Sequence record: PV173775
Length of the DNA stretch: 64,000 nt
Strand: one strand, 5' to 3'
Origin: Escherichia phage GEP001
The notes beneath the pieces were generated by a model. That model was not told the origin of the DNA and did not search any database. It saw only the letters and a program-made list of their open reading frames with translations. Below, piece by piece: positions 1 to 64,000 of this stretch (the stretch's first letter is position 1; every line of letters starts with the position of its first letter). The translations under genes and the position numbers were made by a program.

Positions 1-38
1 CGCGACGTTATCGCTCGTACCTTTACTGAGAGTCTGTA

Positions 39-260
39 ATGGCAAAGATAATTATTGAAGGTTCTGAAGATGTGCTAAATGCTTTCGCCGAATGGTTTAG
101 TAATTCAGGCGAACAACAATTTAACGAAGCATGGAACATGGGTGATATTAATGGAATTTATCCTACTACAGAAATTTCTGTTCAGGGATATGGCATTCAT
201 GAACCTATTCGTTTAGTTGAATACGATTTATGTACTGGTGAGGAAGTCAAATATGATTGA
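39..260 (+). CDS. hypothetical small protein (73 aa)
   Basis: ATG with GAGAG upstream; stop overlaps next start (ATGATTGA); operon context. Confidence 0.5.
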   Translation: MAKIIIEGSEDVLNAFAEWFSNSGEQQFNEAWNMGDINGIYPTTEISVQGYGIHEPIRLVEYDLCTGEEVKYD

Positions 261-519
261 AGATATTAAAGGTTATAAGCCGCACACTGAAGAGAAAATC
301 GGTAAAGTAAATGCTATTAAAGACGCTGAAGTTCGTTTAGGACTTATCTTTGATGCTTTATACGATGAATTTTGGGAAGCATTTGATAGCTGTGAAGATG
401 ATGAACTCGCAAAGAATTATGCTGAAAGTCTCGATCAGTTAACTATTGCTAAAACGAAACTCAAAGAAGCCAGTATGTGGGCTTGTCGTGCAGTGTTCCA
501 ACCAGAGGAAAAATATTAA
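253..519 (+). CDS. small protein (88 aa), candidate Vs.4/Acb2-like anti-CBASS sponge by position only
   Basis: ATG 253 after GAGGAAG; two genes upstream of regB where T4 has vs.4; synteny and size only. Confidence 0.45.
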
Positions 520-797
520 TGGCTCAATTAAGCGCAGGGTTTGGTTATGAGTATTATACTGCCCCTCGTCGTGTATCTGTTGCTCCTAAGAAAATTCAAA
601 GTCTTGATGACTTCCAAGAAGTAGTCCGTAAAGCTTTCCAGGACTACGCACGTTATCTTAAAGAAGATTCACAGGACTGTCTCGAAGAAGATGAAATTGC
701 TTACTATGAGCAGCGTCTTGAACAGCTTAAAAACCTACATGAGGTTCGTGCAGAAGTTTCAAAGTCTATGAATAAATTGATTAGATTTAAAGAATAA
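519..797 (+). CDS. hypothetical protein (92 aa)
   Basis: ATG overlapping previous stop (TAATG), GAGGAAAA SD; immediately upstream of regB promoter. Confidence 0.5.
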
Positions 798-799
798 TT

Positions 800-829
800 G
801 TTTACTTTTCCTCTTGACTGTGGTATAAT
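800..829 (+). promoter_or_regulatory. T4-type early promoter (regB)
   Basis: GTTTAC 800-805, 18-nt spacer, TGTGGTATAAT ending 829. Confidence 0.6.
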
Positions 830-856
830 TTTTCTATCAGTTAAGAGGAGAATAAC

Positions 857-1318
857 ATGACTATCAACACTGAAGTTTTTATCCGTCGAAATAAGCTTCG
901 TCGTCACTTTGAGTCGGAGTTTCGTCAAATTAACAATGAGATTCGTGAGGCATCAAAAGCAGCAGGGGTCTCATCGTTTCATCTAAAATATTCTCAGCAT
1001 CTTCTTGATCGTGCAATTCAACGGGAGATTGATGAGACATACGTTTTTGAATTATTCCACAAAATAAAAGACCATGTTTTAGAAGTTAATGAATTCCTGA
1101 GTATGCCTCCGCGTCCTGACATTGACGAGGATTTTATTGATGGGGTTGAATATCGTCCTGGGCGTTTAGAAATCACAGATGGAAATCTTTGGCTTGGATT
1201 TACAGTTTGTAAACCTAATGCGAAGTTCAAAGACCCGTCGCTTCAATGTAGGATGGCAATTATCAACAGTCGTCGTTTACCAGGAAAGGCTTCTAAAGCA
1301 GTAATTAAAACTCAATGA
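857..1318 (+). CDS. regB: RegB site-specific endoribonuclease
   Basis: 153 aa protein matching T4 RegB in length and sequence as recalled; AAGAGGAG SD; early promoter upstream. Confidence 0.85.
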   Translation: MTINTEVFIRRNKLRRHFESEFRQINNEIREASKAAGVSSFHLKYSQHLLDRAIQREIDETYVFELFHKIKDHVLEVNEFLSMPPRPDIDEDFIDGVEYRPGRLEITDGNLWLGFTVCKPNAKFKDPSLQCRMAIINSRRLPGKASKAVIKTQ

Positions 1319-1325
1319 GGTAAGC

Positions 1326-1871
1326 ATGAGAAAAGCACTACTCGCTGGTCTATTGGCCATTTCAATGATGGCACATAGCTCCGAGCATACTTTCAGTAAT
1401 GTCCAACTCGATAACATGCGTTACGCGTATCAATTCGGGGAACAATTTTCTAAGGATGGAAAATATAAAACACACAAAAATATCCACAAGAGCGGATTGG
1501 GTCATATAATGGCTGCTATTTTATGGCAAGAAAGCTCTGCCGGAGTTAATTTAAAATCTAAACCAAAGCATCATGCCTACGGAATGTTCCAAAATTATTT
1601 GCCGACTATGCGAGCAAGAATTAAGGAACTTGGTTATAATATGACCGATGCCGAAATAAAAAGAATGTTGAATAAACGGTCCAATTCAGCTTCCTGGGCG
1701 TACATTGAACTTTCTTATTGGTTAAATATACATAAGGGTGATATAAGAAAGGCAATATCCTCTTATAATTCGGGATGGAATGTTAAAGCAGGTTCTAAAT
1801 ATGCTTCTGAAGTCCTAGAAAAGGCTAACTACCTTAAAAATAATAAACTTTTGGAAATAGTAAATGACTAA
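1326..1871 (+). CDS. secreted lytic transglycosylase/SLT-like protein
   Basis: N-terminal signal peptide; ES...GMFQ catalytic-type motif of SLT/lysozyme-like domains; position of T4 vs.1. Confidence 0.6.
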   Translation: MRKALLAGLLAISMMAHSSEHTFSNVQLDNMRYAYQFGEQFSKDGKYKTHKNIHKSGLGHIMAAILWQESSAGVNLKSKPKHHAYGMFQNYLPTMRARIKELGYNMTDAEIKRMLNKRSNSASWAYIELSYWLNIHKGDIRKAISSYNSGWNVKAGSKYASEVLEKANYLKNNKLLEIVND

Positions 1872-2205
1872 AATTTTGGTTTTATGTATAGGATTAATTT
1901 CATTTTCTGCGTTAGCAAATACATCATATACTGAAATTAGAGAGTATGTAAACCGTACTGCCGCGGATTATTGCGGGAAAAATAAAGCATGCCAAGCTGA
2001 ATTTGCGCAGAAATTAATATATGCATATAAAGACGGAGAAAGAGATAAATCAAGCAGATACAAGAACGATACTTTATTAAAACGATATGCTAAAAAGTGG
2101 AATACCTTAGAATGTTCAGTTGCGGAGGAGAAAGATAAAGCCGCTTGTCATTCAATGGTTGACCGTTTGGTAGATTCTTATAATCGAGGATTGAGTACTA
2201 GATGA
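1864..2205 (+). CDS. hypothetical secreted protein (113 aa)
   Basis: ATG overlapping upstream stop; hydrophobic N-terminal signal-like segment. Confidence 0.55.
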   Translation: MTKILVLCIGLISFSALANTSYTEIREYVNRTAADYCGKNKACQAEFAQKLIYAYKDGERDKSSRYKNDTLLKRYAKKWNTLECSVAEEKDKAACHSMVDRLVDSYNRGLSTR

Positions 2206-2681
2206 TTGTAAAATATATCAAGGGCGATATTGTCGCCCTATTTCTTCAAGGTAATATTATTGCGCACGGATGCAACTGCTTCCACACAATGGGCTCTGGT
2301 GTAGCGGGTCAATTAGCAAGAGCCTATCCCAAAATTTTAGAAATAGATAAAACCACTACCGAGTACGGTTCTCGTGATAAATTAGGCGATATGTCTATTG
2401 TTTTTAAACATAATCCTACAGGATTTGGTATATGCTATAACCTGTATACGCAATACGAACCGGGTCCTAATCTTGATTATGATGCTTTAGTAAATTGCAT
2501 GATAGAATTAAATCTACAGGCAGAAACCCTTTTGTTTAAACCAGTAATTTATATTCCACGTATAGGTTGTGGTATTGCTGGCGGTGATTGGGATAAGGTT
2601 TCTAAATTAATCGACATGTTTACTCCTGATATTGATTTAATAGTGGTGGATTATGAAAGCACATTACCCGCATCCGTTTGA
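2202..2681 (+). CDS. macro domain protein (ADP-ribose binding/processing)
   Basis: GDI...NIIAHGCNC...GSGVAGQLARAYP pattern typical of macro domains; GAGGA SD; coupled start. Confidence 0.6.
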   Translation: MIVKYIKGDIVALFLQGNIIAHGCNCFHTMGSGVAGQLARAYPKILEIDKTTTEYGSRDKLGDMSIVFKHNPTGFGICYNLYTQYEPGPNLDYDALVNCMIELNLQAETLLFKPVIYIPRIGCGIAGGDWDKVSKLIDMFTPDIDLIVVDYESTLPASV

Positions 2682-2865
2682 TCCTAAAAACAAAGCGGAA
2701 ATTATTCGTCAATGGGAACGCATTTGCCGTACTAAATGCCCAATTAATAGTCCACATGATGTAGATAAAGACTATATTGGAACATTCGTTGAATATACCT
2801 TTATTGATAGGAAAGGTCGTAAACAACATGTAGAAGAATATTGCTTAAAGGTTACATGGTTATGA
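2653..2865 (+). CDS. hypothetical protein (70 aa)
   Basis: ATG with GTGGTGGA upstream; overlaps end of macro gene; same-strand operon. Confidence 0.5.
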   Translation: MKAHYPHPFDPKNKAEIIRQWERICRTKCPINSPHDVDKDYIGTFVEYTFIDRKGRKQHVEEYCLKVTWL

Positions 2866-3068
2866 GCCAAACTAGTATTCTTAAAAATGCCCATTGTGAA
2901 AAGTGTAAATGGCCAGTTGTTTTTGCTTTATGCAATGATGAAATGGCTTGTGATTTCGATTATTGGTGCTATTGCTCTAATAAAGGATGCATCAATCATA
3001 AAGGCGAAGGATTTTATTCGGGATTTTATCCTTATCCCGATTTCATTAAAGAAGGTAAACCAAAATGA
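2862..3068 (+). CDS. Cys-rich small protein (68 aa), possible zinc binding
   Basis: ATGA start/stop overlap with upstream gene; AAAGG SD 9 nt upstream; multiple Cys pairs. Confidence 0.5.
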   Translation: MSQTSILKNAHCEKCKWPVVFALCNDEMACDFDYWCYCSNKGCINHKGEGFYSGFYPYPDFIKEGKPK

Positions 3069-3238
3069 ATAATTTTGAGTTACAATATGAAGTGTTACGT
3101 GAACTTGATAATTTAATTGAACTCGCTGTTAATAAAGGTTTTGCCATTGGAATTGGTCAAAAAGATACTGATCATTTAACTATGGAAATATTTAAGCAAA
3201 AACGAATTATTTTAAAACTTCTGGAAATTAATATATGA
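3065..3238 (+). CDS. hypothetical small protein (57 aa)
   Basis: ATGA overlaps at both ends link it to flanking genes; below 60 aa so absent from ORF track. Confidence 0.4.
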   Translation: MNNFELQYEVLRELDNLIELAVNKGFAIGIGQKDTDHLTMEIFKQKRIILKLLEINI

Positions 3239-3420
3239 GTCTGAGCAAAGAACAAAAAGATAAATTGTTTGAGCTTATCCATGAACTTCTAGATGAGCAT
3301 ACAGAAGCAAACACCTTTTATGATGAATACGGCCCGCTATCTCCCGATCAGCAAGAAGAATTTGCTGATCGGTTTGATAAGAAAGAAAATGAATTAATAG
3401 CTTATGTGAATACGCTTTAA
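3235..3420 (+). CDS. hypothetical acidic protein (61 aa)
   Basis: ATGA overlap with upstream ORF; directly precedes tk. Confidence 0.5.
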   Translation: MSLSKEQKDKLFELIHELLDEHTEANTFYDEYGPLSPDQQEEFADRFDKKENELIAYVNTL

Positions 3421-3429
3421 GAAGGTGAT

Positions 3430-4011
3430 ATGGCGAGTTTAATTTTTACTTATGCAGCAATGAATGCTGGAAAATCTGCTTCTCTTTTGACTGCTGCGCA
3501 TAATTATAAAGAACGCGGAATGGGTGTATTAGTTCTTAAGCCTGCTATTGATACTCGCGATTCTGTTTGTGAAGTCGTTTCTCGCATTGGAATTAAGCAG
3601 GAAGCGAATATTATTACGGATGATATGGATATTTTTGAGTTCTATAAATGGGCTGAAGCACAAAAAGATATTCATTGTGTATTTGTAGATGAAGCACAGT
3701 TTTTAAAAACTGAACAGGTGCATCAATTAAGCCGAATTGTCGATACATATAATGTTCCTGTTATGGCTTATGGACTAAGGACTGATTTCGCTGGAAAATT
3801 ATTTGAAGGTTCTAAAGAACTTTTGGCTATTGCAGATAAACTTATTGAACTGAAGGCAGTTTGTCATTGCGGTAAAAAAGCGATTATGACAGCTCGATTA
3901 ATGGAAGATGGAACACCAGTTAAAGAAGGTAATCAAATCTGTATTGGTGATGAAATTTATGTTTCTTTGTGTAGAAAACATTGGAATGAATTAACTAAAA
4001 AGCTCGGTTAG
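3430..4011 (+). CDS. tk: thymidine kinase
   Basis: 193 aa; P-loop NAGKSAS; C-terminal CHCG...C zinc motif typical of type II thymidine kinases; matches T4 Tk. Confidence 0.95.
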   Translation: MASLIFTYAAMNAGKSASLLTAAHNYKERGMGVLVLKPAIDTRDSVCEVVSRIGIKQEANIITDDMDIFEFYKWAEAQKDIHCVFVDEAQFLKTEQVHQLSRIVDTYNVPVMAYGLRTDFAGKLFEGSKELLAIADKLIELKAVCHCGKKAIMTARLMEDGTPVKEGNQICIGDEIYVSLCRKHWNELTKKLG

Positions 4012-4053
4012 TGCAAAAGTTATAAATAGGTTTATCTAACTAAAGGGGTATAT

Positions 4054-4266
4054 ATGCTACAATTAACTGAAAAGCAACTTCGCAATCTTACTGTGCTTCA
4101 ATTAGATGAAATTCGTAGGGAAGTTGGAAATATCATTTCAGCTTTGCGTCGAGAAGTATCGCTCAACCAATCTCCGGCAGACTATACTAGATTGCGAAAT
4201 TTTGAAAAATACCTTGATAAAGTTAAGGCCGTGCACCGGCATAAAGTAAATACAGGACAAAAATGA
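4054..4266 (+). CDS. hypothetical protein (70 aa)
   Basis: ATG after AAAGGGG SD; between tk and rI. Confidence 0.55.
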
Positions 4267-4278
4267 TAGGAGGCCTTT

Positions 4279-4572
4279 ATGGCCTTAAAAGCAACGGCAC
4301 TATTCGCCATGCTAGGATTAGCGTTTGTTTTATCTCCGCCGATTGAAGCGAATGTCGATCCTCATTTTGATAAATTTATGGAATCTGGTATTAGGCACGT
4401 TTATACACTTTTTGAAAATAAAAGCGTAGAATCGTCTGAACAATTCTATAGTTTTATGAGAACGACCTATAAAAATGACCCGTGCTCTTCTGATTTTGAA
4501 TGTATAGAGCGAGGCGCGGAGATGGCACAATCATACGCTAGAATTATGAACATTAAATTGGAGACTGAATGA
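4279..4572 (+). CDS. rI: lysis inhibition regulator RI (signal-anchored periplasmic antiholin)
   Basis: 97 aa, N-terminal membrane anchor, sequence matches T4 RI as recalled; TAGGAGG SD. Confidence 0.85.
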   Translation: MALKATALFAMLGLAFVLSPPIEANVDPHFDKFMESGIRHVYTLFENKSVESSEQFYSFMRTTYKNDPCSSDFECIERGAEMAQSYARIMNIKLETE

Positions 4573-4955
4573 AATTCAGCGACTTTTCACAAAGTGGAAA
4601 ACCTTCAAAGGCAGATGAATACTTAGGTTTATTAATGGCTGCACAAGCTTATTTTCATTCTGCGCATTTTGAAACTAAAAGTTATGCTAGACACAAAGCA
4701 TACGATTTTATTTTCTCTGAGTTGCCAGATTTGATTGATAAATTTGGTGAGCAATATTTGGGGTATTCTGGTAGAAAATACACACCTTCAATTCCAGATG
4801 CCAGTAAACTTCCTACCGACACAATTAAAATGATTGATCGCATATTAGACCAATCTAACAGCATTTACAAAGAAATGCCTCCAGCCATTCAAAGCACGAT
4901 AGATGATATTACTGGAATGTTTTATCAAAGTAAGTATCTTCTTTCCCTCGAATAA
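4569..4955 (+). CDS. hypothetical protein (128 aa)
   Basis: ATGA overlap with rI; followed by intrinsic terminator. Confidence 0.6.
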
Positions 4956-4959
4956 CATT

Positions 4960-4982
4960 AGTCTCCTTCGGGAGACTTTTTT
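4960..4982 (+). terminator. intrinsic terminator
   Basis: stem AGTCTCC / GGAGACT with TTCG loop, then T6 run. Confidence 0.75.
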
Positions 4983-4992
4983 CATTTTACCG

Positions 4993-5022
4993 GTTTACTT
5001 TCCATTTGAGCTGTGATACTAT
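4993..5022 (+). promoter_or_regulatory. T4-type early promoter
   Basis: GTTTAC, 18-nt spacer, TACTAT; immediately after terminator 4960-4982. Confidence 0.55.
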
Positions 5023-5050
5023 ACAACCATCGGATAAAGAGGAGAACATC

Positions 5051-5239
5051 ATGAAAATTGAAGCACTTAATCAAGAAGGAAATATCTACGTCATCATTAA
5101 TGGTGATTTTTTCGTCGACATGGATGAAGTTACCAGTGAAGAACTTGAAGAACTTCTTAAGAAACGTTATGATATGTGTGATGAAGCTGCAACTCACATG
5201 GCGTGTGCAATATTCTCTCTTTCATATGTGGTAGAATAA
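5051..5239 (+). CDS. hypothetical acidic protein (62 aa)
   Basis: ATG after AAGAGGAGAA SD, downstream of early promoter; track ORF starts earlier at TTG. Confidence 0.5.
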
Positions 5240-5442
5240 TGATTAGTATCGAACAAGCAGATAAAATTAAAGAATTGGTAGCTTTAATTCGCAAAGCAGA
5301 CGAGGAACTTAGTGACTTTGCTTGGTTTTCGGCAGGCATTGCAAATAAAGGCGCTGAAGAACTTGAAGCTAAAGTTGATAATGCTGTAGAAGCTTTAGAT
5401 ATGTTTCTTGATGAAATTATCGATCATAATACGAGAGTTTAA
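5239..5442 (+). CDS. hypothetical protein (67 aa)
   Basis: TAATG-type overlap with upstream ORF. Confidence 0.5.
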   Translation: MISIEQADKIKELVALIRKADEELSDFAWFSAGIANKGAEELEAKVDNAVEALDMFLDEIIDHNTRV

Positions 5443-5444
5443 GT

Positions 5445-5639
5445 ATGCTGACACACGAACAGTTTGAAAAAATCATTAAATTAGTACGTGATGTTGAAAT
5501 AGATTCATATCAATTAGCAGTTGAGCATTGTGAAGGATACTCATACGATGGTATAGAAGCAGCTAAAAAGGATTTGGATAAATCCAAAGCTAAGTTAGTT
5601 CAATATCTTGAAATGATTAGGTGGAATAATGAAAACTGA
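5445..5639 (+). CDS. hypothetical protein (64 aa)
   Basis: ATG 2 nt after upstream stop. Confidence 0.5.
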   Translation: MLTHEQFEKIIKLVRDVEIDSYQLAVEHCEGYSYDGIEAAKKDLDKSKAKLVQYLEMIRWNNEN

Positions 5640-5802
5640 AAAGCAGATGTTTTTAATGAAGCTAATTGAAGAATACGCTAATGCAGTTTCTGACTATGAG
5701 TGTTCTTCTCGTGAAAGAGGTACAGCTTTCGCAAAGGAAGAAATGAAAATCATGGTTGATGCTCACACAAAGCTTCAGAATTTTATTGAAAACGTCATTT
5801 AA
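5629..5802 (+). CDS. hypothetical small protein (57 aa)
   Basis: ATG overlapping upstream gene end; open to TAA at 5800-5802. Confidence 0.4.
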   Translation: MKTEKQMFLMKLIEEYANAVSDYECSSRERGTAFAKEEMKIMVDAHTKLQNFIENVI

Positions 5803-5804
5803 TG

Positions 5805-5834
5805 GTTTACAAGTTGGCAAGGTTATGGTATAGT
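5805..5834 (+). promoter_or_regulatory. T4-type early promoter
   Basis: GTTTACAAG, 18-nt spacer, TATAGT; partial inverted repeat around -10. Confidence 0.55.
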
Positions 5835-5862
5835 AATCTTGTCAACTGCCAAGGAGAAGAGA

Positions 5863-5967
5863 ATGAAAGTTTTGTTTGTTGTGTATGTGATGATTCAATA
5901 TAATTACCCGATGTTTACTTATAATCTGGTGAACAACATTATTGATATTATTCAAAGGAGTATGTAA
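5863..5967 (+). CDS. possible 34-aa hydrophobic peptide
   Basis: strong AAGGAG SD 6 nt before ATG just downstream of early promoter; very short. Confidence 0.3.
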   Translation: MKVLFVVYVMIQYNYPMFTYNLVNNIIDIIQRSM

Positions 5968-5969
5968 TT

Positions 5970-6527
5970 GTGAGTGAGTCGAAGAGAATCAATATGAAAC
6001 GATTAGTATTAGAAGTTAGTCCGCTTTTTGGTGAATTGGCTATAGAAAAAGTAAATAGCATGTATCGTTTGACGCAAGAAGACGATATGCTGTATTTTAC
6101 GCCTAGTGAAATCATTCATTTAACCCAAATTGAATATCCTTATACTGATAAAATAGTAAGCATCAATGATGAGCACAAAATTCATTTTTATTCTTCATGT
6201 CCAGGATTTAATATTAAAAGTGAGTCAATGTGTTTATCAGTTATTCATTGGGATAGTTTTATAGCTAAGATTAAATATTTTTATTATTCTAATGAAAGAA
6301 AACATAGTTTAAAATGGCTCAAAAATTGCAATGCTATTATTACTAACGATTGCAATCAGAATGATGAAACTCTTTTAAATGTATCAAAATGTTATGAAGA
6401 GGGAGATGTCTTAACTATTCGTCAAATTGATGATTTTCGATCACATATTGTCACATTTACCAAAGACGAAGCTATTGCGCTAAAGACTTATCTTGATTCT
6501 GTCATTCCAACTATGATTTCAAAGTGA
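5970..6527 (+). CDS. hypothetical protein (185 aa), paralog of next gene
   Basis: GTG start with AAAGGAG SD (alternative ATG at 5994); C-terminal motif shared with 6534..7055. Confidence 0.5.
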   Translation: MSESKRINMKRLVLEVSPLFGELAIEKVNSMYRLTQEDDMLYFTPSEIIHLTQIEYPYTDKIVSINDEHKIHFYSSCPGFNIKSESMCLSVIHWDSFIAKIKYFYYSNERKHSLKWLKNCNAIITNDCNQNDETLLNVSKCYEEGDVLTIRQIDDFRSHIVTFTKDEAIALKTYLDSVIPTMISK

Positions 6528-6533
6528 GGAAAT

Positions 6534-7055
6534 ATGTTTATTTCAAGTGAAAGTGGTTTAATTCGTGTTGAATTTAAAAATGACATCTTTCTTATTCAAG
6601 GAGATGATATTATTAAAATGAGTTATGATGAAATCAAGAAAATTTGTCATGCTCTTGAAAGTCATGGAAAGGAAAATGCTACTATCGATATAGGTGATTT
6701 ATGGGTGACACTTTATGAAGTATCCGAAGGATTTAACATTGAAGATGAAAACAACATCTTAGCTATTGATAAAAGAAGTGATTTGTTTGATGTATTAAAA
6801 GTTTATGAACAGTCAAACGGTGGAAGAAAAGCTGCATTGATTTATCAAAAACCACATTCATGTGGAACTGCTTCAATCATTTCAAATATTGAAGATGAAA
6901 CTGATACTTATATGTGTGTTTTGAAAGCTGGTGGTGACCGTCATCCGGATTTTATTTCTATTCGTCAAAACAATGGAGAAATTTCATTATCAAAATCAGA
7001 AGCTGAAGCTATGATTAAGTATTTAACAACTGTTACACCTTCAATGAAAGGATAA
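6534..7055 (+). CDS. hypothetical protein (173 aa), paralog of previous gene
   Basis: GTGAGGAAA SD; C-terminal ...YL..V.P.M motif shared with upstream neighbour. Confidence 0.55.
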   Translation: MFISSESGLIRVEFKNDIFLIQGDDIIKMSYDEIKKICHALESHGKENATIDIGDLWVTLYEVSEGFNIEDENNILAIDKRSDLFDVLKVYEQSNGGRKAALIYQKPHSCGTASIISNIEDETDTYMCVLKAGGDRHPDFISIRQNNGEISLSKSEAEAMIKYLTTVTPSMKG

Positions 7056-7057
7056 TT

Positions 7058-7519
7058 ATGATTATTAATGAAAGCTCTTGGCACTATAAATTATTCAAAA
7101 TGTTTAATGATGAATGGAAACGACCTAAGACACTATGCGCGTATTTTTGGTCTATTGTTATTCCTACATTTTTCGTTTCTTTTTTCGGATGTACTATACT
7201 CGCAGGTCTAACTATCATCTGTGCAGAAATCATACAGAAATGGCTTATTTTTGGTAGTTTATGGACTCTTATTCCATCAGCATTTATACTTGCTATTTTG
7301 CTTGTTTTACTTATTATCGGTTCATTTGTTATTCCCGCACAACTGCATGAAAAATATAAAGATTATAAATGGAAAAAGGATTACTCTTTACATGTAGAAA
7401 ATATTGATAGGGCGTATAAAGGTTTACCTCCTATTCAACCAAAGAAATCTATTATCGTCGAATTTTTAAAAGCGCGTAAAGCTAAAGTATGTCCTGTTAT
7501 TGAATATAAGGCTGAATGA
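7058..7519 (+). CDS. integral membrane protein (153 aa)
   Basis: AAAGGA SD; two or three long hydrophobic helices. Confidence 0.55.
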   Translation: MIINESSWHYKLFKMFNDEWKRPKTLCAYFWSIVIPTFFVSFFGCTILAGLTIICAEIIQKWLIFGSLWTLIPSAFILAILLVLLIIGSFVIPAQLHEKYKDYKWKKDYSLHVENIDRAYKGLPPIQPKKSIIVEFLKARKAKVCPVIEYKAE

Positions 7520-8529
7520 TGAAAACAGTAATGAAAAGCTATTTTGGTAGTCATCTTTATGGAACTTCTACTCCAGAATCTGATGTAGATTTTAAAGAAA
7601 TTTTTGTTCCTCCTGCTCGCGATATTCTTATCGGAAATGTTAAAGAGCATATGAGTAAAAACACTAACAACACATCATCTAAAAACACTAAAGATGATAT
7701 TGACCATGAACTATACAGTCTTAAGTATTTCTTTAAATTAGCAGCAGATGGTGAAACTGTAGCATTGGATATGCTTCACACTCCACCTGAACTAGTAGTT
7801 AAATCTGATTTGCCTGATGTATGGAAGTTTATTCAAGACAATCGTTCTCGTTTTTATACGACTAACATGAAATCCTATTTAGGATATGTTCGCAAGCAAG
7901 CTTCTAAATATGGTGTCAAGGGTTCTCGTTTGGCCGCATTGCGTGATGTATTGAAAGTAGTTAATCAAATCCCTGAGCAATGGGTCGATTACCAAGAAGA
8001 CGGTTCCATTAAGCAGCGTCGAACTAAAGTTGAAGATATTAAGCATCGTCTTCCAGAGAACGAATTCTGTGAATGGGTATTCCATAATCATGAGAAAACA
8101 GGCCCACAAACGTTCTACACTGTGTTGGGCCGTAAATATCAGACAACGCTTTCTCTTATCGAGCTTAAGCAGTCACTGAACAAATTAGATGCTGAATACG
8201 GCGAACGCGCTCGTAAGGCTGAAGCGAATGAGGGCATTGACTGGAAAGCTCTAAGTCATGCTTGTCGTGGCGGACTCCAACTATTGGAAATTTACAAAAC
8301 TGGTGACTTAGTCTATCCACTTCAAGACGCTCCATTTATTCTCGACGTGAAGTTGGGTAAACATCCATTTAAAACTGTTCAAGAGCTTTTGGAAGATGTG
8401 GTCGATCAAGTAGAAGCAGCATCTATTGAAGCTTCTAAGAATGGTATGCAACAAAAAGTAGACATGGGTTTCTGGGATGACTTCCTTGAGAGGGTTTATC
8501 TTGAAAACCATCGAAGTTATTATAAATGA
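7516..8529 (+). CDS. Pol-beta-superfamily nucleotidyltransferase-like protein
   Basis: N-terminal GS-x9-DVD motif (FGSHLYGTSTPESDVDF); 337 aa; ATGA overlap with upstream gene. Confidence 0.55.
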   Translation: MMKTVMKSYFGSHLYGTSTPESDVDFKEIFVPPARDILIGNVKEHMSKNTNNTSSKNTKDDIDHELYSLKYFFKLAADGETVALDMLHTPPELVVKSDLPDVWKFIQDNRSRFYTTNMKSYLGYVRKQASKYGVKGSRLAALRDVLKVVNQIPEQWVDYQEDGSIKQRRTKVEDIKHRLPENEFCEWVFHNHEKTGPQTFYTVLGRKYQTTLSLIELKQSLNKLDAEYGERARKAEANEGIDWKALSHACRGGLQLLEIYKTGDLVYPLQDAPFILDVKLGKHPFKTVQELLEDVVDQVEAASIEASKNGMQQKVDMGFWDDFLERVYLENHRSYYK

Positions 8530-8531
8530 TA

Positions 8532-8556
8532 GGGAGCCTTCGGGCTCCCTTTTTTT
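8532..8556 (+). terminator. intrinsic terminator
   Basis: stem GGGAGCC / GGCTCCC with TTCG loop, then T7 run. Confidence 0.8.
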
Positions 8557-8606
8557 ATTTCTATGGTACTATACAACTATCAACTGATACGGATTTGGAG
8601 AATAAA

Positions 8607-9575
8607 ATGAAAACTGTAACTATCAATAAGGGTATCTACTTCGGTAAAGAAATCTCTGGAACTTTTGAGCTCTTAGGCGAATGGTTCCCAGATAATGCTC
8701 CGGTAGATGCACAAGGAGATGGTAAAGTTTTTGTTGAAATTGACGGTAAACGTCGCGGTGTTTGGGTTTACAAATCAGATATTTCATATGATGGTGTAAA
8801 AGTTGAAGAAGTTAAAGAATCATATGAAGATATGAAAACCCGCATTAATAAAAGATTTAATGTTATGGGAATGATGACGAACGGTATTATTAATGGAAAT
8901 ATTCGTTCATTAATTATCTCTGGCGCAGCAGGTATTGGTAAAACGTATTCTTTAGATAAAGCTTTAAATAAAGCAAATGATATTGGATACATTGAATATA
9001 AAAGCATTAATGGTAAAATCTCTGGTATTGGTCTTTATGAGCAGCTTTGGAATAATCGTGAAGAGAATTCTGTCCTTTTGATTGATGATGTGGATGTTTT
9101 CTCTGATATGGACATTCTTAATCTTCTAAAAGCTGCTCTGGACACTGGAGAGACCCGTAAAGTCTGCTGGAGCACTGCGTCTTCTTACTTAGAAGAAAAA
9201 GGCATTGACCGTGAGTTTGAATTTAAAGGAACGATTGTTTTTATCACAAACGTTGACATTGACCGCGAATTAGACCGTGGTACTAAACTTGCTCCACATT
9301 TACAAGCATTAGTGTCCCGCTCGGTTTATTTGGATTTGGGTGTTCACACTAATGAAGAAATTATGGTCAGGGTTGAAGATGTTATTCTTTCAACTGACAT
9401 GATGCAAAAGCGTGGTCTTTCTGATGAAGAAACTTATAAAGCATTATCATGGATGAAAGTTAATGTTAACCGTTTACGCAATGTTTCACTGCGTACTGCT
9501 CTTTATCTTGCTGACTTTATTATGACCGACAAAAACGGTTGGGAAGAAATCGCTGAGGTTACTCTTCTGAAATAA
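8607..9575 (+). CDS. AAA+/P-loop ATPase
   Basis: Walker A GAAGIGKT and Walker B LLIDDVD; ATG after GGAGAATAAA; longer track ORF reads through the terminator/promoter. Confidence 0.65.
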   Translation: MKTVTINKGIYFGKEISGTFELLGEWFPDNAPVDAQGDGKVFVEIDGKRRGVWVYKSDISYDGVKVEEVKESYEDMKTRINKRFNVMGMMTNGIINGNIRSLIISGAAGIGKTYSLDKALNKANDIGYIEYKSINGKISGIGLYEQLWNNREENSVLLIDDVDVFSDMDILNLLKAALDTGETRKVCWSTASSYLEEKGIDREFEFKGTIVFITNVDIDRELDRGTKLAPHLQALVSRSVYLDLGVHTNEEIMVRVEDVILSTDMMQKRGLSDEETYKALSWMKVNVNRLRNVSLRTALYLADFIMTDKNGWEEIAEVTLLK

Positions 9576-9676
9576 TTCATAAGAGGACTTCTATGACAAA
9601 AAGGCAGTTCAGAAATAGATTATATGGACTGCCATTAAAAAGATGACTAGAATTAAACTGGTGAATGGAGGTAATG

Positions 9677-9979
9677 ATGTTATACTCAAAGGCTCGTGAA
9701 ATTTACGAAACTAAAATTAAAGAAGCAGTATTTCAGTTCGCAACGACAATGCGATGGACAAATGACTGGGAGTATTCAAAAAATCATAAGAAGCCCATGG
9801 TGGCAAGAAAGGCTCATATGTTAGTGTTAATAGACCGTGAGCAGATTAAAGCCCGAGAAGCCCTCCAGAATCATAAAAAGGCTGCCTTTGAATGGTTTAT
9901 GGATAACACTGCTCCTGAGACTAAGAAAGCAGTGAGCGCATGGTTCAGTGGAAAAAATTGTGAAAGAAGTTTCTTTTAG
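9677..9979 (+). CDS. hypothetical protein (about 100 aa)
   Basis: GGAGG SD 5 nt before ATG 9677; earlier in-frame ATGs at 9665/9674 possible. Confidence 0.5.
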   Translation: MLYSKAREIYETKIKEAVFQFATTMRWTNDWEYSKNHKKPMVARKAHMLVLIDREQIKAREALQNHKKAAFEWFMDNTAPETKKAVSAWFSGKNCERSFF

Positions 9980-9981
9980 TG

Positions 9982-10011
9982 GTTTACAAGACTGTTTCTC
10001 TGTGGTACTAT
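9982..10011 (+). promoter_or_regulatory. T4-type early promoter (repeat family copy)
   Basis: GTTTACAAGACTGTT..CTCTGTGGTACTAT; near-identical to 35564-35593. Confidence 0.55.
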
Positions 10012-10039
10012 ACAACTATCAACTACGGAGGAACACAAA

Positions 10040-10567
10040 ATGAATGCTAAAGATATTTTCAACTTGGTAAATTACAACGATGGTAAATTTAAATCTGAAG
10101 CACAAAGCAAGTTCTTTAATGACATCTCAATCGGAGGTGAAATCACAGTTGATGGAGGACAAATTTATAAATCCCGTTGGAATTGGATCGTTATTATCGA
10201 TGAGATTGGTATTGTAGAAATTTACAAGAATACGAATAAAAATCGTACATTACATTGGTCTCGTGATACTAACGAACAGTACAAAAAGGATAAAGCATCT
10301 AAATTATCTCGTGTAACTCAAGAAGATATTGAGTTCATCAAGAAAGATATTTTAATGTATGATAACTTAATTGCTGAAGAGCAAGCTGTTATTGATAAAT
10401 TTGATGAGATTAAAGCTTCTCGTGAAATTCCTGATTTTATGAAAGAATCAGTAAATGAACGATACTCTCTCATTTCAGAGCGTATTGAAACTTACAAAAA
10501 GCAAAGAGCTGAACGCCAAAATACTCTTCGGAAGTTTGAAGAACGGTTAAAGACGGTACTCGCATAA
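10040..10567 (+). CDS. hypothetical protein with C-terminal coiled-coil tail
   Basis: GGAGG SD after early promoter; C-terminal 60 aa charged heptad-like. Confidence 0.55.
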   Translation: MNAKDIFNLVNYNDGKFKSEAQSKFFNDISIGGEITVDGGQIYKSRWNWIVIIDEIGIVEIYKNTNKNRTLHWSRDTNEQYKKDKASKLSRVTQEDIEFIKKDILMYDNLIAEEQAVIDKFDEIKASREIPDFMKESVNERYSLISERIETYKKQRAERQNTLRKFEERLKTVLA

Positions 10568-10593
10568 CCGCTTTATACCAAGGATGGTATAAT
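10567..10593 (+). promoter_or_regulatory. candidate middle promoter (MotA-box-like)
   Basis: GCTTTA 10570-10575 then 12 nt to TATAAT 10588-10593. Confidence 0.4.
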
Positions 10594-10622
10594 GGTTCTA
10601 AGCCCTTTTAATTGAGATTATT

Positions 10623-11030
10623 ATGAAACGGTTGATAATTAAAAGATTGAATTTATTGATATGTTGTTTATGTGTAGTAGTTGCATATGGTTATTACGCA
10701 ATTAATGATTATATGCATTATAAAGATTATGATGTTACTGTAGTTAATACCATTACAGGAACACAAGGAAAAGGGTCTAGTTTATCGTTTATTGCCGTAT
10801 ATGAACTCAAAGACGGTTATAGATTTAGTGAATATATTTCCCCAGAGATGTATTCTTCAATAGAAAAAGGTGATAATATTACTGTAAGTTTACGTCCTTT
10901 CGACGTAAAACAGACATTGTTTGATAATATTGTTTGGTTCTTTGGGATGGTATTAGTTCAATCTGTGTGCGGTGCTTATGTAGTCTGTTCAATCATATTC
11001 TGTGTATTTAGTAAAATTGAAATTGAGTGA
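10623..11030 (+). CDS. membrane protein (135 aa)
   Basis: hydrophobic N- and C-terminal segments; downstream of a TATAAT promoter. Confidence 0.5.
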   Translation: MKRLIIKRLNLLICCLCVVVAYGYYAINDYMHYKDYDVTVVNTITGTQGKGSSLSFIAVYELKDGYRFSEYISPEMYSSIEKGDNITVSLRPFDVKQTLFDNIVWFFGMVLVQSVCGAYVVCSIIFCVFSKIEIE

Positions 11031-11037
11031 GGAAAAT

Positions 11038-11928
11038 ATGTCAGTAGTAATTAATAATGTCAATGCAGTAATTAAATCTTTAGTTAATAAAAAAATGATG
11101 AATGAATGGACTGTACTTCGTCGTGGAGAGCCAGATAATTTTTTTCATAGATTTAACCCAACTTTGGATTTGAATGTTATTGATAAAGATGTTCATGCCG
11201 AAATTTTAGATAAGTTTAAAGTTGATATTGGATTTGGATTAGAAAAACATTTGCAACGAACAAGCGGATCTGGAATGAGTTTATCTAATCGCATTATGAA
11301 AGCCCTTAATAAAATTGGAGCATTGTCTCGTATTAATGCGAGTGAAATCCTTCGTAATTACAATAAAGGATATGACCTTTATGGTCGACTAATGCCAAAA
11401 TTATCATTCGACCAAATGATTGCAGATTTGTGGGAAAATCAAAGACGATTATTAGCATTAGGCGCTCGATTAGCTAAAGGTCTAGATAAACAAATGATTT
11501 TTAAGACCAATAATACAGAAGACCTTAAATGCTTTAAATTTAGTATTCGTGGAGATGATTATTACATCAGAGCTCACTCTACAGATTATGTTAATATGGG
11601 GCATCATCTCTGTTTAGCTTTTGAAGTTTTAAAAGAAGCTGGAACATTAGAATATTCATCTGGTGCAAAATGCCCTATTGGTTCAAGTTGTATTTTAATT
11701 TATCGCCCGAATGAATCCAGTTCAACTACATTGCCTACAAAACCTGTACCAGTTCGTAGTAATGAAAAACATTCTGAACAAATTGATTATTTTAATAAGC
11801 AAATTGAAGAGCTGAATATTTCTATTCAACAGTATGACGATGAAATTTTCAGACTATCTGGATTGAGTAATAAAGCTAAATCTGAGCGTGAAAAATTAAT
11901 TAAAATTGTTGATTTACTTAAATCTTAA
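11038..11928 (+). CDS. hypothetical protein (296 aa) with C-terminal coiled coil
   Basis: TGAGGAAAA SD before ATG 11038; first of four consecutive 300-350 aa ORFs with helical C-terminal tails. Confidence 0.6.
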   Translation: MSVVINNVNAVIKSLVNKKMMNEWTVLRRGEPDNFFHRFNPTLDLNVIDKDVHAEILDKFKVDIGFGLEKHLQRTSGSGMSLSNRIMKALNKIGALSRINASEILRNYNKGYDLYGRLMPKLSFDQMIADLWENQRRLLALGARLAKGLDKQMIFKTNNTEDLKCFKFSIRGDDYYIRAHSTDYVNMGHHLCLAFEVLKEAGTLEYSSGAKCPIGSSCILIYRPNESSSTTLPTKPVPVRSNEKHSEQIDYFNKQIEELNISIQQYDDEIFRLSGLSNKAKSEREKLIKIVDLLKS

Positions 11929-11936
11929 GGAACACT

Positions 11937-12965
11937 ATGAAAACTCGTTCTCAAATTGAAGATATGGTTCGTAATGCCAGTTATACTCGTGATGTTATGA
12001 CATTTTTGTGTGAAAATAATTTAGACCCTGATAAAGTTAATCGTGTTATTCATCACTTTAAGTATACGAATAGCAGTGAATGGGTGCGTAATTTTAGTAA
12101 AGCGGGTTATATTACACAAATGACTGCTCGTGAGCAACTCACCGATTTCTGTAAAACTATTGATTATAAAAATCCTCTATTTGTTCAAGGCGTTGGTCAA
12201 AGTAAGGTCGATTTATCATCTGGATTTTTCAATCCAAATCATTATCGTATTGAATGGAGATTTATTGCTCTGTTCCGTAGACAATTAAAGCAAATTTTAT
12301 CAACTGCGAGTCGATTAAAAGGTTCTGATATTAACTTAAAGAACTTGAAATTTGATGGTTATACTCTTCAGATGGAAGTAAGACCATTAAAAGAAAATAA
12401 CAGAACTGCACGAATTAGCTTTAAACCTAATACAAAAAATTCTCTTTCAATTTGCGAATGCCTTAAATCACAGTTGACAGAAGCATTTAAGTATATGGAT
12501 GTTGTTGCTGCTGTCCAGTCTAAGATTTTACCTCGTTTTGAGCGATTTAAATTAGACACAACAACATATGAACTTGATATGATCGTTTCATTTAAATATG
12601 ATTTTTTGAGAAAGGACGAAGTCACGCAAGAGAAAAAGCAAGAAGTGCAAGATAACTTAAATTTAAATTTATCTAATTACTCATCAAACGATCCTAAATT
12701 TTGGATGTATAGTTCAGGTAATAAGGATGCATGGAAATTCAATAAAGTGAATTTTCTTCCTGTTGAAAATCCGAGTCTTAAACCTGTTGAAAAATGGCAT
12801 GCCGATGCGATTGAGAAGTCTATCAAGGCAGTAGATGATGAACTCGTTAAAGCAACTAATGAAGTGCTAGAAGCTGAAAAGATGCTAGAAAAAGCTCAAG
12901 AAAAAGTCAAAAATCTTACGAAGCAACGTTCTAAACTGAACAATGCATTAAATGCACTAAACTAG
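11937..12965 (+). CDS. hypothetical protein (342 aa) with C-terminal coiled coil
   Basis: AAGGAA SD; long ORF; same architecture as neighbours. Confidence 0.6.
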   Translation: MKTRSQIEDMVRNASYTRDVMTFLCENNLDPDKVNRVIHHFKYTNSSEWVRNFSKAGYITQMTAREQLTDFCKTIDYKNPLFVQGVGQSKVDLSSGFFNPNHYRIEWRFIALFRRQLKQILSTASRLKGSDINLKNLKFDGYTLQMEVRPLKENNRTARISFKPNTKNSLSICECLKSQLTEAFKYMDVVAAVQSKILPRFERFKLDTTTYELDMIVSFKYDFLRKDEVTQEKKQEVQDNLNLNLSNYSSNDPKFWMYSSGNKDAWKFNKVNFLPVENPSLKPVEKWHADAIEKSIKAVDDELVKATNEVLEAEKMLEKAQEKVKNLTKQRSKLNNALNALN

Positions 12966-12994
12966 TTTACTTTGCCACAAGGATGTGGTATAAT
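12965..12994 (+). promoter_or_regulatory. T4-type early promoter
   Basis: GTTTACTTTGCCACAAGGATGTGGTATAAT; near-identical to 59740-59769. Confidence 0.6.
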
Positions 12995-13022
12995 GTTCTT
13001 ACTTTCTACTGAGGAGATTAAT

Positions 13023-14024
13023 ATGACTCGTAACGAATATATCAAATCATTCAATAGCGTTATTGATGATAAAGTTAAACCTATGTCTAGTCAGAATAGT
13101 GTTCTTTCTATTATCAATCAATGGCTCAATAATATTGATGTAAGCATTGTTTCTTCCAGCAGATTTATTCACGAAGTTCGTGAAATTTCTAGTCGTACAG
13201 ATAAAGATGACATTAAGAAAACCTTTAAAGGGTCTCGTCTTCTTTCATACTTAGTCAACAGAGATATTCTTGGTAAATTTGGGAAAGAAATTAAACGAAC
13301 TAAAGATGTAGTAGGATATAATTGGTTCGGTGATGTTAATTCTTATCATCTTAATAATAAAGAAGACCCTGAGAATATTTTTACTCGTCGTTGGATTAGT
13401 AATTTCAGGCTTTTCAAAGGACAGATTCTAAAATCAGCTTCTAAATTATGTTATGGCGATTATCGTCAAATTCATCCTTTGGCTTCTGATATGATTATCG
13501 TAAAAGAATATGAGCTTGATAAAAATAAAGTAGCTATTTTTGTGAATTATGGATTTTTTACACCAAACGCTAACCAAAAGAATATTAATAAATTTTTCTC
13601 AATTGCTAGCACTATAACTTATCAATTAGAGGCGGCTTTGGGCTGTATGGAAACCGTAAAAAGTATTCATACATATCCTTTCAAAAATATGTGTGGTTGG
13701 GAAGGATATAAAATTATAATTAGCCTTCGTGAAGTGAAACGTACGTACTCACCGACTGATAAAGAAATTTACCAACAAAAATGTGATGAAATTGTGAATA
13801 CTCCTAAAGAAGAAACTACCCTTGAAGAACTAATGGAATGTCTTGACGATTCGCCTGAACCGATAGAAATTCGTCCAGAAGTTATTGCACTAGAAAAAGC
13901 TTATAAAGAAGTTCTAGAAATTTCTAATAAAGCGCAGAAAGAATATGAGAAGGCTAAAAGGATTTGGGAAGAATCTGTTAATCGCCTTGATCGTTTGGAA
14001 CAAGCTTTACAGTTAATTAAGTAA
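13023..14024 (+). CDS. hypothetical protein (333 aa) with C-terminal coiled coil
   Basis: GAGGAG SD before ATG 13023 downstream of early promoter; track ORF start lies inside the promoter. Confidence 0.6.
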   Translation: MTRNEYIKSFNSVIDDKVKPMSSQNSVLSIINQWLNNIDVSIVSSSRFIHEVREISSRTDKDDIKKTFKGSRLLSYLVNRDILGKFGKEIKRTKDVVGYNWFGDVNSYHLNNKEDPENIFTRRWISNFRLFKGQILKSASKLCYGDYRQIHPLASDMIIVKEYELDKNKVAIFVNYGFFTPNANQKNINKFFSIASTITYQLEAALGCMETVKSIHTYPFKNMCGWEGYKIIISLREVKRTYSPTDKEIYQQKCDEIVNTPKEETTLEELMECLDDSPEPIEIRPEVIALEKAYKEVLEISNKAQKEYEKAKRIWEESVNRLDRLEQALQLIK

Positions 14025-14076
14025 TTTAAAGCCAAGGATGGCTCGGAGTATAAATCATTAACCAAGTGAGAAGAAC

Positions 14077-15006
14077 ATGAAAACTCGTAAACATTATATT
14101 GATTATTTTGACAGTCTTATTACTAAACATCGTAATTATCAGATCGGGCACAGAACAGTAATCAATAATATTCTTCGTGATTTCCTTCAATATGTTGGCC
14201 AGGAAAATCATATCTGTAAAGATACTCAAAACGCTTATTCTCATTCGTTAGGCAATTTGCTTGAATGGTTTAAACGTTCTCGTATGTTATCTTCTACTGT
14301 AGCTCGTGATAACATTGAAAACTTTATGAAGCCGAGCTTCATTAAATCTGCGACATCTATAACCGATTTAGTTGAATTTACTATTGTTAACGATGTTAAA
14401 AAGACCCATTTGGCTGATTGGTTATCTACCATTCCTGAAACTAAATTTGCTGATAAATTCGCTTGTCAATTCAATGACCAAGTGAATATGCTTTTTAAGC
14501 ATGCTCGTAAACTATTTACCGCAGGCGATGACCGTACAAATACAGTTCATGTTAAGGACTGGGTTATTGCTGATGAAGTAACACACAAGCCAGGTGGTTC
14601 ATCAGTATTAATTAATATCCAGGTTCCTTATTATTACTCACGTAATCTCGGCACCATGACAGCTAGAGAAATTAATAAGCACAACAAAACTATTCGTTCG
14701 TTGTCTTATAAACTCCGCATGATGTTAAAAATCATGGACGTAGTGGAAATGTATGATGAAACCGAAGATAATGGTTCAATGTTATACAGTTCACGTATTC
14801 TAATTAAACTGAAGAACCCTAATACATATAAGCCAGTTGTAAAAGAACCTAAAGTAGAAAAGGTTGATAACCTGAGCGAAGAACGCGAATATCTCAATGC
14901 TCGTTTGATTGAAGTTGAAGCCCAGATTGCCGAACACACCAAACTGTTAAAAGCTCTTAATGCAAAAGCAAATGGTTTACGCAATGCTATTGAGGTATTG
15001 AAATGA
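14077..15006 (+). CDS. hypothetical protein (309 aa) with C-terminal coiled coil
   Basis: long ORF; C-terminal ~50 aa heptad-like. Confidence 0.6.
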   Translation: MKTRKHYIDYFDSLITKHRNYQIGHRTVINNILRDFLQYVGQENHICKDTQNAYSHSLGNLLEWFKRSRMLSSTVARDNIENFMKPSFIKSATSITDLVEFTIVNDVKKTHLADWLSTIPETKFADKFACQFNDQVNMLFKHARKLFTAGDDRTNTVHVKDWVIADEVTHKPGGSSVLINIQVPYYYSRNLGTMTAREINKHNKTIRSLSYKLRMMLKIMDVVEMYDETEDNGSMLYSSRILIKLKNPNTYKPVVKEPKVEKVDNLSEEREYLNARLIEVEAQIAEHTKLLKALNAKANGLRNAIEVLK

Positions 15007-15320
15007 AAAAGCGTCTATTAGAAGATATTGTAGCTTCAAGTAATTCCAGTCTAATTAAAATTATTATGGCTGGTGAAGAAGACGATCTGGAAATGCGTGG
15101 AAAGATTCATGGTTGCGATGATTTAGACTTTAAACCTCCAGCCTGGGATGCCATTATGGTTATGGTTGAACGTCGCGAAAGGGCTTCTAAAAACGTTCCT
15201 AATTGTCCTGAATGCGGTACTGAACAGGTTCAATTAGTCCATTGGCAGACTAGTAATCTTCGTTATAAATGTCGTCATTGCAAACACCGATTTAACCGAG
15301 AAGAAAATGACCAAGCGTAA
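15003..15320 (+). CDS. zinc-ribbon protein (105 aa)
   Basis: ATGA overlap; CPEC...CRHC four-Cys ribbon near C-terminus. Confidence 0.55.
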
Positions 15321-15549
15321 AGAATATATGGAGATTGCTGAAAAGGCAGTCCGTGAATTAGCAATAGCGTATTATAATGAACATGGTAAATTTCCTGATA
15401 GATACAGCGTGCTTAAATCTGCTTTAACTCGTTCATATAAAAATATGCTATCAGAAGTAAGTGATATTATATACAAACATAAAGAACAAACAGGTCAAAG
15501 TCTTGATTACGACGAGACTTTTAAACAAGTACTAGGAATTAAGGAATAA
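15307..15549 (+). CDS. hypothetical protein (80 aa)
   Basis: ATGA-type overlap; precedes nrdC. Confidence 0.5.
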
Positions 15550-15550
15550 T

Positions 15551-15814
15551 ATGTTTAAAGTATATGGTTATGATAGCAACATCCACAAATGTGTGTATTG
15601 CGATAATGCAAAACGTCTTTTGGCTATGAAGAAACAGCCGTTTGAATTTATCAACATTATGCCGGAAAAAGGTGTTTTTGATGATGAGAAAATTGCTGAG
15701 CTTCTGACTAAACTAGGTCGTGATACTCAAATTGGCTTGACGATGCCTCAGGTATTTGCTCCTGATGGAAGCCATATTGGTGGATTCGATCAATTGCGGG
15801 AATACTTTAAATGA
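15551..15814 (+). CDS. nrdC: glutaredoxin/thioredoxin NrdC
   Basis: 87 aa; CVYC active site; matches T4 NrdC as recalled. Confidence 0.9.
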   Translation: MFKVYGYDSNIHKCVYCDNAKRLLAMKKQPFEFINIMPEKGVFDDEKIAELLTKLGRDTQIGLTMPQVFAPDGSHIGGFDQLREYFK

Positions 15815-16026
15815 TGCTTGAAGGAACTGATTATATCCATGACTACCGCGGAAGCGCGGTATATGTGGGTGATGAGGTTGCAGTTTATTATGGGTATGGA
15901 ACTTTGATGACAGCAAAGGTTATTCAAATTAAAAATGGCCGCGCTAAACTCGAAGTTTATTATTCTAATGGTGAAAAGTCTATTTCTAAATGGAAATATG
16001 GCGATTGTATGGTCAAACTGGGGTAA
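15811..16026 (+). CDS. hypothetical protein (71 aa)
   Basis: ATGATG start overlapping nrdC stop. Confidence 0.5.
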   Translation: MMLEGTDYIHDYRGSAVYVGDEVAVYYGYGTLMTAKVIQIKNGRAKLEVYYSNGEKSISKWKYGDCMVKLG

Positions 16027-16028
16027 AT

Positions 16029-16337
16029 ATGATTTACGATGTTGATGCAGTTCTGAGTGAAATCATCGAAGACCATGATGCATTTTCAGAAAATTATGAT
16101 TTCGATTTTTCGGATTATCTTAAACCTATCGAAATAGAAGACTGGGTGCAAGACGGTAAATGTCAATATCGTCAGTGTGTTTATTTTAGTCCAAAACATA
16201 ATGTACATGTTTCCGTAAATGAATGCCGTTCAGGTTCTTATCATTCTGACTGGTATTATGTAGTTCCGACTGTTGAACTAGTCGAGCCCCGTGAACGTGT
16301 AGTAACTCAGACAATACGAGAATGGATTACGCTATAA
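16029..16337 (+). CDS. hypothetical acidic protein (102 aa)
   Basis: ATG 16029 chosen inside track ORF 15990..16337. Confidence 0.5.
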   Translation: MIYDVDAVLSEIIEDHDAFSENYDFDFSDYLKPIEIEDWVQDGKCQYRQCVYFSPKHNVHVSVNECRSGSYHSDWYYVVPTVELVEPRERVVTQTIREWITL

Positions 16338-16460
16338 AACCCTGGTGGGCGGCTAGATGGGAAACAGTAGAGCCAGAGCCGGAAGAACCGGTTTACACTG
16401 ATGAAGAAACAGTATATAATGAACCAACAATAAATGACTTAATTGATATGGAGATGGGAC

Positions 16461-16907
16461 ATGATTACAGTAGATAAGTGGTTTAGAATTAATCGTGCTG
16501 ATAAGGGGCTGTGTAATTACTGGCCTGAACTTAGTGCAGGTACTGTCTTTAAAGTTCGTGAACTTGCAAAAGAATGCGAAGATGACATAGAACCTGATAC
16601 TGGAATTATTGAAATTGAACTTTCTGACGGAAAGGTTATTAATATCTACGATAAGCCAATTACGTATTGGTGCTTGTGGAATACTGAATCAGTAGAAAAT
16701 GGCGAAATTGAAGAAGTTGTAGAACGAGTTGATCAAGCTATTCATAAACCTAAAGCCGCTTTTCAAGGTGAACGCATTTCATATGCATTAGCTAAATTAG
16801 CTGCACAAGAAAATAACGATGGTTATGAAGGAAATTTGATGCAAGCTGCGGCAGAATATATTGAATGGCTTGAAACTCAAATTTCTTTTTCTGACCGAGC
16901 GTTTTAA
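16461..16907 (+). CDS. hypothetical protein (148 aa)
   Basis: GGAG SD 7 nt before ATG 16461; track ORF starts at TTG 16443. Confidence 0.5.
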   Translation: MITVDKWFRINRADKGLCNYWPELSAGTVFKVRELAKECEDDIEPDTGIIEIELSDGKVINIYDKPITYWCLWNTESVENGEIEEVVERVDQAIHKPKAAFQGERISYALAKLAAQENNDGYEGNLMQAAAEYIEWLETQISFSDRAF

Positions 16908-17083
16908 TGAAAACTGAATTGGTTTATACTGAAAAGTTAAATGGTGGTAAGGTTTGGAAACTTTTTATTAAAGGAAGTCCTACCGACTCTAATATGACCA
17001 CTTGTGTAGGAACTTATTCTCGTCCTACTAAAAAGATGATTCGGCAATATAAGCGATTGCATCGAATGTTTTACAATACTTGA
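16907..17083 (+). CDS. hypothetical small protein (58 aa)
   Basis: TAATG overlap with upstream ORF; basic protein; followed by hairpin before gene 49. Confidence 0.4.
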   Translation: MKTELVYTEKLNGGKVWKLFIKGSPTDSNMTTCVGTYSRPTKKMIRQYKRLHRMFYNT

Positions 17084-17094
17084 AAATAATAAAT

Positions 17095-17124
17095 ACCCTT
17101 ATCTATTTAAGGTAAGGGTTTATT
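17095..17124 (+). terminator. hairpin just upstream of gene 49 start (terminator and/or translational control element)
   Basis: 7-bp stem ACCCTTA / TAAGGGT, 11-nt loop, U-rich tail, ATG 17125 follows. Confidence 0.45.
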
Positions 17125-17598
17125 ATGTTATTGACTGGCAAATTATACAAAGAAGAAAAACAAAAATTTTATAATGCACAAAACGGTAAATGCTTAATTT
17201 GCCAACGAGAACTAAATCCTGATGTTCAAGCTAATCACCTCGACCATGACCATGAATTAAATGGACCAAAAGCAGGAAAGGTACGTGGATTGCTTTGTAA
17301 TCTCTGCAATGCTGCAGAAGGTCAAATGAAACATAAATTTAATCGTTCTGGTTTAAAGGGACAAGGTGTTGATTATCTTGAATGGTTAGAAAATTTACTT
17401 ACTTATTTAAAATCCGATTACACCCAAAATAATATTCACCCTAACTTTGTTGGAGATAAATCAAAGGAATTTTCTCGTTTGGGAAAAGAGGAAATGATGG
17501 CTGAGATGCTTCAAAGAGGATTTGAATATAATGAATCTGACACCAAAACACAATTAATAGCTTCATTTAAGAAGCAGCTTAGAAAGAGTTTAAAATGA
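17125..17598 (+). CDS. 49: endonuclease VII (Holliday junction resolvase)
   Basis: 157 aa; Cys-rich zinc site (CLIC...CNLCN) and H-N-H-like core; matches T4 gp49. Confidence 0.9.
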   Translation: MLLTGKLYKEEKQKFYNAQNGKCLICQRELNPDVQANHLDHDHELNGPKAGKVRGLLCNLCNAAEGQMKHKFNRSGLKGQGVDYLEWLENLLTYLKSDYTQNNIHPNFVGDKSKEFSRLGKEEMMAEMLQRGFEYNESDTKTQLIASFKKQLRKSLK

Positions 17599-19412
17599 CA
17601 ATTGAAAAAGAAATTGAAGGATTGATTCATAAAACTAATAAAGACCTTTTAAACGAGAATGCTAATAAAGATTCTCGTGTTTTTCCAACTCAACGGGACC
17701 TTATGGCTGGTATTGTGTCTAAACACATTGCCAAAAATATGGTCCCGTCTTTTATTATGAAAGCGCATGAAAGCGGAATTATCCATTTCCACGATATTGA
17801 TTATTCCCCTGCTCTTCCATTTACTAATTGTTGTTTAGTAGATTTAAAAGGAATGCTTGAGAACGGATTTAAGCTCGGTAATGCACAGATTGAAACTCCT
17901 AAATCAATCGGCGTTGCTACTGCAATTATGGCACAAATTACTGCGCAGGTTGCTTCTCATCAATATGGTGGAACGACCTTTGCGAATGTAGATAAAGTAC
18001 TTTCTCCTTATGTTAAACGCACCTATGCAAAACATATTGAGGATGCAGAAAAATGGCAAATCGCTGATGCGTTGAATTATGCCCAATCTAAAACAGAAAA
18101 AGACGTATACGATGCATTCCAAGCTTATGAATATGAAGTAAATACTCTCTTTAGTTCAAACGGACAAACGCCTTTTGTAACAATTACATTTGGTACGGGA
18201 ACTGACTGGACTGAACGGATGATTCAGAAAGCAATTCTGAAAAATCGTATTAAAGGTCTCGGTCGTGATGGGATAACTCCTATTTTCCCTAAACTTGTTA
18301 TGTTCGTTGAAGAAGGTGTTAATCTTTATAAAGACGATCCGAACTATGATATTAAGCAGCTTGCTCTAGAGTGTGCAAGCAAAAGAATGTATCCTGACAT
18401 CATTTCGGCTAAGAACAATAAAGCTATCACCGGTTCATCTATTCCTGTTTCTCCAATGGGTTGTCGTAGTTTCTTGGGCGTATGGAAAGATTCGACTGGT
18501 AATGAAATTCTTGATGGACGTAATAATCTTGGTGTTGTAACACTGAATCTTCCTCGTATTGCGTTAGATTCTTATATTGGAACACAGTTCAATGAACAGA
18601 AATTTACTGAATTGTTCAATGAGCGAATGGATTTATGTTTTGAAGCTTTGATGCGTAGAATTAGTTCCTTAAAAGGAGTTAAAGCTACTGTTGCTCCTAT
18701 TCTTTATCAAGAAGGTGCATTCGGGGTTCGTCTTAAACCTGATGACGATATAATTGAGTTATTTAAAAACGGTAGAAGTTCAGTGTCCCTAGGATACATT
18801 GGTATTCACGAATTGAATATTCTTGTCGGTCGTGATATTGGACAAGAAATTTTAACTAAAATGAATATTCATCTTAAACAATGGACTGAAAGAACTGGTT
18901 TTGCTTTTAGCTTATATTCTACTCCTGCTGAAAACCTGTGCTATCGCTTCTGTAAACTTGATACCGAAAAATATGGAAGTGTAAAAGATGTTACCGATAA
19001 AGGCTGGTATACTAACAGTTTCCACGTTTCAGTAGAAGAAAATATTACTCCGTTTGAAAAGATTTCTCGCGAAGCTCCGTATCATTTCATTGCGACAGGT
19101 GGTCACATTTCTTATGTTGAACTTCCTGATATGAAAAATAACCTAAAAGGTCTTGAGGCTGTATGGGATTATGCTGCACAACATTTAGATTATTTTGGTG
19201 TTAACATGCCAGTAGATAAATGTTTTACATGCGGAAGTACCCATGAAATGACTCCTACTGAAAACGGGTTTGTTTGTTCTATTTGTGGAGAAACTGATCC
19301 TAAAAAGATGAACACAATAAGAAGAACTTGTGGTTATTTGGGAAATCCGAATGAACGCGGATTTAATCTCGGCAAAAATAAAGAAATCATGCATAGGGTT
19401 AAACACCAATGA
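17595..19412 (+). CDS. nrdD: anaerobic ribonucleoside-triphosphate reductase
   Basis: 605 aa continuous ORF; C-terminal glycyl-radical motif RRTCGYLG and Cys zinc ribbon; no intron interruption. Confidence 0.95.
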   Translation: MTIEKEIEGLIHKTNKDLLNENANKDSRVFPTQRDLMAGIVSKHIAKNMVPSFIMKAHESGIIHFHDIDYSPALPFTNCCLVDLKGMLENGFKLGNAQIETPKSIGVATAIMAQITAQVASHQYGGTTFANVDKVLSPYVKRTYAKHIEDAEKWQIADALNYAQSKTEKDVYDAFQAYEYEVNTLFSSNGQTPFVTITFGTGTDWTERMIQKAILKNRIKGLGRDGITPIFPKLVMFVEEGVNLYKDDPNYDIKQLALECASKRMYPDIISAKNNKAITGSSIPVSPMGCRSFLGVWKDSTGNEILDGRNNLGVVTLNLPRIALDSYIGTQFNEQKFTELFNERMDLCFEALMRRISSLKGVKATVAPILYQEGAFGVRLKPDDDIIELFKNGRSSVSLGYIGIHELNILVGRDIGQEILTKMNIHLKQWTERTGFAFSLYSTPAENLCYRFCKLDTEKYGSVKDVTDKGWYTNSFHVSVEENITPFEKISREAPYHFIATGGHISYVELPDMKNNLKGLEAVWDYAAQHLDYFGVNMPVDKCFTCGSTHEMTPTENGFVCSICGETDPKKMNTIRRTCGYLGNPNERGFNLGKNKEIMHRVKHQ

Positions 19413-19879
19413 ATTACGATAGATTTTATCCCTGTGATTTTGTGAATGGCCCTGGATGCAGGGTCGTTCTTTTCGTTACAGGTTGTTTGCATAAATGCGA
19501 AGGGTGTTATAATAAATCAACGTGGAATGCTAGAAATGGCGTTCCATTCACTGGTGAAACACTAGAACAATTAATTGAATGTTTGAATAATGATTATATA
19601 GAAGGATTAACTATAACTGGAGGAGACCCTCTCTATCCAGATAACCGAGATGTTGTTCATTGCATTGTTCAAACAGTAAAAAATCTTTATCCGAATAAAA
19701 GCATTTGGTTGTGGACAGGATATAAGTTTGAAGATATTAAACAACTAGAAATGCTTAAATATGTTGATGTTATTATTGATGGGAAGTATGAGAAAAATCT
19801 TCCGACCAAAAAGCTGTGGCGAGGATCAGATAATCAGCGACTTTGGTCAAATACCGATGGGGTGTGGAAACATGATTAA
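19409..19879 (+). CDS. nrdG: anaerobic RNR activating protein (radical SAM)
   Basis: 156 aa; CxxxCxxC cluster (CLHKCEGC); ATGA overlap with nrdD. Confidence 0.9.
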   Translation: MNYDRFYPCDFVNGPGCRVVLFVTGCLHKCEGCYNKSTWNARNGVPFTGETLEQLIECLNNDYIEGLTITGGDPLYPDNRDVVHCIVQTVKNLYPNKSIWLWTGYKFEDIKQLEMLKYVDVIIDGKYEKNLPTKKLWRGSDNQRLWSNTDGVWKHD

Positions 19880-19994
19880 ATTGAATTATATCATGGATAC
19901 CATAAATGATATGATTTTTCATTTTGGTCCAGAATTTTATTCGCAATATAGTTTAGTGCTTATCAATGCTTGGTTAATCAATTAAGGGTAAAAT

Positions 19995-20210
19995 ATGTAT
20001 AAATTTCGTAAAGGTTTAGCTGATTTTCTTACAACTGTAACATTCTTTCTGTTTATGGCAGTTGGAGCTATTTTTCTTATTCCTTTTATTGTTATATTTT
20101 TCGTAATTAGTTTGATTTCTCCAGAAAAAGGACTGTCTTCTAGCGAGTTCAATGAGCGCCTGGATAAAATTACTAACAAACTGAATGCTGTTCTTGATAA
20201 AAAGGCTTAA
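19995..20210 (+). CDS. small membrane protein (71 aa)
   Basis: AAGGG SD; long hydrophobic central segment. Confidence 0.5.
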   Translation: MYKFRKGLADFLTTVTFFLFMAVGAIFLIPFIVIFFVISLISPEKGLSSSEFNERLDKITNKLNAVLDKKA

Positions 20211-20212
20211 TT

Positions 20213-20524
20213 ATGATTAGTTTTGAGCGGTATGTGGTAGAGAGTTGGAAGGGTTTTGATATGTTCGGTAATGACTATTATTTCTATGAATGTAGTCTAA
20301 ATCCTAGTTTTTGGGCTGGACGAGAACGAGAACTTGAAGAAATTAATAACCGTGCTGAATTGTTAGGTGAATTACCTACGGTTTATTTTACCTTTGATGC
20401 ATCTGGATTTGTTATCCAGGTTTATTTTCCTGAAGAAAATTCTGGCGATGATTCTGTTAACCCGCCATACTGGGCTTATCAAGGAATTATTTCTCGTGGA
20501 ACAAAACTCGAACTTAAAGAATAA
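20213..20524 (+). CDS. hypothetical protein (103 aa)
   Basis: AAAGG SD; ATG 3 nt after upstream stop. Confidence 0.5.
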   Translation: MISFERYVVESWKGFDMFGNDYYFYECSLNPSFWAGRERELEEINNRAELLGELPTVYFTFDASGFVIQVYFPEENSGDDSVNPPYWAYQGIISRGTKLELKE

Positions 20525-20819
20525 GATTGAAGTCTATGGAATTCCAGATGAAGTAGGTCGTTGTCCTGGATGTCAATCAGTTACAAAACTTCTAAAGGAG
20601 CTCAATGCTCCTTTTACTTTCTATAAAGTTCTTACAAATAATGGTAAGATTGAGTATGATCGCCCACTGATTGTATCTCTTGCTAAACGTGCTGGATTCA
20701 CATCTCTTAACATTCGTTATCCAGTCATTTTCATCAATGATTCTAGACAAAAGAACATTAAACACTTCAAAGAAACTCTCATTTCACTTGGATATGATAG
20801 TGATATCATAGAAGACTAA
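20496..20819 (+). CDS. nrdH: NrdH-like glutaredoxin
   Basis: CPGC redox motif in glutaredoxin-like beta-alpha-beta start; start assigned to GTG 20496 (AAGGAA SD), uncertain. Confidence 0.6.
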   Translation: MEQNSNLKNKIEVYGIPDEVGRCPGCQSVTKLLKELNAPFTFYKVLTNNGKIEYDRPLIVSLAKRAGFTSLNIRYPVIFINDSRQKNIKHFKETLISLGYDSDIIED

Positions 20820-20822
20820 GAC

Positions 20823-20843
20823 GGGCCCTCTGGGCCTTTCTTT
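20823..20843 (+). terminator. probable terminator hairpin
   Basis: GGCCC / GGGCC stem, 3-nt loop, T-rich tail. Confidence 0.45.
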
Positions 20844-20916
20844 CTCACATTCTGTATATTACCATTCTAACTATCATTCACTTCTTATCATTCCCTAAAA
20901 TAATTTTCACAAAGTT

Positions 20917-20946
20917 GTTTACAAGAAGTTCAAACTGTGGTATTAT
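20917..20946 (+). promoter_or_regulatory. T4-type early promoter
   Basis: GTTTACAAG, 18-nt spacer, TGTGGTATTAT. Confidence 0.55.
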
Positions 20947-20976
20947 TAACATATGAATTGCCTTTGAGGATTTGAT

Positions 20977-21153
20977 ATGGTTGATAAAGAGATTAAAAGG
21001 GATCAGTATTATCGTGTTAACGGACATATTGTTATTGTTACAGCAGTAGATGATCTAGATGTTCATTATACTGTACTTAAATGGAACAAACACATGATTT
21101 GTGACCGTGCTGTATTTAGTTCAGTTGCTAAGGAAATTAAACTCCATGGGTAA
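20977..21153 (+). CDS. hypothetical small protein (58 aa)
   Basis: GAGGA SD before ATG downstream of early promoter; not in ORF track (<60 aa). Confidence 0.35.
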   Translation: MVDKEIKRDQYYRVNGHIVIVTAVDDLDVHYTVLKWNKHMICDRAVFSSVAKEIKLHG

Positions 21154-21439
21154 AACGTATCGTCGTAAAGATTTAAAAGTGCGTGATTATGACTATTTCG
21201 GAAAGCGTAAAGCTCCTGATGGTGTAAGTCATAAAGATATGGTTGAAAACATTTTTCGCTCTGATAAATGGCGTAGAATGAAAGGCATTGATTCAGAAGT
21301 TAAAGATGAGCTAAATCGTCAATTGCGTAGTGAAGTAAGAAAGTTGAAAAAATCAGTTTACATTGACGATGATTTTGATTATAATACTTCTCAACGAGTT
21401 GCTAAGCGTAAATCAAACGAGTGTTATCGTTATAGCTGA
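21146..21439 (+). CDS. hypothetical basic protein (97 aa)
   Basis: AAGGAA SD 10 nt before ATG 21146. Confidence 0.5.
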   Translation: MGKTYRRKDLKVRDYDYFGKRKAPDGVSHKDMVENIFRSDKWRRMKGIDSEVKDELNRQLRSEVRKLKKSVYIDDDFDYNTSQRVAKRKSNECYRYS

Positions 21440-21446
21440 GGAAAAT

Positions 21447-21578
21447 ATGAATATCAAACGCATGCTTTTTAAACAAGGATTATACACTTTAAATGTTGCT
21501 CCAAAAGGCGATACGACCAAGTGGTCAGTAAATGACTGGATTAAATTCATTGATGAAAACGGTAACTGGAAAATTTAA
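21447..21578 (+). CDS. hypothetical small protein (43 aa)
   Basis: TGAGGAAAA SD before ATG 21447. Confidence 0.4.
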   Translation: MNIKRMLFKQGLYTLNVAPKGDTTKWSVNDWIKFIDENGNWKI

Positions 21579-21779
21579 ATGAATCCTGAATCTAAATTAT
21601 CACAACGAATTGCCGAAGCTCGTCGTCAGTTCTTTGAAAATATGATAGCCCAAGGTATTGATGACGAAGTTTTTCTGAACTGGTTTTGGAATCACAAATA
21701 TTCAAGTTGCTCAGGAGCAATATTAATATCAGCCGCAATGATGTACGAAGGCTGGAAGGGTGCCAAACAGTTTAGCTAA
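21579..21779 (+). CDS. hypothetical protein (66 aa)
   Basis: ATG directly after upstream stop; followed by hairpin terminator. Confidence 0.5.
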   Translation: MNPESKLSQRIAEARRQFFENMIAQGIDDEVFLNWFWNHKYSSCSGAILISAAMMYEGWKGAKQFS

Positions 21780-21796
21780 GGGCTTCGGCCCTTTTT
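21780..21796 (+). terminator. intrinsic terminator (UUCG hairpin)
   Basis: GGGC TTCG GCCC followed by TTTTT. Confidence 0.7.
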
Positions 21797-21831
21797 GGAT
21801 AATAAAATTTTAACGTAATTGAGGATAATGT

Positions 21832-22158
21832 ATGACTATTCAAATTAAAAACGCCATCAATTCTTATGCATATGATAAAGTAGTTTCTTTGCTAGAAAAA
21901 GGCGATATTGTAACTCCTCAAATTTTGGATAAATGGGAAAAAGAGCTTCATCAGACGATGAAACAGAATGATCAGAAGATTGGACGAAATACTGTCCGTG
22001 AATTGTTGGTTCAATATATCTTGTCAGAATTTGATGTTAAAGCTTTTGGCGTAGAATCTAAAGCTTATCAAAAGCATGAAATTTCTGATAAAACTATTCG
22101 TCGTATGAAAAATCAACGCAAGAAAAAATTTGCTGACCTGAAAATTACTAAGGCATAA
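21832..22158 (+). CDS. hypothetical protein (108 aa)
   Basis: GAGGA SD. Confidence 0.55.
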   Translation: MTIQIKNAINSYAYDKVVSLLEKGDIVTPQILDKWEKELHQTMKQNDQKIGRNTVRELLVQYILSEFDVKAFGVESKAYQKHEISDKTIRRMKNQRKKKFADLKITKA

Positions 22159-22160
22159 TT

Positions 22161-22376
22161 ATGAACGAAGCTCTTATTAACGATTTACGTCTTGCCGGAT
22201 ATGAAGTAAATATAAACGGCGTTGGTTTAACTCAAATTGAAGGAAATGGATTCATCCTTGAGTATGAATTTAGCCAATGGTGGTTATACGCTAATTACGG
22301 CGAATTGATTGAATACGTTGACCAATTTGATTCACTAGATGCAGCTCTTGAAGCGGCTAAGTTGATGAATGTATGA
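22161..22376 (+). CDS. hypothetical protein (71 aa)
   Basis: AAGG SD; 2 nt after previous stop. Confidence 0.5.
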   Translation: MNEALINDLRLAGYEVNINGVGLTQIEGNGFILEYEFSQWWLYANYGELIEYVDQFDSLDAALEAAKLMNV

Positions 22377-22642
22377 AATTTATTAATATTTCTATTACTA
22401 TTGAAAATTATGGCATTTTCTATGTTGACCAATACATGAAAATTTCATTTTTCCCAAATAAGACTGGTGTTGGATATTGGGAAAGCCATGTTTCTGAATT
22501 AAATGAAAGCGAATATGTTAGCACACATGAAAAGTTTTTAGACTTTTTATATCATGCTGATTTAACTAGTCATTACATAGATATTCATGAATTTAAAAAG
22601 ATGATGGAGAAAGTGTTCCAAGCATACTGTTTACTTAGATAA
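22373..22642 (+). CDS. hypothetical protein (89 aa)
   Basis: ATGA overlap. Confidence 0.5.
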   Translation: MKFINISITIENYGIFYVDQYMKISFFPNKTGVGYWESHVSELNESEYVSTHEKFLDFLYHADLTSHYIDIHEFKKMMEKVFQAYCLLR

Positions 22643-22652
22643 CTGATATCCT

Positions 22653-22691
22653 CTATGCTTTAAGATAGATCTTCAAATATTATGATATAAT
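22653..22691 (+). promoter_or_regulatory. promoter region upstream of gene 55 with MotA-box-like element
   Basis: TGCTTTA 22656-22662 followed by AT-rich -10 candidates and AGATCT-containing palindromes; exact -10 unclear. Confidence 0.35.
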
Positions 22692-22720
22692 AGATCTATG
22701 AATTGAGCTAAGAGGTGAAA

Positions 22721-23278
22721 ATGTCAGAAACTAAGCCTAAATATAATTACGTAAACAATAAAGAGCTTTTACAAGCTATTATTGATTGGAAAACAGAATT
22801 AGCAAATAATAAAGACCCAAATAAAGTAGTTCGTCAGAATGATACCATCGGATTAGCCATTATGCTTATTGCAGAAGGCTTATCTAAACGTTTCAACTTT
22901 TCAGGATACACCCAGTCTTGGAAACAAGAAATGATTGCAGATGGTATAGAAGCTTCTATTAAGGGGCTTCATAATTTTGACGAAACGAAATATAAAAACC
23001 CACATGCATATATAACTCAAGCTTGTTTTAATGCATTCGTCCAACGTATTAAAAAAGAACGTAAGGAAGTTGCAAAGAAATATAGTTACTTCGTTCACAA
23101 TGTCTATGACAGTCGTGACGACGATATGGTTGCGTTAGTAGATGAAACTTTTATTCAAGACATCTACGATAAAATGACGCATTACGAAGAATCAACCTAT
23201 AGAACACCGGGGGCTGAAAAGAAAAGTGTTGTAGACGATTCTCCTAGTTTGGATTTTTTATATGAGGCTAACGATTAA
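22721..23278 (+). CDS. 55: late-transcription sigma factor gp55
   Basis: 185 aa from ATG 22721 (AAGAGG SD); sequence matches T4 gp55 as recalled. Confidence 0.9.
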
Positions 23279-23480
23279 CCTCTCCGGATTCTTGGAAGAA
23301 ATACCTGAAGTTGAAGCTATTCCCTATTTACTTAAAATGTATCTCAGGGAAGTTTTAGCTCTTGACATTGATATTGATCCAGAAAATCCGTATGATACCG
23401 CTTTTAAATCTAACGGTGTAGAATTAAACTATCGGTATCATTTAACAGATGATGATTTTTATTTTATATTAGAGAAATAA
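23262..23480 (+). CDS. hypothetical acidic protein (72 aa)
   Basis: ORF overlapping the 3' end of gene 55; weak SD. Confidence 0.45.
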
Positions 23481-23481
23481 T

Positions 23482-23799
23482 ATGACTGATAAACCCGAAA
23501 TTAATGATGAAGTGGAAAAGCTTATTTCTTCTATTGAAGAAAAGAACCGTCTTGAAGCAGAAAGAAAAGCAAATAAGTTATTGTCTAAAAATAAACGCGA
23601 ACTGAACCGTCTTTATAAACACGCTCAGATTGCAGCTGAAAACAATAATTTTGCTCAATACGAATATGCTATCAAGAAAAGTCGGGATATTCTAAAACAG
23701 CCATATAACGATGAACTCATTAGTATTCTTTGGAAGACTACTAGATCGCAGATTGAGGATATGATTGATGCTTACACACGTAAAATTCAAGCGTCTTAA
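23482..23799 (+). CDS. hypothetical protein (105 aa)
   Basis: ATG after AGAGAAA; helical, charged. Confidence 0.5.
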   Translation: MTDKPEINDEVEKLISSIEEKNRLEAERKANKLLSKNKRELNRLYKHAQIAAENNNFAQYEYAIKKSRDILKQPYNDELISILWKTTRSQIEDMIDAYTRKIQAS

Positions 23800-23971
23800 A
23801 ATTAATGCAGGATTTACTGAATCTTTGAATGGTCATCTTTGTGTGAAAATTTCTGAAAAAGAATACCATGATAGTTCAATTAAAGAAGTTAATCCTCCTA
23901 TTGTAAGAGCAGACCCTAATATGAAAGTGTGGGTTGATTCTTATCAAGTCAAAAAATGGTGGCAATTGTGA
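23768..23971 (+). CDS. hypothetical protein (67 aa)
   Basis: GAGGA SD 9 nt before ATG 23768. Confidence 0.45.
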   Translation: MLTHVKFKRLKINAGFTESLNGHLCVKISEKEYHDSSIKEVNPPIVRADPNMKVWVDSYQVKKWWQL

Positions 23972-23974
23972 AAG

Positions 23975-24148
23975 ATGAACACCCAGACTTCTGAAATAGA
24001 TTATAATAAAATTCGTTCCTCTAAAGTAGAAATGATGAGACGCTTTAAAGAGGCTCACGATAAAGCTAAAGCAGAAGGAACTATAACATATAAGCGCATA
24101 AAATTTAGAAGCTCTAACGAGCCTCTGTATGGTGTATTATGCGGATAG
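23975..24148 (+). CDS. hypothetical small protein (57 aa)
   Basis: ATG 3 nt after upstream stop; ends in a hairpin; not in ORF track. Confidence 0.35.
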   Translation: MNTQTSEIDYNKIRSSKVEMMRRFKEAHDKAKAEGTITYKRIKFRSSNEPLYGVLCG

Positions 24149-24164
24149 GAGCTTCGGCTCCTAT
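24145..24164 (+). terminator. UUCG hairpin, possible terminator/RNA stability element
   Basis: ATAGGAGC TTCG GCTCCTAT; weak T tail. Confidence 0.4.
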
Positions 24165-24190
24165 ATTGCTTTATAAATTTTTGGTAAAAT
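24164..24190 (+). promoter_or_regulatory. candidate middle promoter upstream of a-gt
   Basis: TGCTTTA 24167-24173, 11 nt, TAAAAT 24185-24190. Confidence 0.5.
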
Positions 24191-24214
24191 AAACCAAAAC
24201 AATGAGGATATTAA

Positions 24215-25417
24215 ATGAAAGTATGCATTTTTATGGCTCGAGGTCTTGAAGGTTGTGGTGTAACTAAATTTTCTCTTGAGCAACGTGATTGGTTTATTAA
24301 AAATGGTCATGAAGTAACTTTGGTTTATGCTAAAGATAAATCATTTACTCGTAATTGCGCGCATGATTATAAATCATTTTCAATTCCGGTTTTATTGGCA
24401 AAAGAATACGATAAAACACTTAAGCTGGTAAATGATTGTGATATTCTAGTTATCAATTCAGTTCCTGCTACTTCAGTCGAAGAAGACACTATTAATAACT
24501 ATAAAAAAATTATTGATAACATTAAACCTTCGGTTCGTGTTGTAGTTTATCAGCATGACCATTCTTCTCTTTCTTTGCGCCGAAATTTGGGATTAGAAGA
24601 AACTGTTCGTCGAGCTGATGTTATTTTTAGTCATTCTGATAATGGCGATTTTAATAAAGTTTTGATGAAAGAATGGTATCCGGAAACTGTTTCTCTGTTT
24701 GATGATATTGAAGAAGCACCGACTGTATATAACTTTCAGCCTCCTATGGATATTGCGAAGGTTCGATCAACCTACTGGAAAGATGTTTCTGAAATTAACA
24801 TGAATATCAACCGTTGGATTGGTCGTACTACTACATGGAAAGGCTTTTATCAGATGTTTGATTTTCACGAAAAACATCTTAAACCTGCAGGACTAAGTAC
24901 TATTATGGAAGGTCTGGAACGTTCTCCAGCATTCATTCCTATTAAAGAAAAAGGAATTCCATACGAGTATTATCGTCTTCATCAAGTAGACCAAATTAAA
25001 ATTGCTCCTAATTTGCCAACGCAAATTCTCGACCGTTATGTAAATAGCGAAATGCTTGAACGCATGAGTAAATCCGGATTTGGTTATCAGTTGAGTAAAT
25101 TAGATAAAAAATATTTACAACGTTCTTTAGAATATACTCATCTCGAGCTTGGTGCATGTGGAACAATTCCAGTATTTTGGAAATCTACTGGTGAAAATTT
25201 AAAATTCCGTGTTGATAACACTCCGTTAATTTCTCATGATAGCGGTATCGTTTGGTTTGATGAAAATGACATGGAATCAACATTTGAACGTATTAAAGAA
25301 CTGTCATCTGACCGAGCTCTTTATGACCGCGAACGTGAAAAAGCTTATGAATTTTTGTATCAGCATCAAGATTCAAGCTTCTGCTTTAAAGAACAGTTTG
25401 ACATTATTACAAAATAA
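24215..25417 (+). CDS. agt: DNA alpha-glucosyltransferase
   Basis: 400 aa; near-identical to T4 alpha-gt as recalled; GAGGA SD; MotA-box promoter upstream. Confidence 0.9.
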   Translation: MKVCIFMARGLEGCGVTKFSLEQRDWFIKNGHEVTLVYAKDKSFTRNCAHDYKSFSIPVLLAKEYDKTLKLVNDCDILVINSVPATSVEEDTINNYKKIIDNIKPSVRVVVYQHDHSSLSLRRNLGLEETVRRADVIFSHSDNGDFNKVLMKEWYPETVSLFDDIEEAPTVYNFQPPMDIAKVRSTYWKDVSEINMNINRWIGRTTTWKGFYQMFDFHEKHLKPAGLSTIMEGLERSPAFIPIKEKGIPYEYYRLHQVDQIKIAPNLPTQILDRYVNSEMLERMSKSGFGYQLSKLDKKYLQRSLEYTHLELGACGTIPVFWKSTGENLKFRVDNTPLISHDSGIVWFDENDMESTFERIKELSSDRALYDREREKAYEFLYQHQDSSFCFKEQFDIITK

Positions 25418-25433
25418 AGGGCTTCGGCCCTTT
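25416..25433 (+). terminator. UUCG hairpin after a-gt
   Basis: AAAGGGC TTCG GCCCTTT; no long U tract. Confidence 0.5.
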
Positions 25434-25456
25434 AGCTTTATACGGAGTTTGATATA

Positions 25457-25597
25457 ATGATATTTCTTGGATATGTGATACTTTTTCTAGCGTTTTATCT
25501 ATTCACTAGAGCATGTTGGATTGGGTTCTTTAGCACTCCAGATGGATTTATTTCAATAATTTTATTTTGCATTTCAATGACGGTTCTTGATATATGA
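25457..25597 (+). CDS. small hydrophobic membrane peptide (46 aa)
   Basis: GGAG SD 9 nt upstream; two hydrophobic stretches; ATGA overlap with downstream gene. Confidence 0.4.
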   Translation: MIFLGYVILFLAFYLFTRACWIGFFSTPDGFISIILFCISMTVLDI

Positions 25598-26142
25598 AAA
25601 AATATATAACTTATTTAACAATATATAGTGGAGATAAACTTCCTCCTTTTTATATTGGATCTACATCTTTAGACAGGCATTTAGCCGGATATCATGGATC
25701 AGTTTTATCTAAAAAGTATAAGAAAATTTATAATGAAGAACTTTCAAATAACCCACATTTATTTGATTCATGCATTTTAGATGAATTTGATACGCGCGAA
25801 GAAGCTATTAAATGCGAACTATATTATCAACGTTTGCATGATGCGGTTAAAAATCCATTATTCTTTAATATGTCATATGCTGCTCCAAAAGGTTCATTTG
25901 GAAGAGATATTAAAGGACAAAATCATCCATTATATGGTTCTCATAATTGTAAAGGAAACATACATTCACATGACCCATTAACAGGAAAATCTGCCTTTTT
26001 ACCGTATATTCCAGAAGGTTATGTAAAAGGAAGGTCAAATAAATTTAAAGCTTCATCACATAATAAAGGTAAAAAATGGTATAATAACGGAGTTAAGCAA
26101 ATGTTATGTCATGAACCTCCTGGTCCTGAATGGACAAAATGA
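25594..26142 (+). CDS. GIY-YIG-like nuclease domain protein (possible Seg-type homing endonuclease)
   Basis: N-terminal ...IYSG-x8-YIGST...R... resembling GIY-YIG; segments similar to I-TevI-like (DSCILDEF); 182 aa. Confidence 0.5.
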   Translation: MKKYITYLTIYSGDKLPPFYIGSTSLDRHLAGYHGSVLSKKYKKIYNEELSNNPHLFDSCILDEFDTREEAIKCELYYQRLHDAVKNPLFFNMSYAAPKGSFGRDIKGQNHPLYGSHNCKGNIHSHDPLTGKSAFLPYIPEGYVKGRSNKFKASSHNKGKKWYNNGVKQMLCHEPPGPEWTK

Positions 26143-26194
26143 AAAATTAAAGAACTAGTTTCAAAAGCAGCTAAATTAGGATGGAAAAGACACC

Positions 26195-27214
26195 ATGAAA
26201 ATACTAAACTTGGGTGATTGGCATTTAGGCGTTAAAGCTGATGATGAATGGATTCGCGGTATTCAAATTGATGGAATTAAACAAGCGATAGAATGTTCTA
26301 AGAAAAATGGAATTACTGTATGGATTCAATACGGTGATATTTTTGATGTGCGAAAAGCGATTACGCATAAAACTATGGAGTTTGCACGTGAAATAGTTCA
26401 AATGCTTGATGACGCTGGAATCACATTACATACTATTGTAGGAAATCACGATCTCCATTATAAAAATGTAATGCATCCAAATGCTTCTACTGAGCTTTTG
26501 GCTAAATATCCTAATGTTAAAGTATATGATAAGCCTACTACAGTAGATTTTGACGGATGTTTGATTGATTTAATTCCTTGGATGTGCGAAGAAAATACTG
26601 GTGAAATTCTTGAACACATCAAAACTTCATCTGCTTCTTTTTGTGTCGGTCACTGGGAGCTGAATGGATTTTATTTTTATAAAGGAATGAAATCTCACGG
26701 TCTTGAACCTGATTTCCTTAAGACTTATAAAGAGGTGTGGTCTGGTCACTTCCATACTATCTCTGAGGCTGCTAACGTCAGATATATTGGGACACCATGG
26801 ACACTAACTGCAGGTGACGAGAATGACCCTCGCGGGTTCTGGATGTTTGATACAGAAACAGAACGAATGGAATTTATTCCAAACAACACTACCTGGCATC
26901 GTCGAATTCATTATCCATTTAAGGGAAAAATTGACTATAAAGATTTTACAAATCTGTCAGTACGTGTTATAGTAACTGAGGTAGACAAAAATCTGACAAA
27001 GTTCGAATCTGAACTAGAAAAAGTTGTGCATTCATTACGAGTTGTGTCAAAGATTGATAACTCTGTCGAGTCAGATGATAGTGAAGAAGTTGAAGTTCAA
27101 TCTCTTCAGACATTGATGGAAGAATACATTAATGCAATTCCAGACATCACTGATTCTGACCGTGAAGCACTTATTCAATATGCAAATCAGTTATATGTAG
27201 AGGCAACACAATGA
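26195..27214 (+). CDS. 47: recombination endonuclease subunit gp47 (Mre11-like)
   Basis: 339 aa; phosphoesterase motifs GDWHLG, GDIFD, GNHD; matches T4 gp47. Confidence 0.9.
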   Translation: MKILNLGDWHLGVKADDEWIRGIQIDGIKQAIECSKKNGITVWIQYGDIFDVRKAITHKTMEFAREIVQMLDDAGITLHTIVGNHDLHYKNVMHPNASTELLAKYPNVKVYDKPTTVDFDGCLIDLIPWMCEENTGEILEHIKTSSASFCVGHWELNGFYFYKGMKSHGLEPDFLKTYKEVWSGHFHTISEAANVRYIGTPWTLTAGDENDPRGFWMFDTETERMEFIPNNTTWHRRIHYPFKGKIDYKDFTNLSVRVIVTEVDKNLTKFESELEKVVHSLRVVSKIDNSVESDDSEEVEVQSLQTLMEEYINAIPDITDSDREALIQYANQLYVEATQ

Positions 27215-27474
27215 CTTTTGATGAATTTAAAAATGTTATGATGAGTCAGCATTTTGAATGCGAAGTAAAAGATGATATTGGGCATAAAGAAATTATTGAA
27301 TACTGGTTTGAACCACTAGAGGTTGAAGATAATTGTATTAAAAAGGTCACGGTCTGCACTGACTGGGCTGTATCTTTTAACTTCAACATTTTAGATAATG
27401 ACACACCTAAATCATTACAAGATATGGCTGTATCTTGTATTAAGGATGCATACTGTGAAGTTTTCGACATTTGA
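27211..27474 (+). CDS. hypothetical protein (87 aa)
   Basis: ATGA overlap with gene 47. Confidence 0.5.
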   Translation: MTFDEFKNVMMSQHFECEVKDDIGHKEIIEYWFEPLEVEDNCIKKVTVCTDWAVSFNFNILDNDTPKSLQDMAVSCIKDAYCEVFDI

Positions 27475-27661
27475 CATTAATGATGAATTCATAGCAAATA
27501 TTGATTACACCGAAGAAGATTCTAGATATGTTGGAATAATTTATATCACATCAAAAGCAGCACAAGGTGTTGTTTGCATGGCTGAATTTGATGAATACTT
27601 TTTAGATTATGATGATATGATAGAATGGTCTAAAAGATACATTAAAAGGAATCTTTTGTGA
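27455..27661 (+). CDS. hypothetical protein (about 68 aa)
   Basis: GTG 27455 with AAGGA SD (alternative ATG 27446); overlaps gene 46 start. Confidence 0.4.
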   Translation: MKFSTFDINDEFIANIDYTEEDSRYVGIIYITSKAAQGVVCMAEFDEYFLDYDDMIEWSKRYIKRNLL

Positions 27662-29340
27662 AGAATTTTAAACTAAACCGAGTTAGGTATCAAAATATAA
27701 TGTCAGTAGGTGGAAATCCTATTGACATTCAACTAGATAAGGTTCAAAAAACTCTTATTACTGGACGAAATGGCGGTGGTAAGTCTACTATGTTAGAAGC
27801 CATCACATTTGGGCTTTTTGGCAAGCCATTTCGTGATGTAAAGAAAGGTCAATTAATAAACAGCACAAATAAGAAAGAGCTTTTAGTTGAACTGTGGATG
27901 GAATATGATGAGAAAAAGTACTATATCAAAAGAGGACAAAAACCAAACGTTTTCGAAATCACCGTTAACGGTACACGTCTTAATGAATCTGCCAGCAGTA
28001 AAGATTTCCAAGCAGAATTTGAACAGCTTATCGGAATGTCATATGCCAGTTTCAAGCAGATTGTTGTCCTTGGTACAGCAGGGTATACCCCTTTCATGGG
28101 TTTGTCGACCCCTGCGCGAAGAAAGCTTGTGGAAGACCTGCTCGAGGTAGGAACATTAGCTGAAATGGATAAGCTTAATAAAGCACTAATACGTGAATTA
28201 AATTCACAAAACCAAGTGCTTGATGTTAAAAAAGATAGTATTATCCAACAAATTAAAATATATAATGATAACGTTGAACGCCAGAAAAAATTAACTGGTG
28301 ATAACCTTACTCGTCTGCAGAATATGTATGATGATTTGGCAAAAGAAGCTAGAACGCTAAAATCGGAAATAGAAGAAGCTAATGAAAGATTAGTTAATAT
28401 TGTTTTAGATGAAGACCCGACTGATGCATTTAATAAAATCGGTCAAGAAGCATTTTTAATTAAATCAAAAATTGACTCGTATAATAAAGTCATTAATATG
28501 TATCACGAAGGTGGATTATGTCCAACCTGTTTGTCACAATTAAGTTCCGGTGATAAAGTTGTTTCTAAAATTAAAGATAAAGTTTCTGAATGCACACATT
28601 CGTTTGAACAGCTTTCAACACATCGTGATAATTTAAAAGTTCTTGTTGATGAATACCGAGATAATATTAAAACCCAGCAGACGTTGGCAAATGATATTCG
28701 CAATAAAAAGCAATCCTTAATCACGACGGTAGATAAAGCTAAAAAGGTTAAAGCGGCTATAGAAAAAGCATCATCCGAGTTTATTGACCATGCTGATGAA
28801 ATAGCACTGCTTCAAGAAGAACTTGATAAAATTGTTAAGACAAAAACTAATTTAGTAATGGAAAAATACCATAGAGGAATTTTGACTGATATGCTCAAAG
28901 ATTCTGGTATTAAAGGTGCTATTATTAAAAAGTACATTCCATTATTTAATAAGCAGATTAACCATTATCTTAAAATAATGGAAGCGGATTATGTGTTTAC
29001 ATTAGATGAAGAATTTAATGAGACAATTAAATCCCGTGGTCGTGAAGATTTTAGTTATGCTTCATTTAGTGAAGGTGAAAAAGCACGAATCGATATTGCT
29101 CTTTTATTTACTTGGCGTGATATTGCTTCTATCGTATCTGGTGTTAGTATTAGTACATTAATTCTTGATGAAGTGTTTGATGGGTCATTTGATGCCGAAG
29201 GTATTAAAGGTGTAGCGAATATTATAAATTCAATGAAAAATACTAATGTTTTTATAATTTCGCATAAAGACCATGACCCGCAAGAATATGGTCAGCATCT
29301 TCAAATGAAGAAAGTTGGTCGATTTACTGTAATGGTTTAA
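27658..29340 (+). CDS. 46: recombination endonuclease subunit gp46 (Rad50/SbcC-like ATPase)
   Basis: 560 aa; Walker A GRNGGGKST, zinc-hook CPTC, ABC signature SFSEGEKAR, Walker B LILDEVFD; GTG start with AAAGGAA SD. Confidence 0.9.
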   Translation: MKNFKLNRVRYQNIMSVGGNPIDIQLDKVQKTLITGRNGGGKSTMLEAITFGLFGKPFRDVKKGQLINSTNKKELLVELWMEYDEKKYYIKRGQKPNVFEITVNGTRLNESASSKDFQAEFEQLIGMSYASFKQIVVLGTAGYTPFMGLSTPARRKLVEDLLEVGTLAEMDKLNKALIRELNSQNQVLDVKKDSIIQQIKIYNDNVERQKKLTGDNLTRLQNMYDDLAKEARTLKSEIEEANERLVNIVLDEDPTDAFNKIGQEAFLIKSKIDSYNKVINMYHEGGLCPTCLSQLSSGDKVVSKIKDKVSECTHSFEQLSTHRDNLKVLVDEYRDNIKTQQTLANDIRNKKQSLITTVDKAKKVKAAIEKASSEFIDHADEIALLQEELDKIVKTKTNLVMEKYHRGILTDMLKDSGIKGAIIKKYIPLFNKQINHYLKIMEADYVFTLDEEFNETIKSRGREDFSYASFSEGEKARIDIALLFTWRDIASIVSGVSISTLILDEVFDGSFDAEGIKGVANIINSMKNTNVFIISHKDHDPQEYGQHLQMKKVGRFTVMV

Positions 29341-29351
29341 TTTATAAGAGA

Positions 29352-29378
29352 TTATGCTTTAATTTATTAGAGTATAAT
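29352..29378 (+). promoter_or_regulatory. candidate middle promoter upstream of 45.2-like ORF and rpbA
   Basis: TGCTTTA 29355-29361, 11 nt, TATAAT 29373-29378; flanked by inverted repeat AGAGATTAT/ATAATCTCT. Confidence 0.5.
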
Positions 29379-29395
29379 CTCTATGGAGGAAAAAC

Positions 29396-29584
29396 ATGGA
29401 ATATTCAACTGGACAGCATCTATTAACTATTCCTGAAATAAAACGATATATTCTGAGAAATAATTTTTCTAATGAAGAGCATATAGTTACTGAATCTATG
29501 CTTAAGAATGCATTTAAAGCAGAATATACGAAAATAATGTCCAACAGAAATGAAGCTTGGACTGTTACTGATTATTATGACTAA
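29396..29584 (+). CDS. hypothetical protein (62 aa), position of T4 45.2
   Basis: GGAGG SD; MotA-box promoter upstream. Confidence 0.5.
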   Translation: MEYSTGQHLLTIPEIKRYILRNNFSNEEHIVTESMLKNAFKAEYTKIMSNRNEAWTVTDYYD

Positions 29585-29593
29585 AGGTGTATT

Positions 29594-29983
29594 ATGACTA
29601 AAATTACTGTGAATTATACTGTTGATGTAAAAGATATCCAGCCAAAACACGTGCGTTCTGAATCAAATCCGCAAAACCAAAATAAAATTCGTCGAGCATG
29701 GGTTTTGTCTCTTTCTGATAACGCAATGGAAGTTATTCAGAACAAAATTAAATCTGCACCTGCTCGTCATGCATATTATGAAGCTATCGATCGTGAAGTG
29801 AGTGATAAATGGATTGAACTGATGCGCAAACATACGACAGAATCTCTAAATGCTGGTGCTAAATTTATTATGACTTCATGTGGTGAACGCCTTGAAGATG
29901 ATTATTGCGGTAATGCAGATGAACGTCTAATTGTTGCTGCTCAAATTGTTGCTGAAACAATTGCTGCTGATTTTAATCGTTAA
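29594..29983 (+). CDS. rpbA: RNA polymerase binding protein RpbA
   Basis: 129 aa between 46 and 45 as in T4; sequence consistent with T4 RpbA as recalled. Confidence 0.75.
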
Positions 29984-30009
29984 TTGCTTTATTAAATTAG
30001 TTATAAAAT
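29982..30009 (+). promoter_or_regulatory. candidate middle/late promoter upstream of gene 45
   Basis: TGCTTTA 29985-29991, about 11 nt, TATAAAAT resembling late TATAAATA. Confidence 0.5.
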
Positions 30010-30038
30010 TAAATCTCATTTGAATTGAAGGAAATTAC

Positions 30039-30725
30039 ATGAAACTGTCTAAAGATACTACTGCTCTGCTTAAAAATTTCGCTACTATTAACTCTGGTAT
30101 TATGCTTAAATCCGGTCAATTTATTATGACTCGCGCGGTTAATGGTACAACTTATGCGGAAGCAAATATTTCTGACACTATTGATTTTGATGTAGCAATT
30201 TACGATTTGAACGGTTTTCTCGGTATTCTGTCTCTAGTTAATGATGATGCAGAAATTTCCCAGTCAGAAGATGGTAATATTAAAATTGCTGATGCTCGTT
30301 CAACAATTTTTTGGCCAGCAGCCGATCCGAGTACAGTAGTTGCTCCTAATAAACCAATTCCATTCCCGGTAGCATCTGTTGTTACTGAAATTAAAGCTGA
30401 AGACCTTCAACAACTGCTGCGTGTATCTCGTGGTCTGCAGATTGATACAATCGCTATCACAGTAAAAGAAGGTAAAATCGTAATTAACGGTTTTAATAAA
30501 GTAGAAGATTCTGCTTTGACCCGTGTTAAATATTCTTTGACTCTTGGTGATTATGATGGTGAAAATACATTTAATTTCATTATCAATATGGCAAATATGA
30601 AAATGCAACCAGGAAATTATAAACTTCTGCTCTGGGCAAAAGGTAAACAAGGCGCTGCTAAATTTGAAGGTGAACATGCGAATTATGTAGTAGCTCTTGA
30701 AGCTGATTCTACCCACGATTTTTAA
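30039..30725 (+). CDS. 45: sliding clamp gp45
   Basis: 228 aa; sequence matches T4 gp45; GAAGGAAA SD; middle/late-type promoter upstream. Confidence 0.95.
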   Translation: MKLSKDTTALLKNFATINSGIMLKSGQFIMTRAVNGTTYAEANISDTIDFDVAIYDLNGFLGILSLVNDDAEISQSEDGNIKIADARSTIFWPAADPSTVVAPNKPIPFPVASVVTEIKAEDLQQLLRVSRGLQIDTIAITVKEGKIVINGFNKVEDSALTRVKYSLTLGDYDGENTFNFIINMANMKMQPGNYKLLLWAKGKQGAAKFEGEHANYVVALEADSTHDF

Positions 30726-30728
30726 TAG

Positions 30729-30742
30729 AGGGCTTCGGCCCT
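30729..30742 (+). terminator. UUCG hairpin after gene 45
   Basis: AGGGC TTCG GCCCT. Confidence 0.5.
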
Positions 30743-30776
30743 TTATAATTTACACTAAAACTTGAATGAGGAAATT

Positions 30777-31736
30777 ATGATTACTGTAAATGAAAAAGAA
30801 CACATTCTTGAACAGAAATATCGTCCATCTACTATCGATGAATGTATTCTTCCCGCCTTTGATAAAGAAACCTTTAAATCTATTACAAGTAAAGGTAAGA
30901 TTCCACATATTATTCTTCATTCTCCTTCTCCAGGAACAGGTAAAACAACCGTAGCAAAAGCATTGTGTCATGACGTAAATGCTGATATGATGTTTGTGAA
31001 TGGGTCAGATTGTAAAATTGATTTCGTTCGTGGTCCTTTGACTAATTTCGCCAGCGCAGCTTCATTTGATGGTCGTCAAAAAGTAATCGTTATTGATGAA
31101 TTTGACCGCTCAGGGCTAGCAGAGTCTCAGCGACATCTTCGTTCCTTTATGGAAGCTTATAGTTCAAACTGTAGTATTATTATTACTGCTAACAATATTG
31201 ATGGTATTATTAAACCGCTTCAGTCACGCTGCCGAGTTATTACGTTCGGTCAACCGACCGATGAAGATAAAATTGAAATGATGAAGCAGATGATTCGTCG
31301 ATTGACTGAAATCTGTAAGCATGAAGGAATTGCTATAGCTGATATGAAAGTTGTAGCAGCTTTGGTTAAAAAGAATTTTCCTGATTTTCGTAAAACTATT
31401 GGTGAGCTCGATAGCTATTCATCTAAAGGTGTTTTGGATGCTGGTATTTTATCACTGGTTACTAACGATCGTGGTGCTATTGATGATGTTCTTGAATCTC
31501 TCAAAAATAAAGATGTTAAACAACTCAGAGCTTTAGCACCAAAATATGCGGCTGATTATTCGTGGTTCGTAGGTAAACTTGCCGAAGAAATCTATACACG
31601 CGTAACTCCGCAAAGTATTATTCGTATGTATGAAATTGTTGGTGAAAATAACCAGTATCATGGAATTGCGGCTAATACTGAGTTACATTTAGCATATCTT
31701 TTCATTCAATTGGCATGCGAAATGCAGTGGAAGTGA
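30777..31736 (+). CDS. 44: clamp loader large subunit gp44
   Basis: 319 aa from ATG 30777 (GAGGAAA SD); Walker [11 protein letters not shown]; SRC motif. Confidence 0.95.
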
Positions 31737-31737
31737 T

Positions 31738-32301
31738 ATGAGCTTATTTGAAGATGATATTCAATTAAACGAGCATCAAGTTGCTTGGTATTCAAAAGAT
31801 TGGACAGCTGTCCAATCTGCTGCTGATTCTTTTAAAGAAAAAGCTGAAAATGAGTTTTTTGAAATAATTGGAGCTATTAATAATAAAACTAAATGCTCTA
31901 TTGCTCAAAAAGATTATTCAAAATACATGGTTGAGAATGCATTATCACAATTTCCTGAATGCATGCCAGCTGTATATGCTATGAATTTAATTGGATCAGG
32001 TTTAAGCGATGAAGCCCATTTTAATTATCTGATGGCTGCTGTTCCTCAGGGTAAAAGATATGGTAAATGGGCAAAACTGGTTGAAGATTCTACCGAAGTA
32101 TTGATTATTAAGTTACTTGCTAAGCGGTATCAAGTTAATACAAATGATGCAATTAACTATAAATCAATTCTTACTAAAAATGGAAAACTTCCTTTAGTAT
32201 TAAAAGAACTAAAAGGTTTAGTCACGGATGATTTTTTGAAAGAAGTGACTAAGAACGTAAAAGAACAGAAACAACTCAAAAAACTAGCATTGGAATGGTA
32301 A
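31738..32301 (+). CDS. 62: clamp loader small subunit gp62
   Basis: 187 aa; coupled to gene 44; matches T4 gp62. Confidence 0.9.
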
Positions 32302-32302
32302 A

Positions 32303-32671
32303 ATGATTGAAATTACTCTTAAAAAACCTGAAGATTTTCTGAAAGTTAAAGAAACCTTGACTCGCATGGGAATTGCTAATAATAAAGATAAAGTTCTGTA
32401 TCAATCCTGTCATATTCTCCAGAAAAAAGGACTATACTATATCGTCCATTTTAAAGAAATGCTTCGTATGGATGGCCGTCAGGTTGAAATGACAGAAGAA
32501 GATGAAGTTCGTCGTGATTCGATTGCATGGCTGTTAGAAGATTGGGGACTGATTGAAATCGCTCCAGGTCAAAGAACTTTTATGAAAGATTTAACTAATA
32601 ACTTCCGAGTTATTTCTTTTAAGCAAAAACATGAATGGAAACTCGTTCCTAAATATACGATTGGAAATTAA
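32303..32671 (+). CDS. regA: translational repressor RegA
   Basis: 122 aa; matches T4 RegA; coupled to gene 62. Confidence 0.9.
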   Translation: MIEITLKKPEDFLKVKETLTRMGIANNKDKVLYQSCHILQKKGLYYIVHFKEMLRMDGRQVEMTEEDEVRRDSIAWLLEDWGLIEIAPGQRTFMKDLTNNFRVISFKQKHEWKLVPKYTIGN

Positions 32672-32673
32672 GC

Positions 32674-32691
32674 AAGGGGCTTCGGCCCCTT
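32674..32691 (+). terminator. UUCG hairpin after regA
   Basis: AAGGGGC TTCG GCCCCTT. Confidence 0.5.
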
Positions 32692-32712
32692 ATTTGGAGT
32701 ATAATATATCAA

Positions 32713-32749
32713 GAGCCTAATAACTCGGGCTATAAACTAAGGAATATCT
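32713..32749 (+). promoter_or_regulatory. candidate gene 43 translational operator
   Basis: short hairpin (AGCC...GGCT) then AU-rich tract overlapping the AAGGAA SD; T4 gp43 autorepresses translation at such a site. Confidence 0.5.
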
Positions 32750-35446
32750 ATGAAAGAATTTTATATCTCTATCGAAACAGTCGGAAATAATATTGTTGAA
32801 CGTTATATTGATGAAAATGGAAAGGAACGTACTCGTGAAGTAGAATATCTTCCGACTATGTTTAGGCATTGTAAGGAAGAGTCAAAATACAAAGACATTT
32901 ATGGTAAAAATTGCGCTCCTCAAAAATTTCCATCAATGAAAGATGCACGAGACTGGATGAAACGAATGGAAGATATCGGTCTCGAAGCTCTCGGTATGAA
33001 CGATTTTAAACTCGCTTATATCAGTGATACATATGGTTCAGAAATTGTTTATGACCGAAAATTTGTTCGTGTAGCTAACTGTGACATTGAGGTTACTGGT
33101 GATAAATTTCCTGACCCAATGAAAGCAGAATATGAAATTGATGCTATCACTCATTATGATTCAATTGACGACCGTTTTTACGTCTTTGATTTGTTGAATT
33201 CAATGTACGGTTCAGTATCAAAATGGGATGCAAAGTTAGCTGCTAAGCTTGACTGTGAAGGTGGTGATGAAGTTCCTCAGGAAATTCTTGACCGAGTAAT
33301 TTATATGCCATTCGATAATGAGCGTGATATGCTCATGGAATATATTAATCTCTGGGAACAGAAACGACCTGCTATTTTTACCGGTTGGAATATTGAGGGA
33401 TTTGACGTTCCGTATATCATGAATCGCGTTAAAATGGTTCTCGGTGAACGTAGTATGAAACGCTTCTCTCCAATCGGTCGAGTAAAATCTAAACTAATTC
33501 AAAATATGTACGGTAGCAAAGAAATTTATTCTATTGATGGCGTATCTATTCTTGATTATTTAGATTTGTACAAGAAATTCGCATTTACTAATTTGCCATC
33601 ATTCTCTTTGGAATCAGTTGCTCAACATGAAACCAAAAAAGGTAAATTGCCGTACGATGGTCCTATTAATAAACTTCGTGAGACTAATCATCAACGATAC
33701 ATTAGTTATAACATTATTGACGTAGAATCAGTTCAAGCAATTGATAAAATTCGTGGGTTTATCGATCTAGTTTTAAGTATGTCTTATTATGCTAAAATGC
33801 CTTTTTCTGGCGTAATGAGTCCTATTAAAACTTGGGATGCTATTATTTTTAACTCATTGAAAGGTGAACATAAGGTTATTCCTCAACAAGGTTCGCACGT
33901 TAAACAAAGTTTTCCAGGTGCATTTGTGTTTGAACCTAAAGCGATTGCCCGTCGATACATTATGAGTTTTGACTTGACGTCTTTGTATCCTAGCATTATT
34001 CGTCAGGTTAACATTAGTCCTGAGACTATTCGTGGACAGTTTAAAGTTCATCCAATTCATGAATATATCGCAGGAACAGCTCCTAAACCAAGTGATGAGT
34101 ATTCATGTTCTCCGAATGGATGGATGTATGATAAGCATCAAGAAGGTATCATTCCAAAGGAAATCGCTAAAGTATTTTTCCAACGTAAAGATTGGAAAAA
34201 GAAAATGTTCGCTGAAGAAATGAATGCCGAAGCTATTAAAAAGATTATTATGAAAGGTGCAGGGTCTTGTTCAACTAAACCGGAAGTTGAACGATATGTT
34301 AAGTTCAATGATGATTTCTTAAATGAATTATCGAATTACACCGAATCTGTTCTTAATAGTCTGATCGAAGAATGTGAAAAAGCAGCTACACTTGCTAACA
34401 CAAATCAGCTGAACCGTAAAATTCTTATTAACAGTCTTTATGGTGCTCTTGGCAATATTCATTTCCGTTACTATGATTTGCGAAATGCTACTGCTATCAC
34501 AATTTTTGGTCAAGTTGGTATTCAGTGGATTGCTCGTAAAATTAATGAATACCTGAATAAAGTATGTGGAACTGATGGTGAAGATTTCATTGCAGCAGGT
34601 GATACTGATTCGGTATATGTCTGTGTAGATAAAGTTATTGAAAAAGTAGGTCTTGACCGCTTTAAAGAACAAAATGATTTAGTTGAATTCATGAATCAGT
34701 TTGGTAAGAAAAAGATGGAACCTATGATTGATGTTGCATATCGTGAGTTATGTGATTATATGAATAACCGCGAGCATCTGATGCATATGGACCGTGAAGC
34801 TATTTCTTGCCCTCCACTTGGTTCAAAGGGTGTTGGTGGATTTTGGAAAGCGAAAAAACGTTATGCTCTAAACGTTTATGATATGGAAGATAAGCGATTT
34901 GCCGAACCGCATCTAAAAATCATGGGTATGGAAACTCAACAAAGTTCAACACCAAAAGCAGTACAAGAAGCTCTCGAAGAAAGTATTCGTCGTATTCTTC
35001 AGGAAGGCGAAGAGTCTGTCCAAGAATACTACAAGAACTTTGAGAAAGAATATCGTCAACTTGACTATAAAGTTATTGCTGAAGTAAAAACTGCGAATGA
35101 TATAGCGAAATATGATGATAAAGGTTGGCCAGGATTTAAATGCCCGTTCCACATTCGCGGTGTGCTAACTTATCGTCGAGCTGTTAGTGGTTTAGGTGTA
35201 GCTCCAATTTTGGATGGAAATAAGGTAATGGTTCTTCCATTACGTGAGGGAAATCCATTTGGTGATAAGTGCATTGCTTGGCCGTCGGGTACGGAACTTC
35301 CAAAAGAAATTCGTTCTGATGTACTGTCTTGGATTGACTACTCAACTTTGTTCCAAAAATCGTTTGTTAAACCGCTTGCGGGTATGTGTGAATCGGCAGG
35401 TATGGACTATGAGGAAAAAGCTTCGTTAGACTTCCTGTTTGGCTGA
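32750..35446 (+). CDS. 43: DNA polymerase gp43 (family B)
   Basis: 898 aa; exonuclease and polymerase motifs (DxE, YGDTDS); matches T4 gp43. Confidence 0.95.
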   Translation: MKEFYISIETVGNNIVERYIDENGKERTREVEYLPTMFRHCKEESKYKDIYGKNCAPQKFPSMKDARDWMKRMEDIGLEALGMNDFKLAYISDTYGSEIVYDRKFVRVANCDIEVTGDKFPDPMKAEYEIDAITHYDSIDDRFYVFDLLNSMYGSVSKWDAKLAAKLDCEGGDEVPQEILDRVIYMPFDNERDMLMEYINLWEQKRPAIFTGWNIEGFDVPYIMNRVKMVLGERSMKRFSPIGRVKSKLIQNMYGSKEIYSIDGVSILDYLDLYKKFAFTNLPSFSLESVAQHETKKGKLPYDGPINKLRETNHQRYISYNIIDVESVQAIDKIRGFIDLVLSMSYYAKMPFSGVMSPIKTWDAIIFNSLKGEHKVIPQQGSHVKQSFPGAFVFEPKAIARRYIMSFDLTSLYPSIIRQVNISPETIRGQFKVHPIHEYIAGTAPKPSDEYSCSPNGWMYDKHQEGIIPKEIAKVFFQRKDWKKKMFAEEMNAEAIKKIIMKGAGSCSTKPEVERYVKFNDDFLNELSNYTESVLNSLIEECEKAATLANTNQLNRKILINSLYGALGNIHFRYYDLRNATAITIFGQVGIQWIARKINEYLNKVCGTDGEDFIAAGDTDSVYVCVDKVIEKVGLDRFKEQNDLVEFMNQFGKKKMEPMIDVAYRELCDYMNNREHLMHMDREAISCPPLGSKGVGGFWKAKKRYALNVYDMEDKRFAEPHLKIMGMETQQSSTPKAVQEALEESIRRILQEGEESVQEYYKNFEKEYRQLDYKVIAEVKTANDIAKYDDKGWPGFKCPFHIRGVLTYRRAVSGLGVAPILDGNKVMVLPLREGNPFGDKCIAWPSGTELPKEIRSDVLSWIDYSTLFQKSFVKPLAGMCESAGMDYEEKASLDFLFG

Positions 35447-35459
35447 TAGAATAAATCTA

Positions 35460-35480
35460 GGGACCTCCGGGTCCCTTTTT
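35460..35480 (+). terminator. intrinsic terminator after gene 43
   Basis: GGGACC TCCG GGTCCC followed by TTTTT. Confidence 0.8.
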
Positions 35481-35563
35481 CATACAAGTAATATAAATCT
35501 ATACTTAGGAAAAATAGATGATTCTGGACCTCTGGAATTCATTAAAAAATTTTTCACAAAATG

Positions 35564-35593
35564 GTTTACAAGACTGTTCCTCTGTGGTACTAT
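35564..35593 (+). promoter_or_regulatory. T4-type early promoter (repeat family copy)
   Basis: GTTTACAAGACTGTTCCTCTGTGGTACTAT; follows gene 43 terminator. Confidence 0.55.
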
Positions 35594-35627
35594 ACAACTA
35601 TCAACTGATGCGGATTTGGAGAATGAA

Positions 35628-36008
35628 ATGAAAATCGCTATTTTGGTTATTGCATTGGGTCTTACTGGTTGTGTAGCTCAAGGACCAGTAGTAAATCAGT
35701 CTGATGTAGGAAAAATTGTAAACTGCTCAAGCAAATTTTATAATCCTAATGTTAAGTGTTATAAAGAAGCTCCAAAACAGACAGTAGAACAAATGCAGGC
35801 GAATTTTGACGAAGCTATTCGTCCAGATGAATCTGCCCAAGCATATCGTAATTCAGATGTAATTACACGCGAAGAAAAAATTGAAAGCTACTGCGCTGAA
35901 CTTTGGGCTAATTGGGCTAATAATTACCAATGGCGTACTGGTAAAAATGCTCCGATGGAGTATGTAGTGAATTCTTATAATTCATGTGTAAAAAATTTGA
36001 CTAAGTGA
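35628..36008 (+). CDS. lipoprotein (126 aa)
   Basis: signal peptide with lipobox LTGC; GGAGAATGAA SD; track ORF N-terminus reads through terminator/promoter. Confidence 0.6.
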   Translation: MKIAILVIALGLTGCVAQGPVVNQSDVGKIVNCSSKFYNPNVKCYKEAPKQTVEQMQANFDEAIRPDESAQAYRNSDVITREEKIESYCAELWANWANNYQWRTGKNAPMEYVVNSYNSCVKNLTK

Positions 36009-36015
36009 GGAAAAC

Positions 36016-36267
36016 ATGGAAACTTTAGTAGCAGGTTCAATTTTTATGGTTTTAGTTTCAGGCGTGTTGGCTATTATTATATACATGCTTCCATGGTTCA
36101 TCGCCTTGATGCGTGGGTCAAAATCGACAGTAGGAATCTTTTTCACATCTTTACTGTTTAACTGGTCAATTATTGGTTGGTTTATTACATTTATTTGGTC
36201 AATTGCGGGTGAAACTAAAAAATCTGCACAGCAAAACCAAGTAATTATCATCAGAGAGAAGGAATGA
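36016..36267 (+). CDS. imm: superinfection immunity membrane protein Imm
   Basis: 83 aa, two transmembrane helices; matches T4 Imm in size and position next to 43/42. Confidence 0.75.
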   Translation: METLVAGSIFMVLVSGVLAIIIYMLPWFIALMRGSKSTVGIFFTSLLFNWSIIGWFITFIWSIAGETKKSAQQNQVIIIREKE

Positions 36268-36413
36268 AAAGCAAAATTATAGCAGTGTTGCTTTTAATCT
36301 TGATGATTATAATAAGTATATACTATAGTGTAACGGTTCCTCTTATGATTCCAACGCTTATTATAGGGTGGAGTTTATTACTGTTACAAGTTAAATATGA
36401 ATGTATCAATTGA
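36264..36413 (+). CDS. small hydrophobic membrane peptide (49 aa)
   Basis: ATGA overlap with imm; two hydrophobic segments; ends 8 nt before gene 42. Confidence 0.4.
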   Translation: MKSKIIAVLLLILMIIISIYYSVTVPLMIPTLIIGWSLLLLQVKYECIN

Positions 36414-36420
36414 GGTTTAA

Positions 36421-37161
36421 ATGATTAATGACTCTATGACAGTTGAAGAAATCCGTCTTCATTTGGGAATTGCATTAAAGGAAAAAGATTTCGTAATTGA
36501 TAAAACCGGTGTTAAAACTATTGAAATTATTGGTGCATCATTTGTAGCAGATGAACCTTTTATTTTTGGCGCTCTTAATGATGAATACATTCAGCGTGAA
36601 CTTGAATGGTATAAGTCTCAAAGTTTGTTTGTTAAAGATATTCCAGGTGAAACGCCGAAGATTTGGCAGCAGGTAGCATCTTCTAAAGGCGAAATTAACT
36701 CGAATTATGGTTGGGCCATCTGGTCAGAAGATAACTATGCCCAGTATGATATGTGTTTAGCTGAACTTGGTCAAAATCCTGATTCTCGCCGCGGTATCAT
36801 GATTTATACTCGTCCATCCATGCAGTTTGACTACAATAAAGATGGCATGTCAGATTTCATGTGTACGAATACAGTGCAGTACCTGATTCGTGATAAGAAA
36901 GTCAATGCAGTGGTTAACATGCGTTCAAATGACGTGGTCTTCGGATTCCGTAATGATTATGCATGGCAAAAATACGTACTAGATAAATTAGTATCTGATT
37001 TGAATGCAGGTGATTCAACTCGTCAGTATAAAGCAGGTTCCATTATATGGAATGTCGGGAGCCTTCATGTGTATTCCCGTCATTTTTATTTGGTTGACCA
37101 TTGGTGGAAAACTGGCGAAACTCATATTGCGAAAAAAGATTATAACGGTGAGTGGAAATGA
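36421..37161 (+). CDS. 42: dCMP hydroxymethylase gp42
   Basis: 246 aa; thymidylate-synthase-like fold motifs; matches T4 gp42. Confidence 0.9.
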   Translation: MINDSMTVEEIRLHLGIALKEKDFVIDKTGVKTIEIIGASFVADEPFIFGALNDEYIQRELEWYKSQSLFVKDIPGETPKIWQQVASSKGEINSNYGWAIWSEDNYAQYDMCLAELGQNPDSRRGIMIYTRPSMQFDYNKDGMSDFMCTNTVQYLIRDKKVNAVVNMRSNDVVFGFRNDYAWQKYVLDKLVSDLNAGDSTRQYKAGSIIWNVGSLHVYSRHFYLVDHWWKTGETHIAKKDYNGEWK

Positions 37162-38000
37162 TTCAATTCGTAATTCCAAGCTATCAACGCGTAGGGGCAG
37201 TTTCTGCCCTTGATATGTTTCCGACTGATTATGAACCTCATATTGTAGTACGTGAACACGAAGAAAAAGCTTATTATGACGCTTACGGGTCTAGAGCTAA
37301 AATTATAACTATTCCTGATGATGTTAATGGAATTGCTGGTACTCGTAAAGCAATTACTGATATGTATGCAGGTCAACGAATCTGGATGATTGATGATGAT
37401 ACTACTATTCGTATGAGTTCAATGCGAAAGAAAGATGATCGTCGCTGCGTAGATAAAATTAATCAATTAACCCGTGAACAGTTCTATGAATTGATTCAAT
37501 ACGTGGAAGATGCCATGGATTGCGGGTATTATCATGGTCATGCTCGTTTACCAATTTTTAAAATTACTTCATCTTGGGGTAATTATCGTGAAAATTCATA
37601 TGGATTCACGAATACCTGGTATGATTTAGGAAAACTTACAACAGAACAAATTGGGTATGGAAAAATTGATTTATGCGAAGATATGTATGCATTTCTCAAT
37701 TTAATTAATCAAGGTTATCCGCATTTGGCCTTGTTCAAATATCTGGTTGTATCTGGAAAAGCACAAGCTCCTGGCGGGTGCAGTTCAATTCGTAGTAATT
37801 CTAAACATAATAGAGCGCTTGAGCAAATCAATAGAGAGTTTCCAGAGCAAGCTCGTTGGAAAACTTCTAATATTGAAAAACGAAAATCGTTGGGTGAAGA
37901 AGACGAGCCATTAAAGGTTCTTCGCATGTGTGTTTCGCGCAAAGAAAAGTCAGAAGCATTTCATAAGTTTAATGCTATTCATCCAATAGCAGTTGATTAA
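37158..38000 (+). CDS. GT-A-type glycosyltransferase (candidate beta-glucosyl-HMC-alpha-glucosyltransferase)
   Basis: N-terminal IPSYQR and downstream DDD (DxD) motif; occupies the beta-gt slot between 42 and uvsX; ATGA overlap with 42. Confidence 0.55.
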   Translation: MIQFVIPSYQRVGAVSALDMFPTDYEPHIVVREHEEKAYYDAYGSRAKIITIPDDVNGIAGTRKAITDMYAGQRIWMIDDDTTIRMSSMRKKDDRRCVDKINQLTREQFYELIQYVEDAMDCGYYHGHARLPIFKITSSWGNYRENSYGFTNTWYDLGKLTTEQIGYGKIDLCEDMYAFLNLINQGYPHLALFKYLVVSGKAQAPGGCSSIRSNSKHNRALEQINREFPEQARWKTSNIEKRKSLGEEDEPLKVLRMCVSRKEKSEAFHKFNAIHPIAVD

Positions 38001-38077
38001 TGCCTAAATTTATTGTGTTATAATTACTCTATCTTTAACCAGTGAGGAAAATATAATGATGCCTATGGAAAAAATGA

Positions 38078-39259
38078 ATGTCTATTGCAGATTTAAAATC
38101 CCGTTTGATTAAAGCTTCCACTTCTAAAATGACTGCTGAACTGACTACATCTAAATTCTTTAATGAAAAGGATGTAATCCGTACAAAAATCCCAATGCTT
38201 AATATCGCTATTTCTGGTGCGATTGATGGTGGTATGCAGTCTGGTTTAACCATTTTTGCAGGTCCTTCTAAACACTTTAAATCAAATATGTCTTTGACTA
38301 TGGTTGCGGCGTATTTGAACAAATATCCTGACGCAGTTTGTCTATTCTATGATAGCGAATTTGGTATTACTCCAGCTTATTTGCGATCCATGGGAGTTGA
38401 CCCGGAACGAGTAATTCATACACCAATCCAGTCAGTTGAACAACTGAAAATTGATATGGTGAATCAGCTTGAAGCTATTGAGCGTGGTGAAAAGGTTATT
38501 GTATTCATCGACTCAATCGGTAATATGGCTTCTAAGAAAGAAACGGAAGATGCCTTGAATGAAAAATCTGTGGCAGATATGACTCGTGCTAAATCACTGA
38601 AGTCATTATTCCGTATTGTTACTCCTTATTTTAGTATTAAAAACATTCCATGTGTTGCGGTTAACCATACAATTGAAACAATTGAAATGTTTAGTAAAAC
38701 CGTGATGACAGGTGGTACAGGCGTAATGTATTCGGCTGATACTGTATTCATTATCGGTAAACGTCAGATTAAAGATGGTTCTGATCTTCAGGGGTATCAA
38801 TTTGTTCTAAATGTAGAAAAATCTCGTACTGTCAAAGAAAAAAGTAAATTCTTTATTGATGTTAAATTTGACGGTGGTATCGATCCTTATTCTGGATTGT
38901 TAGATATGGCTCTTGAATTAGGATTTGTGGTAAAACCTAAAAATGGCTGGTATGCTCGTGAATTTCTTGACGAAGAAACCGGCGAGATGATTCGCGAAGA
39001 AAAATCTTGGCGTGCAAAAGATACCAATTGCACTACATTCTGGGGTCCTTTATTTAAACATCAGCCATTCCGAGATGCTATTAAACGTGCTTATCAGTTA
39101 GGTGCTATTGATAGCAATGAAATTGTTGAAGCTGAAGTTGATGAATTGATTAACTCAAAGGTTGAAAAATTTAAATCTCCAGAAAGTAAAAGTAAATCAG
39201 TAGCTGATTTAGAAACTGACCTAGATCAGTTAAGTGATATGGAAGAATTTAATGAATAA
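38078..39259 (+). CDS. uvsX: recombinase UvsX (RecA-like)
   Basis: 393 aa; Walker A GPSKHFKS; matches T4 UvsX. Confidence 0.95.
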   Translation: MSIADLKSRLIKASTSKMTAELTTSKFFNEKDVIRTKIPMLNIAISGAIDGGMQSGLTIFAGPSKHFKSNMSLTMVAAYLNKYPDAVCLFYDSEFGITPAYLRSMGVDPERVIHTPIQSVEQLKIDMVNQLEAIERGEKVIVFIDSIGNMASKKETEDALNEKSVADMTRAKSLKSLFRIVTPYFSIKNIPCVAVNHTIETIEMFSKTVMTGGTGVMYSADTVFIIGKRQIKDGSDLQGYQFVLNVEKSRTVKEKSKFFIDVKFDGGIDPYSGLLDMALELGFVVKPKNGWYAREFLDEETGEMIREEKSWRAKDTNCTTFWGPLFKHQPFRDAIKRAYQLGAIDSNEIVEAEVDELINSKVEKFKSPESKSKSVADLETDLDQLSDMEEFNE

Positions 39260-39596
39260 AGATGATTTAGATTTAGATCTAGAAATTATCGATGAATCCC
39301 CCTCTTCGGAGGGGGAAGAAGAAAGAAAAGAACGTCTTTTTAATGAATCTCTTAAGATAATTAAATCTGCCATGGAAAATGTTATCCAGGAGATTGTCAT
39401 TAAACTAGAAGATGGTTCTACACACATTGTGTATGTGACAAAATTAGATTGGGTTGATGGAAAAGTCGTAATGGACTTTGCTGTTCTTGATCAAGAAAGA
39501 AAAGCTGAGTTAGCTCCTCATGTAGAAAAATGTATTACAATGCAACTACAAGATGCATTTAATAAAAGGTCAAAGAAAAAATTTAAATTCTTTTAA
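39252..39596 (+). CDS. 40: gp40 head vertex assembly chaperone
   Basis: ATG 39252 overlapping uvsX stop, GGAAGA SD; about 114 aa acidic protein in the T4 gene 40 position. Confidence 0.65.
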   Translation: MNKDDLDLDLEIIDESPSSEGEEERKERLFNESLKIIKSAMENVIQEIVIKLEDGSTHIVYVTKLDWVDGKVVMDFAVLDQERKAELAPHVEKCITMQLQDAFNKRSKKKFKFF

Positions 39597-39605
39597 GGAG
39601 TAAGT

Positions 39606-41033
39606 GTGGTAGAAATTATTCTTTCTCATCTCATATTTGATCAAGCTTATTTTTCAAAAGTTTGGCCATATATGGATTCAGAATATTTTGAAAGTGGTCC
39701 AGCTAAAAATACATTCAAATTAATTAAATCTCATGTCAATGAGTACCATAGCGTTCCATCTATTAATGCGTTAAATGTTGCATTAGAAAATAGTTCATTT
39801 ACTGAAACAGAATATTCTGGTGTAAAAACACTTATTTCGAAACTAACCGATTCTCCAGAAGACCATAGCTGGTTAGTAAAAGAAACAGAAAAATACGTTC
39901 AGCAAAGGGCGATGTTTAATGCTACGTCTAAAATAATTGAAATTCAAACTAATGCTGAGCTTCCTCCGGAAAAACGCAATAAGAAAATGCCAGATGTAGG
40001 TGCTATTCCTGACATCATGCGCCAAGCATTATCAATTTCATTTGATAGTTACGTTGGTCATGATTGGATGGATGACTACGAAGCACGTTGGCTATCTTAT
40101 ATGAATAAAGCTCGTAAGGTTCCATTTAAACTCAAAATTCTAAATAAAATTACTAAAGGCGGAGCTGAAACTGGAACACTGAATGTTTTAATGGCTGGTG
40201 TTAACGTTGGTAAGTCATTAGGTCTGTGTTCATTGGCAGCAGATTATTTGCAGCTCGGACATAATGTTCTTTACATTTCCATGGAAATGGCTGAAGAAGT
40301 CTGTGCTAAACGTATTGATGCTAATATGCTTGATGTTTCTCTTGATGACATTGATGATGGGCATATTTCTTACGCTGAGTATAAAGGAAAAATGGAAAAA
40401 TGGCGTGAGAAATCTACTCTCGGTCGTTTAATCGTTAAACAGTATCCTACTGGTGGAGCAGACGCTAATACATTTCGATCGCTTTTAAACGAATTGAAGC
40501 TCAAGAAGAATTTTGTTCCAACAATCATTATTGTCGACTATCTAGGTATTTGTAAATCTTGCCGCATCAGAGTTTACTCAGAAAATAGTTACACAACTGT
40601 TAAAGCCATCGCAGAAGAATTGCGTGCTCTGGCTGTTGAAACCGAAACTGTTCTTTGGACTGCAGCACAGGTTGGTAAGCAAGCTTGGGATTCTTCTGAT
40701 GTTAACATGAGCGATATTGCAGAATCTGCCGGTCTTCCAGCAACAGCCGATTTTATGCTTGCGGTCATTGAAACTGAGGAGTTAGCAGCTGCTGAACAAC
40801 AACTCATTAAGCAAATCAAATCACGATATGGCGATAAGAATAAATGGAATAAGTTTTTGATGGGTGTTCAAAAAGGAAATCAGAAATGGGTAGAAATTGA
40901 ACAAGATTCTACTCCAACTGAAGTGAACGAAGTGGCAGGTTCACAGCAGATTCAAGCTGAGCAGAATCGCTATCAAAGAAACGAATCCGCTCGAGCTCAG
41001 TTAGATGCTTTGGCAAACGAATTAAAATTTTAG
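39606..41033 (+). CDS. 41: replicative DNA helicase gp41
   Basis: 475 aa; GTG start after AAGGAG; Walker A GVNVGKS; DnaB-like; matches T4 gp41. Confidence 0.95.
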   Translation: MVEIILSHLIFDQAYFSKVWPYMDSEYFESGPAKNTFKLIKSHVNEYHSVPSINALNVALENSSFTETEYSGVKTLISKLTDSPEDHSWLVKETEKYVQQRAMFNATSKIIEIQTNAELPPEKRNKKMPDVGAIPDIMRQALSISFDSYVGHDWMDDYEARWLSYMNKARKVPFKLKILNKITKGGAETGTLNVLMAGVNVGKSLGLCSLAADYLQLGHNVLYISMEMAEEVCAKRIDANMLDVSLDDIDDGHISYAEYKGKMEKWREKSTLGRLIVKQYPTGGADANTFRSLLNELKLKKNFVPTIIIVDYLGICKSCRIRVYSENSYTTVKAIAEELRALAVETETVLWTAAQVGKQAWDSSDVNMSDIAESAGLPATADFMLAVIETEELAAAEQQLIKQIKSRYGDKNKWNKFLMGVQKGNQKWVEIEQDSTPTEVNEVAGSQQIQAEQNRYQRNESARAQLDALANELKF

Positions 41034-41073
41034 TTTACAAGCCGACAAGACTATGGTATAGTAGTCTTGTCGG
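41033..41073 (+). promoter_or_regulatory. early promoter of dmd with perfect 12-bp inverted repeat around -10
   Basis: GTTTAC 41033-38, TATAGT 41057-62; arms CCGACAAGACTA (41042-53) and TAGTCTTGTCGG (41062-73). Confidence 0.6.
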
Positions 41074-41091
41074 TTAAATGAGGAGATTTTT

Positions 41092-41274
41092 ATGGAATTG
41101 GTAAAGGTAGTTTTTATGGGGTGGTTTAAGAATGAAAGCATGTTTACTAAAGAAATCACAATGATGAAAGATGACGTTCAATGGGCTACTACTCAATATG
41201 CTGAAGTTAATAAAGCGCTAGTTAAAGCTTTCATTGATGACAAGAAAGTATGCGAAGTGGATTGCCGAGGATAA
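41092..41274 (+). CDS. dmd: Dmd antitoxin (inhibitor of RnlA/LsoA toxins)
   Basis: 60 aa; sequence matches T4 Dmd as recalled; early promoter with perfect inverted repeat upstream. Confidence 0.8.
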   Translation: MELVKVVFMGWFKNESMFTKEITMMKDDVQWATTQYAEVNKALVKAFIDDKKVCEVDCRG

Positions 41275-41275
41275 T

Positions 41276-41533
41276 ATGCATATTGTTTTATTTAAACCTA
41301 CTCCGTATAACGTCAGGAAAAATACTCAATTCAAAGCACTTATCGCAGATACGTGGGAATTGGTATTAGATATTCCAGCAGAAGAAAGCCCTCCATTTGG
41401 TCGAGTGGAATTTATTAAGTTTGCTGTGCGCCCTACAAAGCGGCAGATTCGCCAATGCAAAAGATACTTTCGTAAAATCGTCAAGTTAGAGAAACAGTTT
41501 GTAACATGTGATTATACAGAAGTTTTAAAATAG
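41276..41533 (+). CDS. hypothetical protein (85 aa)
   Basis: GAGGA SD; ATG 2 nt after dmd stop. Confidence 0.55.
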   Translation: MHIVLFKPTPYNVRKNTQFKALIADTWELVLDIPAEESPPFGRVEFIKFAVRPTKRQIRQCKRYFRKIVKLEKQFVTCDYTEVLK

Positions 41534-41535
41534 TA

Positions 41536-41578
41536 GTTTACAAGCTGATAGAGTTGTGTTATAGTAATTCTATCAGCT
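41536..41578 (+). promoter_or_regulatory. early promoter with 9-bp inverted repeat flanking -10
   Basis: GTTTAC 41536-41, TATAGT 41560-65; arms AGCTGATAG (41543-51) and CTATCAGCT (41570-78). Confidence 0.55.
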
Positions 41579-41596
41579 AATCGCGGAGAAAAGAAA

Positions 41597-41851
41597 ATGA
41601 TGCTAGTTAATAGAGAATATCAGTTTAAATCAGAAGAAGATTTGGAAAAATTCGCGAGCGGTTGTGAACTGAATAGACGCACAGCTAAAGTCATAGGATT
41701 AAAACCCTTTACAGTTCTAGATTGTGAAGTTTCTAAATTCCGCAGAGGGTGTTCTATTAGCGGTCATGCTCTGGTTGATGGGAACACATTTTTCTTTGTT
41801 TTTAGCGTCAGAGAACTTTTATTGATTAACGAACTTGAGGAAATAAAATAG
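41597..41851 (+). CDS. hypothetical protein (84 aa)
   Basis: GGAG SD 9 nt upstream; own early promoter with inverted repeat. Confidence 0.55.
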   Translation: MMLVNREYQFKSEEDLEKFASGCELNRRTAKVIGLKPFTVLDCEVSKFRRGCSISGHALVDGNTFFFVFSVRELLLINELEEIK

Positions 41852-41915
41852 TTTACTTTTGTTTTAAACATGTTATTATAGACCTATCAAAACAAACGAG
41901 TAAATGGAGAATAAA

Positions 41916-42095
41916 ATGTCTAAAGTATCAGGTTATCAATTATTAACACAAGAACAACGTTCAGAGATGGATTCTTTACAAGAACGGTGTCAGCATAGAA
42001 ATAACGCACTTGATTCATTTTTATTAGTTGAATATGAAAACTTGTGCTCTAGACTTGAAAAAGAATATGTTCATCAACATGGAGGAGAAGAATGA
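41916..42095 (+). CDS. hypothetical protein (59 aa)
   Basis: GGAGAATAAAATG initiation motif; alternative ATG at 41904. Confidence 0.45.
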   Translation: MSKVSGYQLLTQEQRSEMDSLQERCQHRNNALDSFLLVEYENLCSRLEKEYVHQHGGEE

Positions 42096-42198
42096 AACTG
42101 AAATCACCAATTATTGTAATTTGTCTGTTTGCTTCTACTAGTGTTTACTTTTGTTGAAAATTGAGATACTATAAACATAAACTACTGAGGAGATTATC

Positions 42199-42492
42199 AT
42201 GAAAAAATTTATCTTTGCTGCAATTTTTGCTTTATCTTCTTGCGCTGCTCAGCCTGCTATGGCGGGTTATGACAAAGATTTGTGTGAGTGGTCTATGACT
42301 GCAGATCAGACTGAGGTTGAAACTCAGATTGAAGCCGATATTATGAATATCGTTGAGCGTGATCGTCCTGAAATGAAAGCTGAAGTGCAAAAACAACTTA
42401 AGTCTGGTGGTGTAATGCAGTATAATTATGTTCTGTATTGCGATAAAAACTTTAATAATAAAAATATCGTAACCGAAATCACAGGCGAATAA
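42199..42492 (+). CDS. sp: Spackle periplasmic protein (lysozyme inhibitor / superinfection exclusion)
   Basis: 97 aa with cleavable signal peptide; size, position between dmd and 61 and sequence consistent with T4 Sp. Confidence 0.7.
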   Translation: MKKFIFAAIFALSSCAAQPAMAGYDKDLCEWSMTADQTEVETQIEADIMNIVERDRPEMKAEVQKQLKSGGVMQYNYVLYCDKNFNNKNIVTEITGE

Positions 42493-42493
42493 T

Positions 42494-43126
42494 ATGATTT
42501 ATTATATGCACAAAAATCCACCGTTTAAATATGGTAAATTTCCTGATGCACAATGTTATAATATAACACCTAATGAAAATAACCGTGGATATCTTATTGG
42601 CACAATTTTTGTAATTGTTAAAGATAACGAAATCGTTGCCTGGGCAGATTTTAAAGGTACAACATATGATGTTAATCCGGTGCCTTTCACATATTACAAT
42701 TTAATGGATTTGGCATACGATTATAATTGGTTTAATCATGATACTTTGGCTCATATTGAAGGTGTAGGATTTGATATTTCATATTCGGAATACACTTTAA
42801 GCCCTATGAGTCGAGCCCATAAAGAACCTGAATATTTTTCATTTAGGAAACGTGTAAACTTTAAACGCAGCACAGAGTATATCGGTGGAATCTTTGTTAA
42901 AGATAATCGAATTATTCGTATTAATTATCCTTTGAGCGTTAGTCAAAAAGATATTGATGTTGATTTAGATTTCACTGAAAATAATATTAATAATATTGCT
43001 TCTGTGTATTTTGGTATCGATCACAAAATTGTAATATGTGGATATGAATTACCGTTTGAAGAACAGCCTAAAGTAAAAGTTTCTATTGACGATCAAATTT
43101 TTAATGCTTTTATGAATAAAGGTTAA
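42494..43126 (+). CDS. hypothetical protein (210 aa) with two internal VKDN-motif repeats
   Basis: ATG 1 nt after sp stop; C-terminal SIDDQIFNAFMNKG shared with next ORF. Confidence 0.55.
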   Translation: MIYYMHKNPPFKYGKFPDAQCYNITPNENNRGYLIGTIFVIVKDNEIVAWADFKGTTYDVNPVPFTYYNLMDLAYDYNWFNHDTLAHIEGVGFDISYSEYTLSPMSRAHKEPEYFSFRKRVNFKRSTEYIGGIFVKDNRIIRINYPLSVSQKDIDVDLDFTENNINNIASVYFGIDHKIVICGYELPFEEQPKVKVSIDDQIFNAFMNKG

Positions 43127-43127
43127 T

Positions 43128-43484
43128 ATGTATAGTTCTGAATTTTCATATTTAAAAATGGAAAAAATTTCATACGATTTTATAGATGAAAAGGTTTATT
43201 ACAGTTTCCATGAACCGCGTTTTAATAGTGAGGTTGGGTTTATTGTAGTAAAAGACAATTTCATTTTAAAGATATATTCGGCATTAAAGGATTTTCACTA
43301 CGAAAATATTAACCTAAAATTTGATAAAGAAAACGTTCGTAATTGTGCAGTAACAATTACAGGAAATAAAGGTACATGTGTTATGCTATCTGATGAAATT
43401 AATGATTTGCTAAATGATGTAGAAAAGGTTGCTGTTCCATCGATTGATGACCAAATTTTTAATGCTTTTATGAATAGAGGTTAA
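43128..43484 (+). CDS. hypothetical protein (118 aa), single copy of the VKDN-motif domain
   Basis: ATG 1 nt after upstream stop; C-terminus PSIDDQIFNAFMNRG nearly identical to upstream ORF. Confidence 0.55.
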   Translation: MYSSEFSYLKMEKISYDFIDEKVYYSFHEPRFNSEVGFIVVKDNFILKIYSALKDFHYENINLKFDKENVRNCAVTITGNKGTCVMLSDEINDLLNDVEKVAVPSIDDQIFNAFMNRG

Positions 43485-43485
43485 T

Positions 43486-43650
43486 ATGAAAACATATAAA
43501 GAATTTATCAAAGAAGATATGGTAGCTGGAGATTCGGGTGGTAATCCTGAAAATATCTCTACTGGAACAACGTCAGGCGCTGTAGTAAATAAAGGCCCTG
43601 AACAGATTCCTAAAAAGAAAAAAGAGGAATCTAAAGAAAAAGAAGAGTAA
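43486..43650 (+). CDS. hypothetical small protein (54 aa), Lys/Glu-rich tail
   Basis: GAGG SD; ends 2 nt before gene 61 start; not in ORF track. Confidence 0.4.
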   Translation: MKTYKEFIKEDMVAGDSGGNPENISTGTTSGAVVNKGPEQIPKKKKEESKEKEE

Positions 43651-43652
43651 AA

Positions 43653-44681
43653 ATGTCATCAATACCTTGGATTGATAATGAGTTTGCATATCGTGCATTA
43701 GCTCATTTACCTAAATTTACACAAGTAAATAATAGTTCAACTTTTAAATTGCGGTTTAGATGCCCTGTTTGTGGAGATTCAAAAACCGACCAAAATAAAG
43801 CTCGTGGATGGTATTATGGCGATAATAATGAAGGAAATATTCATTGTTATAACTGTAACTATCATGCACCAATCGGAATATATTTAAAGGAGTTTGAACC
43901 CGATTTATATCGTGAGTATATCTTTGAAATAAGAAAAGAAAAAGGTAAAAGTCGTCCAGTAGAAAAACCTAAAGAACTTCCTAAACAACCTGAGAAGAAA
44001 ATAATTAAATCTCTTCCGTCATGTGTTAGATTAGATAAACTGGCGGAAGACCATCCAATTATAAAATATGTAAAAGCTCGCTGTATTCCAAAGGATAAAT
44101 GGAAATATCTTTGGTTTACATCTGAATGGCCTAAATTAGTTAATAGTATAGCACCAGGAACATATAAAAAGGAAATACCTGAGCCTCGTCTTGTTATTCC
44201 AATTTATAATGCTAATGGAAAAGCTGAGTCTTTTCAAGGACGTGCATTAAAGAAAGATGCTCCTCAAAAATATATCACCATCAAAGCTTATCCTGAGGCA
44301 ACAAAAATCTATGGTGTTGAACGAGTTAAAGATGGTGATGTATATGTTCTAGAAGGACCTATAGATTCACTTTTTATTGAAAATGGTATAGCTATTACAG
44401 GTGGTCAATTAGACCTAGAAATTGTTCCATTTAAAGATAGACGAGTATGGGTTTTGGATAATGAACCTCGTCATCCTGATACTATTAAACGAATGACTAA
44501 ATTAGTTGACGCAGGAGAAAGGATTATGTTTTGGGACAAATCTCCATGGAAATCAAAAGATGTTAATGATATGATTAGAAAGGAAGGTGCAACCCCTGAA
44601 CAAATTATGGAATATATGAAAAATAATATTGCGCAGGGGTTGATGGCTAAAATGCGGCTATCTAAATATGCTAAGATTTAA
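43653..44681 (+). CDS. 61: DNA primase gp61
   Basis: 342 aa; N-terminal zinc ribbon CPVCGDS...CYNC; Toprim-type core; matches T4 gp61. Confidence 0.9.
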   Translation: MSSIPWIDNEFAYRALAHLPKFTQVNNSSTFKLRFRCPVCGDSKTDQNKARGWYYGDNNEGNIHCYNCNYHAPIGIYLKEFEPDLYREYIFEIRKEKGKSRPVEKPKELPKQPEKKIIKSLPSCVRLDKLAEDHPIIKYVKARCIPKDKWKYLWFTSEWPKLVNSIAPGTYKKEIPEPRLVIPIYNANGKAESFQGRALKKDAPQKYITIKAYPEATKIYGVERVKDGDVYVLEGPIDSLFIENGIAITGGQLDLEIVPFKDRRVWVLDNEPRHPDTIKRMTKLVDAGERIMFWDKSPWKSKDVNDMIRKEGATPEQIMEYMKNNIAQGLMAKMRLSKYAKI

Positions 44682-44878
44682 ATTAACCCAACTAAAGCAA
44701 ATGCTAAATCTACGAATGTATCAAGAGTAATTACTGGAATACTAACGCCATGAGCAATAGCAACTGGCGATAAAACAAAATTCCAAAGTAAAATTCCTAT
44801 CATAGCAGAAATAGTAAAAGCTATACGTTTTTTATTACCTTTGATGGCATTAACAAGTGCCATTAATTTTTGTACCAT
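44678..44878 (-). CDS. small hydrophobic membrane protein (66 aa), opposite strand
   Basis: minus-strand ATG preceded by AAAGGAGG SD at 8 nt; two hydrophobic segments; convergent with gene 61. Confidence 0.55.
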   Translation of the reverse strand: MVQKLMALVNAIKGNKKRIAFTISAMIGILLWNFVLSPVAIAHGVSIPVITLDTFVDLAFALVGLI

Positions 44879-44927
44879 GTGTCGTCCTCCTTTAAATTAA
44901 ATATTTATCGCAAATTTTACAAAATTT

Positions 44928-44973
44928 GTTTACTTTCTCAGCTTGTTGTGGTATTATAAAATAAACTGCTGAG
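44928..44973 (+). promoter_or_regulatory. early promoter upstream of PD-(D/E)xK-like ORF
   Basis: GTTTAC 44928-33, 18 nt, TATTAT 44952-57; CTCAGC/GCTGAG arms; about 60 bp similar to 54341-54400. Confidence 0.55.
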
Positions 44974-44982
44974 GATAATATA

Positions 44983-46322
<1,340 letters not shown>

Positions 46323-46382
46323 CTGCTTATATATTCAAATGATATAATTATTTAACTTATTAATGAATTGAAAGGAAAAATA

Positions 46383-46901
46383 ATGGCATACTTTAATGAA
46401 TGTTCACAACTGATCGAAGGCGCTGATAAAGCTCAAAATGAATACTGGGATATTCTCGGTGATGAAAAAGACCCGCTGCAGGTTATGCTTGATATGCAGA
46501 AATCTTTGCAGGTTCGTTTAGCTAAAGATAAACCTGAATATAACCGTCATCCTGATGATTTGGCTACTGCAGGTGAAGTTGTTGATTGGCTGCGTAATCA
46601 GAAAGATTATATTGACGATGAATTCCGTGAACTTCTAACTTCTCTTGGCGGTATGAGTAATGGCGAAAAAGATGCATCTGCTGTATGGAAGCCTTGGAAA
46701 GCTCAACATGGTGAACGCCGTGAAACTCTAATTACTGATTTGTCTCCACAAGACCAGTTGGAAATTAAATTCGAAATGATTGATATTCTTCATTTCGTTT
46801 TGAACATGTTCCAAGGTCTTGGTCTTACGGCTGAAGAAATCTTTAAACTTTATTATCTGAAAAATGCTGAAAACTTCGCTCGTCAAGACCGAGGTTATTA
46901 A
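46383..46901 (+). CDS. 56: dCTPase/dCTP pyrophosphatase gp56
   Basis: 172 aa from ATG 46383 (AAAGGA SD); MazG-like; matches T4 gp56. Confidence 0.9.
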   Translation: MAYFNECSQLIEGADKAQNEYWDILGDEKDPLQVMLDMQKSLQVRLAKDKPEYNRHPDDLATAGEVVDWLRNQKDYIDDEFRELLTSLGGMSNGEKDASAVWKPWKAQHGERRETLITDLSPQDQLEIKFEMIDILHFVLNMFQGLGLTAEEIFKLYYLKNAENFARQDRGY

Positions 46902-46983
46902 TAGCTCGTTTATTTAAACGACGACTTAAAAGCCGTGAGAATTATTATAAATAATCATGTAATTTAAATAAAAGGAGAATTAC

Positions 46984-47229
46984 ATGGCTAGTACTCGCGG
47001 TTATGTTAATATCAAAACATTTGAGCAGAAATTAGATGGAAATAAGAAAATTGAAGGAAAGGAAATTTCAGTAGCTTTCCCTCTTTATTCTGACGTTCAC
47101 AAAATTTCTGGCGCTCATTACCAGACATTCCCTTCAGAAAAAGCAGCATATACTACTGTATATGAAGAAAATCAGCGTACTGAATGGATTGCTGCAAACG
47201 AAGATTTGTGGAAAGTAACTGGTGGTTAA
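46984..47229 (+). CDS. soc: small outer capsid protein Soc
   Basis: 81 aa; sequence matches T4 Soc; followed by strong terminator. Confidence 0.9.
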   Translation: MASTRGYVNIKTFEQKLDGNKKIEGKEISVAFPLYSDVHKISGAHYQTFPSEKAAYTTVYEENQRTEWIAANEDLWKVTGG

Positions 47230-47236
47230 TAATTCA

Positions 47237-47262
47237 AGGACTCCTTCGGGAGTCCTTTTTTC
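47237..47262 (+). terminator. intrinsic terminator after soc
   Basis: AAGGACTCC TTCG GGAGTCCTT followed by T6. Confidence 0.85.
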
Positions 47263-47272
47263 ATTTTACTGG

Positions 47273-47302
47273 TTTACTTTCCAAAATGAGTATGGTATAA
47301 TA
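47273..47302 (+). promoter_or_regulatory. T4-type early promoter
   Basis: GTTTAC, 18 nt, TATGGTATAAT; terminator-promoter module similar to 4960-5022. Confidence 0.6.
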
Positions 47303-47327
47303 AAATTATCTTATAGAGGAGAGCACT

Positions 47328-47540
47328 ATGTTAAATCGCTGGATTAAACCAAATGAAGACCTTCAGAAGGTTCTTGATAAAGCTATCTCTGATAAATGGG
47401 GTATGAAAAGCTGGGATTGTGATATCGTCACGCATTCATTCATGATGCATGCAGATGGTTCAGTCGAGTTCAATGCTGAAATGCGATACACTGACTGGGG
47501 TGGATTTCAAAGAGTCGAATTTCAAAGAGGCTTTTTGTAA
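47328..47540 (+). CDS. hypothetical protein (70 aa)
   Basis: GAGGAGAG SD downstream of early promoter. Confidence 0.55.
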   Translation: MLNRWIKPNEDLQKVLDKAISDKWGMKSWDCDIVTHSFMMHADGSVEFNAEMRYTDWGGFQRVEFQRGFL

Positions 47541-47881
47541 TGTTTATCTTTAACTGGTTTAAAAATTTCTTTACGGATTTTTTCTTTACAGCTCCTGGAG
47601 AAGGTGTAGTTCCTATTTCAAACGACTACCTTCCTTTAACTGTAGTTGAATATGTTTATATGGGAGATGGAACAGTAGAAGCAGTTACTATGACTTATGA
47701 AGAAGCCCAAGAATATTATAAAAATCCTTGGCGCTGGTCAACACCTACTGCATCATCTAATACACAGAATACACAATCTAGTTCTGATTCATATGACACT
47801 AATGTTCCTGTTCATGTATGGGCGGGCGATTCATGTGGAAGTTCTTGTGATTCTAGTTGTTCATCTACATCTTGTGATTGA
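47540..47881 (+). CDS. hypothetical protein with Ser/Cys-rich C-terminal tail
   Basis: ATG overlapping upstream stop; tail [18 protein letters not shown]. Confidence 0.5.
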
Positions 47882-48375
47882 GGAAAATTATGGAAGCGAT
47901 TTTGTTTGAAATGTATATTAGTAGTAATAGTTTGTCGTTTGCTAAAGACGTTCCAATTACCGTAGCAGTAATGATTGATAAGGGTTATTGTGACCCAATG
48001 TATCTCGTAGAAAATTTCGTTTCAATGCCAGTTCCAGAAGATGCTGAAATAAAACTTAAAAAGATTGGTATTATTGAAACTGTACCAAATATTCCGTTTA
48101 GAGCAATTGAAGCATTTACTAAATCCGAATACATTAATGTTAGCGCAGAACAATATAATGATAAACCTTTATCTTTCTATTCGTATGATTCATTATATAG
48201 TTGGAAAATAGATAAAGGAAATAAATTTATAATTGCGAGTGAAGATGCGTTATCATACTTTATTTCTTCTATATGGAATAGTTTACATCCAAATTTGCTA
48301 AAAATTCATGAATTTGATGATGCTCCTACTGTTGTTTTAGGTAAAACAAATGAAAGTTCTGAAGAAAATGTTTGA
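47878..48375 (+). CDS. hypothetical protein (165 aa)
   Basis: ATGA-type overlap; GAGGAAA SD. Confidence 0.55.
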
Positions 48376-48553
48376 ATGGTTCAATAGACCAAACTCAATG
48401 TACATTGATGATGGTTGGGTTGAACAGGCAAATAAAGAAATGCAGAACGAATCAGAAGAATGGATGAAATCAATGATTAGTGCCGAGAAAGAAAAGAAAT
48501 TAGAACGCTCAGCGCTTAAATTGATGAGAGACATCTATGGGGATAAATCGTGA
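48350..48553 (+). CDS. hypothetical protein (67 aa)
   Basis: overlaps end of upstream ORF. Confidence 0.45.
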
Positions 48554-48706
48554 ACAGAGATATGACGCTAGAAGAGGCCAAGGCTAAAGCAAATGAAGCA
48601 CTGGATTTGCTTCTTAAAATTGGCAGTAAAATGATGGAAGAAAATGAGAAATATATCCAGGAAAACAAAATTCCTGACGGCCCATTAGTAGGCAAGAGGA
48701 AATCAC

Positions 48707-49177
48707 ATGATTGAAGTAGCAAAACTATATTCAATAGAATTTATGTCTAAAGAAGGTAAATCTGTAAATACACTTGACAAAAAGTGCTCATTAATTATTC
48801 CTTTAGCAGAAAATCCGGATATTTTAATTAAAGATATAAAAGAAAGAAAATATCCAGAAGATGTTATTCTAATTATAAAGCATACTGAAGATATTTTGCA
48901 GCATATTGATTCACCATTTTCTTCTTCTGAGGCTTTAACTATCAAAGGCTATAAAAGAGCTCATGAATATGGTCTTTTTGACCTATTTGAAGACGATAAA
49001 GTTAAATTAGCGAGTCAACCTTCTAAAAGTAAAACATTCATTATTGAAGATATTAAAGATATAAATGCATTTGTTAAGATGGTCTGGGCTCATTTTGATG
49101 TTGGACTACGCTGGAGAATGTCCGAAGAAGAAAGAAAGATTATTGAAACTAATCGTTATTTTGGTTTTTATCGCTAG
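48707..49177 (+). CDS. hypothetical protein (156 aa)
   Basis: GAGGAAA SD. Confidence 0.55.
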
Positions 49178-49185
49178 GAATTAAT

Positions 49186-49368
49186 ATGGATTTATTTGAG
49201 ATGTTAGAAGATAATCATTCTACGAATATCCAGAATGATTCTAGTGATTATAAGAAAGAATACCGTATAGTATTACAGAATTATGGAATTGAAGCCCCAG
49301 ATGCTCTTCTAGAAGAACTAGCTTCATACCATCTTGACCCTCCGCCCTGGGCTCCCTGGGCAAAATAA
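49186..49368 (+). CDS. hypothetical acidic protein (60 aa)
   Basis: AGGAA SD; ends in PPPWAPWAK. Confidence 0.45.
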   Translation: MDLFEMLEDNHSTNIQNDSSDYKKEYRIVLQNYGIEAPDALLEELASYHLDPPPWAPWAK

Positions 49369-49379
49369 TTCAAAAAGTT

Positions 49380-49409
49380 GTTTACTTTCCTTCCTAACGA
49401 TGATATGAT
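49380..49409 (+). promoter_or_regulatory. T4-type early promoter upstream of modB
   Basis: GTTTAC, 18 nt, TATGAT. Confidence 0.5.
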
Positions 49410-49435
49410 AGCTTCTGAAGTATATGGAGGCTATC

Positions 49436-50059
49436 ATGATTATTAATCTTGCAGATGTTGAACAGTTATCTATAAAAGCTGAAAGTGTTGATTTTCAATA
49501 TGATATGTATAAAAAGGTCTGTGAAAAATTTACTGATTTCGAGCAGTCAGTTCTTTGGCAATGTATGGAAGCCAAAAAGAATGAAGCTCTTCATCGGCAG
49601 TTGAATAAAATCATTAAAAAGCATTTAACTAAATCACCTTATCAGCTATATCGTGGTATATCAAAATCGACAAAAGAGCTCATTAAAGATTTACAAGTTG
49701 GAGAAGTGTTTTCAACGAATAGAGTAGATTCATTTACTACTAGTTTGCACACAGCATGTGGTTTTTCTTATGTTGAGTATTTCACTGAAATAATATTTCG
49801 CTTAAAAACTGATAAAGCTTTTAATTATTCTGACCATATCAGCGATATTATACTTTCTTCTCCTAATACTGAGTTTAAGTATACATATGAAGATACTGAT
49901 GGATTAGATTCAGAACGTACTGATAACTTAATGATGATTGTGCGTGAACAAGAATGGATGATTCCAATTGGAAAGTATAAAATAACTTCTATTTCAAAAG
50001 AAAAATTACACGATTCATTTGGAACATTTAAAGTGTATGATATTGAGGTAGTTGAATGA
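49436..50059 (+). CDS. modB: ADP-ribosyltransferase ModB
   Basis: 207 aa from ATG 49436 (GGAGG SD); R-S-E ART triad context (YRGIS...STN...E); paralog of adjacent gene. Confidence 0.7.
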   Translation: MIINLADVEQLSIKAESVDFQYDMYKKVCEKFTDFEQSVLWQCMEAKKNEALHRQLNKIIKKHLTKSPYQLYRGISKSTKELIKDLQVGEVFSTNRVDSFTTSLHTACGFSYVEYFTEIIFRLKTDKAFNYSDHISDIILSSPNTEFKYTYEDTDGLDSERTDNLMMIVREQEWMIPIGKYKITSISKEKLHDSFGTFKVYDIEVVE

Positions 50060-50658
50060 AATATTCAGCAATGCAATTAAAAGATTTTAAAATCAAATCA
50101 ATGAATGCATCGGTGCGTGCTTCTATTCGTGAAGAATTACTTTCTGAAGGATTTAATTTATCCGAAATTGAACTTTTAATTCATTGTATTACTAATAAGC
50201 CAGACGATCATTCTTGGTTAAATGAAATAATCAAATCTCGTTTGGAACCAAACGATAAACCTCTTTGGAGAGGTGTTCCAGTTGAGACTAAGCAGGTGTT
50301 AAATCAAGGAATTGATATTATTACATTTGATAAAGTAGTATCAGCTTCATATGATAAAAATATAGCTCTGCATTTTGCTTCTGGATTAGAATACAACACA
50401 CAAGTTATTTTTGAATTCAAAGCTCCTATGGTATTTAATTTTCAGGAGTATGCTATAAAAGCTCTACGTTGTAAAGAATATAGTCCAAGTTTTAAGTTTC
50501 CAGATAGCCATCGCTATCGTAATATGGAATTAGTTTCAGATGAACAAGAAGTAATGATACCAGCTGGAAGTGTATTTAGAATTGCAGATAGATATGAGTA
50601 TAAAAAGTATTCAACATACACTATCTATACTCTTGATTTTGAAGGATTTAATCTATAA
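50056..50658 (+). CDS. modA: ADP-ribosyltransferase ModA
   Basis: 200 aa; ART motifs (LWRGV...SAS...); ATGA overlap with modB. Confidence 0.7.
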   Translation: MKYSAMQLKDFKIKSMNASVRASIREELLSEGFNLSEIELLIHCITNKPDDHSWLNEIIKSRLEPNDKPLWRGVPVETKQVLNQGIDIITFDKVVSASYDKNIALHFASGLEYNTQVIFEFKAPMVFNFQEYAIKALRCKEYSPSFKFPDSHRYRNMELVSDEQEVMIPAGSVFRIADRYEYKKYSTYTIYTLDFEGFNL

Positions 50659-50714
50659 TGGAAGGACTTAGATTCATTATACCATGAAAGTTTTAAAGCA
50701 TTTTTCATAAAGTT

Positions 50715-50744
50715 GTTTACAAGCTGAAGTAAAAATGATATAGT
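50715..50744 (+). promoter_or_regulatory. T4-type early promoter
   Basis: GTTTACAAG, 18 nt, TATAGT. Confidence 0.5.
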
Positions 50745-50773
50745 ATAAGTAGTTAACCGTCCGTGAGAAAAAT

Positions 50774-51520
50774 ATGAAACTATCTAAAAATCAAATTCGT
50801 AAAATTACACGTCGTTTAGAGCATACTCAGGCATCAGCTAAAAGACGTTCTAAAGATTTTAACTTAGACTTCAATTACATTAAGAACATTTTAGATCAGA
50901 AAGTTTGCGCTTACTCGGGAGAACCTTTTGATAATCGTATTGAAGGAGAGAAATTATCATTAGAACGTTTTGATAATAACGTTGGATACATTAAAGGGAA
51001 TGTTATTGCAGTAAAGAAAAAGTATAATACATTTCGTTCTGATTATACTTTAGAAGAGTTGATTGAAAAGCGTGATTTATTTGCTTTGCGAATTGGTCGT
51101 TCATCTGCGAAAAAAGTTCATAAACTAAATTTAGATGAAAAGAAATGGGCTAAAATCAAAAAGACTTATAATCAAATTAAAGCTATACAGAAAAAACGTG
51201 AAAACCGAATTGAGCACATTTCTCAGCTTTCTAAGTCAAAACAAACATCTGACATTAAGCTAACGATTATAGCGCTTAAAGCTCGTATTGATGGTTCTCG
51301 TATAGCAGAAGGCGCTGAAGTTGTTAAATTGAACGTTCTTCTTAAAGGCTCGGATTGGAAAACTGTGAAAAAGTTGTCAGAAGCAGAAATGCAATATGAT
51401 ATGTGTGATAAAATTATTCAAGGTGTAGAGCGGTATCAAAACTTGTCTTTTATTGATAAACTTAAACTGAAAAGAGGATACCCGCTAAATTGTTCAATTT
51501 TTAAACTTATCCGAGGATAA
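50774..51520 (+). CDS. hypothetical protein (248 aa), position of T4 srd
   Basis: basic N-terminus; positional assignment only. Confidence 0.5.
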   Translation: MKLSKNQIRKITRRLEHTQASAKRRSKDFNLDFNYIKNILDQKVCAYSGEPFDNRIEGEKLSLERFDNNVGYIKGNVIAVKKKYNTFRSDYTLEELIEKRDLFALRIGRSSAKKVHKLNLDEKKWAKIKKTYNQIKAIQKKRENRIEHISQLSKSKQTSDIKLTIIALKARIDGSRIAEGAEVVKLNVLLKGSDWKTVKKLSEAEMQYDMCDKIIQGVERYQNLSFIDKLKLKRGYPLNCSIFKLIRG

Positions 51521-51521
51521 T

Positions 51522-51833
51522 ATGTTTTATGTATATGCGATAGTGTATAGAGATAAAGATGGATTTGCGGTGCCTGTTCCTCTTGATGAACATCGTCCTG
51601 CTATATTTTTTGAAAGGGAGATTGCTGATAAAGTATTTACAACTCTTAAAGAGCAGTATCAACTAGCTTTAGGTATGGGAATTCCGAGATTAGTTGAGAC
51701 TCCACGCAAGTTTTGGTTTAATAAAATAGAAGTTAAACATGTTAAGCCTGATGTAGACACACAAAGATTATATCGGCGAATTTTAGATACTGGGCGTATT
51801 GTTAGTATACCAATTGCAGGGAATTTACGATGA
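51522..51833 (+). CDS. hypothetical protein (103 aa)
   Basis: GAGGA SD; coupled to dda. Confidence 0.55.
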   Translation: MFYVYAIVYRDKDGFAVPVPLDEHRPAIFFEREIADKVFTTLKEQYQLALGMGIPRLVETPRKFWFNKIEVKHVKPDVDTQRLYRRILDTGRIVSIPIAGNLR

Positions 51834-53149
51834 CATTTGATGATTTGACAGAAGGCCAGAAAAATGCCTTTAACATCGTTATGAGGGCTATCAAAGAAAA
51901 GAAACATCATGTAACTATTAATGGACCTGCCGGTACTGGTAAAACTACTCTTACTAAGTTCATCATTGAAGCTTTAATATCTACAGGCGAAACTGGAATT
52001 ATTTTAGCAGCTCCTACACATGCAGCTAAAAAGATTCTTTCAAAACTATCAGGGAAAGAAGCAAGTACTATTCACAGTATTCTCAAAATTAACCCAGTAA
52101 CATACGAAGAAAACGTTCTTTTTGAACAAAAAGAAGTACCGGATTTGGCTAAATGCAGAGTATTAATCTGCGACGAAGTGTCAATGTATGATAGAAAGCT
52201 ATTTAAAATTCTGCTTTCAACTATCCCGCCGTGGTGTACTATAATTGGAATAGGCGATAATAAGCAAATTAGACCTGTTGACCCAGGAGAAAACACTGCT
52301 TATATCAGTCCATTCTTTACGCACAAAGATTTTTATCAGTGTGAACTCACTGAAGTTAAACGCAGTAATGCTCCTATTATTGATGTAGCTACTGATGTTC
52401 GTAATGGTAAGTGGATTTATGATAAAATTGTTGACGGGCATGGAGTACGTGGATTTACTGGTGATACCGCTTTACGCGATTTTATGGTAAATTATTTTTC
52501 AATCGTAAAATCACTAGATGATTTGTTTGAAAATCGTGTAATGGCATTTACGAATAAATCTGTTGATAAGTTAAATAGCATTATTCGTAAAAAGATTTTT
52601 GAAACTGATAAAGACTTTATTGTCGGTGAAATTATTGTAATGCAGGAACCATTAATTAAAACATATAAAATTGATGGAAAGCCTGTGTCAGAAATTATTT
52701 TTAATAACGGACAATTAGTTCGTATTATAGAAGCAGAGTATACATCAACATTTGTTAAAGCTCGTGGTGTTTCTGGAGAATATCTAATTCGTCATTGGGA
52801 TTTAACAGTAGAAACTTACGGCGATGATGAATATTATCGTGAAAAGATTAAAATAATTTCATCTGATGAAGAGCTGTATAAGTTTAACTTATTTTTAGGT
52901 AAAACGGCAGAAACTTACAAAAATTGGAATAAAGGTGGAAAAGCTCCGTGGAGTGATTTTTGGGATGCTAAATCACAGTTTAGTAAAGTGAAAGCACTTC
53001 CTGCATCAACATTCCATAAAGCTCAGGGCATGTCTGTAGATCGTGCTTTTATCTATACGCCTTGTATTCATTATGCAGATGCTGAACTAGCGCAGCAGCT
53101 TCTTTATGTTGGTGTCACTCGTGGTCGTTATGATGTGTTTTATGTATGA
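51830..53149 (+). CDS. dda: Dda DNA helicase (SF1B)
   Basis: 439 aa; Walker A GPAGTGKTT; Walker B ICDEVSM; matches T4 Dda. Confidence 0.9.
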   Translation: MTFDDLTEGQKNAFNIVMRAIKEKKHHVTINGPAGTGKTTLTKFIIEALISTGETGIILAAPTHAAKKILSKLSGKEASTIHSILKINPVTYEENVLFEQKEVPDLAKCRVLICDEVSMYDRKLFKILLSTIPPWCTIIGIGDNKQIRPVDPGENTAYISPFFTHKDFYQCELTEVKRSNAPIIDVATDVRNGKWIYDKIVDGHGVRGFTGDTALRDFMVNYFSIVKSLDDLFENRVMAFTNKSVDKLNSIIRKKIFETDKDFIVGEIIVMQEPLIKTYKIDGKPVSEIIFNNGQLVRIIEAEYTSTFVKARGVSGEYLIRHWDLTVETYGDDEYYREKIKIISSDEELYKFNLFLGKTAETYKNWNKGGKAPWSDFWDAKSQFSKVKALPASTFHKAQGMSVDRAFIYTPCIHYADAELAQQLLYVGVTRGRYDVFYV

Positions 53150-53170
53150 TTAAATTTGAGGAAGCTATTC

Positions 53171-53416
53171 GTGGAAATAACTAAAGACCAGTTTTATCTA
53201 CTTCAAGATAAAGTGAGTGAAATTTATGAAATAGCTTATAGTAAAAATCGCAAAAACGTGAAAATTGAATCAGGCAAGTTAATGCTTCAATTGGAAGAAA
53301 TTGAACGAGATTTGATTGCGTTAGAATTCTTTTGTGGTGAAGTTAAAACTGTTACAATCAGTGATTACATTTTAGGTGAAATTAGCCATCTTTATAAGGC
53401 GGTTATTAATGATTGA
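53171..53416 (+). CDS. hypothetical protein (about 81 aa), tandem paralog A
   Basis: GTG 53171 with GAGGAAG SD (track starts at TTG 53156); similar to next ORF. Confidence 0.45.
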   Translation: MEITKDQFYLLQDKVSEIYEIAYSKNRKNVKIESGKLMLQLEEIERDLIALEFFCGEVKTVTISDYILGEISHLYKAVIND

Positions 53417-53651
53417 ATTAAGTTTGCATCAGTTTAAATCTCTTATGACAAATGTTAAAGCTGTCATTCAAGAAAATTCAGGACCTGATAATGTTACTAT
53501 TCGCGAAAAAGCTTTAAAGATAGTATACAGTCTTGAAGAGATACAAAAAGATATTGAATCTATGGCAAAATTTATTGATGAGCCCATTAATAAAGTTTAT
53601 ATCCAAGATTATACTGTAGGTCAAATTCGCGATTTAGCGAGGAAAATTTAA
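53409..53651 (+). CDS. hypothetical protein (80 aa), tandem paralog B
   Basis: ATG overlapping upstream stop; shares LEEI...D...YxxGxI pattern with paralog A. Confidence 0.45.
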   Translation: MIELSLHQFKSLMTNVKAVIQENSGPDNVTIREKALKIVYSLEEIQKDIESMAKFIDEPINKVYIQDYTVGQIRDLARKI

Positions 53652-54334
53652 TGTTTGATTTTATTATAGATTTTGAAACAATGGGAAGCGGTGAAAAGGC
53701 AGCTGTTATTGATTTGGCTGTTATTGCCTTTGACCCTAATCCAGAAGTAGTTGAAACGTTTGATGAATTAGTTTCACGCGGCATTAAAATCAAATTTGAT
53801 TTAAAAAGCCAAAAAGGACATCGTCTTTTTACTAAAAGCACTATCGAATGGTGGAAAAATCAGTCTCCTGAAGCTCGAAAAAATATTGCACCGTCAGATG
53901 AAGATGTAAGCACTATCGATGGTATTGTAAAATTTAATGATTACATCAATGTACATAACATCGATCCTTGGAAATCTCAAGGCTGGTGCCGTGGAATGTC
54001 GTTTGATTTTCCAATTTTAGTCGATCTCATTCGTGATATTCAACGTCTTAATGGCGTTTCTGAGAATGAACTTGACACATTTAAGTTAGAACCATGTAAA
54101 TTCTGGAATCAGCGTGATATTCGTACCAGAATTGAAGCACTTCTCCTTGTTCGTGATATGACCACGTGTCCTCTTCCAAAGGGAACTTTAGATGGATTCG
54201 TTGCACATGATTCTATTCATGACTGTGCGAAAGACATCCTGATGATGAAGTATGCTTTGCGATATGCTATGGGTCTTGAAGATGCTCCGTCAGAGGAAGA
54301 ATGCGATCCTCTATCTCTTCCAACAAAACGATAA
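53651..54334 (+). CDS. dexA: exonuclease A DexA (DEDD family)
   Basis: 227 aa; N-terminal DFETMG exo motif; matches T4 DexA. Confidence 0.9.
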   Translation: MFDFIIDFETMGSGEKAAVIDLAVIAFDPNPEVVETFDELVSRGIKIKFDLKSQKGHRLFTKSTIEWWKNQSPEARKNIAPSDEDVSTIDGIVKFNDYINVHNIDPWKSQGWCRGMSFDFPILVDLIRDIQRLNGVSENELDTFKLEPCKFWNQRDIRTRIEALLLVRDMTTCPLPKGTLDGFVAHDSIHDCAKDILMMKYALRYAMGLEDAPSEEECDPLSLPTKR

Positions 54335-54340
54335 AAAGTT

Positions 54341-54370
54341 GTTTACTTCCTCGGTTAGTTGTGGTATTAT
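54341..54370 (+). promoter_or_regulatory. T4-type early promoter
   Basis: GTTTAC, 18 nt, TGTGGTATTAT; paralogous to 44928 cassette. Confidence 0.55.
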
Positions 54371-54397
54371 AACACCATAGCTACTGAGGATAATAAA

Positions 54398-54901
54398 ATG
54401 AAAATTTATCGTGTTGAATCATCTTTTAGTATTCTTAATTATGAAGATGCTATAACAATACGTCGAAATCTTTGTGTTCAAATAACACCGTACAGGAGTA
54501 TAATAGATTCATGGAGCGAAGAGTGGTTATTACACGTAGGTTATGACAGACCTAATTTTATGCATCATAGCGATAATAATAATAAAAGAATTCCTTTACC
54601 ACACGAAGATAAACTATTAGTTAAAAACGCTAATATAGTAATTAATACTAAGTTCAAGAAAGATTATGTTGGAGTAGAATATCATATTCCAGGATGGTTT
54701 ATAGCTCTTTATCATTTTGCTTTCGCTAGTGAATATGATATGATGAGATGGTTCACACGAGAAGAGCGGGAAGAATTATCTTCTAAAGGATTTTATCTCG
54801 CTGTGTATGAAGTTCCAGATGATCAAGTTATCATTGGCGGGCACCAAGTAATGTTCCGCAAATCGCATGCTGAACTCATAGATTTTATTGAAATGAGATA
54901 A
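54398..54901 (+). CDS. hypothetical protein (167 aa)
   Basis: GAGGATAATAAAATG start after early promoter. Confidence 0.5.
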   Translation: MKIYRVESSFSILNYEDAITIRRNLCVQITPYRSIIDSWSEEWLLHVGYDRPNFMHHSDNNNKRIPLPHEDKLLVKNANIVINTKFKKDYVGVEYHIPGWFIALYHFAFASEYDMMRWFTREEREELSSKGFYLAVYEVPDDQVIIGGHQVMFRKSHAELIDFIEMR

Positions 54902-54903
54902 TT

Positions 54904-55446
54904 ATGAAATTTAATTATAATCCTGAATACATACCAAATCCGGTAGCTAAACTGATTGATTTTGATGTTGTAAGCACTTATGTATGCCCTGTTAAACCAC
55001 TGGAAATTAAGGAATCTACTATGACTACCGCTATTGAAATCGGCAAAACCTACAAACTAGTTGAACCTGAAATTAAAACCAATGCCTTGATTTCCGGCTA
55101 TAAAACTTTGACTGGTGTTTTTGGCGAAGGCGAATTTACTGTTGAAGACTTTGAAAAAAGTAAATGGTTTACTAAATCTTATATTGTCCACGGTCGTCGT
55201 TTAGACAATAACAAAATAGAGAAAATCCTGGTTTATGAAGCAGAGTTCATCCTGTTCCAAGAAGTTGAAGAACAAGACCCTACAGACCTTCTAACTCGTG
55301 CGGTAGCTATCAAGACCCCATTTGTTTCGGTCTGTGGTTGGGTAACAGACCAGTGGATTGAAGATGGTGTTGAACTTCTGAACGTTGTTCATGCAGGTGA
55401 TTTTAGCGTAGTACCTCGTAGTACGGTGGTAGCTATTTTGAATTAA
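54904..55446 (+). CDS. hypothetical protein (180 aa), paralog of 55523..56020
   Basis: C-terminal ...TDQWIEDGVEL.N.V..G....VP motif shared with downstream ORF. Confidence 0.55.
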   Translation: MKFNYNPEYIPNPVAKLIDFDVVSTYVCPVKPLEIKESTMTTAIEIGKTYKLVEPEIKTNALISGYKTLTGVFGEGEFTVEDFEKSKWFTKSYIVHGRRLDNNKIEKILVYEAEFILFQEVEEQDPTDLLTRAVAIKTPFVSVCGWVTDQWIEDGVELLNVVHAGDFSVVPRSTVVAILN

Positions 55447-55448
55447 TA

Positions 55449-55484
55449 GTTTACAAACTCTTGGGACCAGAGTATAATGGTCCC
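55449..55484 (+). promoter_or_regulatory. early promoter with inverted repeat flanking -10
   Basis: GTTTAC 55449-54, TATAAT 55473-78; arms GGGACC (55463-68) and GGTCCC (55479-84). Confidence 0.55.
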
Positions 55485-55522
55485 GCGGAGTATAAAATCT
55501 TTTTAACAAGTGAGAGATAACT

Positions 55523-56020
55523 ATGATTATTAATATTGGTGAAATTGCTCGTGTATCTGATAAATCTCGTTCTAAAGCAGCAGGAAAATTGGTCGAAATT
55601 GTAAGCATTCAGCTTAAACACGGCGTTAAAGATGAAGATTCTGAAGTAAAAGTGCGTATCATTCCTAAAGATGGAAAGTCTAAACCTCAGTTTGGCTATG
55701 TTCGTGCGAAATTTCTTGAATCTGCGTTTTTGAAAGCTGTTCCCGCTAAAGGAATTGAGACGATTGATACTTCACATGTAGGTGTAGACTTTAAGTGGAA
55801 ACTCGGTCAGGCTATTAAGTTCATTGCTCCTTATGAATTCGAATTTACCGAAGATGAGGAAGGGGTTGTTCAAAAACATCGTACTCGTGCTATGTGTGCA
55901 TACATTACCGATCAATGGGTAGAAGATGGCGTTAAGTTGTACAACGCGGTATTTTTAGGAACATACAAAGTCATTCCTGAAAGTTGGATTAAACACTATA
56001 GCAAAGCTCGCTGTGCATAA
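55523..56020 (+). CDS. hypothetical protein (165 aa), paralog of 54904..55446
   Basis: GAGAGATAA SD; C-terminal ITDQWVEDGVKLYNAV motif. Confidence 0.55.
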   Translation: MIINIGEIARVSDKSRSKAAGKLVEIVSIQLKHGVKDEDSEVKVRIIPKDGKSKPQFGYVRAKFLESAFLKAVPAKGIETIDTSHVGVDFKWKLGQAIKFIAPYEFEFTEDEEGVVQKHRTRAMCAYITDQWVEDGVKLYNAVFLGTYKVIPESWIKHYSKARCA

Positions 56021-56053
56021 AGTTTAAAATTTTTTCATAAAACTATATACATC

Positions 56054-56090
56054 AGTAGTTGATTATGGTACTATATCAATATCAACTACT
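56054..56090 (+). promoter_or_regulatory. promoter-like element with perfect 10-bp inverted repeat around -10
   Basis: arms AGTAGTTGAT (56054-63) and ATCAACTACT (56081-90) flank TATGGTACTATATCAAT; no clear GTTTAC. Confidence 0.4.
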
Positions 56091-56117
56091 GATACAGAAA
56101 ACAACTTGGAGAATAAA

Positions 56118-56387
56118 ATGGAAAACTTAATTATCATCGAACAATCTTTCAACGATTATGGTATGGCTTATGGTTATCGTGCGATAATGGAAGATTCTCG
56201 TGGATGTGTTATCGATATTGCTGAATGTAAAGATTTACTGCAGCTTTTGAAGATTGTTCGCAAAAATTGGGATTGTGAAAACATTAAAGTTCGTGTTGTA
56301 ACGGAAGAAGAAACTGTTTTTCATGATGTAAAATTTGCCAAAGGTGCTGCTACTCTTCTGAAACGCATCGCTCCACTGTTCAATTAA
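56118..56387 (+). CDS. hypothetical protein (89 aa)
   Basis: GGAGAATAAAATG initiation motif downstream of inverted-repeat promoter. Confidence 0.5.
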   Translation: MENLIIIEQSFNDYGMAYGYRAIMEDSRGCVIDIAECKDLLQLLKIVRKNWDCENIKVRVVTEEETVFHDVKFAKGAATLLKRIAPLFN

Positions 56388-56400
56388 TGAGGAAATTGTA

Positions 56401-56616
56401 ATGAAACGTAAAATTGTTCAGAACTGCACTAATGACGAATTTGAAGATGTATTATTTGATCCAGATTTGGTAGTGGTTCAAAAGGAACATACCGTTAAGT
56501 TTACTCACTTGACTTCGGTTTATGTGTATGAAAAGGTTGGTGATAAACAGCCGATTTACGGTGTATTCCGTGAAATTACTGAAGATGGCACAACTTACTG
56601 GAAGGAAATTTATTAA
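56401..56616 (+). CDS. hypothetical protein (71 aa)
   Basis: GAGGAAA SD. Confidence 0.5.
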
Positions 56617-57035
56617 TGGCTATTAAATTTGAAGTTAATAAATGGTATCAATTTAAAAATAAACAAGCTCAAGAAAATTTTATTAAAGACCATACTGATA
56701 ACGGAATCTATGCACGACGTTTAGGTATGGAACCTTTTAAAATTTTAGATGTTGACTATTACGGGCGTCCTACTAAAATTGTGACATCTACTGGCACAAT
56801 TGGATATTCAACATGTGGTACAGTCATTGACGAAAACTTTATCTGGCTCTCTACTAACGAAGCTGAGTTCTTTGATGAAGTTGAAAATCCATACCAGGCT
56901 GCTGAAGAACAAGAGCAGGAAGAGCAAGAACAAATAGAAGATTTCACAGAATTCCCGGTAATGAAAGTTACTATTGAAAATAATGAACAGGCATGGTCTT
57001 TGTATCAGATGTTGAAAGCACATTTTAAGGAATAA
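56616..57035 (+). CDS. hypothetical protein with acidic EQEQEEQEQ tract (139 aa)
   Basis: ATG overlapping upstream stop. Confidence 0.5.
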
Positions 57036-57037
57036 TT

Positions 57038-57214
57038 ATGCCAATGTATGATTATAAATGCCAATCCGAAGATTGCGGGCATGAATATGAAAAAATTAAA
57101 AAGATTTCTGAACGAGAAAATGATGTTTGCCCTAAATGTCATCGTTTGTCTACTCGTCGGCCTTCTGCTCCTAAGCATGTGAATGGTGGATTTTACGACT
57201 TACTTAAAGGGTAA
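57038..57214 (+). CDS. FmdB-type zinc-ribbon protein (58 aa)
   Basis: MPMYDYKCQSEDCGHEYE...CPKC matches the MPxYxYxCxxCG zinc-ribbon pattern; not in ORF track. Confidence 0.5.
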   Translation: MPMYDYKCQSEDCGHEYEKIKKISERENDVCPKCHRLSTRRPSAPKHVNGGFYDLLKG

Positions 57215-57216
57215 TT

Positions 57217-57588
57217 ATGTTTAAAATTGGTAAGAAATATCGTGTTCGCGAAGGTGAAGAAAAGAAATATCTACTTTCTTCTATTTATAGGAATGGTTCT
57301 ATTAATGCCGTAATATCTACAAGCGAATTTATCGTTGAAGATATGAAAGGCCATAATGTTACAATGATTAGTACAGCATCTGGAAATGATGGAAAAATTC
57401 TTCACAGTTTTCAGAGTAATGTTCTAATTTATGATGAAGAATTTGACTTCTTCGAAGAAGTTCCTGAAGATTTTGATTTTGAATGCACCATCACTATGAA
57501 ATCTGGTGACCCTCTTTCATTTACGGTTAAAGATGAAAGAAGTCGCTTGAGAATTATTAGTCTCCTTCAAGCCATTAAATTTGAGTGA
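57217..57588 (+). CDS. hypothetical protein (123 aa)
   Basis: AAAGGG SD; 2 nt after upstream stop. Confidence 0.55.
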   Translation: MFKIGKKYRVREGEEKKYLLSSIYRNGSINAVISTSEFIVEDMKGHNVTMISTASGNDGKILHSFQSNVLIYDEEFDFFEEVPEDFDFECTITMKSGDPLSFTVKDERSRLRIISLLQAIKFE

Positions 57589-57592
57589 AATT

Positions 57593-57853
57593 ATGAAATA
57601 TGTTAATCGTTCTATCGCGGCATTAGTATTAGCAGTATCTTTAGTAGGATGTACTGATGCTGATAATGCAACCAAAGTTTTGTCTTCAAGTGGGTTTACT
57701 AATATTGAAATCACTGGATACAATTGGTTTGGTTGCTCTGAAAATGATTTCCAACACACTGGATTTCGTGCTATTGGACCTACCGGGCAAAAAGTAGAAG
57801 GAACCGTGTGTTCTGGTCTATTCTTCAAGGATTCGACTATCCGTTTTAAATAA
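57593..57853 (+). CDS. lipoprotein (86 aa)
   Basis: signal peptide ending LVGC lipobox; ATG 57593 within track ORF. Confidence 0.5.
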   Translation: MKYVNRSIAALVLAVSLVGCTDADNATKVLSSSGFTNIEITGYNWFGCSENDFQHTGFRAIGPTGQKVEGTVCSGLFFKDSTIRFK

Positions 57854-57870
57854 AAGGCCTTCGGGCCTTT
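57853..57870 (+). terminator. UUCG hairpin
   Basis: AAAGGCC TTCG GGCCTTT; downstream context resembles 25416-25460. Confidence 0.5.
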
Positions 57871-57922
57871 AGCTTTATGATTACCGGAGTATAATATTCC
57901 CGAAACCAAACGAGGATAAGTG

Positions 57923-59740
57923 ATGATTAAGAATGAAATTAAAATTCTGAGCGATATTGAACATATCAAAAAGCGTAGCGGCATGTACATTGGTTCTTCT
58001 GCTAATGAAATGCATGAGCGCTTTCTGTTTGGTAAATGGGAAAGTGTTCAGTATGTACCTGGTCTTGTTAAGCTTATTGATGAAATTATCGATAACTCAG
58101 TAGATGAAGGTATTCGTACTAAGTTTAAATTCGCAAATAAAATTAATGTTACCATTAAAAATAATCAGGTAACAGTTGAAGATAACGGTCGTGGTATTCC
58201 ACAAGCGATGGTTAAAACACCTACCGGTGAAGAAATTCCTGGTCCTGTTGCTGCCTGGACTATTCCAAAAGCAGGTGGTAACTTTGGTGATGATAAAGAA
58301 CGCGTCACCGGTGGTATGAATGGTGTTGGTTCTAGTTTAACTAACATTTTTTCTGTGATGTTTGTCGGTGAAACTGGCGATGGTCAAAATAATATTGTTG
58401 TTCGTTGTTCAAATGGCATGGAAAATAAATCATGGGAAACTATTCCTGGAAAATGGAAAGGAACTCGCGTTACTTTCATTCCTGATTTTATGTCATTTGA
58501 AACTAATGAGCTATCTCAAGTTTATCTTGACATTACGTTAGATCGTCTCCAGACACTTGCAGTAGTTTATCCTGATATTCAATTTACCTTTAATGGTAAA
58601 AAGGTTCAGGGTAATTTTAAGAAATATGCACGCCAATATGATGAACACGCCATCGTTCAAGAACAAGAAAACTGTTCTATTGCGGTTGGTCGTTCACCGG
58701 ACGGTTTTCGTCAATTAACGTACGTCAATAACATTCATACTAAGAATGGTGGCCATCACATTGACTGCGTTATGGATGATATTTGTGAAGACCTTATTCC
58801 ACAAATCAAACGTAAGTTCAAAATTGATGTAACTAAAGCACGTGTTAAAGAATGTTTGACTATCGTTATGTTTGTTCGTGATATGAAAAACACGCGATTT
58901 GACTCTCAAACTAAAGAGCGTCTGACTTCTCCATTTGGTGAAATCCGTAGTCATATTCAGCTTGATGCTAAAAAGATTTCACGTGCTATTTTAAATAATG
59001 AAGCAATTTTAATGCCAATTATTGAAGCTGCCTTGGCTCGTAAATTGGCGGCAGAAAAAGCAGCAGAAACTAAAGCAGCTAAAAAGGCTTCTAAAGCTAA
59101 GGTTCATAAACATATTAAAGCGAATCTTTGTGGTAAAGATGCTGACACTACTCTTTTCTTGACTGAGGGTGATTCTGCTATCGGATATCTTATTGATGTT
59201 CGTGATAAAGAACTTCATGGCGGTTATCCATTGCGTGGTAAAGTTCTCAACAGTTGGGGTATGTCATATGCTGATATGCTTAAAAACAAAGAACTGTTTG
59301 ATATTTGCGCAATCACTGGATTAGTTCTTGGTGAAAAAGCCGAAAACTTGAATTATCATAATATTGCTATTATGACCGATGCTGACCATGATGGTCTAGG
59401 AAGCATTTATCCTTCTTTGCTCGGATTTTTTAGTAATTGGCCAGAACTGTTTGAACAAGGAAGAATTCGCTTTGTCAAAACTCCTGTAATCATCGCTCAG
59501 GTCGGTAAAAAACAAGAATGGTTTTATACAGTCGCTGAATATGAGAGTGCTAAAGATGCTCTACCTAAACATAGCATCCGTTATATTAAGGGACTTGGCT
59601 CTTTGGAAAAATCTGAATATCGTGAGATGATTCAAAATCCAGTATATGATGTTGTTAAACTTCCTGAGAATTGGAAAGAGCTTTTTGAAATGCTCATGGG
59701 AGATAATGCTGACCTTCGTAAAGAATGGATGAGCCAGTAG
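57923..59740 (+). CDS. 39: DNA topoisomerase II large subunit (gene 39, continuous with gene 60-equivalent region)
   Basis: 605 aa from ATG 57923 (GAGGA SD); GHKL ATPase motifs; single ORF, no separate gene 60 or bypass gap. Confidence 0.9.
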   Translation: MIKNEIKILSDIEHIKKRSGMYIGSSANEMHERFLFGKWESVQYVPGLVKLIDEIIDNSVDEGIRTKFKFANKINVTIKNNQVTVEDNGRGIPQAMVKTPTGEEIPGPVAAWTIPKAGGNFGDDKERVTGGMNGVGSSLTNIFSVMFVGETGDGQNNIVVRCSNGMENKSWETIPGKWKGTRVTFIPDFMSFETNELSQVYLDITLDRLQTLAVVYPDIQFTFNGKKVQGNFKKYARQYDEHAIVQEQENCSIAVGRSPDGFRQLTYVNNIHTKNGGHHIDCVMDDICEDLIPQIKRKFKIDVTKARVKECLTIVMFVRDMKNTRFDSQTKERLTSPFGEIRSHIQLDAKKISRAILNNEAILMPIIEAALARKLAAEKAAETKAAKKASKAKVHKHIKANLCGKDADTTLFLTEGDSAIGYLIDVRDKELHGGYPLRGKVLNSWGMSYADMLKNKELFDICAITGLVLGEKAENLNYHNIAIMTDADHDGLGSIYPSLLGFFSNWPELFEQGRIRFVKTPVIIAQVGKKQEWFYTVAEYESAKDALPKHSIRYIKGLGSLEKSEYREMIQNPVYDVVKLPENWKELFEMLMGDNADLRKEWMSQ

Positions 59741-59769
59741 TTTACTTTACCACAAGGATGTGGTATAAT
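59740..59769 (+). promoter_or_regulatory. T4-type early promoter
   Basis: GTTTACTTTACCACAAGGATGTGGTATAAT; near-identical to 12965-12994. Confidence 0.6.
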
Positions 59770-59794
59770 TAATTAGGCAAATGAGGATATTGAA

Positions 59795-59998
59795 ATGAAA
59801 TCATATAAAGTAAATTTAGAACTTTTTGATAAAGCAGTTCATCGAGAATATAGAATCATTCAACGCTTTTTCGATATGGGAGAAGCCGAAGAGTTTAAAA
59901 ACCGCTTTAAGAATATTAGAGATAAAATTCAATCCGACACCGCAACTAAAGATGAACTACTAGAAGTTGCCGAAGTTATTAAACGCAATATGAATTAA
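59795..59998 (+). CDS. hypothetical protein (67 aa)
   Basis: GAGGA SD after early promoter; between 39 and rIIA. Confidence 0.5.
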
Positions 59999-60008
59999 TG
60001 AGGAAATT

Positions 60009-62186
60009 ATGATTATCACCACTGAAAAAGAAACAATTCTTGGTAATGGTTCTAAATCAAAAGCATTTAGCATCACAGCGTCTCCTAAAGTATTTAAAAT
60101 TCTGTCATCTGATTTGTATACAAACAAGATTCGCGCAGTGGTTCGTGAATTGATTACCAATATGATTGATGCCCATGCTCTTAATGGAAATCCTGAAAAA
60201 TTTATCATTCAAGTTCCAGGACGATTAGATCCGCGATTTGTTTGCCGAGATTTTGGTCCAGGTATGAGCGATTTTGATATTCAGGGTGATGATAATTCTC
60301 CTGGGTTGTATAATTCATACTTTAGTTCATCTAAGGCTGAATCTAATGATTTCATTGGTGGATTTGGTTTAGGTTCTAAATCTCCGTTTAGTTATACTGA
60401 TACATTTAGTATTACTTCATATCATAAAGGTGAAATTCGTGGTTATGTAGCTTACATGGATGGTGACGGTCCGCAGATTAAACCTACATTCGTAAAAGAA
60501 ATGGGTCCAGACGATAAAACTGGCATTGAAATCGTAGTTCCGGTTGAAGAAAAAGACTTTAGAAACTTTGCTTATGAAGTTTCTTATATCATGCGACCAT
60601 TCAAAGATTTGGCTATTATTAATGGTCTTGACCGCGAAATTGATTATTTTCCGGATTTTGATGACTATTACGGTGTAAATCCAGAAAGATACTGGCCAGA
60701 TCGTGGTGGATTGTATGCTATCTATGGCGGTATTGTTTATCCTATTGATGGCGTTATTAGAGACCGTAACTGGTTAAGCATTCGCAATGAAGTGAATTAT
60801 ATTAAGTTTCCAATGGGTTCACTTGATATTGCTCCATCGCGTGAGGCTCTTTCGCTGGATGATCGTACTCGTAAAAATATTATTGAGCGTGTTAAAGAGC
60901 TCAGTGAAAAGGCATTTAATGAAGATGTAAAACGATTTAAAGAATCTACATCTCCTCGTCATACATACCGTGAATTGATGAAGATGGGATATTCTGCTCG
61001 AGATTATATGATTAGTAATTCGGTCAAATTCACGACTAAAAATCTGTCATATAAAAAGATGCAGAGCATGTTTGAACCTGACAGTAAGTTATGCAATGCA
61101 GGGGTTGTGTATGAAGTAAATCTTGACCCTCGACTGAAACGCATTAAGCAAAGTCATGAAACTTCAGCCGTTGCATCAAGTTATCGTCTGTTTGGTATTA
61201 ATACGACAAAAATTAATATTGTTATTGATAATATTAAAAATCGTGTTAATATTGTCCGTGGATTAGCGCATGCGTTAGATGATAGCGAATTTAATAACAC
61301 CTTAAATATTCATCATAACGAGCGTCTTCTGTTTATTAATCCGGAAGTAGAATCGCAAATTGATTTACTTCCTGATATTATGGCAATGTTTGAAAGTGAT
61401 GAAGTTAACATTCATTATTTGTCAGAAATTGAAGCTTTAGTTAAAAGTTATATTCCAAAGGCAGTTAAAAGTAAAGCTCCTCGTCCTAAAGCTGCTACTG
61501 CATTTAAGTTCGAAATTAAAAACGGGCGCTGGGAAAAAGAGGAACTGTTTACGCTCACATCAGAAGCAGATGAAATTACTGGTTATGTAGCATACATGCA
61601 TCGTTCTGATATTTTCTCTATGGATGGTACTACATCGCTTTGTCATCCATCTACGAATATTTTGATTCGTATGGCTAATCTTATTGGCATTAATGAATTT
61701 TATGTTATTCGTCCGCTTTTGCAGAAAAAGGTAAAAGAACTTGGTCAGTGCCAATGTATTTTTGAAACTTTGCGTGATTTATATGTAGATGCTTTTGATG
61801 ATGTAGATTATGATAAGTATGTAGGTTATTCAAGTTCAGCTAAACGATATATTGATAAAATTATCAAGTATCCTGAGTTAGATTTTATGATGAAGTACTT
61901 CAGTGTAGATGAAGTTTCTGAAGAATATACACGACTCGCTAATATGGTTAGTTCATTACAGGGTGTATATTTCAACGGTGGAAAAGATACCATCGGTCAT
62001 GACATCTGGACAGTAACTAATCTTTTTGATGTATTATCAAATAATGCTTCAAAAAACAGTGATAAAATGGTTGCTGAGTTTACCAAGAAATTCCGTATTG
62101 TTTCCGACTTCATCGGTTATCGCAATTCTTTAAGTGATGATGAAGTTTCCCAAATCGCTAAAACTATGAAGGCCCTTGCGGCCTAA
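60009..62186 (+). CDS. rIIA: rIIA protein
   Basis: 725 aa; N-terminal GHKL-like ATPase region; matches T4 rIIA. Confidence 0.95.
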
Positions 62187-62197
62187 TAAGGAAAATT

Positions 62198-63136
62198 ATG
62201 TACAATATTAAATGCCTGACCAAAAACGAACAAGCTGAAATTGTCAAACTGTATTCAAGTGGTAATTATACTCAGCAGGAATTGGCTGATTGGCAAGGTG
62301 TATCGGTTGATACCATCCGTCGTGTTTTGAAAAATGCTGAAGAAGCTGAGCGCTCCAAAGTTACCATTAGCGGTGACATTACAGTTGAAGTTAAGAGTGA
62401 TGCAGTTATTGCTCCAGTTGCTAAATCTGACATTATTTGGAATGCATCTAAAAAATTCATTTCAATTACTGTTGATGGCGTAACTTATAACGCAACTCCT
62501 AATACTCATTCAAACTTCCAGGAAATTCTTAATCTGCTTGTTGCAGATAAATTGGAAGAAGCGGCACAAAAAATTAATGTTCGTCGCGCTGTTGAAAAAT
62601 ATATTTCCGGCGATGTTCGAATTGAAGGTGGAAGCCTGTTCTATCAAAATATTGAATTGCGGTCTGGTTTAGTTGATCGTATTCTCGATTCGATGGAAAA
62701 AGGTGAAAACTTTGAATTTTATTTTCCATTCCTGGAAAATCTGCTGGAAAACCCAAGCCAAAAAGCAGTATCTCGACTCTTTGATTTCTTGGTAGCAAAC
62801 GATATTGAAATTACAGAAGACGGCTACTTCTATGCTTGGAAAGTAGTTCGCAGCAATTACTTTGACTGTCATTCAAATACTTTTGATAACAGCCCTGGTA
62901 AAGTAGTTAAAATGCCACGTACTCGTGTGAATGACGATGATACACAAACTTGTTCTCGTGGTCTGCATGTGTGTTCTAAATCTTATATTCGTCACTTTGG
63001 TAGTTCAACCAGTCGAGTTGTAAAAGTTAAAGTGCATCCGCGTGATGTAGTATCAATTCCGATTGATTACAACGATGCTAAAATGCGTACCTGCCAATAC
63101 GAAGTAGTTGAAGACGTTACTGAACAATTTAAATAA
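62198..63136 (+). CDS. rIIB: rIIB protein
   Basis: 312 aa; matches T4 rIIB; follows rIIA. Confidence 0.95.
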   Translation: MYNIKCLTKNEQAEIVKLYSSGNYTQQELADWQGVSVDTIRRVLKNAEEAERSKVTISGDITVEVKSDAVIAPVAKSDIIWNASKKFISITVDGVTYNATPNTHSNFQEILNLLVADKLEEAAQKINVRRAVEKYISGDVRIEGGSLFYQNIELRSGLVDRILDSMEKGENFEFYFPFLENLLENPSQKAVSRLFDFLVANDIEITEDGYFYAWKVVRSNYFDCHSNTFDNSPGKVVKMPRTRVNDDDTQTCSRGLHVCSKSYIRHFGSSTSRVVKVKVHPRDVVSIPIDYNDAKMRTCQYEVVEDVTEQFK

Positions 63137-63150
63137 GGGCTTCGGCCCTT
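63135..63150 (+). terminator. UUCG hairpin after rIIB
   Basis: AAGGGC TTCG GCCCTT. Confidence 0.5.
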
Positions 63151-63164
63151 AACTAAGGAAAATT

Positions 63165-63359
63165 ATGTTAGGTTATCAAGCACGAGTAAAAGAAGAATAC
63201 GATCAATTAATGCTCAAAATTAATGCACTGAGCAAATTTTTAGAAAGCACAAAGTTTCTAACGATTAATGAAGTTGAGCAAGAACTGCTGCTTTCACAAT
63301 TTACCTCAATGAAATCTTATGCAGATTGTTTAGAAAAAAGAATTGCACAATTCAAATAA
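63165..63359 (+). CDS. hypothetical protein (64 aa)
   Basis: AAGGAAAA SD; bracketed by two UUCG hairpins. Confidence 0.5.
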   Translation: MLGYQARVKEEYDQLMLKINALSKFLESTKFLTINEVEQELLLSQFTSMKSYADCLEKRIAQFK

Positions 63360-63362
63360 AAT

Positions 63363-63385
63363 AAGGGCTTCGGCCCTTTTGTTTT
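63363..63385 (+). terminator. intrinsic terminator
   Basis: AAGGGC TTCG GCCCTT followed by TTGTTTT. Confidence 0.65.
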
Positions 63386-63395
63386 AAGGGAAATT

Positions 63396-63725
63396 ATGAT
63401 TTATTGTATGAATATCGGTGATTCCGACATAAAAGAGATTAATCTACACGGAAATCATCACGCTAATATTGTGTACTGCAATAAATTTGAGTTTGGTCAC
63501 GAAAAACTTGGGTTTCTTTACTGTAATGATGTTATAGTCATGGATAAAAAGGAACTCGATGAACTCGACCGTGAGTCTTTAGATGAAAATGACAGAATTT
63601 ATTATGGTACTCTTAAAGTATATAACGCTTATCTCAGCGGTAAAAAGGAAAGTCTAAATGCAGAAAACGAATCCGGGTTTACAGAGACTATTTCAGATTC
63701 CGACATTTACCCTATCGAACAATGA
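63396..63725 (+). CDS. hypothetical acidic protein (109 aa)
   Basis: AAGGGAAA SD. Confidence 0.5.
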   Translation: MIYCMNIGDSDIKEINLHGNHHANIVYCNKFEFGHEKLGFLYCNDVIVMDKKELDELDRESLDENDRIYYGTLKVYNAYLSGKKESLNAENESGFTETISDSDIYPIEQ

Positions 63726-63738
63726 TTTGACTAGTGAA

Positions 63739-64000
63739 ATGAAGGTCAAAATTGCTGATACAGCAAGATACTCTTTAAAACAAAACCCGAACCAGGATAA
63801 AGCAGAAGTTATTGAAAGATGCCGTATCGCTGTGTATGCAGAGTTTTTTGTAGCAGATTGGCTGAGCGGGTATGTTAATAAAGGTCAAGAGGATGTTAAT
63901 GACCCGTATACATATGCGTGGGATGTACTGGCGCATCCAAAATACTGCGGGCTTCGTGTAGAAGTCAAAACACATCAAACTGACTCACGTTGGATTTCGA
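63739..64000 (+). CDS. hypothetical protein, 3'-truncated at window end
   Basis: ATG 63739 with GTGAAATG context; open to the end of the window. Confidence 0.4.
   Translation, partial: MKVKIADTARYSLKQNPNQDKAEVIERCRIAVYAEFFVADWLSGYVNKGQEDVNDPYTYAWDVLAHPKYCGLRVEVKTHQTDSRWIS

Follow-up and report, generated by a model that had tools for sequence, protein, structure and literature searches.

Here we report that the window, meaning the whole 64,000-nt stretch of Escherichia phage GEP001 DNA that was analysed (sequence record PV173775), is almost certainly Tequatrovirus (T-even) DNA from the early/replication region, with unoccupied alleles at three loci that are colonised by homing-endonuclease elements in T4. 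Uninterrupted gene 39, uninterrupted nrdD and directly neighbouring 56 and soc are the usual, documented state of this phage group, and T4 is the exception. The analysis covered gene structures, colinearity, sequence identities, missing cassette, intron and endonuclease genes, and allele frequency among relatives; none of its results speaks against this reading. All positions are those of the window unless a reference genome is named.

Classification and general features

The window was compared by blastn with phages T4 (NC_000866), T2 (AP018813) and T6 (AP018814), and by megablast with 50,697 phage records. It is colinear with T4, T2 and T6 at a nucleotide identity of at least about 90% across the early region, as expected of a Tequatrovirus. 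Between 53 and 56 kb of the 64 kb align to the three references at 93.5-94.7% (over aligned blocks, T2 94.7%, T6 93.8% and T4 93.5%). Against positions 1-70000 of T4, window positions 1..62197 correspond to T4 63595..1 in colinear blocks of 84-98% identity; the T4 map runs opposite to the window + strand, and after T4 position 1 comes rIIB. Hundreds of Tequatrovirus genomes match the window at 95-99% identity in the megablast search, in which the best identity over long stretches is ~97.5-98% and none exceeds about 98%. The nearest records are vB_EcoM_P8, BMB16, SH-1 and P922.

The initial annotation, made without alignment, had described a T2/T6-like genome lacking several T4 mobile insertions. 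Whole-window alignment places the gene 39 and nrdD loci in colinearity with T2 and T6, and T4 colinearity that includes a gene 60 and an nrdD intron was not seen by blastn, protein alignment or Rfam search. The insertions are missing as described, but the phage is neither T2 nor T6, and its 56-soc locus differs from both.

Gene 39 and the type IIA topoisomerase

Gene 39 (57923..59740, +) encodes an undivided GyrB-like large subunit of the phage type IIA DNA topoisomerase. The ORF extends from 57920/57923 to 59740; the ATG at 57923 gives 605 codons and a stop, and the product begins MIKNEIK / MIKNEIKILSDIEH like T4 gp39. Two ORFs of 605 codons, this one and nrdD, are far beyond chance in a genome of 34% G+C. 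The ORF listing thus agrees with the earlier description of gene 39 as one uninterrupted reading frame, and protein alignment bears out the suggestion that its C-terminus corresponds to gp60, the last 129 residues being equivalent to gp60 32-160.

The protein is 99.5% identical to T2 gp39 and 99.7% identical to T6 gp39 without gaps over 605 aa. T2 gp39 differs by F70L, T173D and T324M and T6 gp39 by T324M and Q526H, that is, by two to three substitutions, and the synonymous nucleotide divergence of the T2 and T6 genes from the window is about 4%. In T2 and T6 gene 39 is also 1818 nt long and occupies the corresponding position, ahead of rIIA.1 and rIIA; the blastn alignment of T2 to the window is unbroken over 55439-62186 here and over 17036-20195 at nrdD. 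In the window rIIA.1 (59795..59998, +; 67 aa, phrog_1683) stands directly 3' of gene 39, with no 60.1, mobA or gene 60 between the two, and is followed by rIIA (60009..62186, +; 725 aa). Gene 52 lies outside the window.

Profile searches are consistent with a complete GyrB-type chain. Residues 4-604 align to positions 13-630 of the 641 positions of the NCBIfam GyrB profile; of the Pfam families, HATPase_c, DNA_gyraseB and TOPRIM_C scored above their cut-offs, and Toprim and DNA_gyraseB_C below. Chain C of PDB 8YLU matches residues 1-605 with 1385 bits. This entry is the T6 Topo II, one of four structures with T6 gp39 (8YLU, 8YO1, 8YO5 and 8YOD), and the T2 and T6 enzymes are two-subunit topoisomerases (PMC11461880). 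The Toprim metal ligands named for T6, E415, D486 and D488 (PMC11461880), are all kept on the single gene 39 chain, in a continuous Toprim domain as in T2/T6. The product comprises GHKL ATPase, transducer, Toprim and C-terminal tail in one chain, and gp39 with gp52 would make up a type IIA topoisomerase of A2B2 composition, like that of T2/T6, with no third subunit, split or bypass. T6 biochemistry and structures (PMC11461880) suggest that the enzyme would be active with gp52 as its only partner.

The unoccupied MobA-cassette site

The blastn comparison leaves 1117 nt of T4 (2794-3910) without an equivalent in the window; this stretch of T4 comprises the 3' extension of 39, mobA, 60.1, the beginning of 60 and the 50-nt bypass. 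The flanking blocks are 57591-59340, equivalent to T4 5661-3911, and 59405-62197, equivalent to T4 2793-1. Between them the window has only 64 nt (59341..59404, +), which are Toprim coding sequence (ENLNYHNIAIMTDADHDG-LGS) and constitute the unoccupied site of the MobA cassette. The peptide encoded here is that of T2 and T6; two synonymous bases of the 64 differ from T2, one of them within the 36 nt around the bypass point. The MobA element has been described as replacing a 64-nt stretch (bioRxiv 10.1101/2022.08.31.505936), with which the stretch and the extension sizes found here agree; the cassette of MobA and 50-nt bypass goes back to Bonocora et al. 2011, as summarised in the same preprint.

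The T4 bypass point maps between 59395 (Gly491, GGT) and 59396 (Leu492, CTA). Where T4 reads GAT GGA, a 50-nt gap and TTA GGT, the window reads GAT GGT CTA GGA without a break, and the GGA pair of take-off and landing sites is missing together with the gap. A search of the whole window for the take-off/bypass hairpin, allowing as many as 3 mismatches, gave no match. At the protein level residues 1-473 correspond to gp39 1-473, followed by ENLNYHN..., and residues 474-605 correspond to gp60 from about residue 29, identity with gp60 starting at NY (gp60 residues 32-33). When T4 gp39(1-473) is joined to gp60(32-160), 591 of the 605 residues are identical to the window protein. Neither the 43-aa C-terminal extension of T4 gp39 nor the N-terminal extension of gp60 (about 30 aa) appears in the protein alignment. 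A T4-type split 39/60 with a MobA-bypass cassette is ruled out, given that neither a mobA (HNH) ORF or pseudogene within the Toprim-coding region nor the extensions or the gap are present.

The T4 reference itself varies in this region: 2794..3910 of NC_000866 measures 1117 nt, against 1106 nt in other T4 stocks, RB55 and RB59, at 98.7% identity. In NC_000866 mobA is annotated only as a defective 114-nt CDS; in T4T, RB55 and RB59 it is annotated as a homing endonuclease.

The anaerobic ribonucleotide reductase locus

The large subunit of the anaerobic (class III) ribonucleotide reductase is encoded by an intronless nrdD (17595..19412, +; 605 aa). Gene 49 (17125..17598, +), for endonuclease VII of 157 aa, lies immediately 5', and the start of nrdG (19409..19879, +), for the 156-aa activase, overlaps the nrdD stop. 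The initial annotation had read nrdD as a single 605-aa ORF with an intact glycyl-radical motif, and both are confirmed, the single ORF by the ORF listing and the motif by RRTCGY near the C-terminus, which is accompanied by a Cys4 zinc ribbon (CFTCGS...CSICG); the last 70 residues are identical to T4. Two NrdD profiles match well above their cut-offs (NF006732, 904 bits against 657; TIGR02487, 564 bits against 326). NrdD would be translated directly, without RNA splicing, to give a glycyl-radical class III reductase activated by the adjacent NrdG.

The nrdD genes of T2 and T6 are likewise 1818 nt long. T4 NrdD (gene nrdD, or sunY), spliced by removal of 1033 nt, is also 605 aa and is 98.8% identical to the window ORF. 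By blastn, window 17036-18130 corresponds to T4 46944-45850 and 18133-19429 to T4 44814-43518, and T4 44815-45849, with the 1033-nt group I intron and I-TevII, is missing from the window. The empty insertion site lies between 18132 and 18133; its sequence, GCTTATGAATATGAAGTAAATAC, is the intronless allele of T2 type and is identical to T2 over 90 nt. No Rfam family, group I introns included, was detected in the window at gathering thresholds, while the T4 control gave RF00028 with 105 bits. The Rfam result and the 1033 nt missing at 18132/18133 rule out a T4-type, intron-containing nrdD.

Downstream, T4 mobC (about 600 nt between nrdD and nrdG) is missing as well, the next aligned block beginning at nrdG. 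Between the same two genes T6 has an ORF of 244 aa (33932..34666) with a homing-endonuclease annotation; this ORF is missing from the window. Elsewhere, the match of the nrdD junction query to vB_EcoM_CE1 (ON229909.1) stops at the insertion point and falls in two places of this record. The record does not belong to those with the T4 intron; another insertion may be present in its nrdD, at this site or close by.

The 56-soc locus

Gene 56 (46383..46901, +) encodes a dCTPase of 172 aa. The ORF lister places its start at TTG 46368; the ATG at 46383 is used here and matches T4 and T2 gp56. A spacer of 82 nt follows (46902..46983, +), with the late-promoter motif TATAAATA; annotated relatives also place a late promoter in this spacer. 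The next gene is soc (46984..47229, +), for the small outer capsid protein of 81 aa (Pfam Soc, E=1e-54). Directly after gene 56 come the late promoter of soc and soc itself. The two genes had been described as abutting; they are adjacent neighbours, but by their coordinates the 82-nt spacer keeps them from abutting literally.

The T4 segF (15611-16306, 696 nt), whose intronless homing was described by Belle et al. 2002 as summarised in PMC2330249, is missing between 56 and soc, and gene order and orientation are the same as in T4, T2 and T6. A T4-type locus, in which a GIY-YIG ORF overlaps the end of 56, was not found, the 82-nt spacer standing in its place. The T2/T6-type locus was not found either: in T2 and T6 two small ORFs of about 64-69 aa occupy 329 nt (T2 14259-14587), a segment that is missing from the window. 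Because T2 and T6 carry this segment and the window does not, the window has a third, empty allele at 56-soc, common to phages such as BP32, JK08 and P8. A 261-nt junction query recovered the short form in one piece from BP32 (100%), JK08, P8, Shinka, ELT1, PST, SH7 and others; the remaining relatives have the two-piece T2/T6 form or the T4 form. ASO78A also has the form with the 82-nt spacer.

Other mobile elements

All seven T4 mobile insertions of the interval are missing, namely mobA, segF, segA, mobB, mobC, the nrdD intron and mobD. This follows from the alignment blocks, which skip mobB, mobC and mobD, and segA along with b-gt. The earlier list of missing insertions accordingly holds, but blastn shows the set to be larger than was listed, with mobB, mobC, mobD and segA also missing.

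In the place of T4 b-gt and segA, the window has a beta-glucosyl-HMC-alpha-glucosyltransferase gene of T2/T6 type (37152..38000, +; 282 aa, phrog_842 E=2e-89, Pfam TAGT). With this enzyme the phage should presumably make gentiobiosyl-type rather than T4-type HMC glucosylation. The position of T4 mobD (6534..7519, +) is taken up, as in T6, by two ORFs: one is y05I-like, for a putative transcription factor of 173 aa with matches to Pfam T4_y05I_N and T4_y05I_C, and the other, of 153 aa, is membrane-protein-like (phrog_944).

The window does carry one endonuclease gene (25594..26142, +; 182 aa), which is free-standing and GIY-YIG-like and separates a-gt from gene 47. The product matches phrog_10820 with E=4e-89, phrog_314 ('homing endonuclease'), and Pfam GIY-YIG with E=7e-4, below the cut-off. 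T4, T2 and T6 all lack the 594-nt insert (25601-26194); a 901-nt query around the ORF was covered to 80% or more by 65 of 523 related records. T2 and T6 for their part have an insert of about 860 nt between 46 and 46.1 (T2 26398..27250; T6 25989..26843), consisting of one 284-aa ORF in T6 and of two ORFs in T2, as if disrupted; the window lacks it. Since the 46-46.1 insert of T2/T6 and the nrdD-nrdG insert of T6 are missing here, each T-even phage has its own set of insertions.

Other local differences

A hypothetical ORF of 186 aa (44983..45543, +) lies between the primase gene 61 and dam, the last base of its stop being the first base of the dam ATG. Relatives annotate it as hypothetical only, and its family is narrow, with 10 representatives among 1.8 billion proteins. 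T2 has a homologue and T4 has none; T6 lacks both the ORF and dam at this place. D72...E85-x-K87, a typical PD-(D/E)XK nuclease motif, is invariant in all six aligned members. Matches to DpnII and type II restriction enzymes were below threshold (Pfam E=0.002, best family member 8e-5), as was the PADLOC REase_II match (8e-5, below the curated cut-off). PDB sequence and profile searches with the ORF gave no match, and its single-sequence AlphaFold model is poor (mean pLDDT 50). DpnII is a GATC-specific type II restriction enzyme, and the Dam of T2-type phages is normally treated as an orphan methylase. The motif and the position next to dam make the ORF a candidate, if a doubtful one, for an active nuclease partner of the phage Dam, in what would be a compact GATC restriction-modification-like or selfish module.

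At 42494..43484 (+) a 210-aa homologue of T4 61.2 precedes an ORF of 118 aa that stands where T4 has 61.1. The match of this second ORF to Pfam AdfA (anti-DarT factor A; E=2e-8) is confined to the C-terminal half of the family. T2 has the 118-aa AdfA-like form without the 210-aa form, and the 118-aa ORF may be a duplicated or variant anti-defence gene. A further 600 nt at 41542..42141 (+), between 61.4/dmd and sp, have no blastn counterpart in T4, T2 or T6; they contain ORFs of 84 aa (phrog_2980, a goF-like family of mRNA metabolism modulators) and 63 aa (phrog_37915).

Frequency of the alleles among relatives

Allele frequencies were obtained with 251-nt queries spanning the gene 39 and nrdD junctions. 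Another search total, 479 records with 80% or more of its query covered, was not taken as a count of undivided genes, since T4-type records would enter it through joined pieces. With the junction queries, the gene 39 site is undivided in 454 of the 498 matching records and the nrdD intron site uninterrupted in 618 of 693. The T4 MobA cassette is found in 43 records, the nrdD intron in 27 (25 of them complete) and segF in 78 (50 near complete); many of these element-bearing records are T4 stocks, and percentages derived from any of the counts are approximate, because the database includes redundant records such as the many T4 laboratory stocks. The counts agree with previous descriptions of T4 as an outlier in endonuclease load, most T-even genomes having few endonuclease insertions (PMC2988022), and of the two-subunit topoisomerase of T2 and T6 (PMC11461880).

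Origin of the empty sites

Empty alleles dominate among the relatives, which makes sites that were never invaded, or have long been empty, the simpler reading. An ancestor might instead have carried the MobA cassette, the nrdD intron and segF and lost them secondarily, for example by recombination with an empty allele or by precise deletion. Gain and loss of MobA-type elements is documented, with 'hit and run' cases in Aeromonas phages among the examples (bioRxiv 10.1101/2022.08.31.505936), recombination among T-even phages is rampant (PMC2993671), and exchange for an empty allele would be invisible in the sequence. As relics of a MobA cassette, however, the window shows neither C- or N-terminal extension peptides nor the bypass hairpin, and no intron remnant was found by Rfam; the peptide of the 64-nt segment equals that of T2/T6, and empty alleles are the large majority among relatives. 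Secondary loss is, in our view, quite unlikely.

The empty sites could also be an artefact, through misassembly or the collapse of a T4 sequence with its insertions, but we found no point in support of this, and the flanks differ from T4 by about 5%. Hundreds of independent genomes have these junctions intact, and in some of them the identity is 100% over 251 nt. Junction-spanning matches at all three loci (Salmonella phage F13076, 100%, at gene 39; HY01, 99.6%, at nrdD; BP32 at 56-soc) rule the artefact out, and its probability is negligible.

That the window is phage T2 or T6 itself is just as extremely improbable: gene lengths and order at 39-rIIA.1-rIIA and 49-nrdD-nrdG are T2-like and the glucosyltransferase is of T2/T6 type, but blastn alignment to both phages rules identity out, with nucleotide identities of only 94.7% and 93.8%, many indels (the 329-nt 56-soc segment, the 594 nt at 25601-26194 and a further 600 nt at 41542-42141), a lack of the T2/T6 insert at 46-46.1, and other isolates matching best at about 97.5-98%.

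Conclusions

The structure of 39, nrdD and 56-soc in this phage is nothing new and belongs to the textbook polymorphism of the T-even phages. The undivided 39, the lack of an nrdD intron and the lack of segF in T2/T6 became known between the late 1980s and the early 2000s, and the classic experiments on marker exclusion and homing in T4 x T2 crosses rest on the uninterrupted T2/T6 alleles. For annotation, gene 39 is to be entered as one 605-aa product with no gene 60 or programmed bypass, and nrdD as a single exon. Every one of the seven sites that T4 has for endonuclease genes and the intron in this region is empty, and in this sense the phage can be regarded as a natural recipient. On the strength of their sequence identity to T2, the empty sites would be susceptible to MobA, I-TevII and SegF, which would cut and convert them in a mixed infection with a phage bearing these elements. 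Such conversion would produce localized marker exclusion, as is known from T4 x T2 crosses (PMC2330249; PMC2988022).
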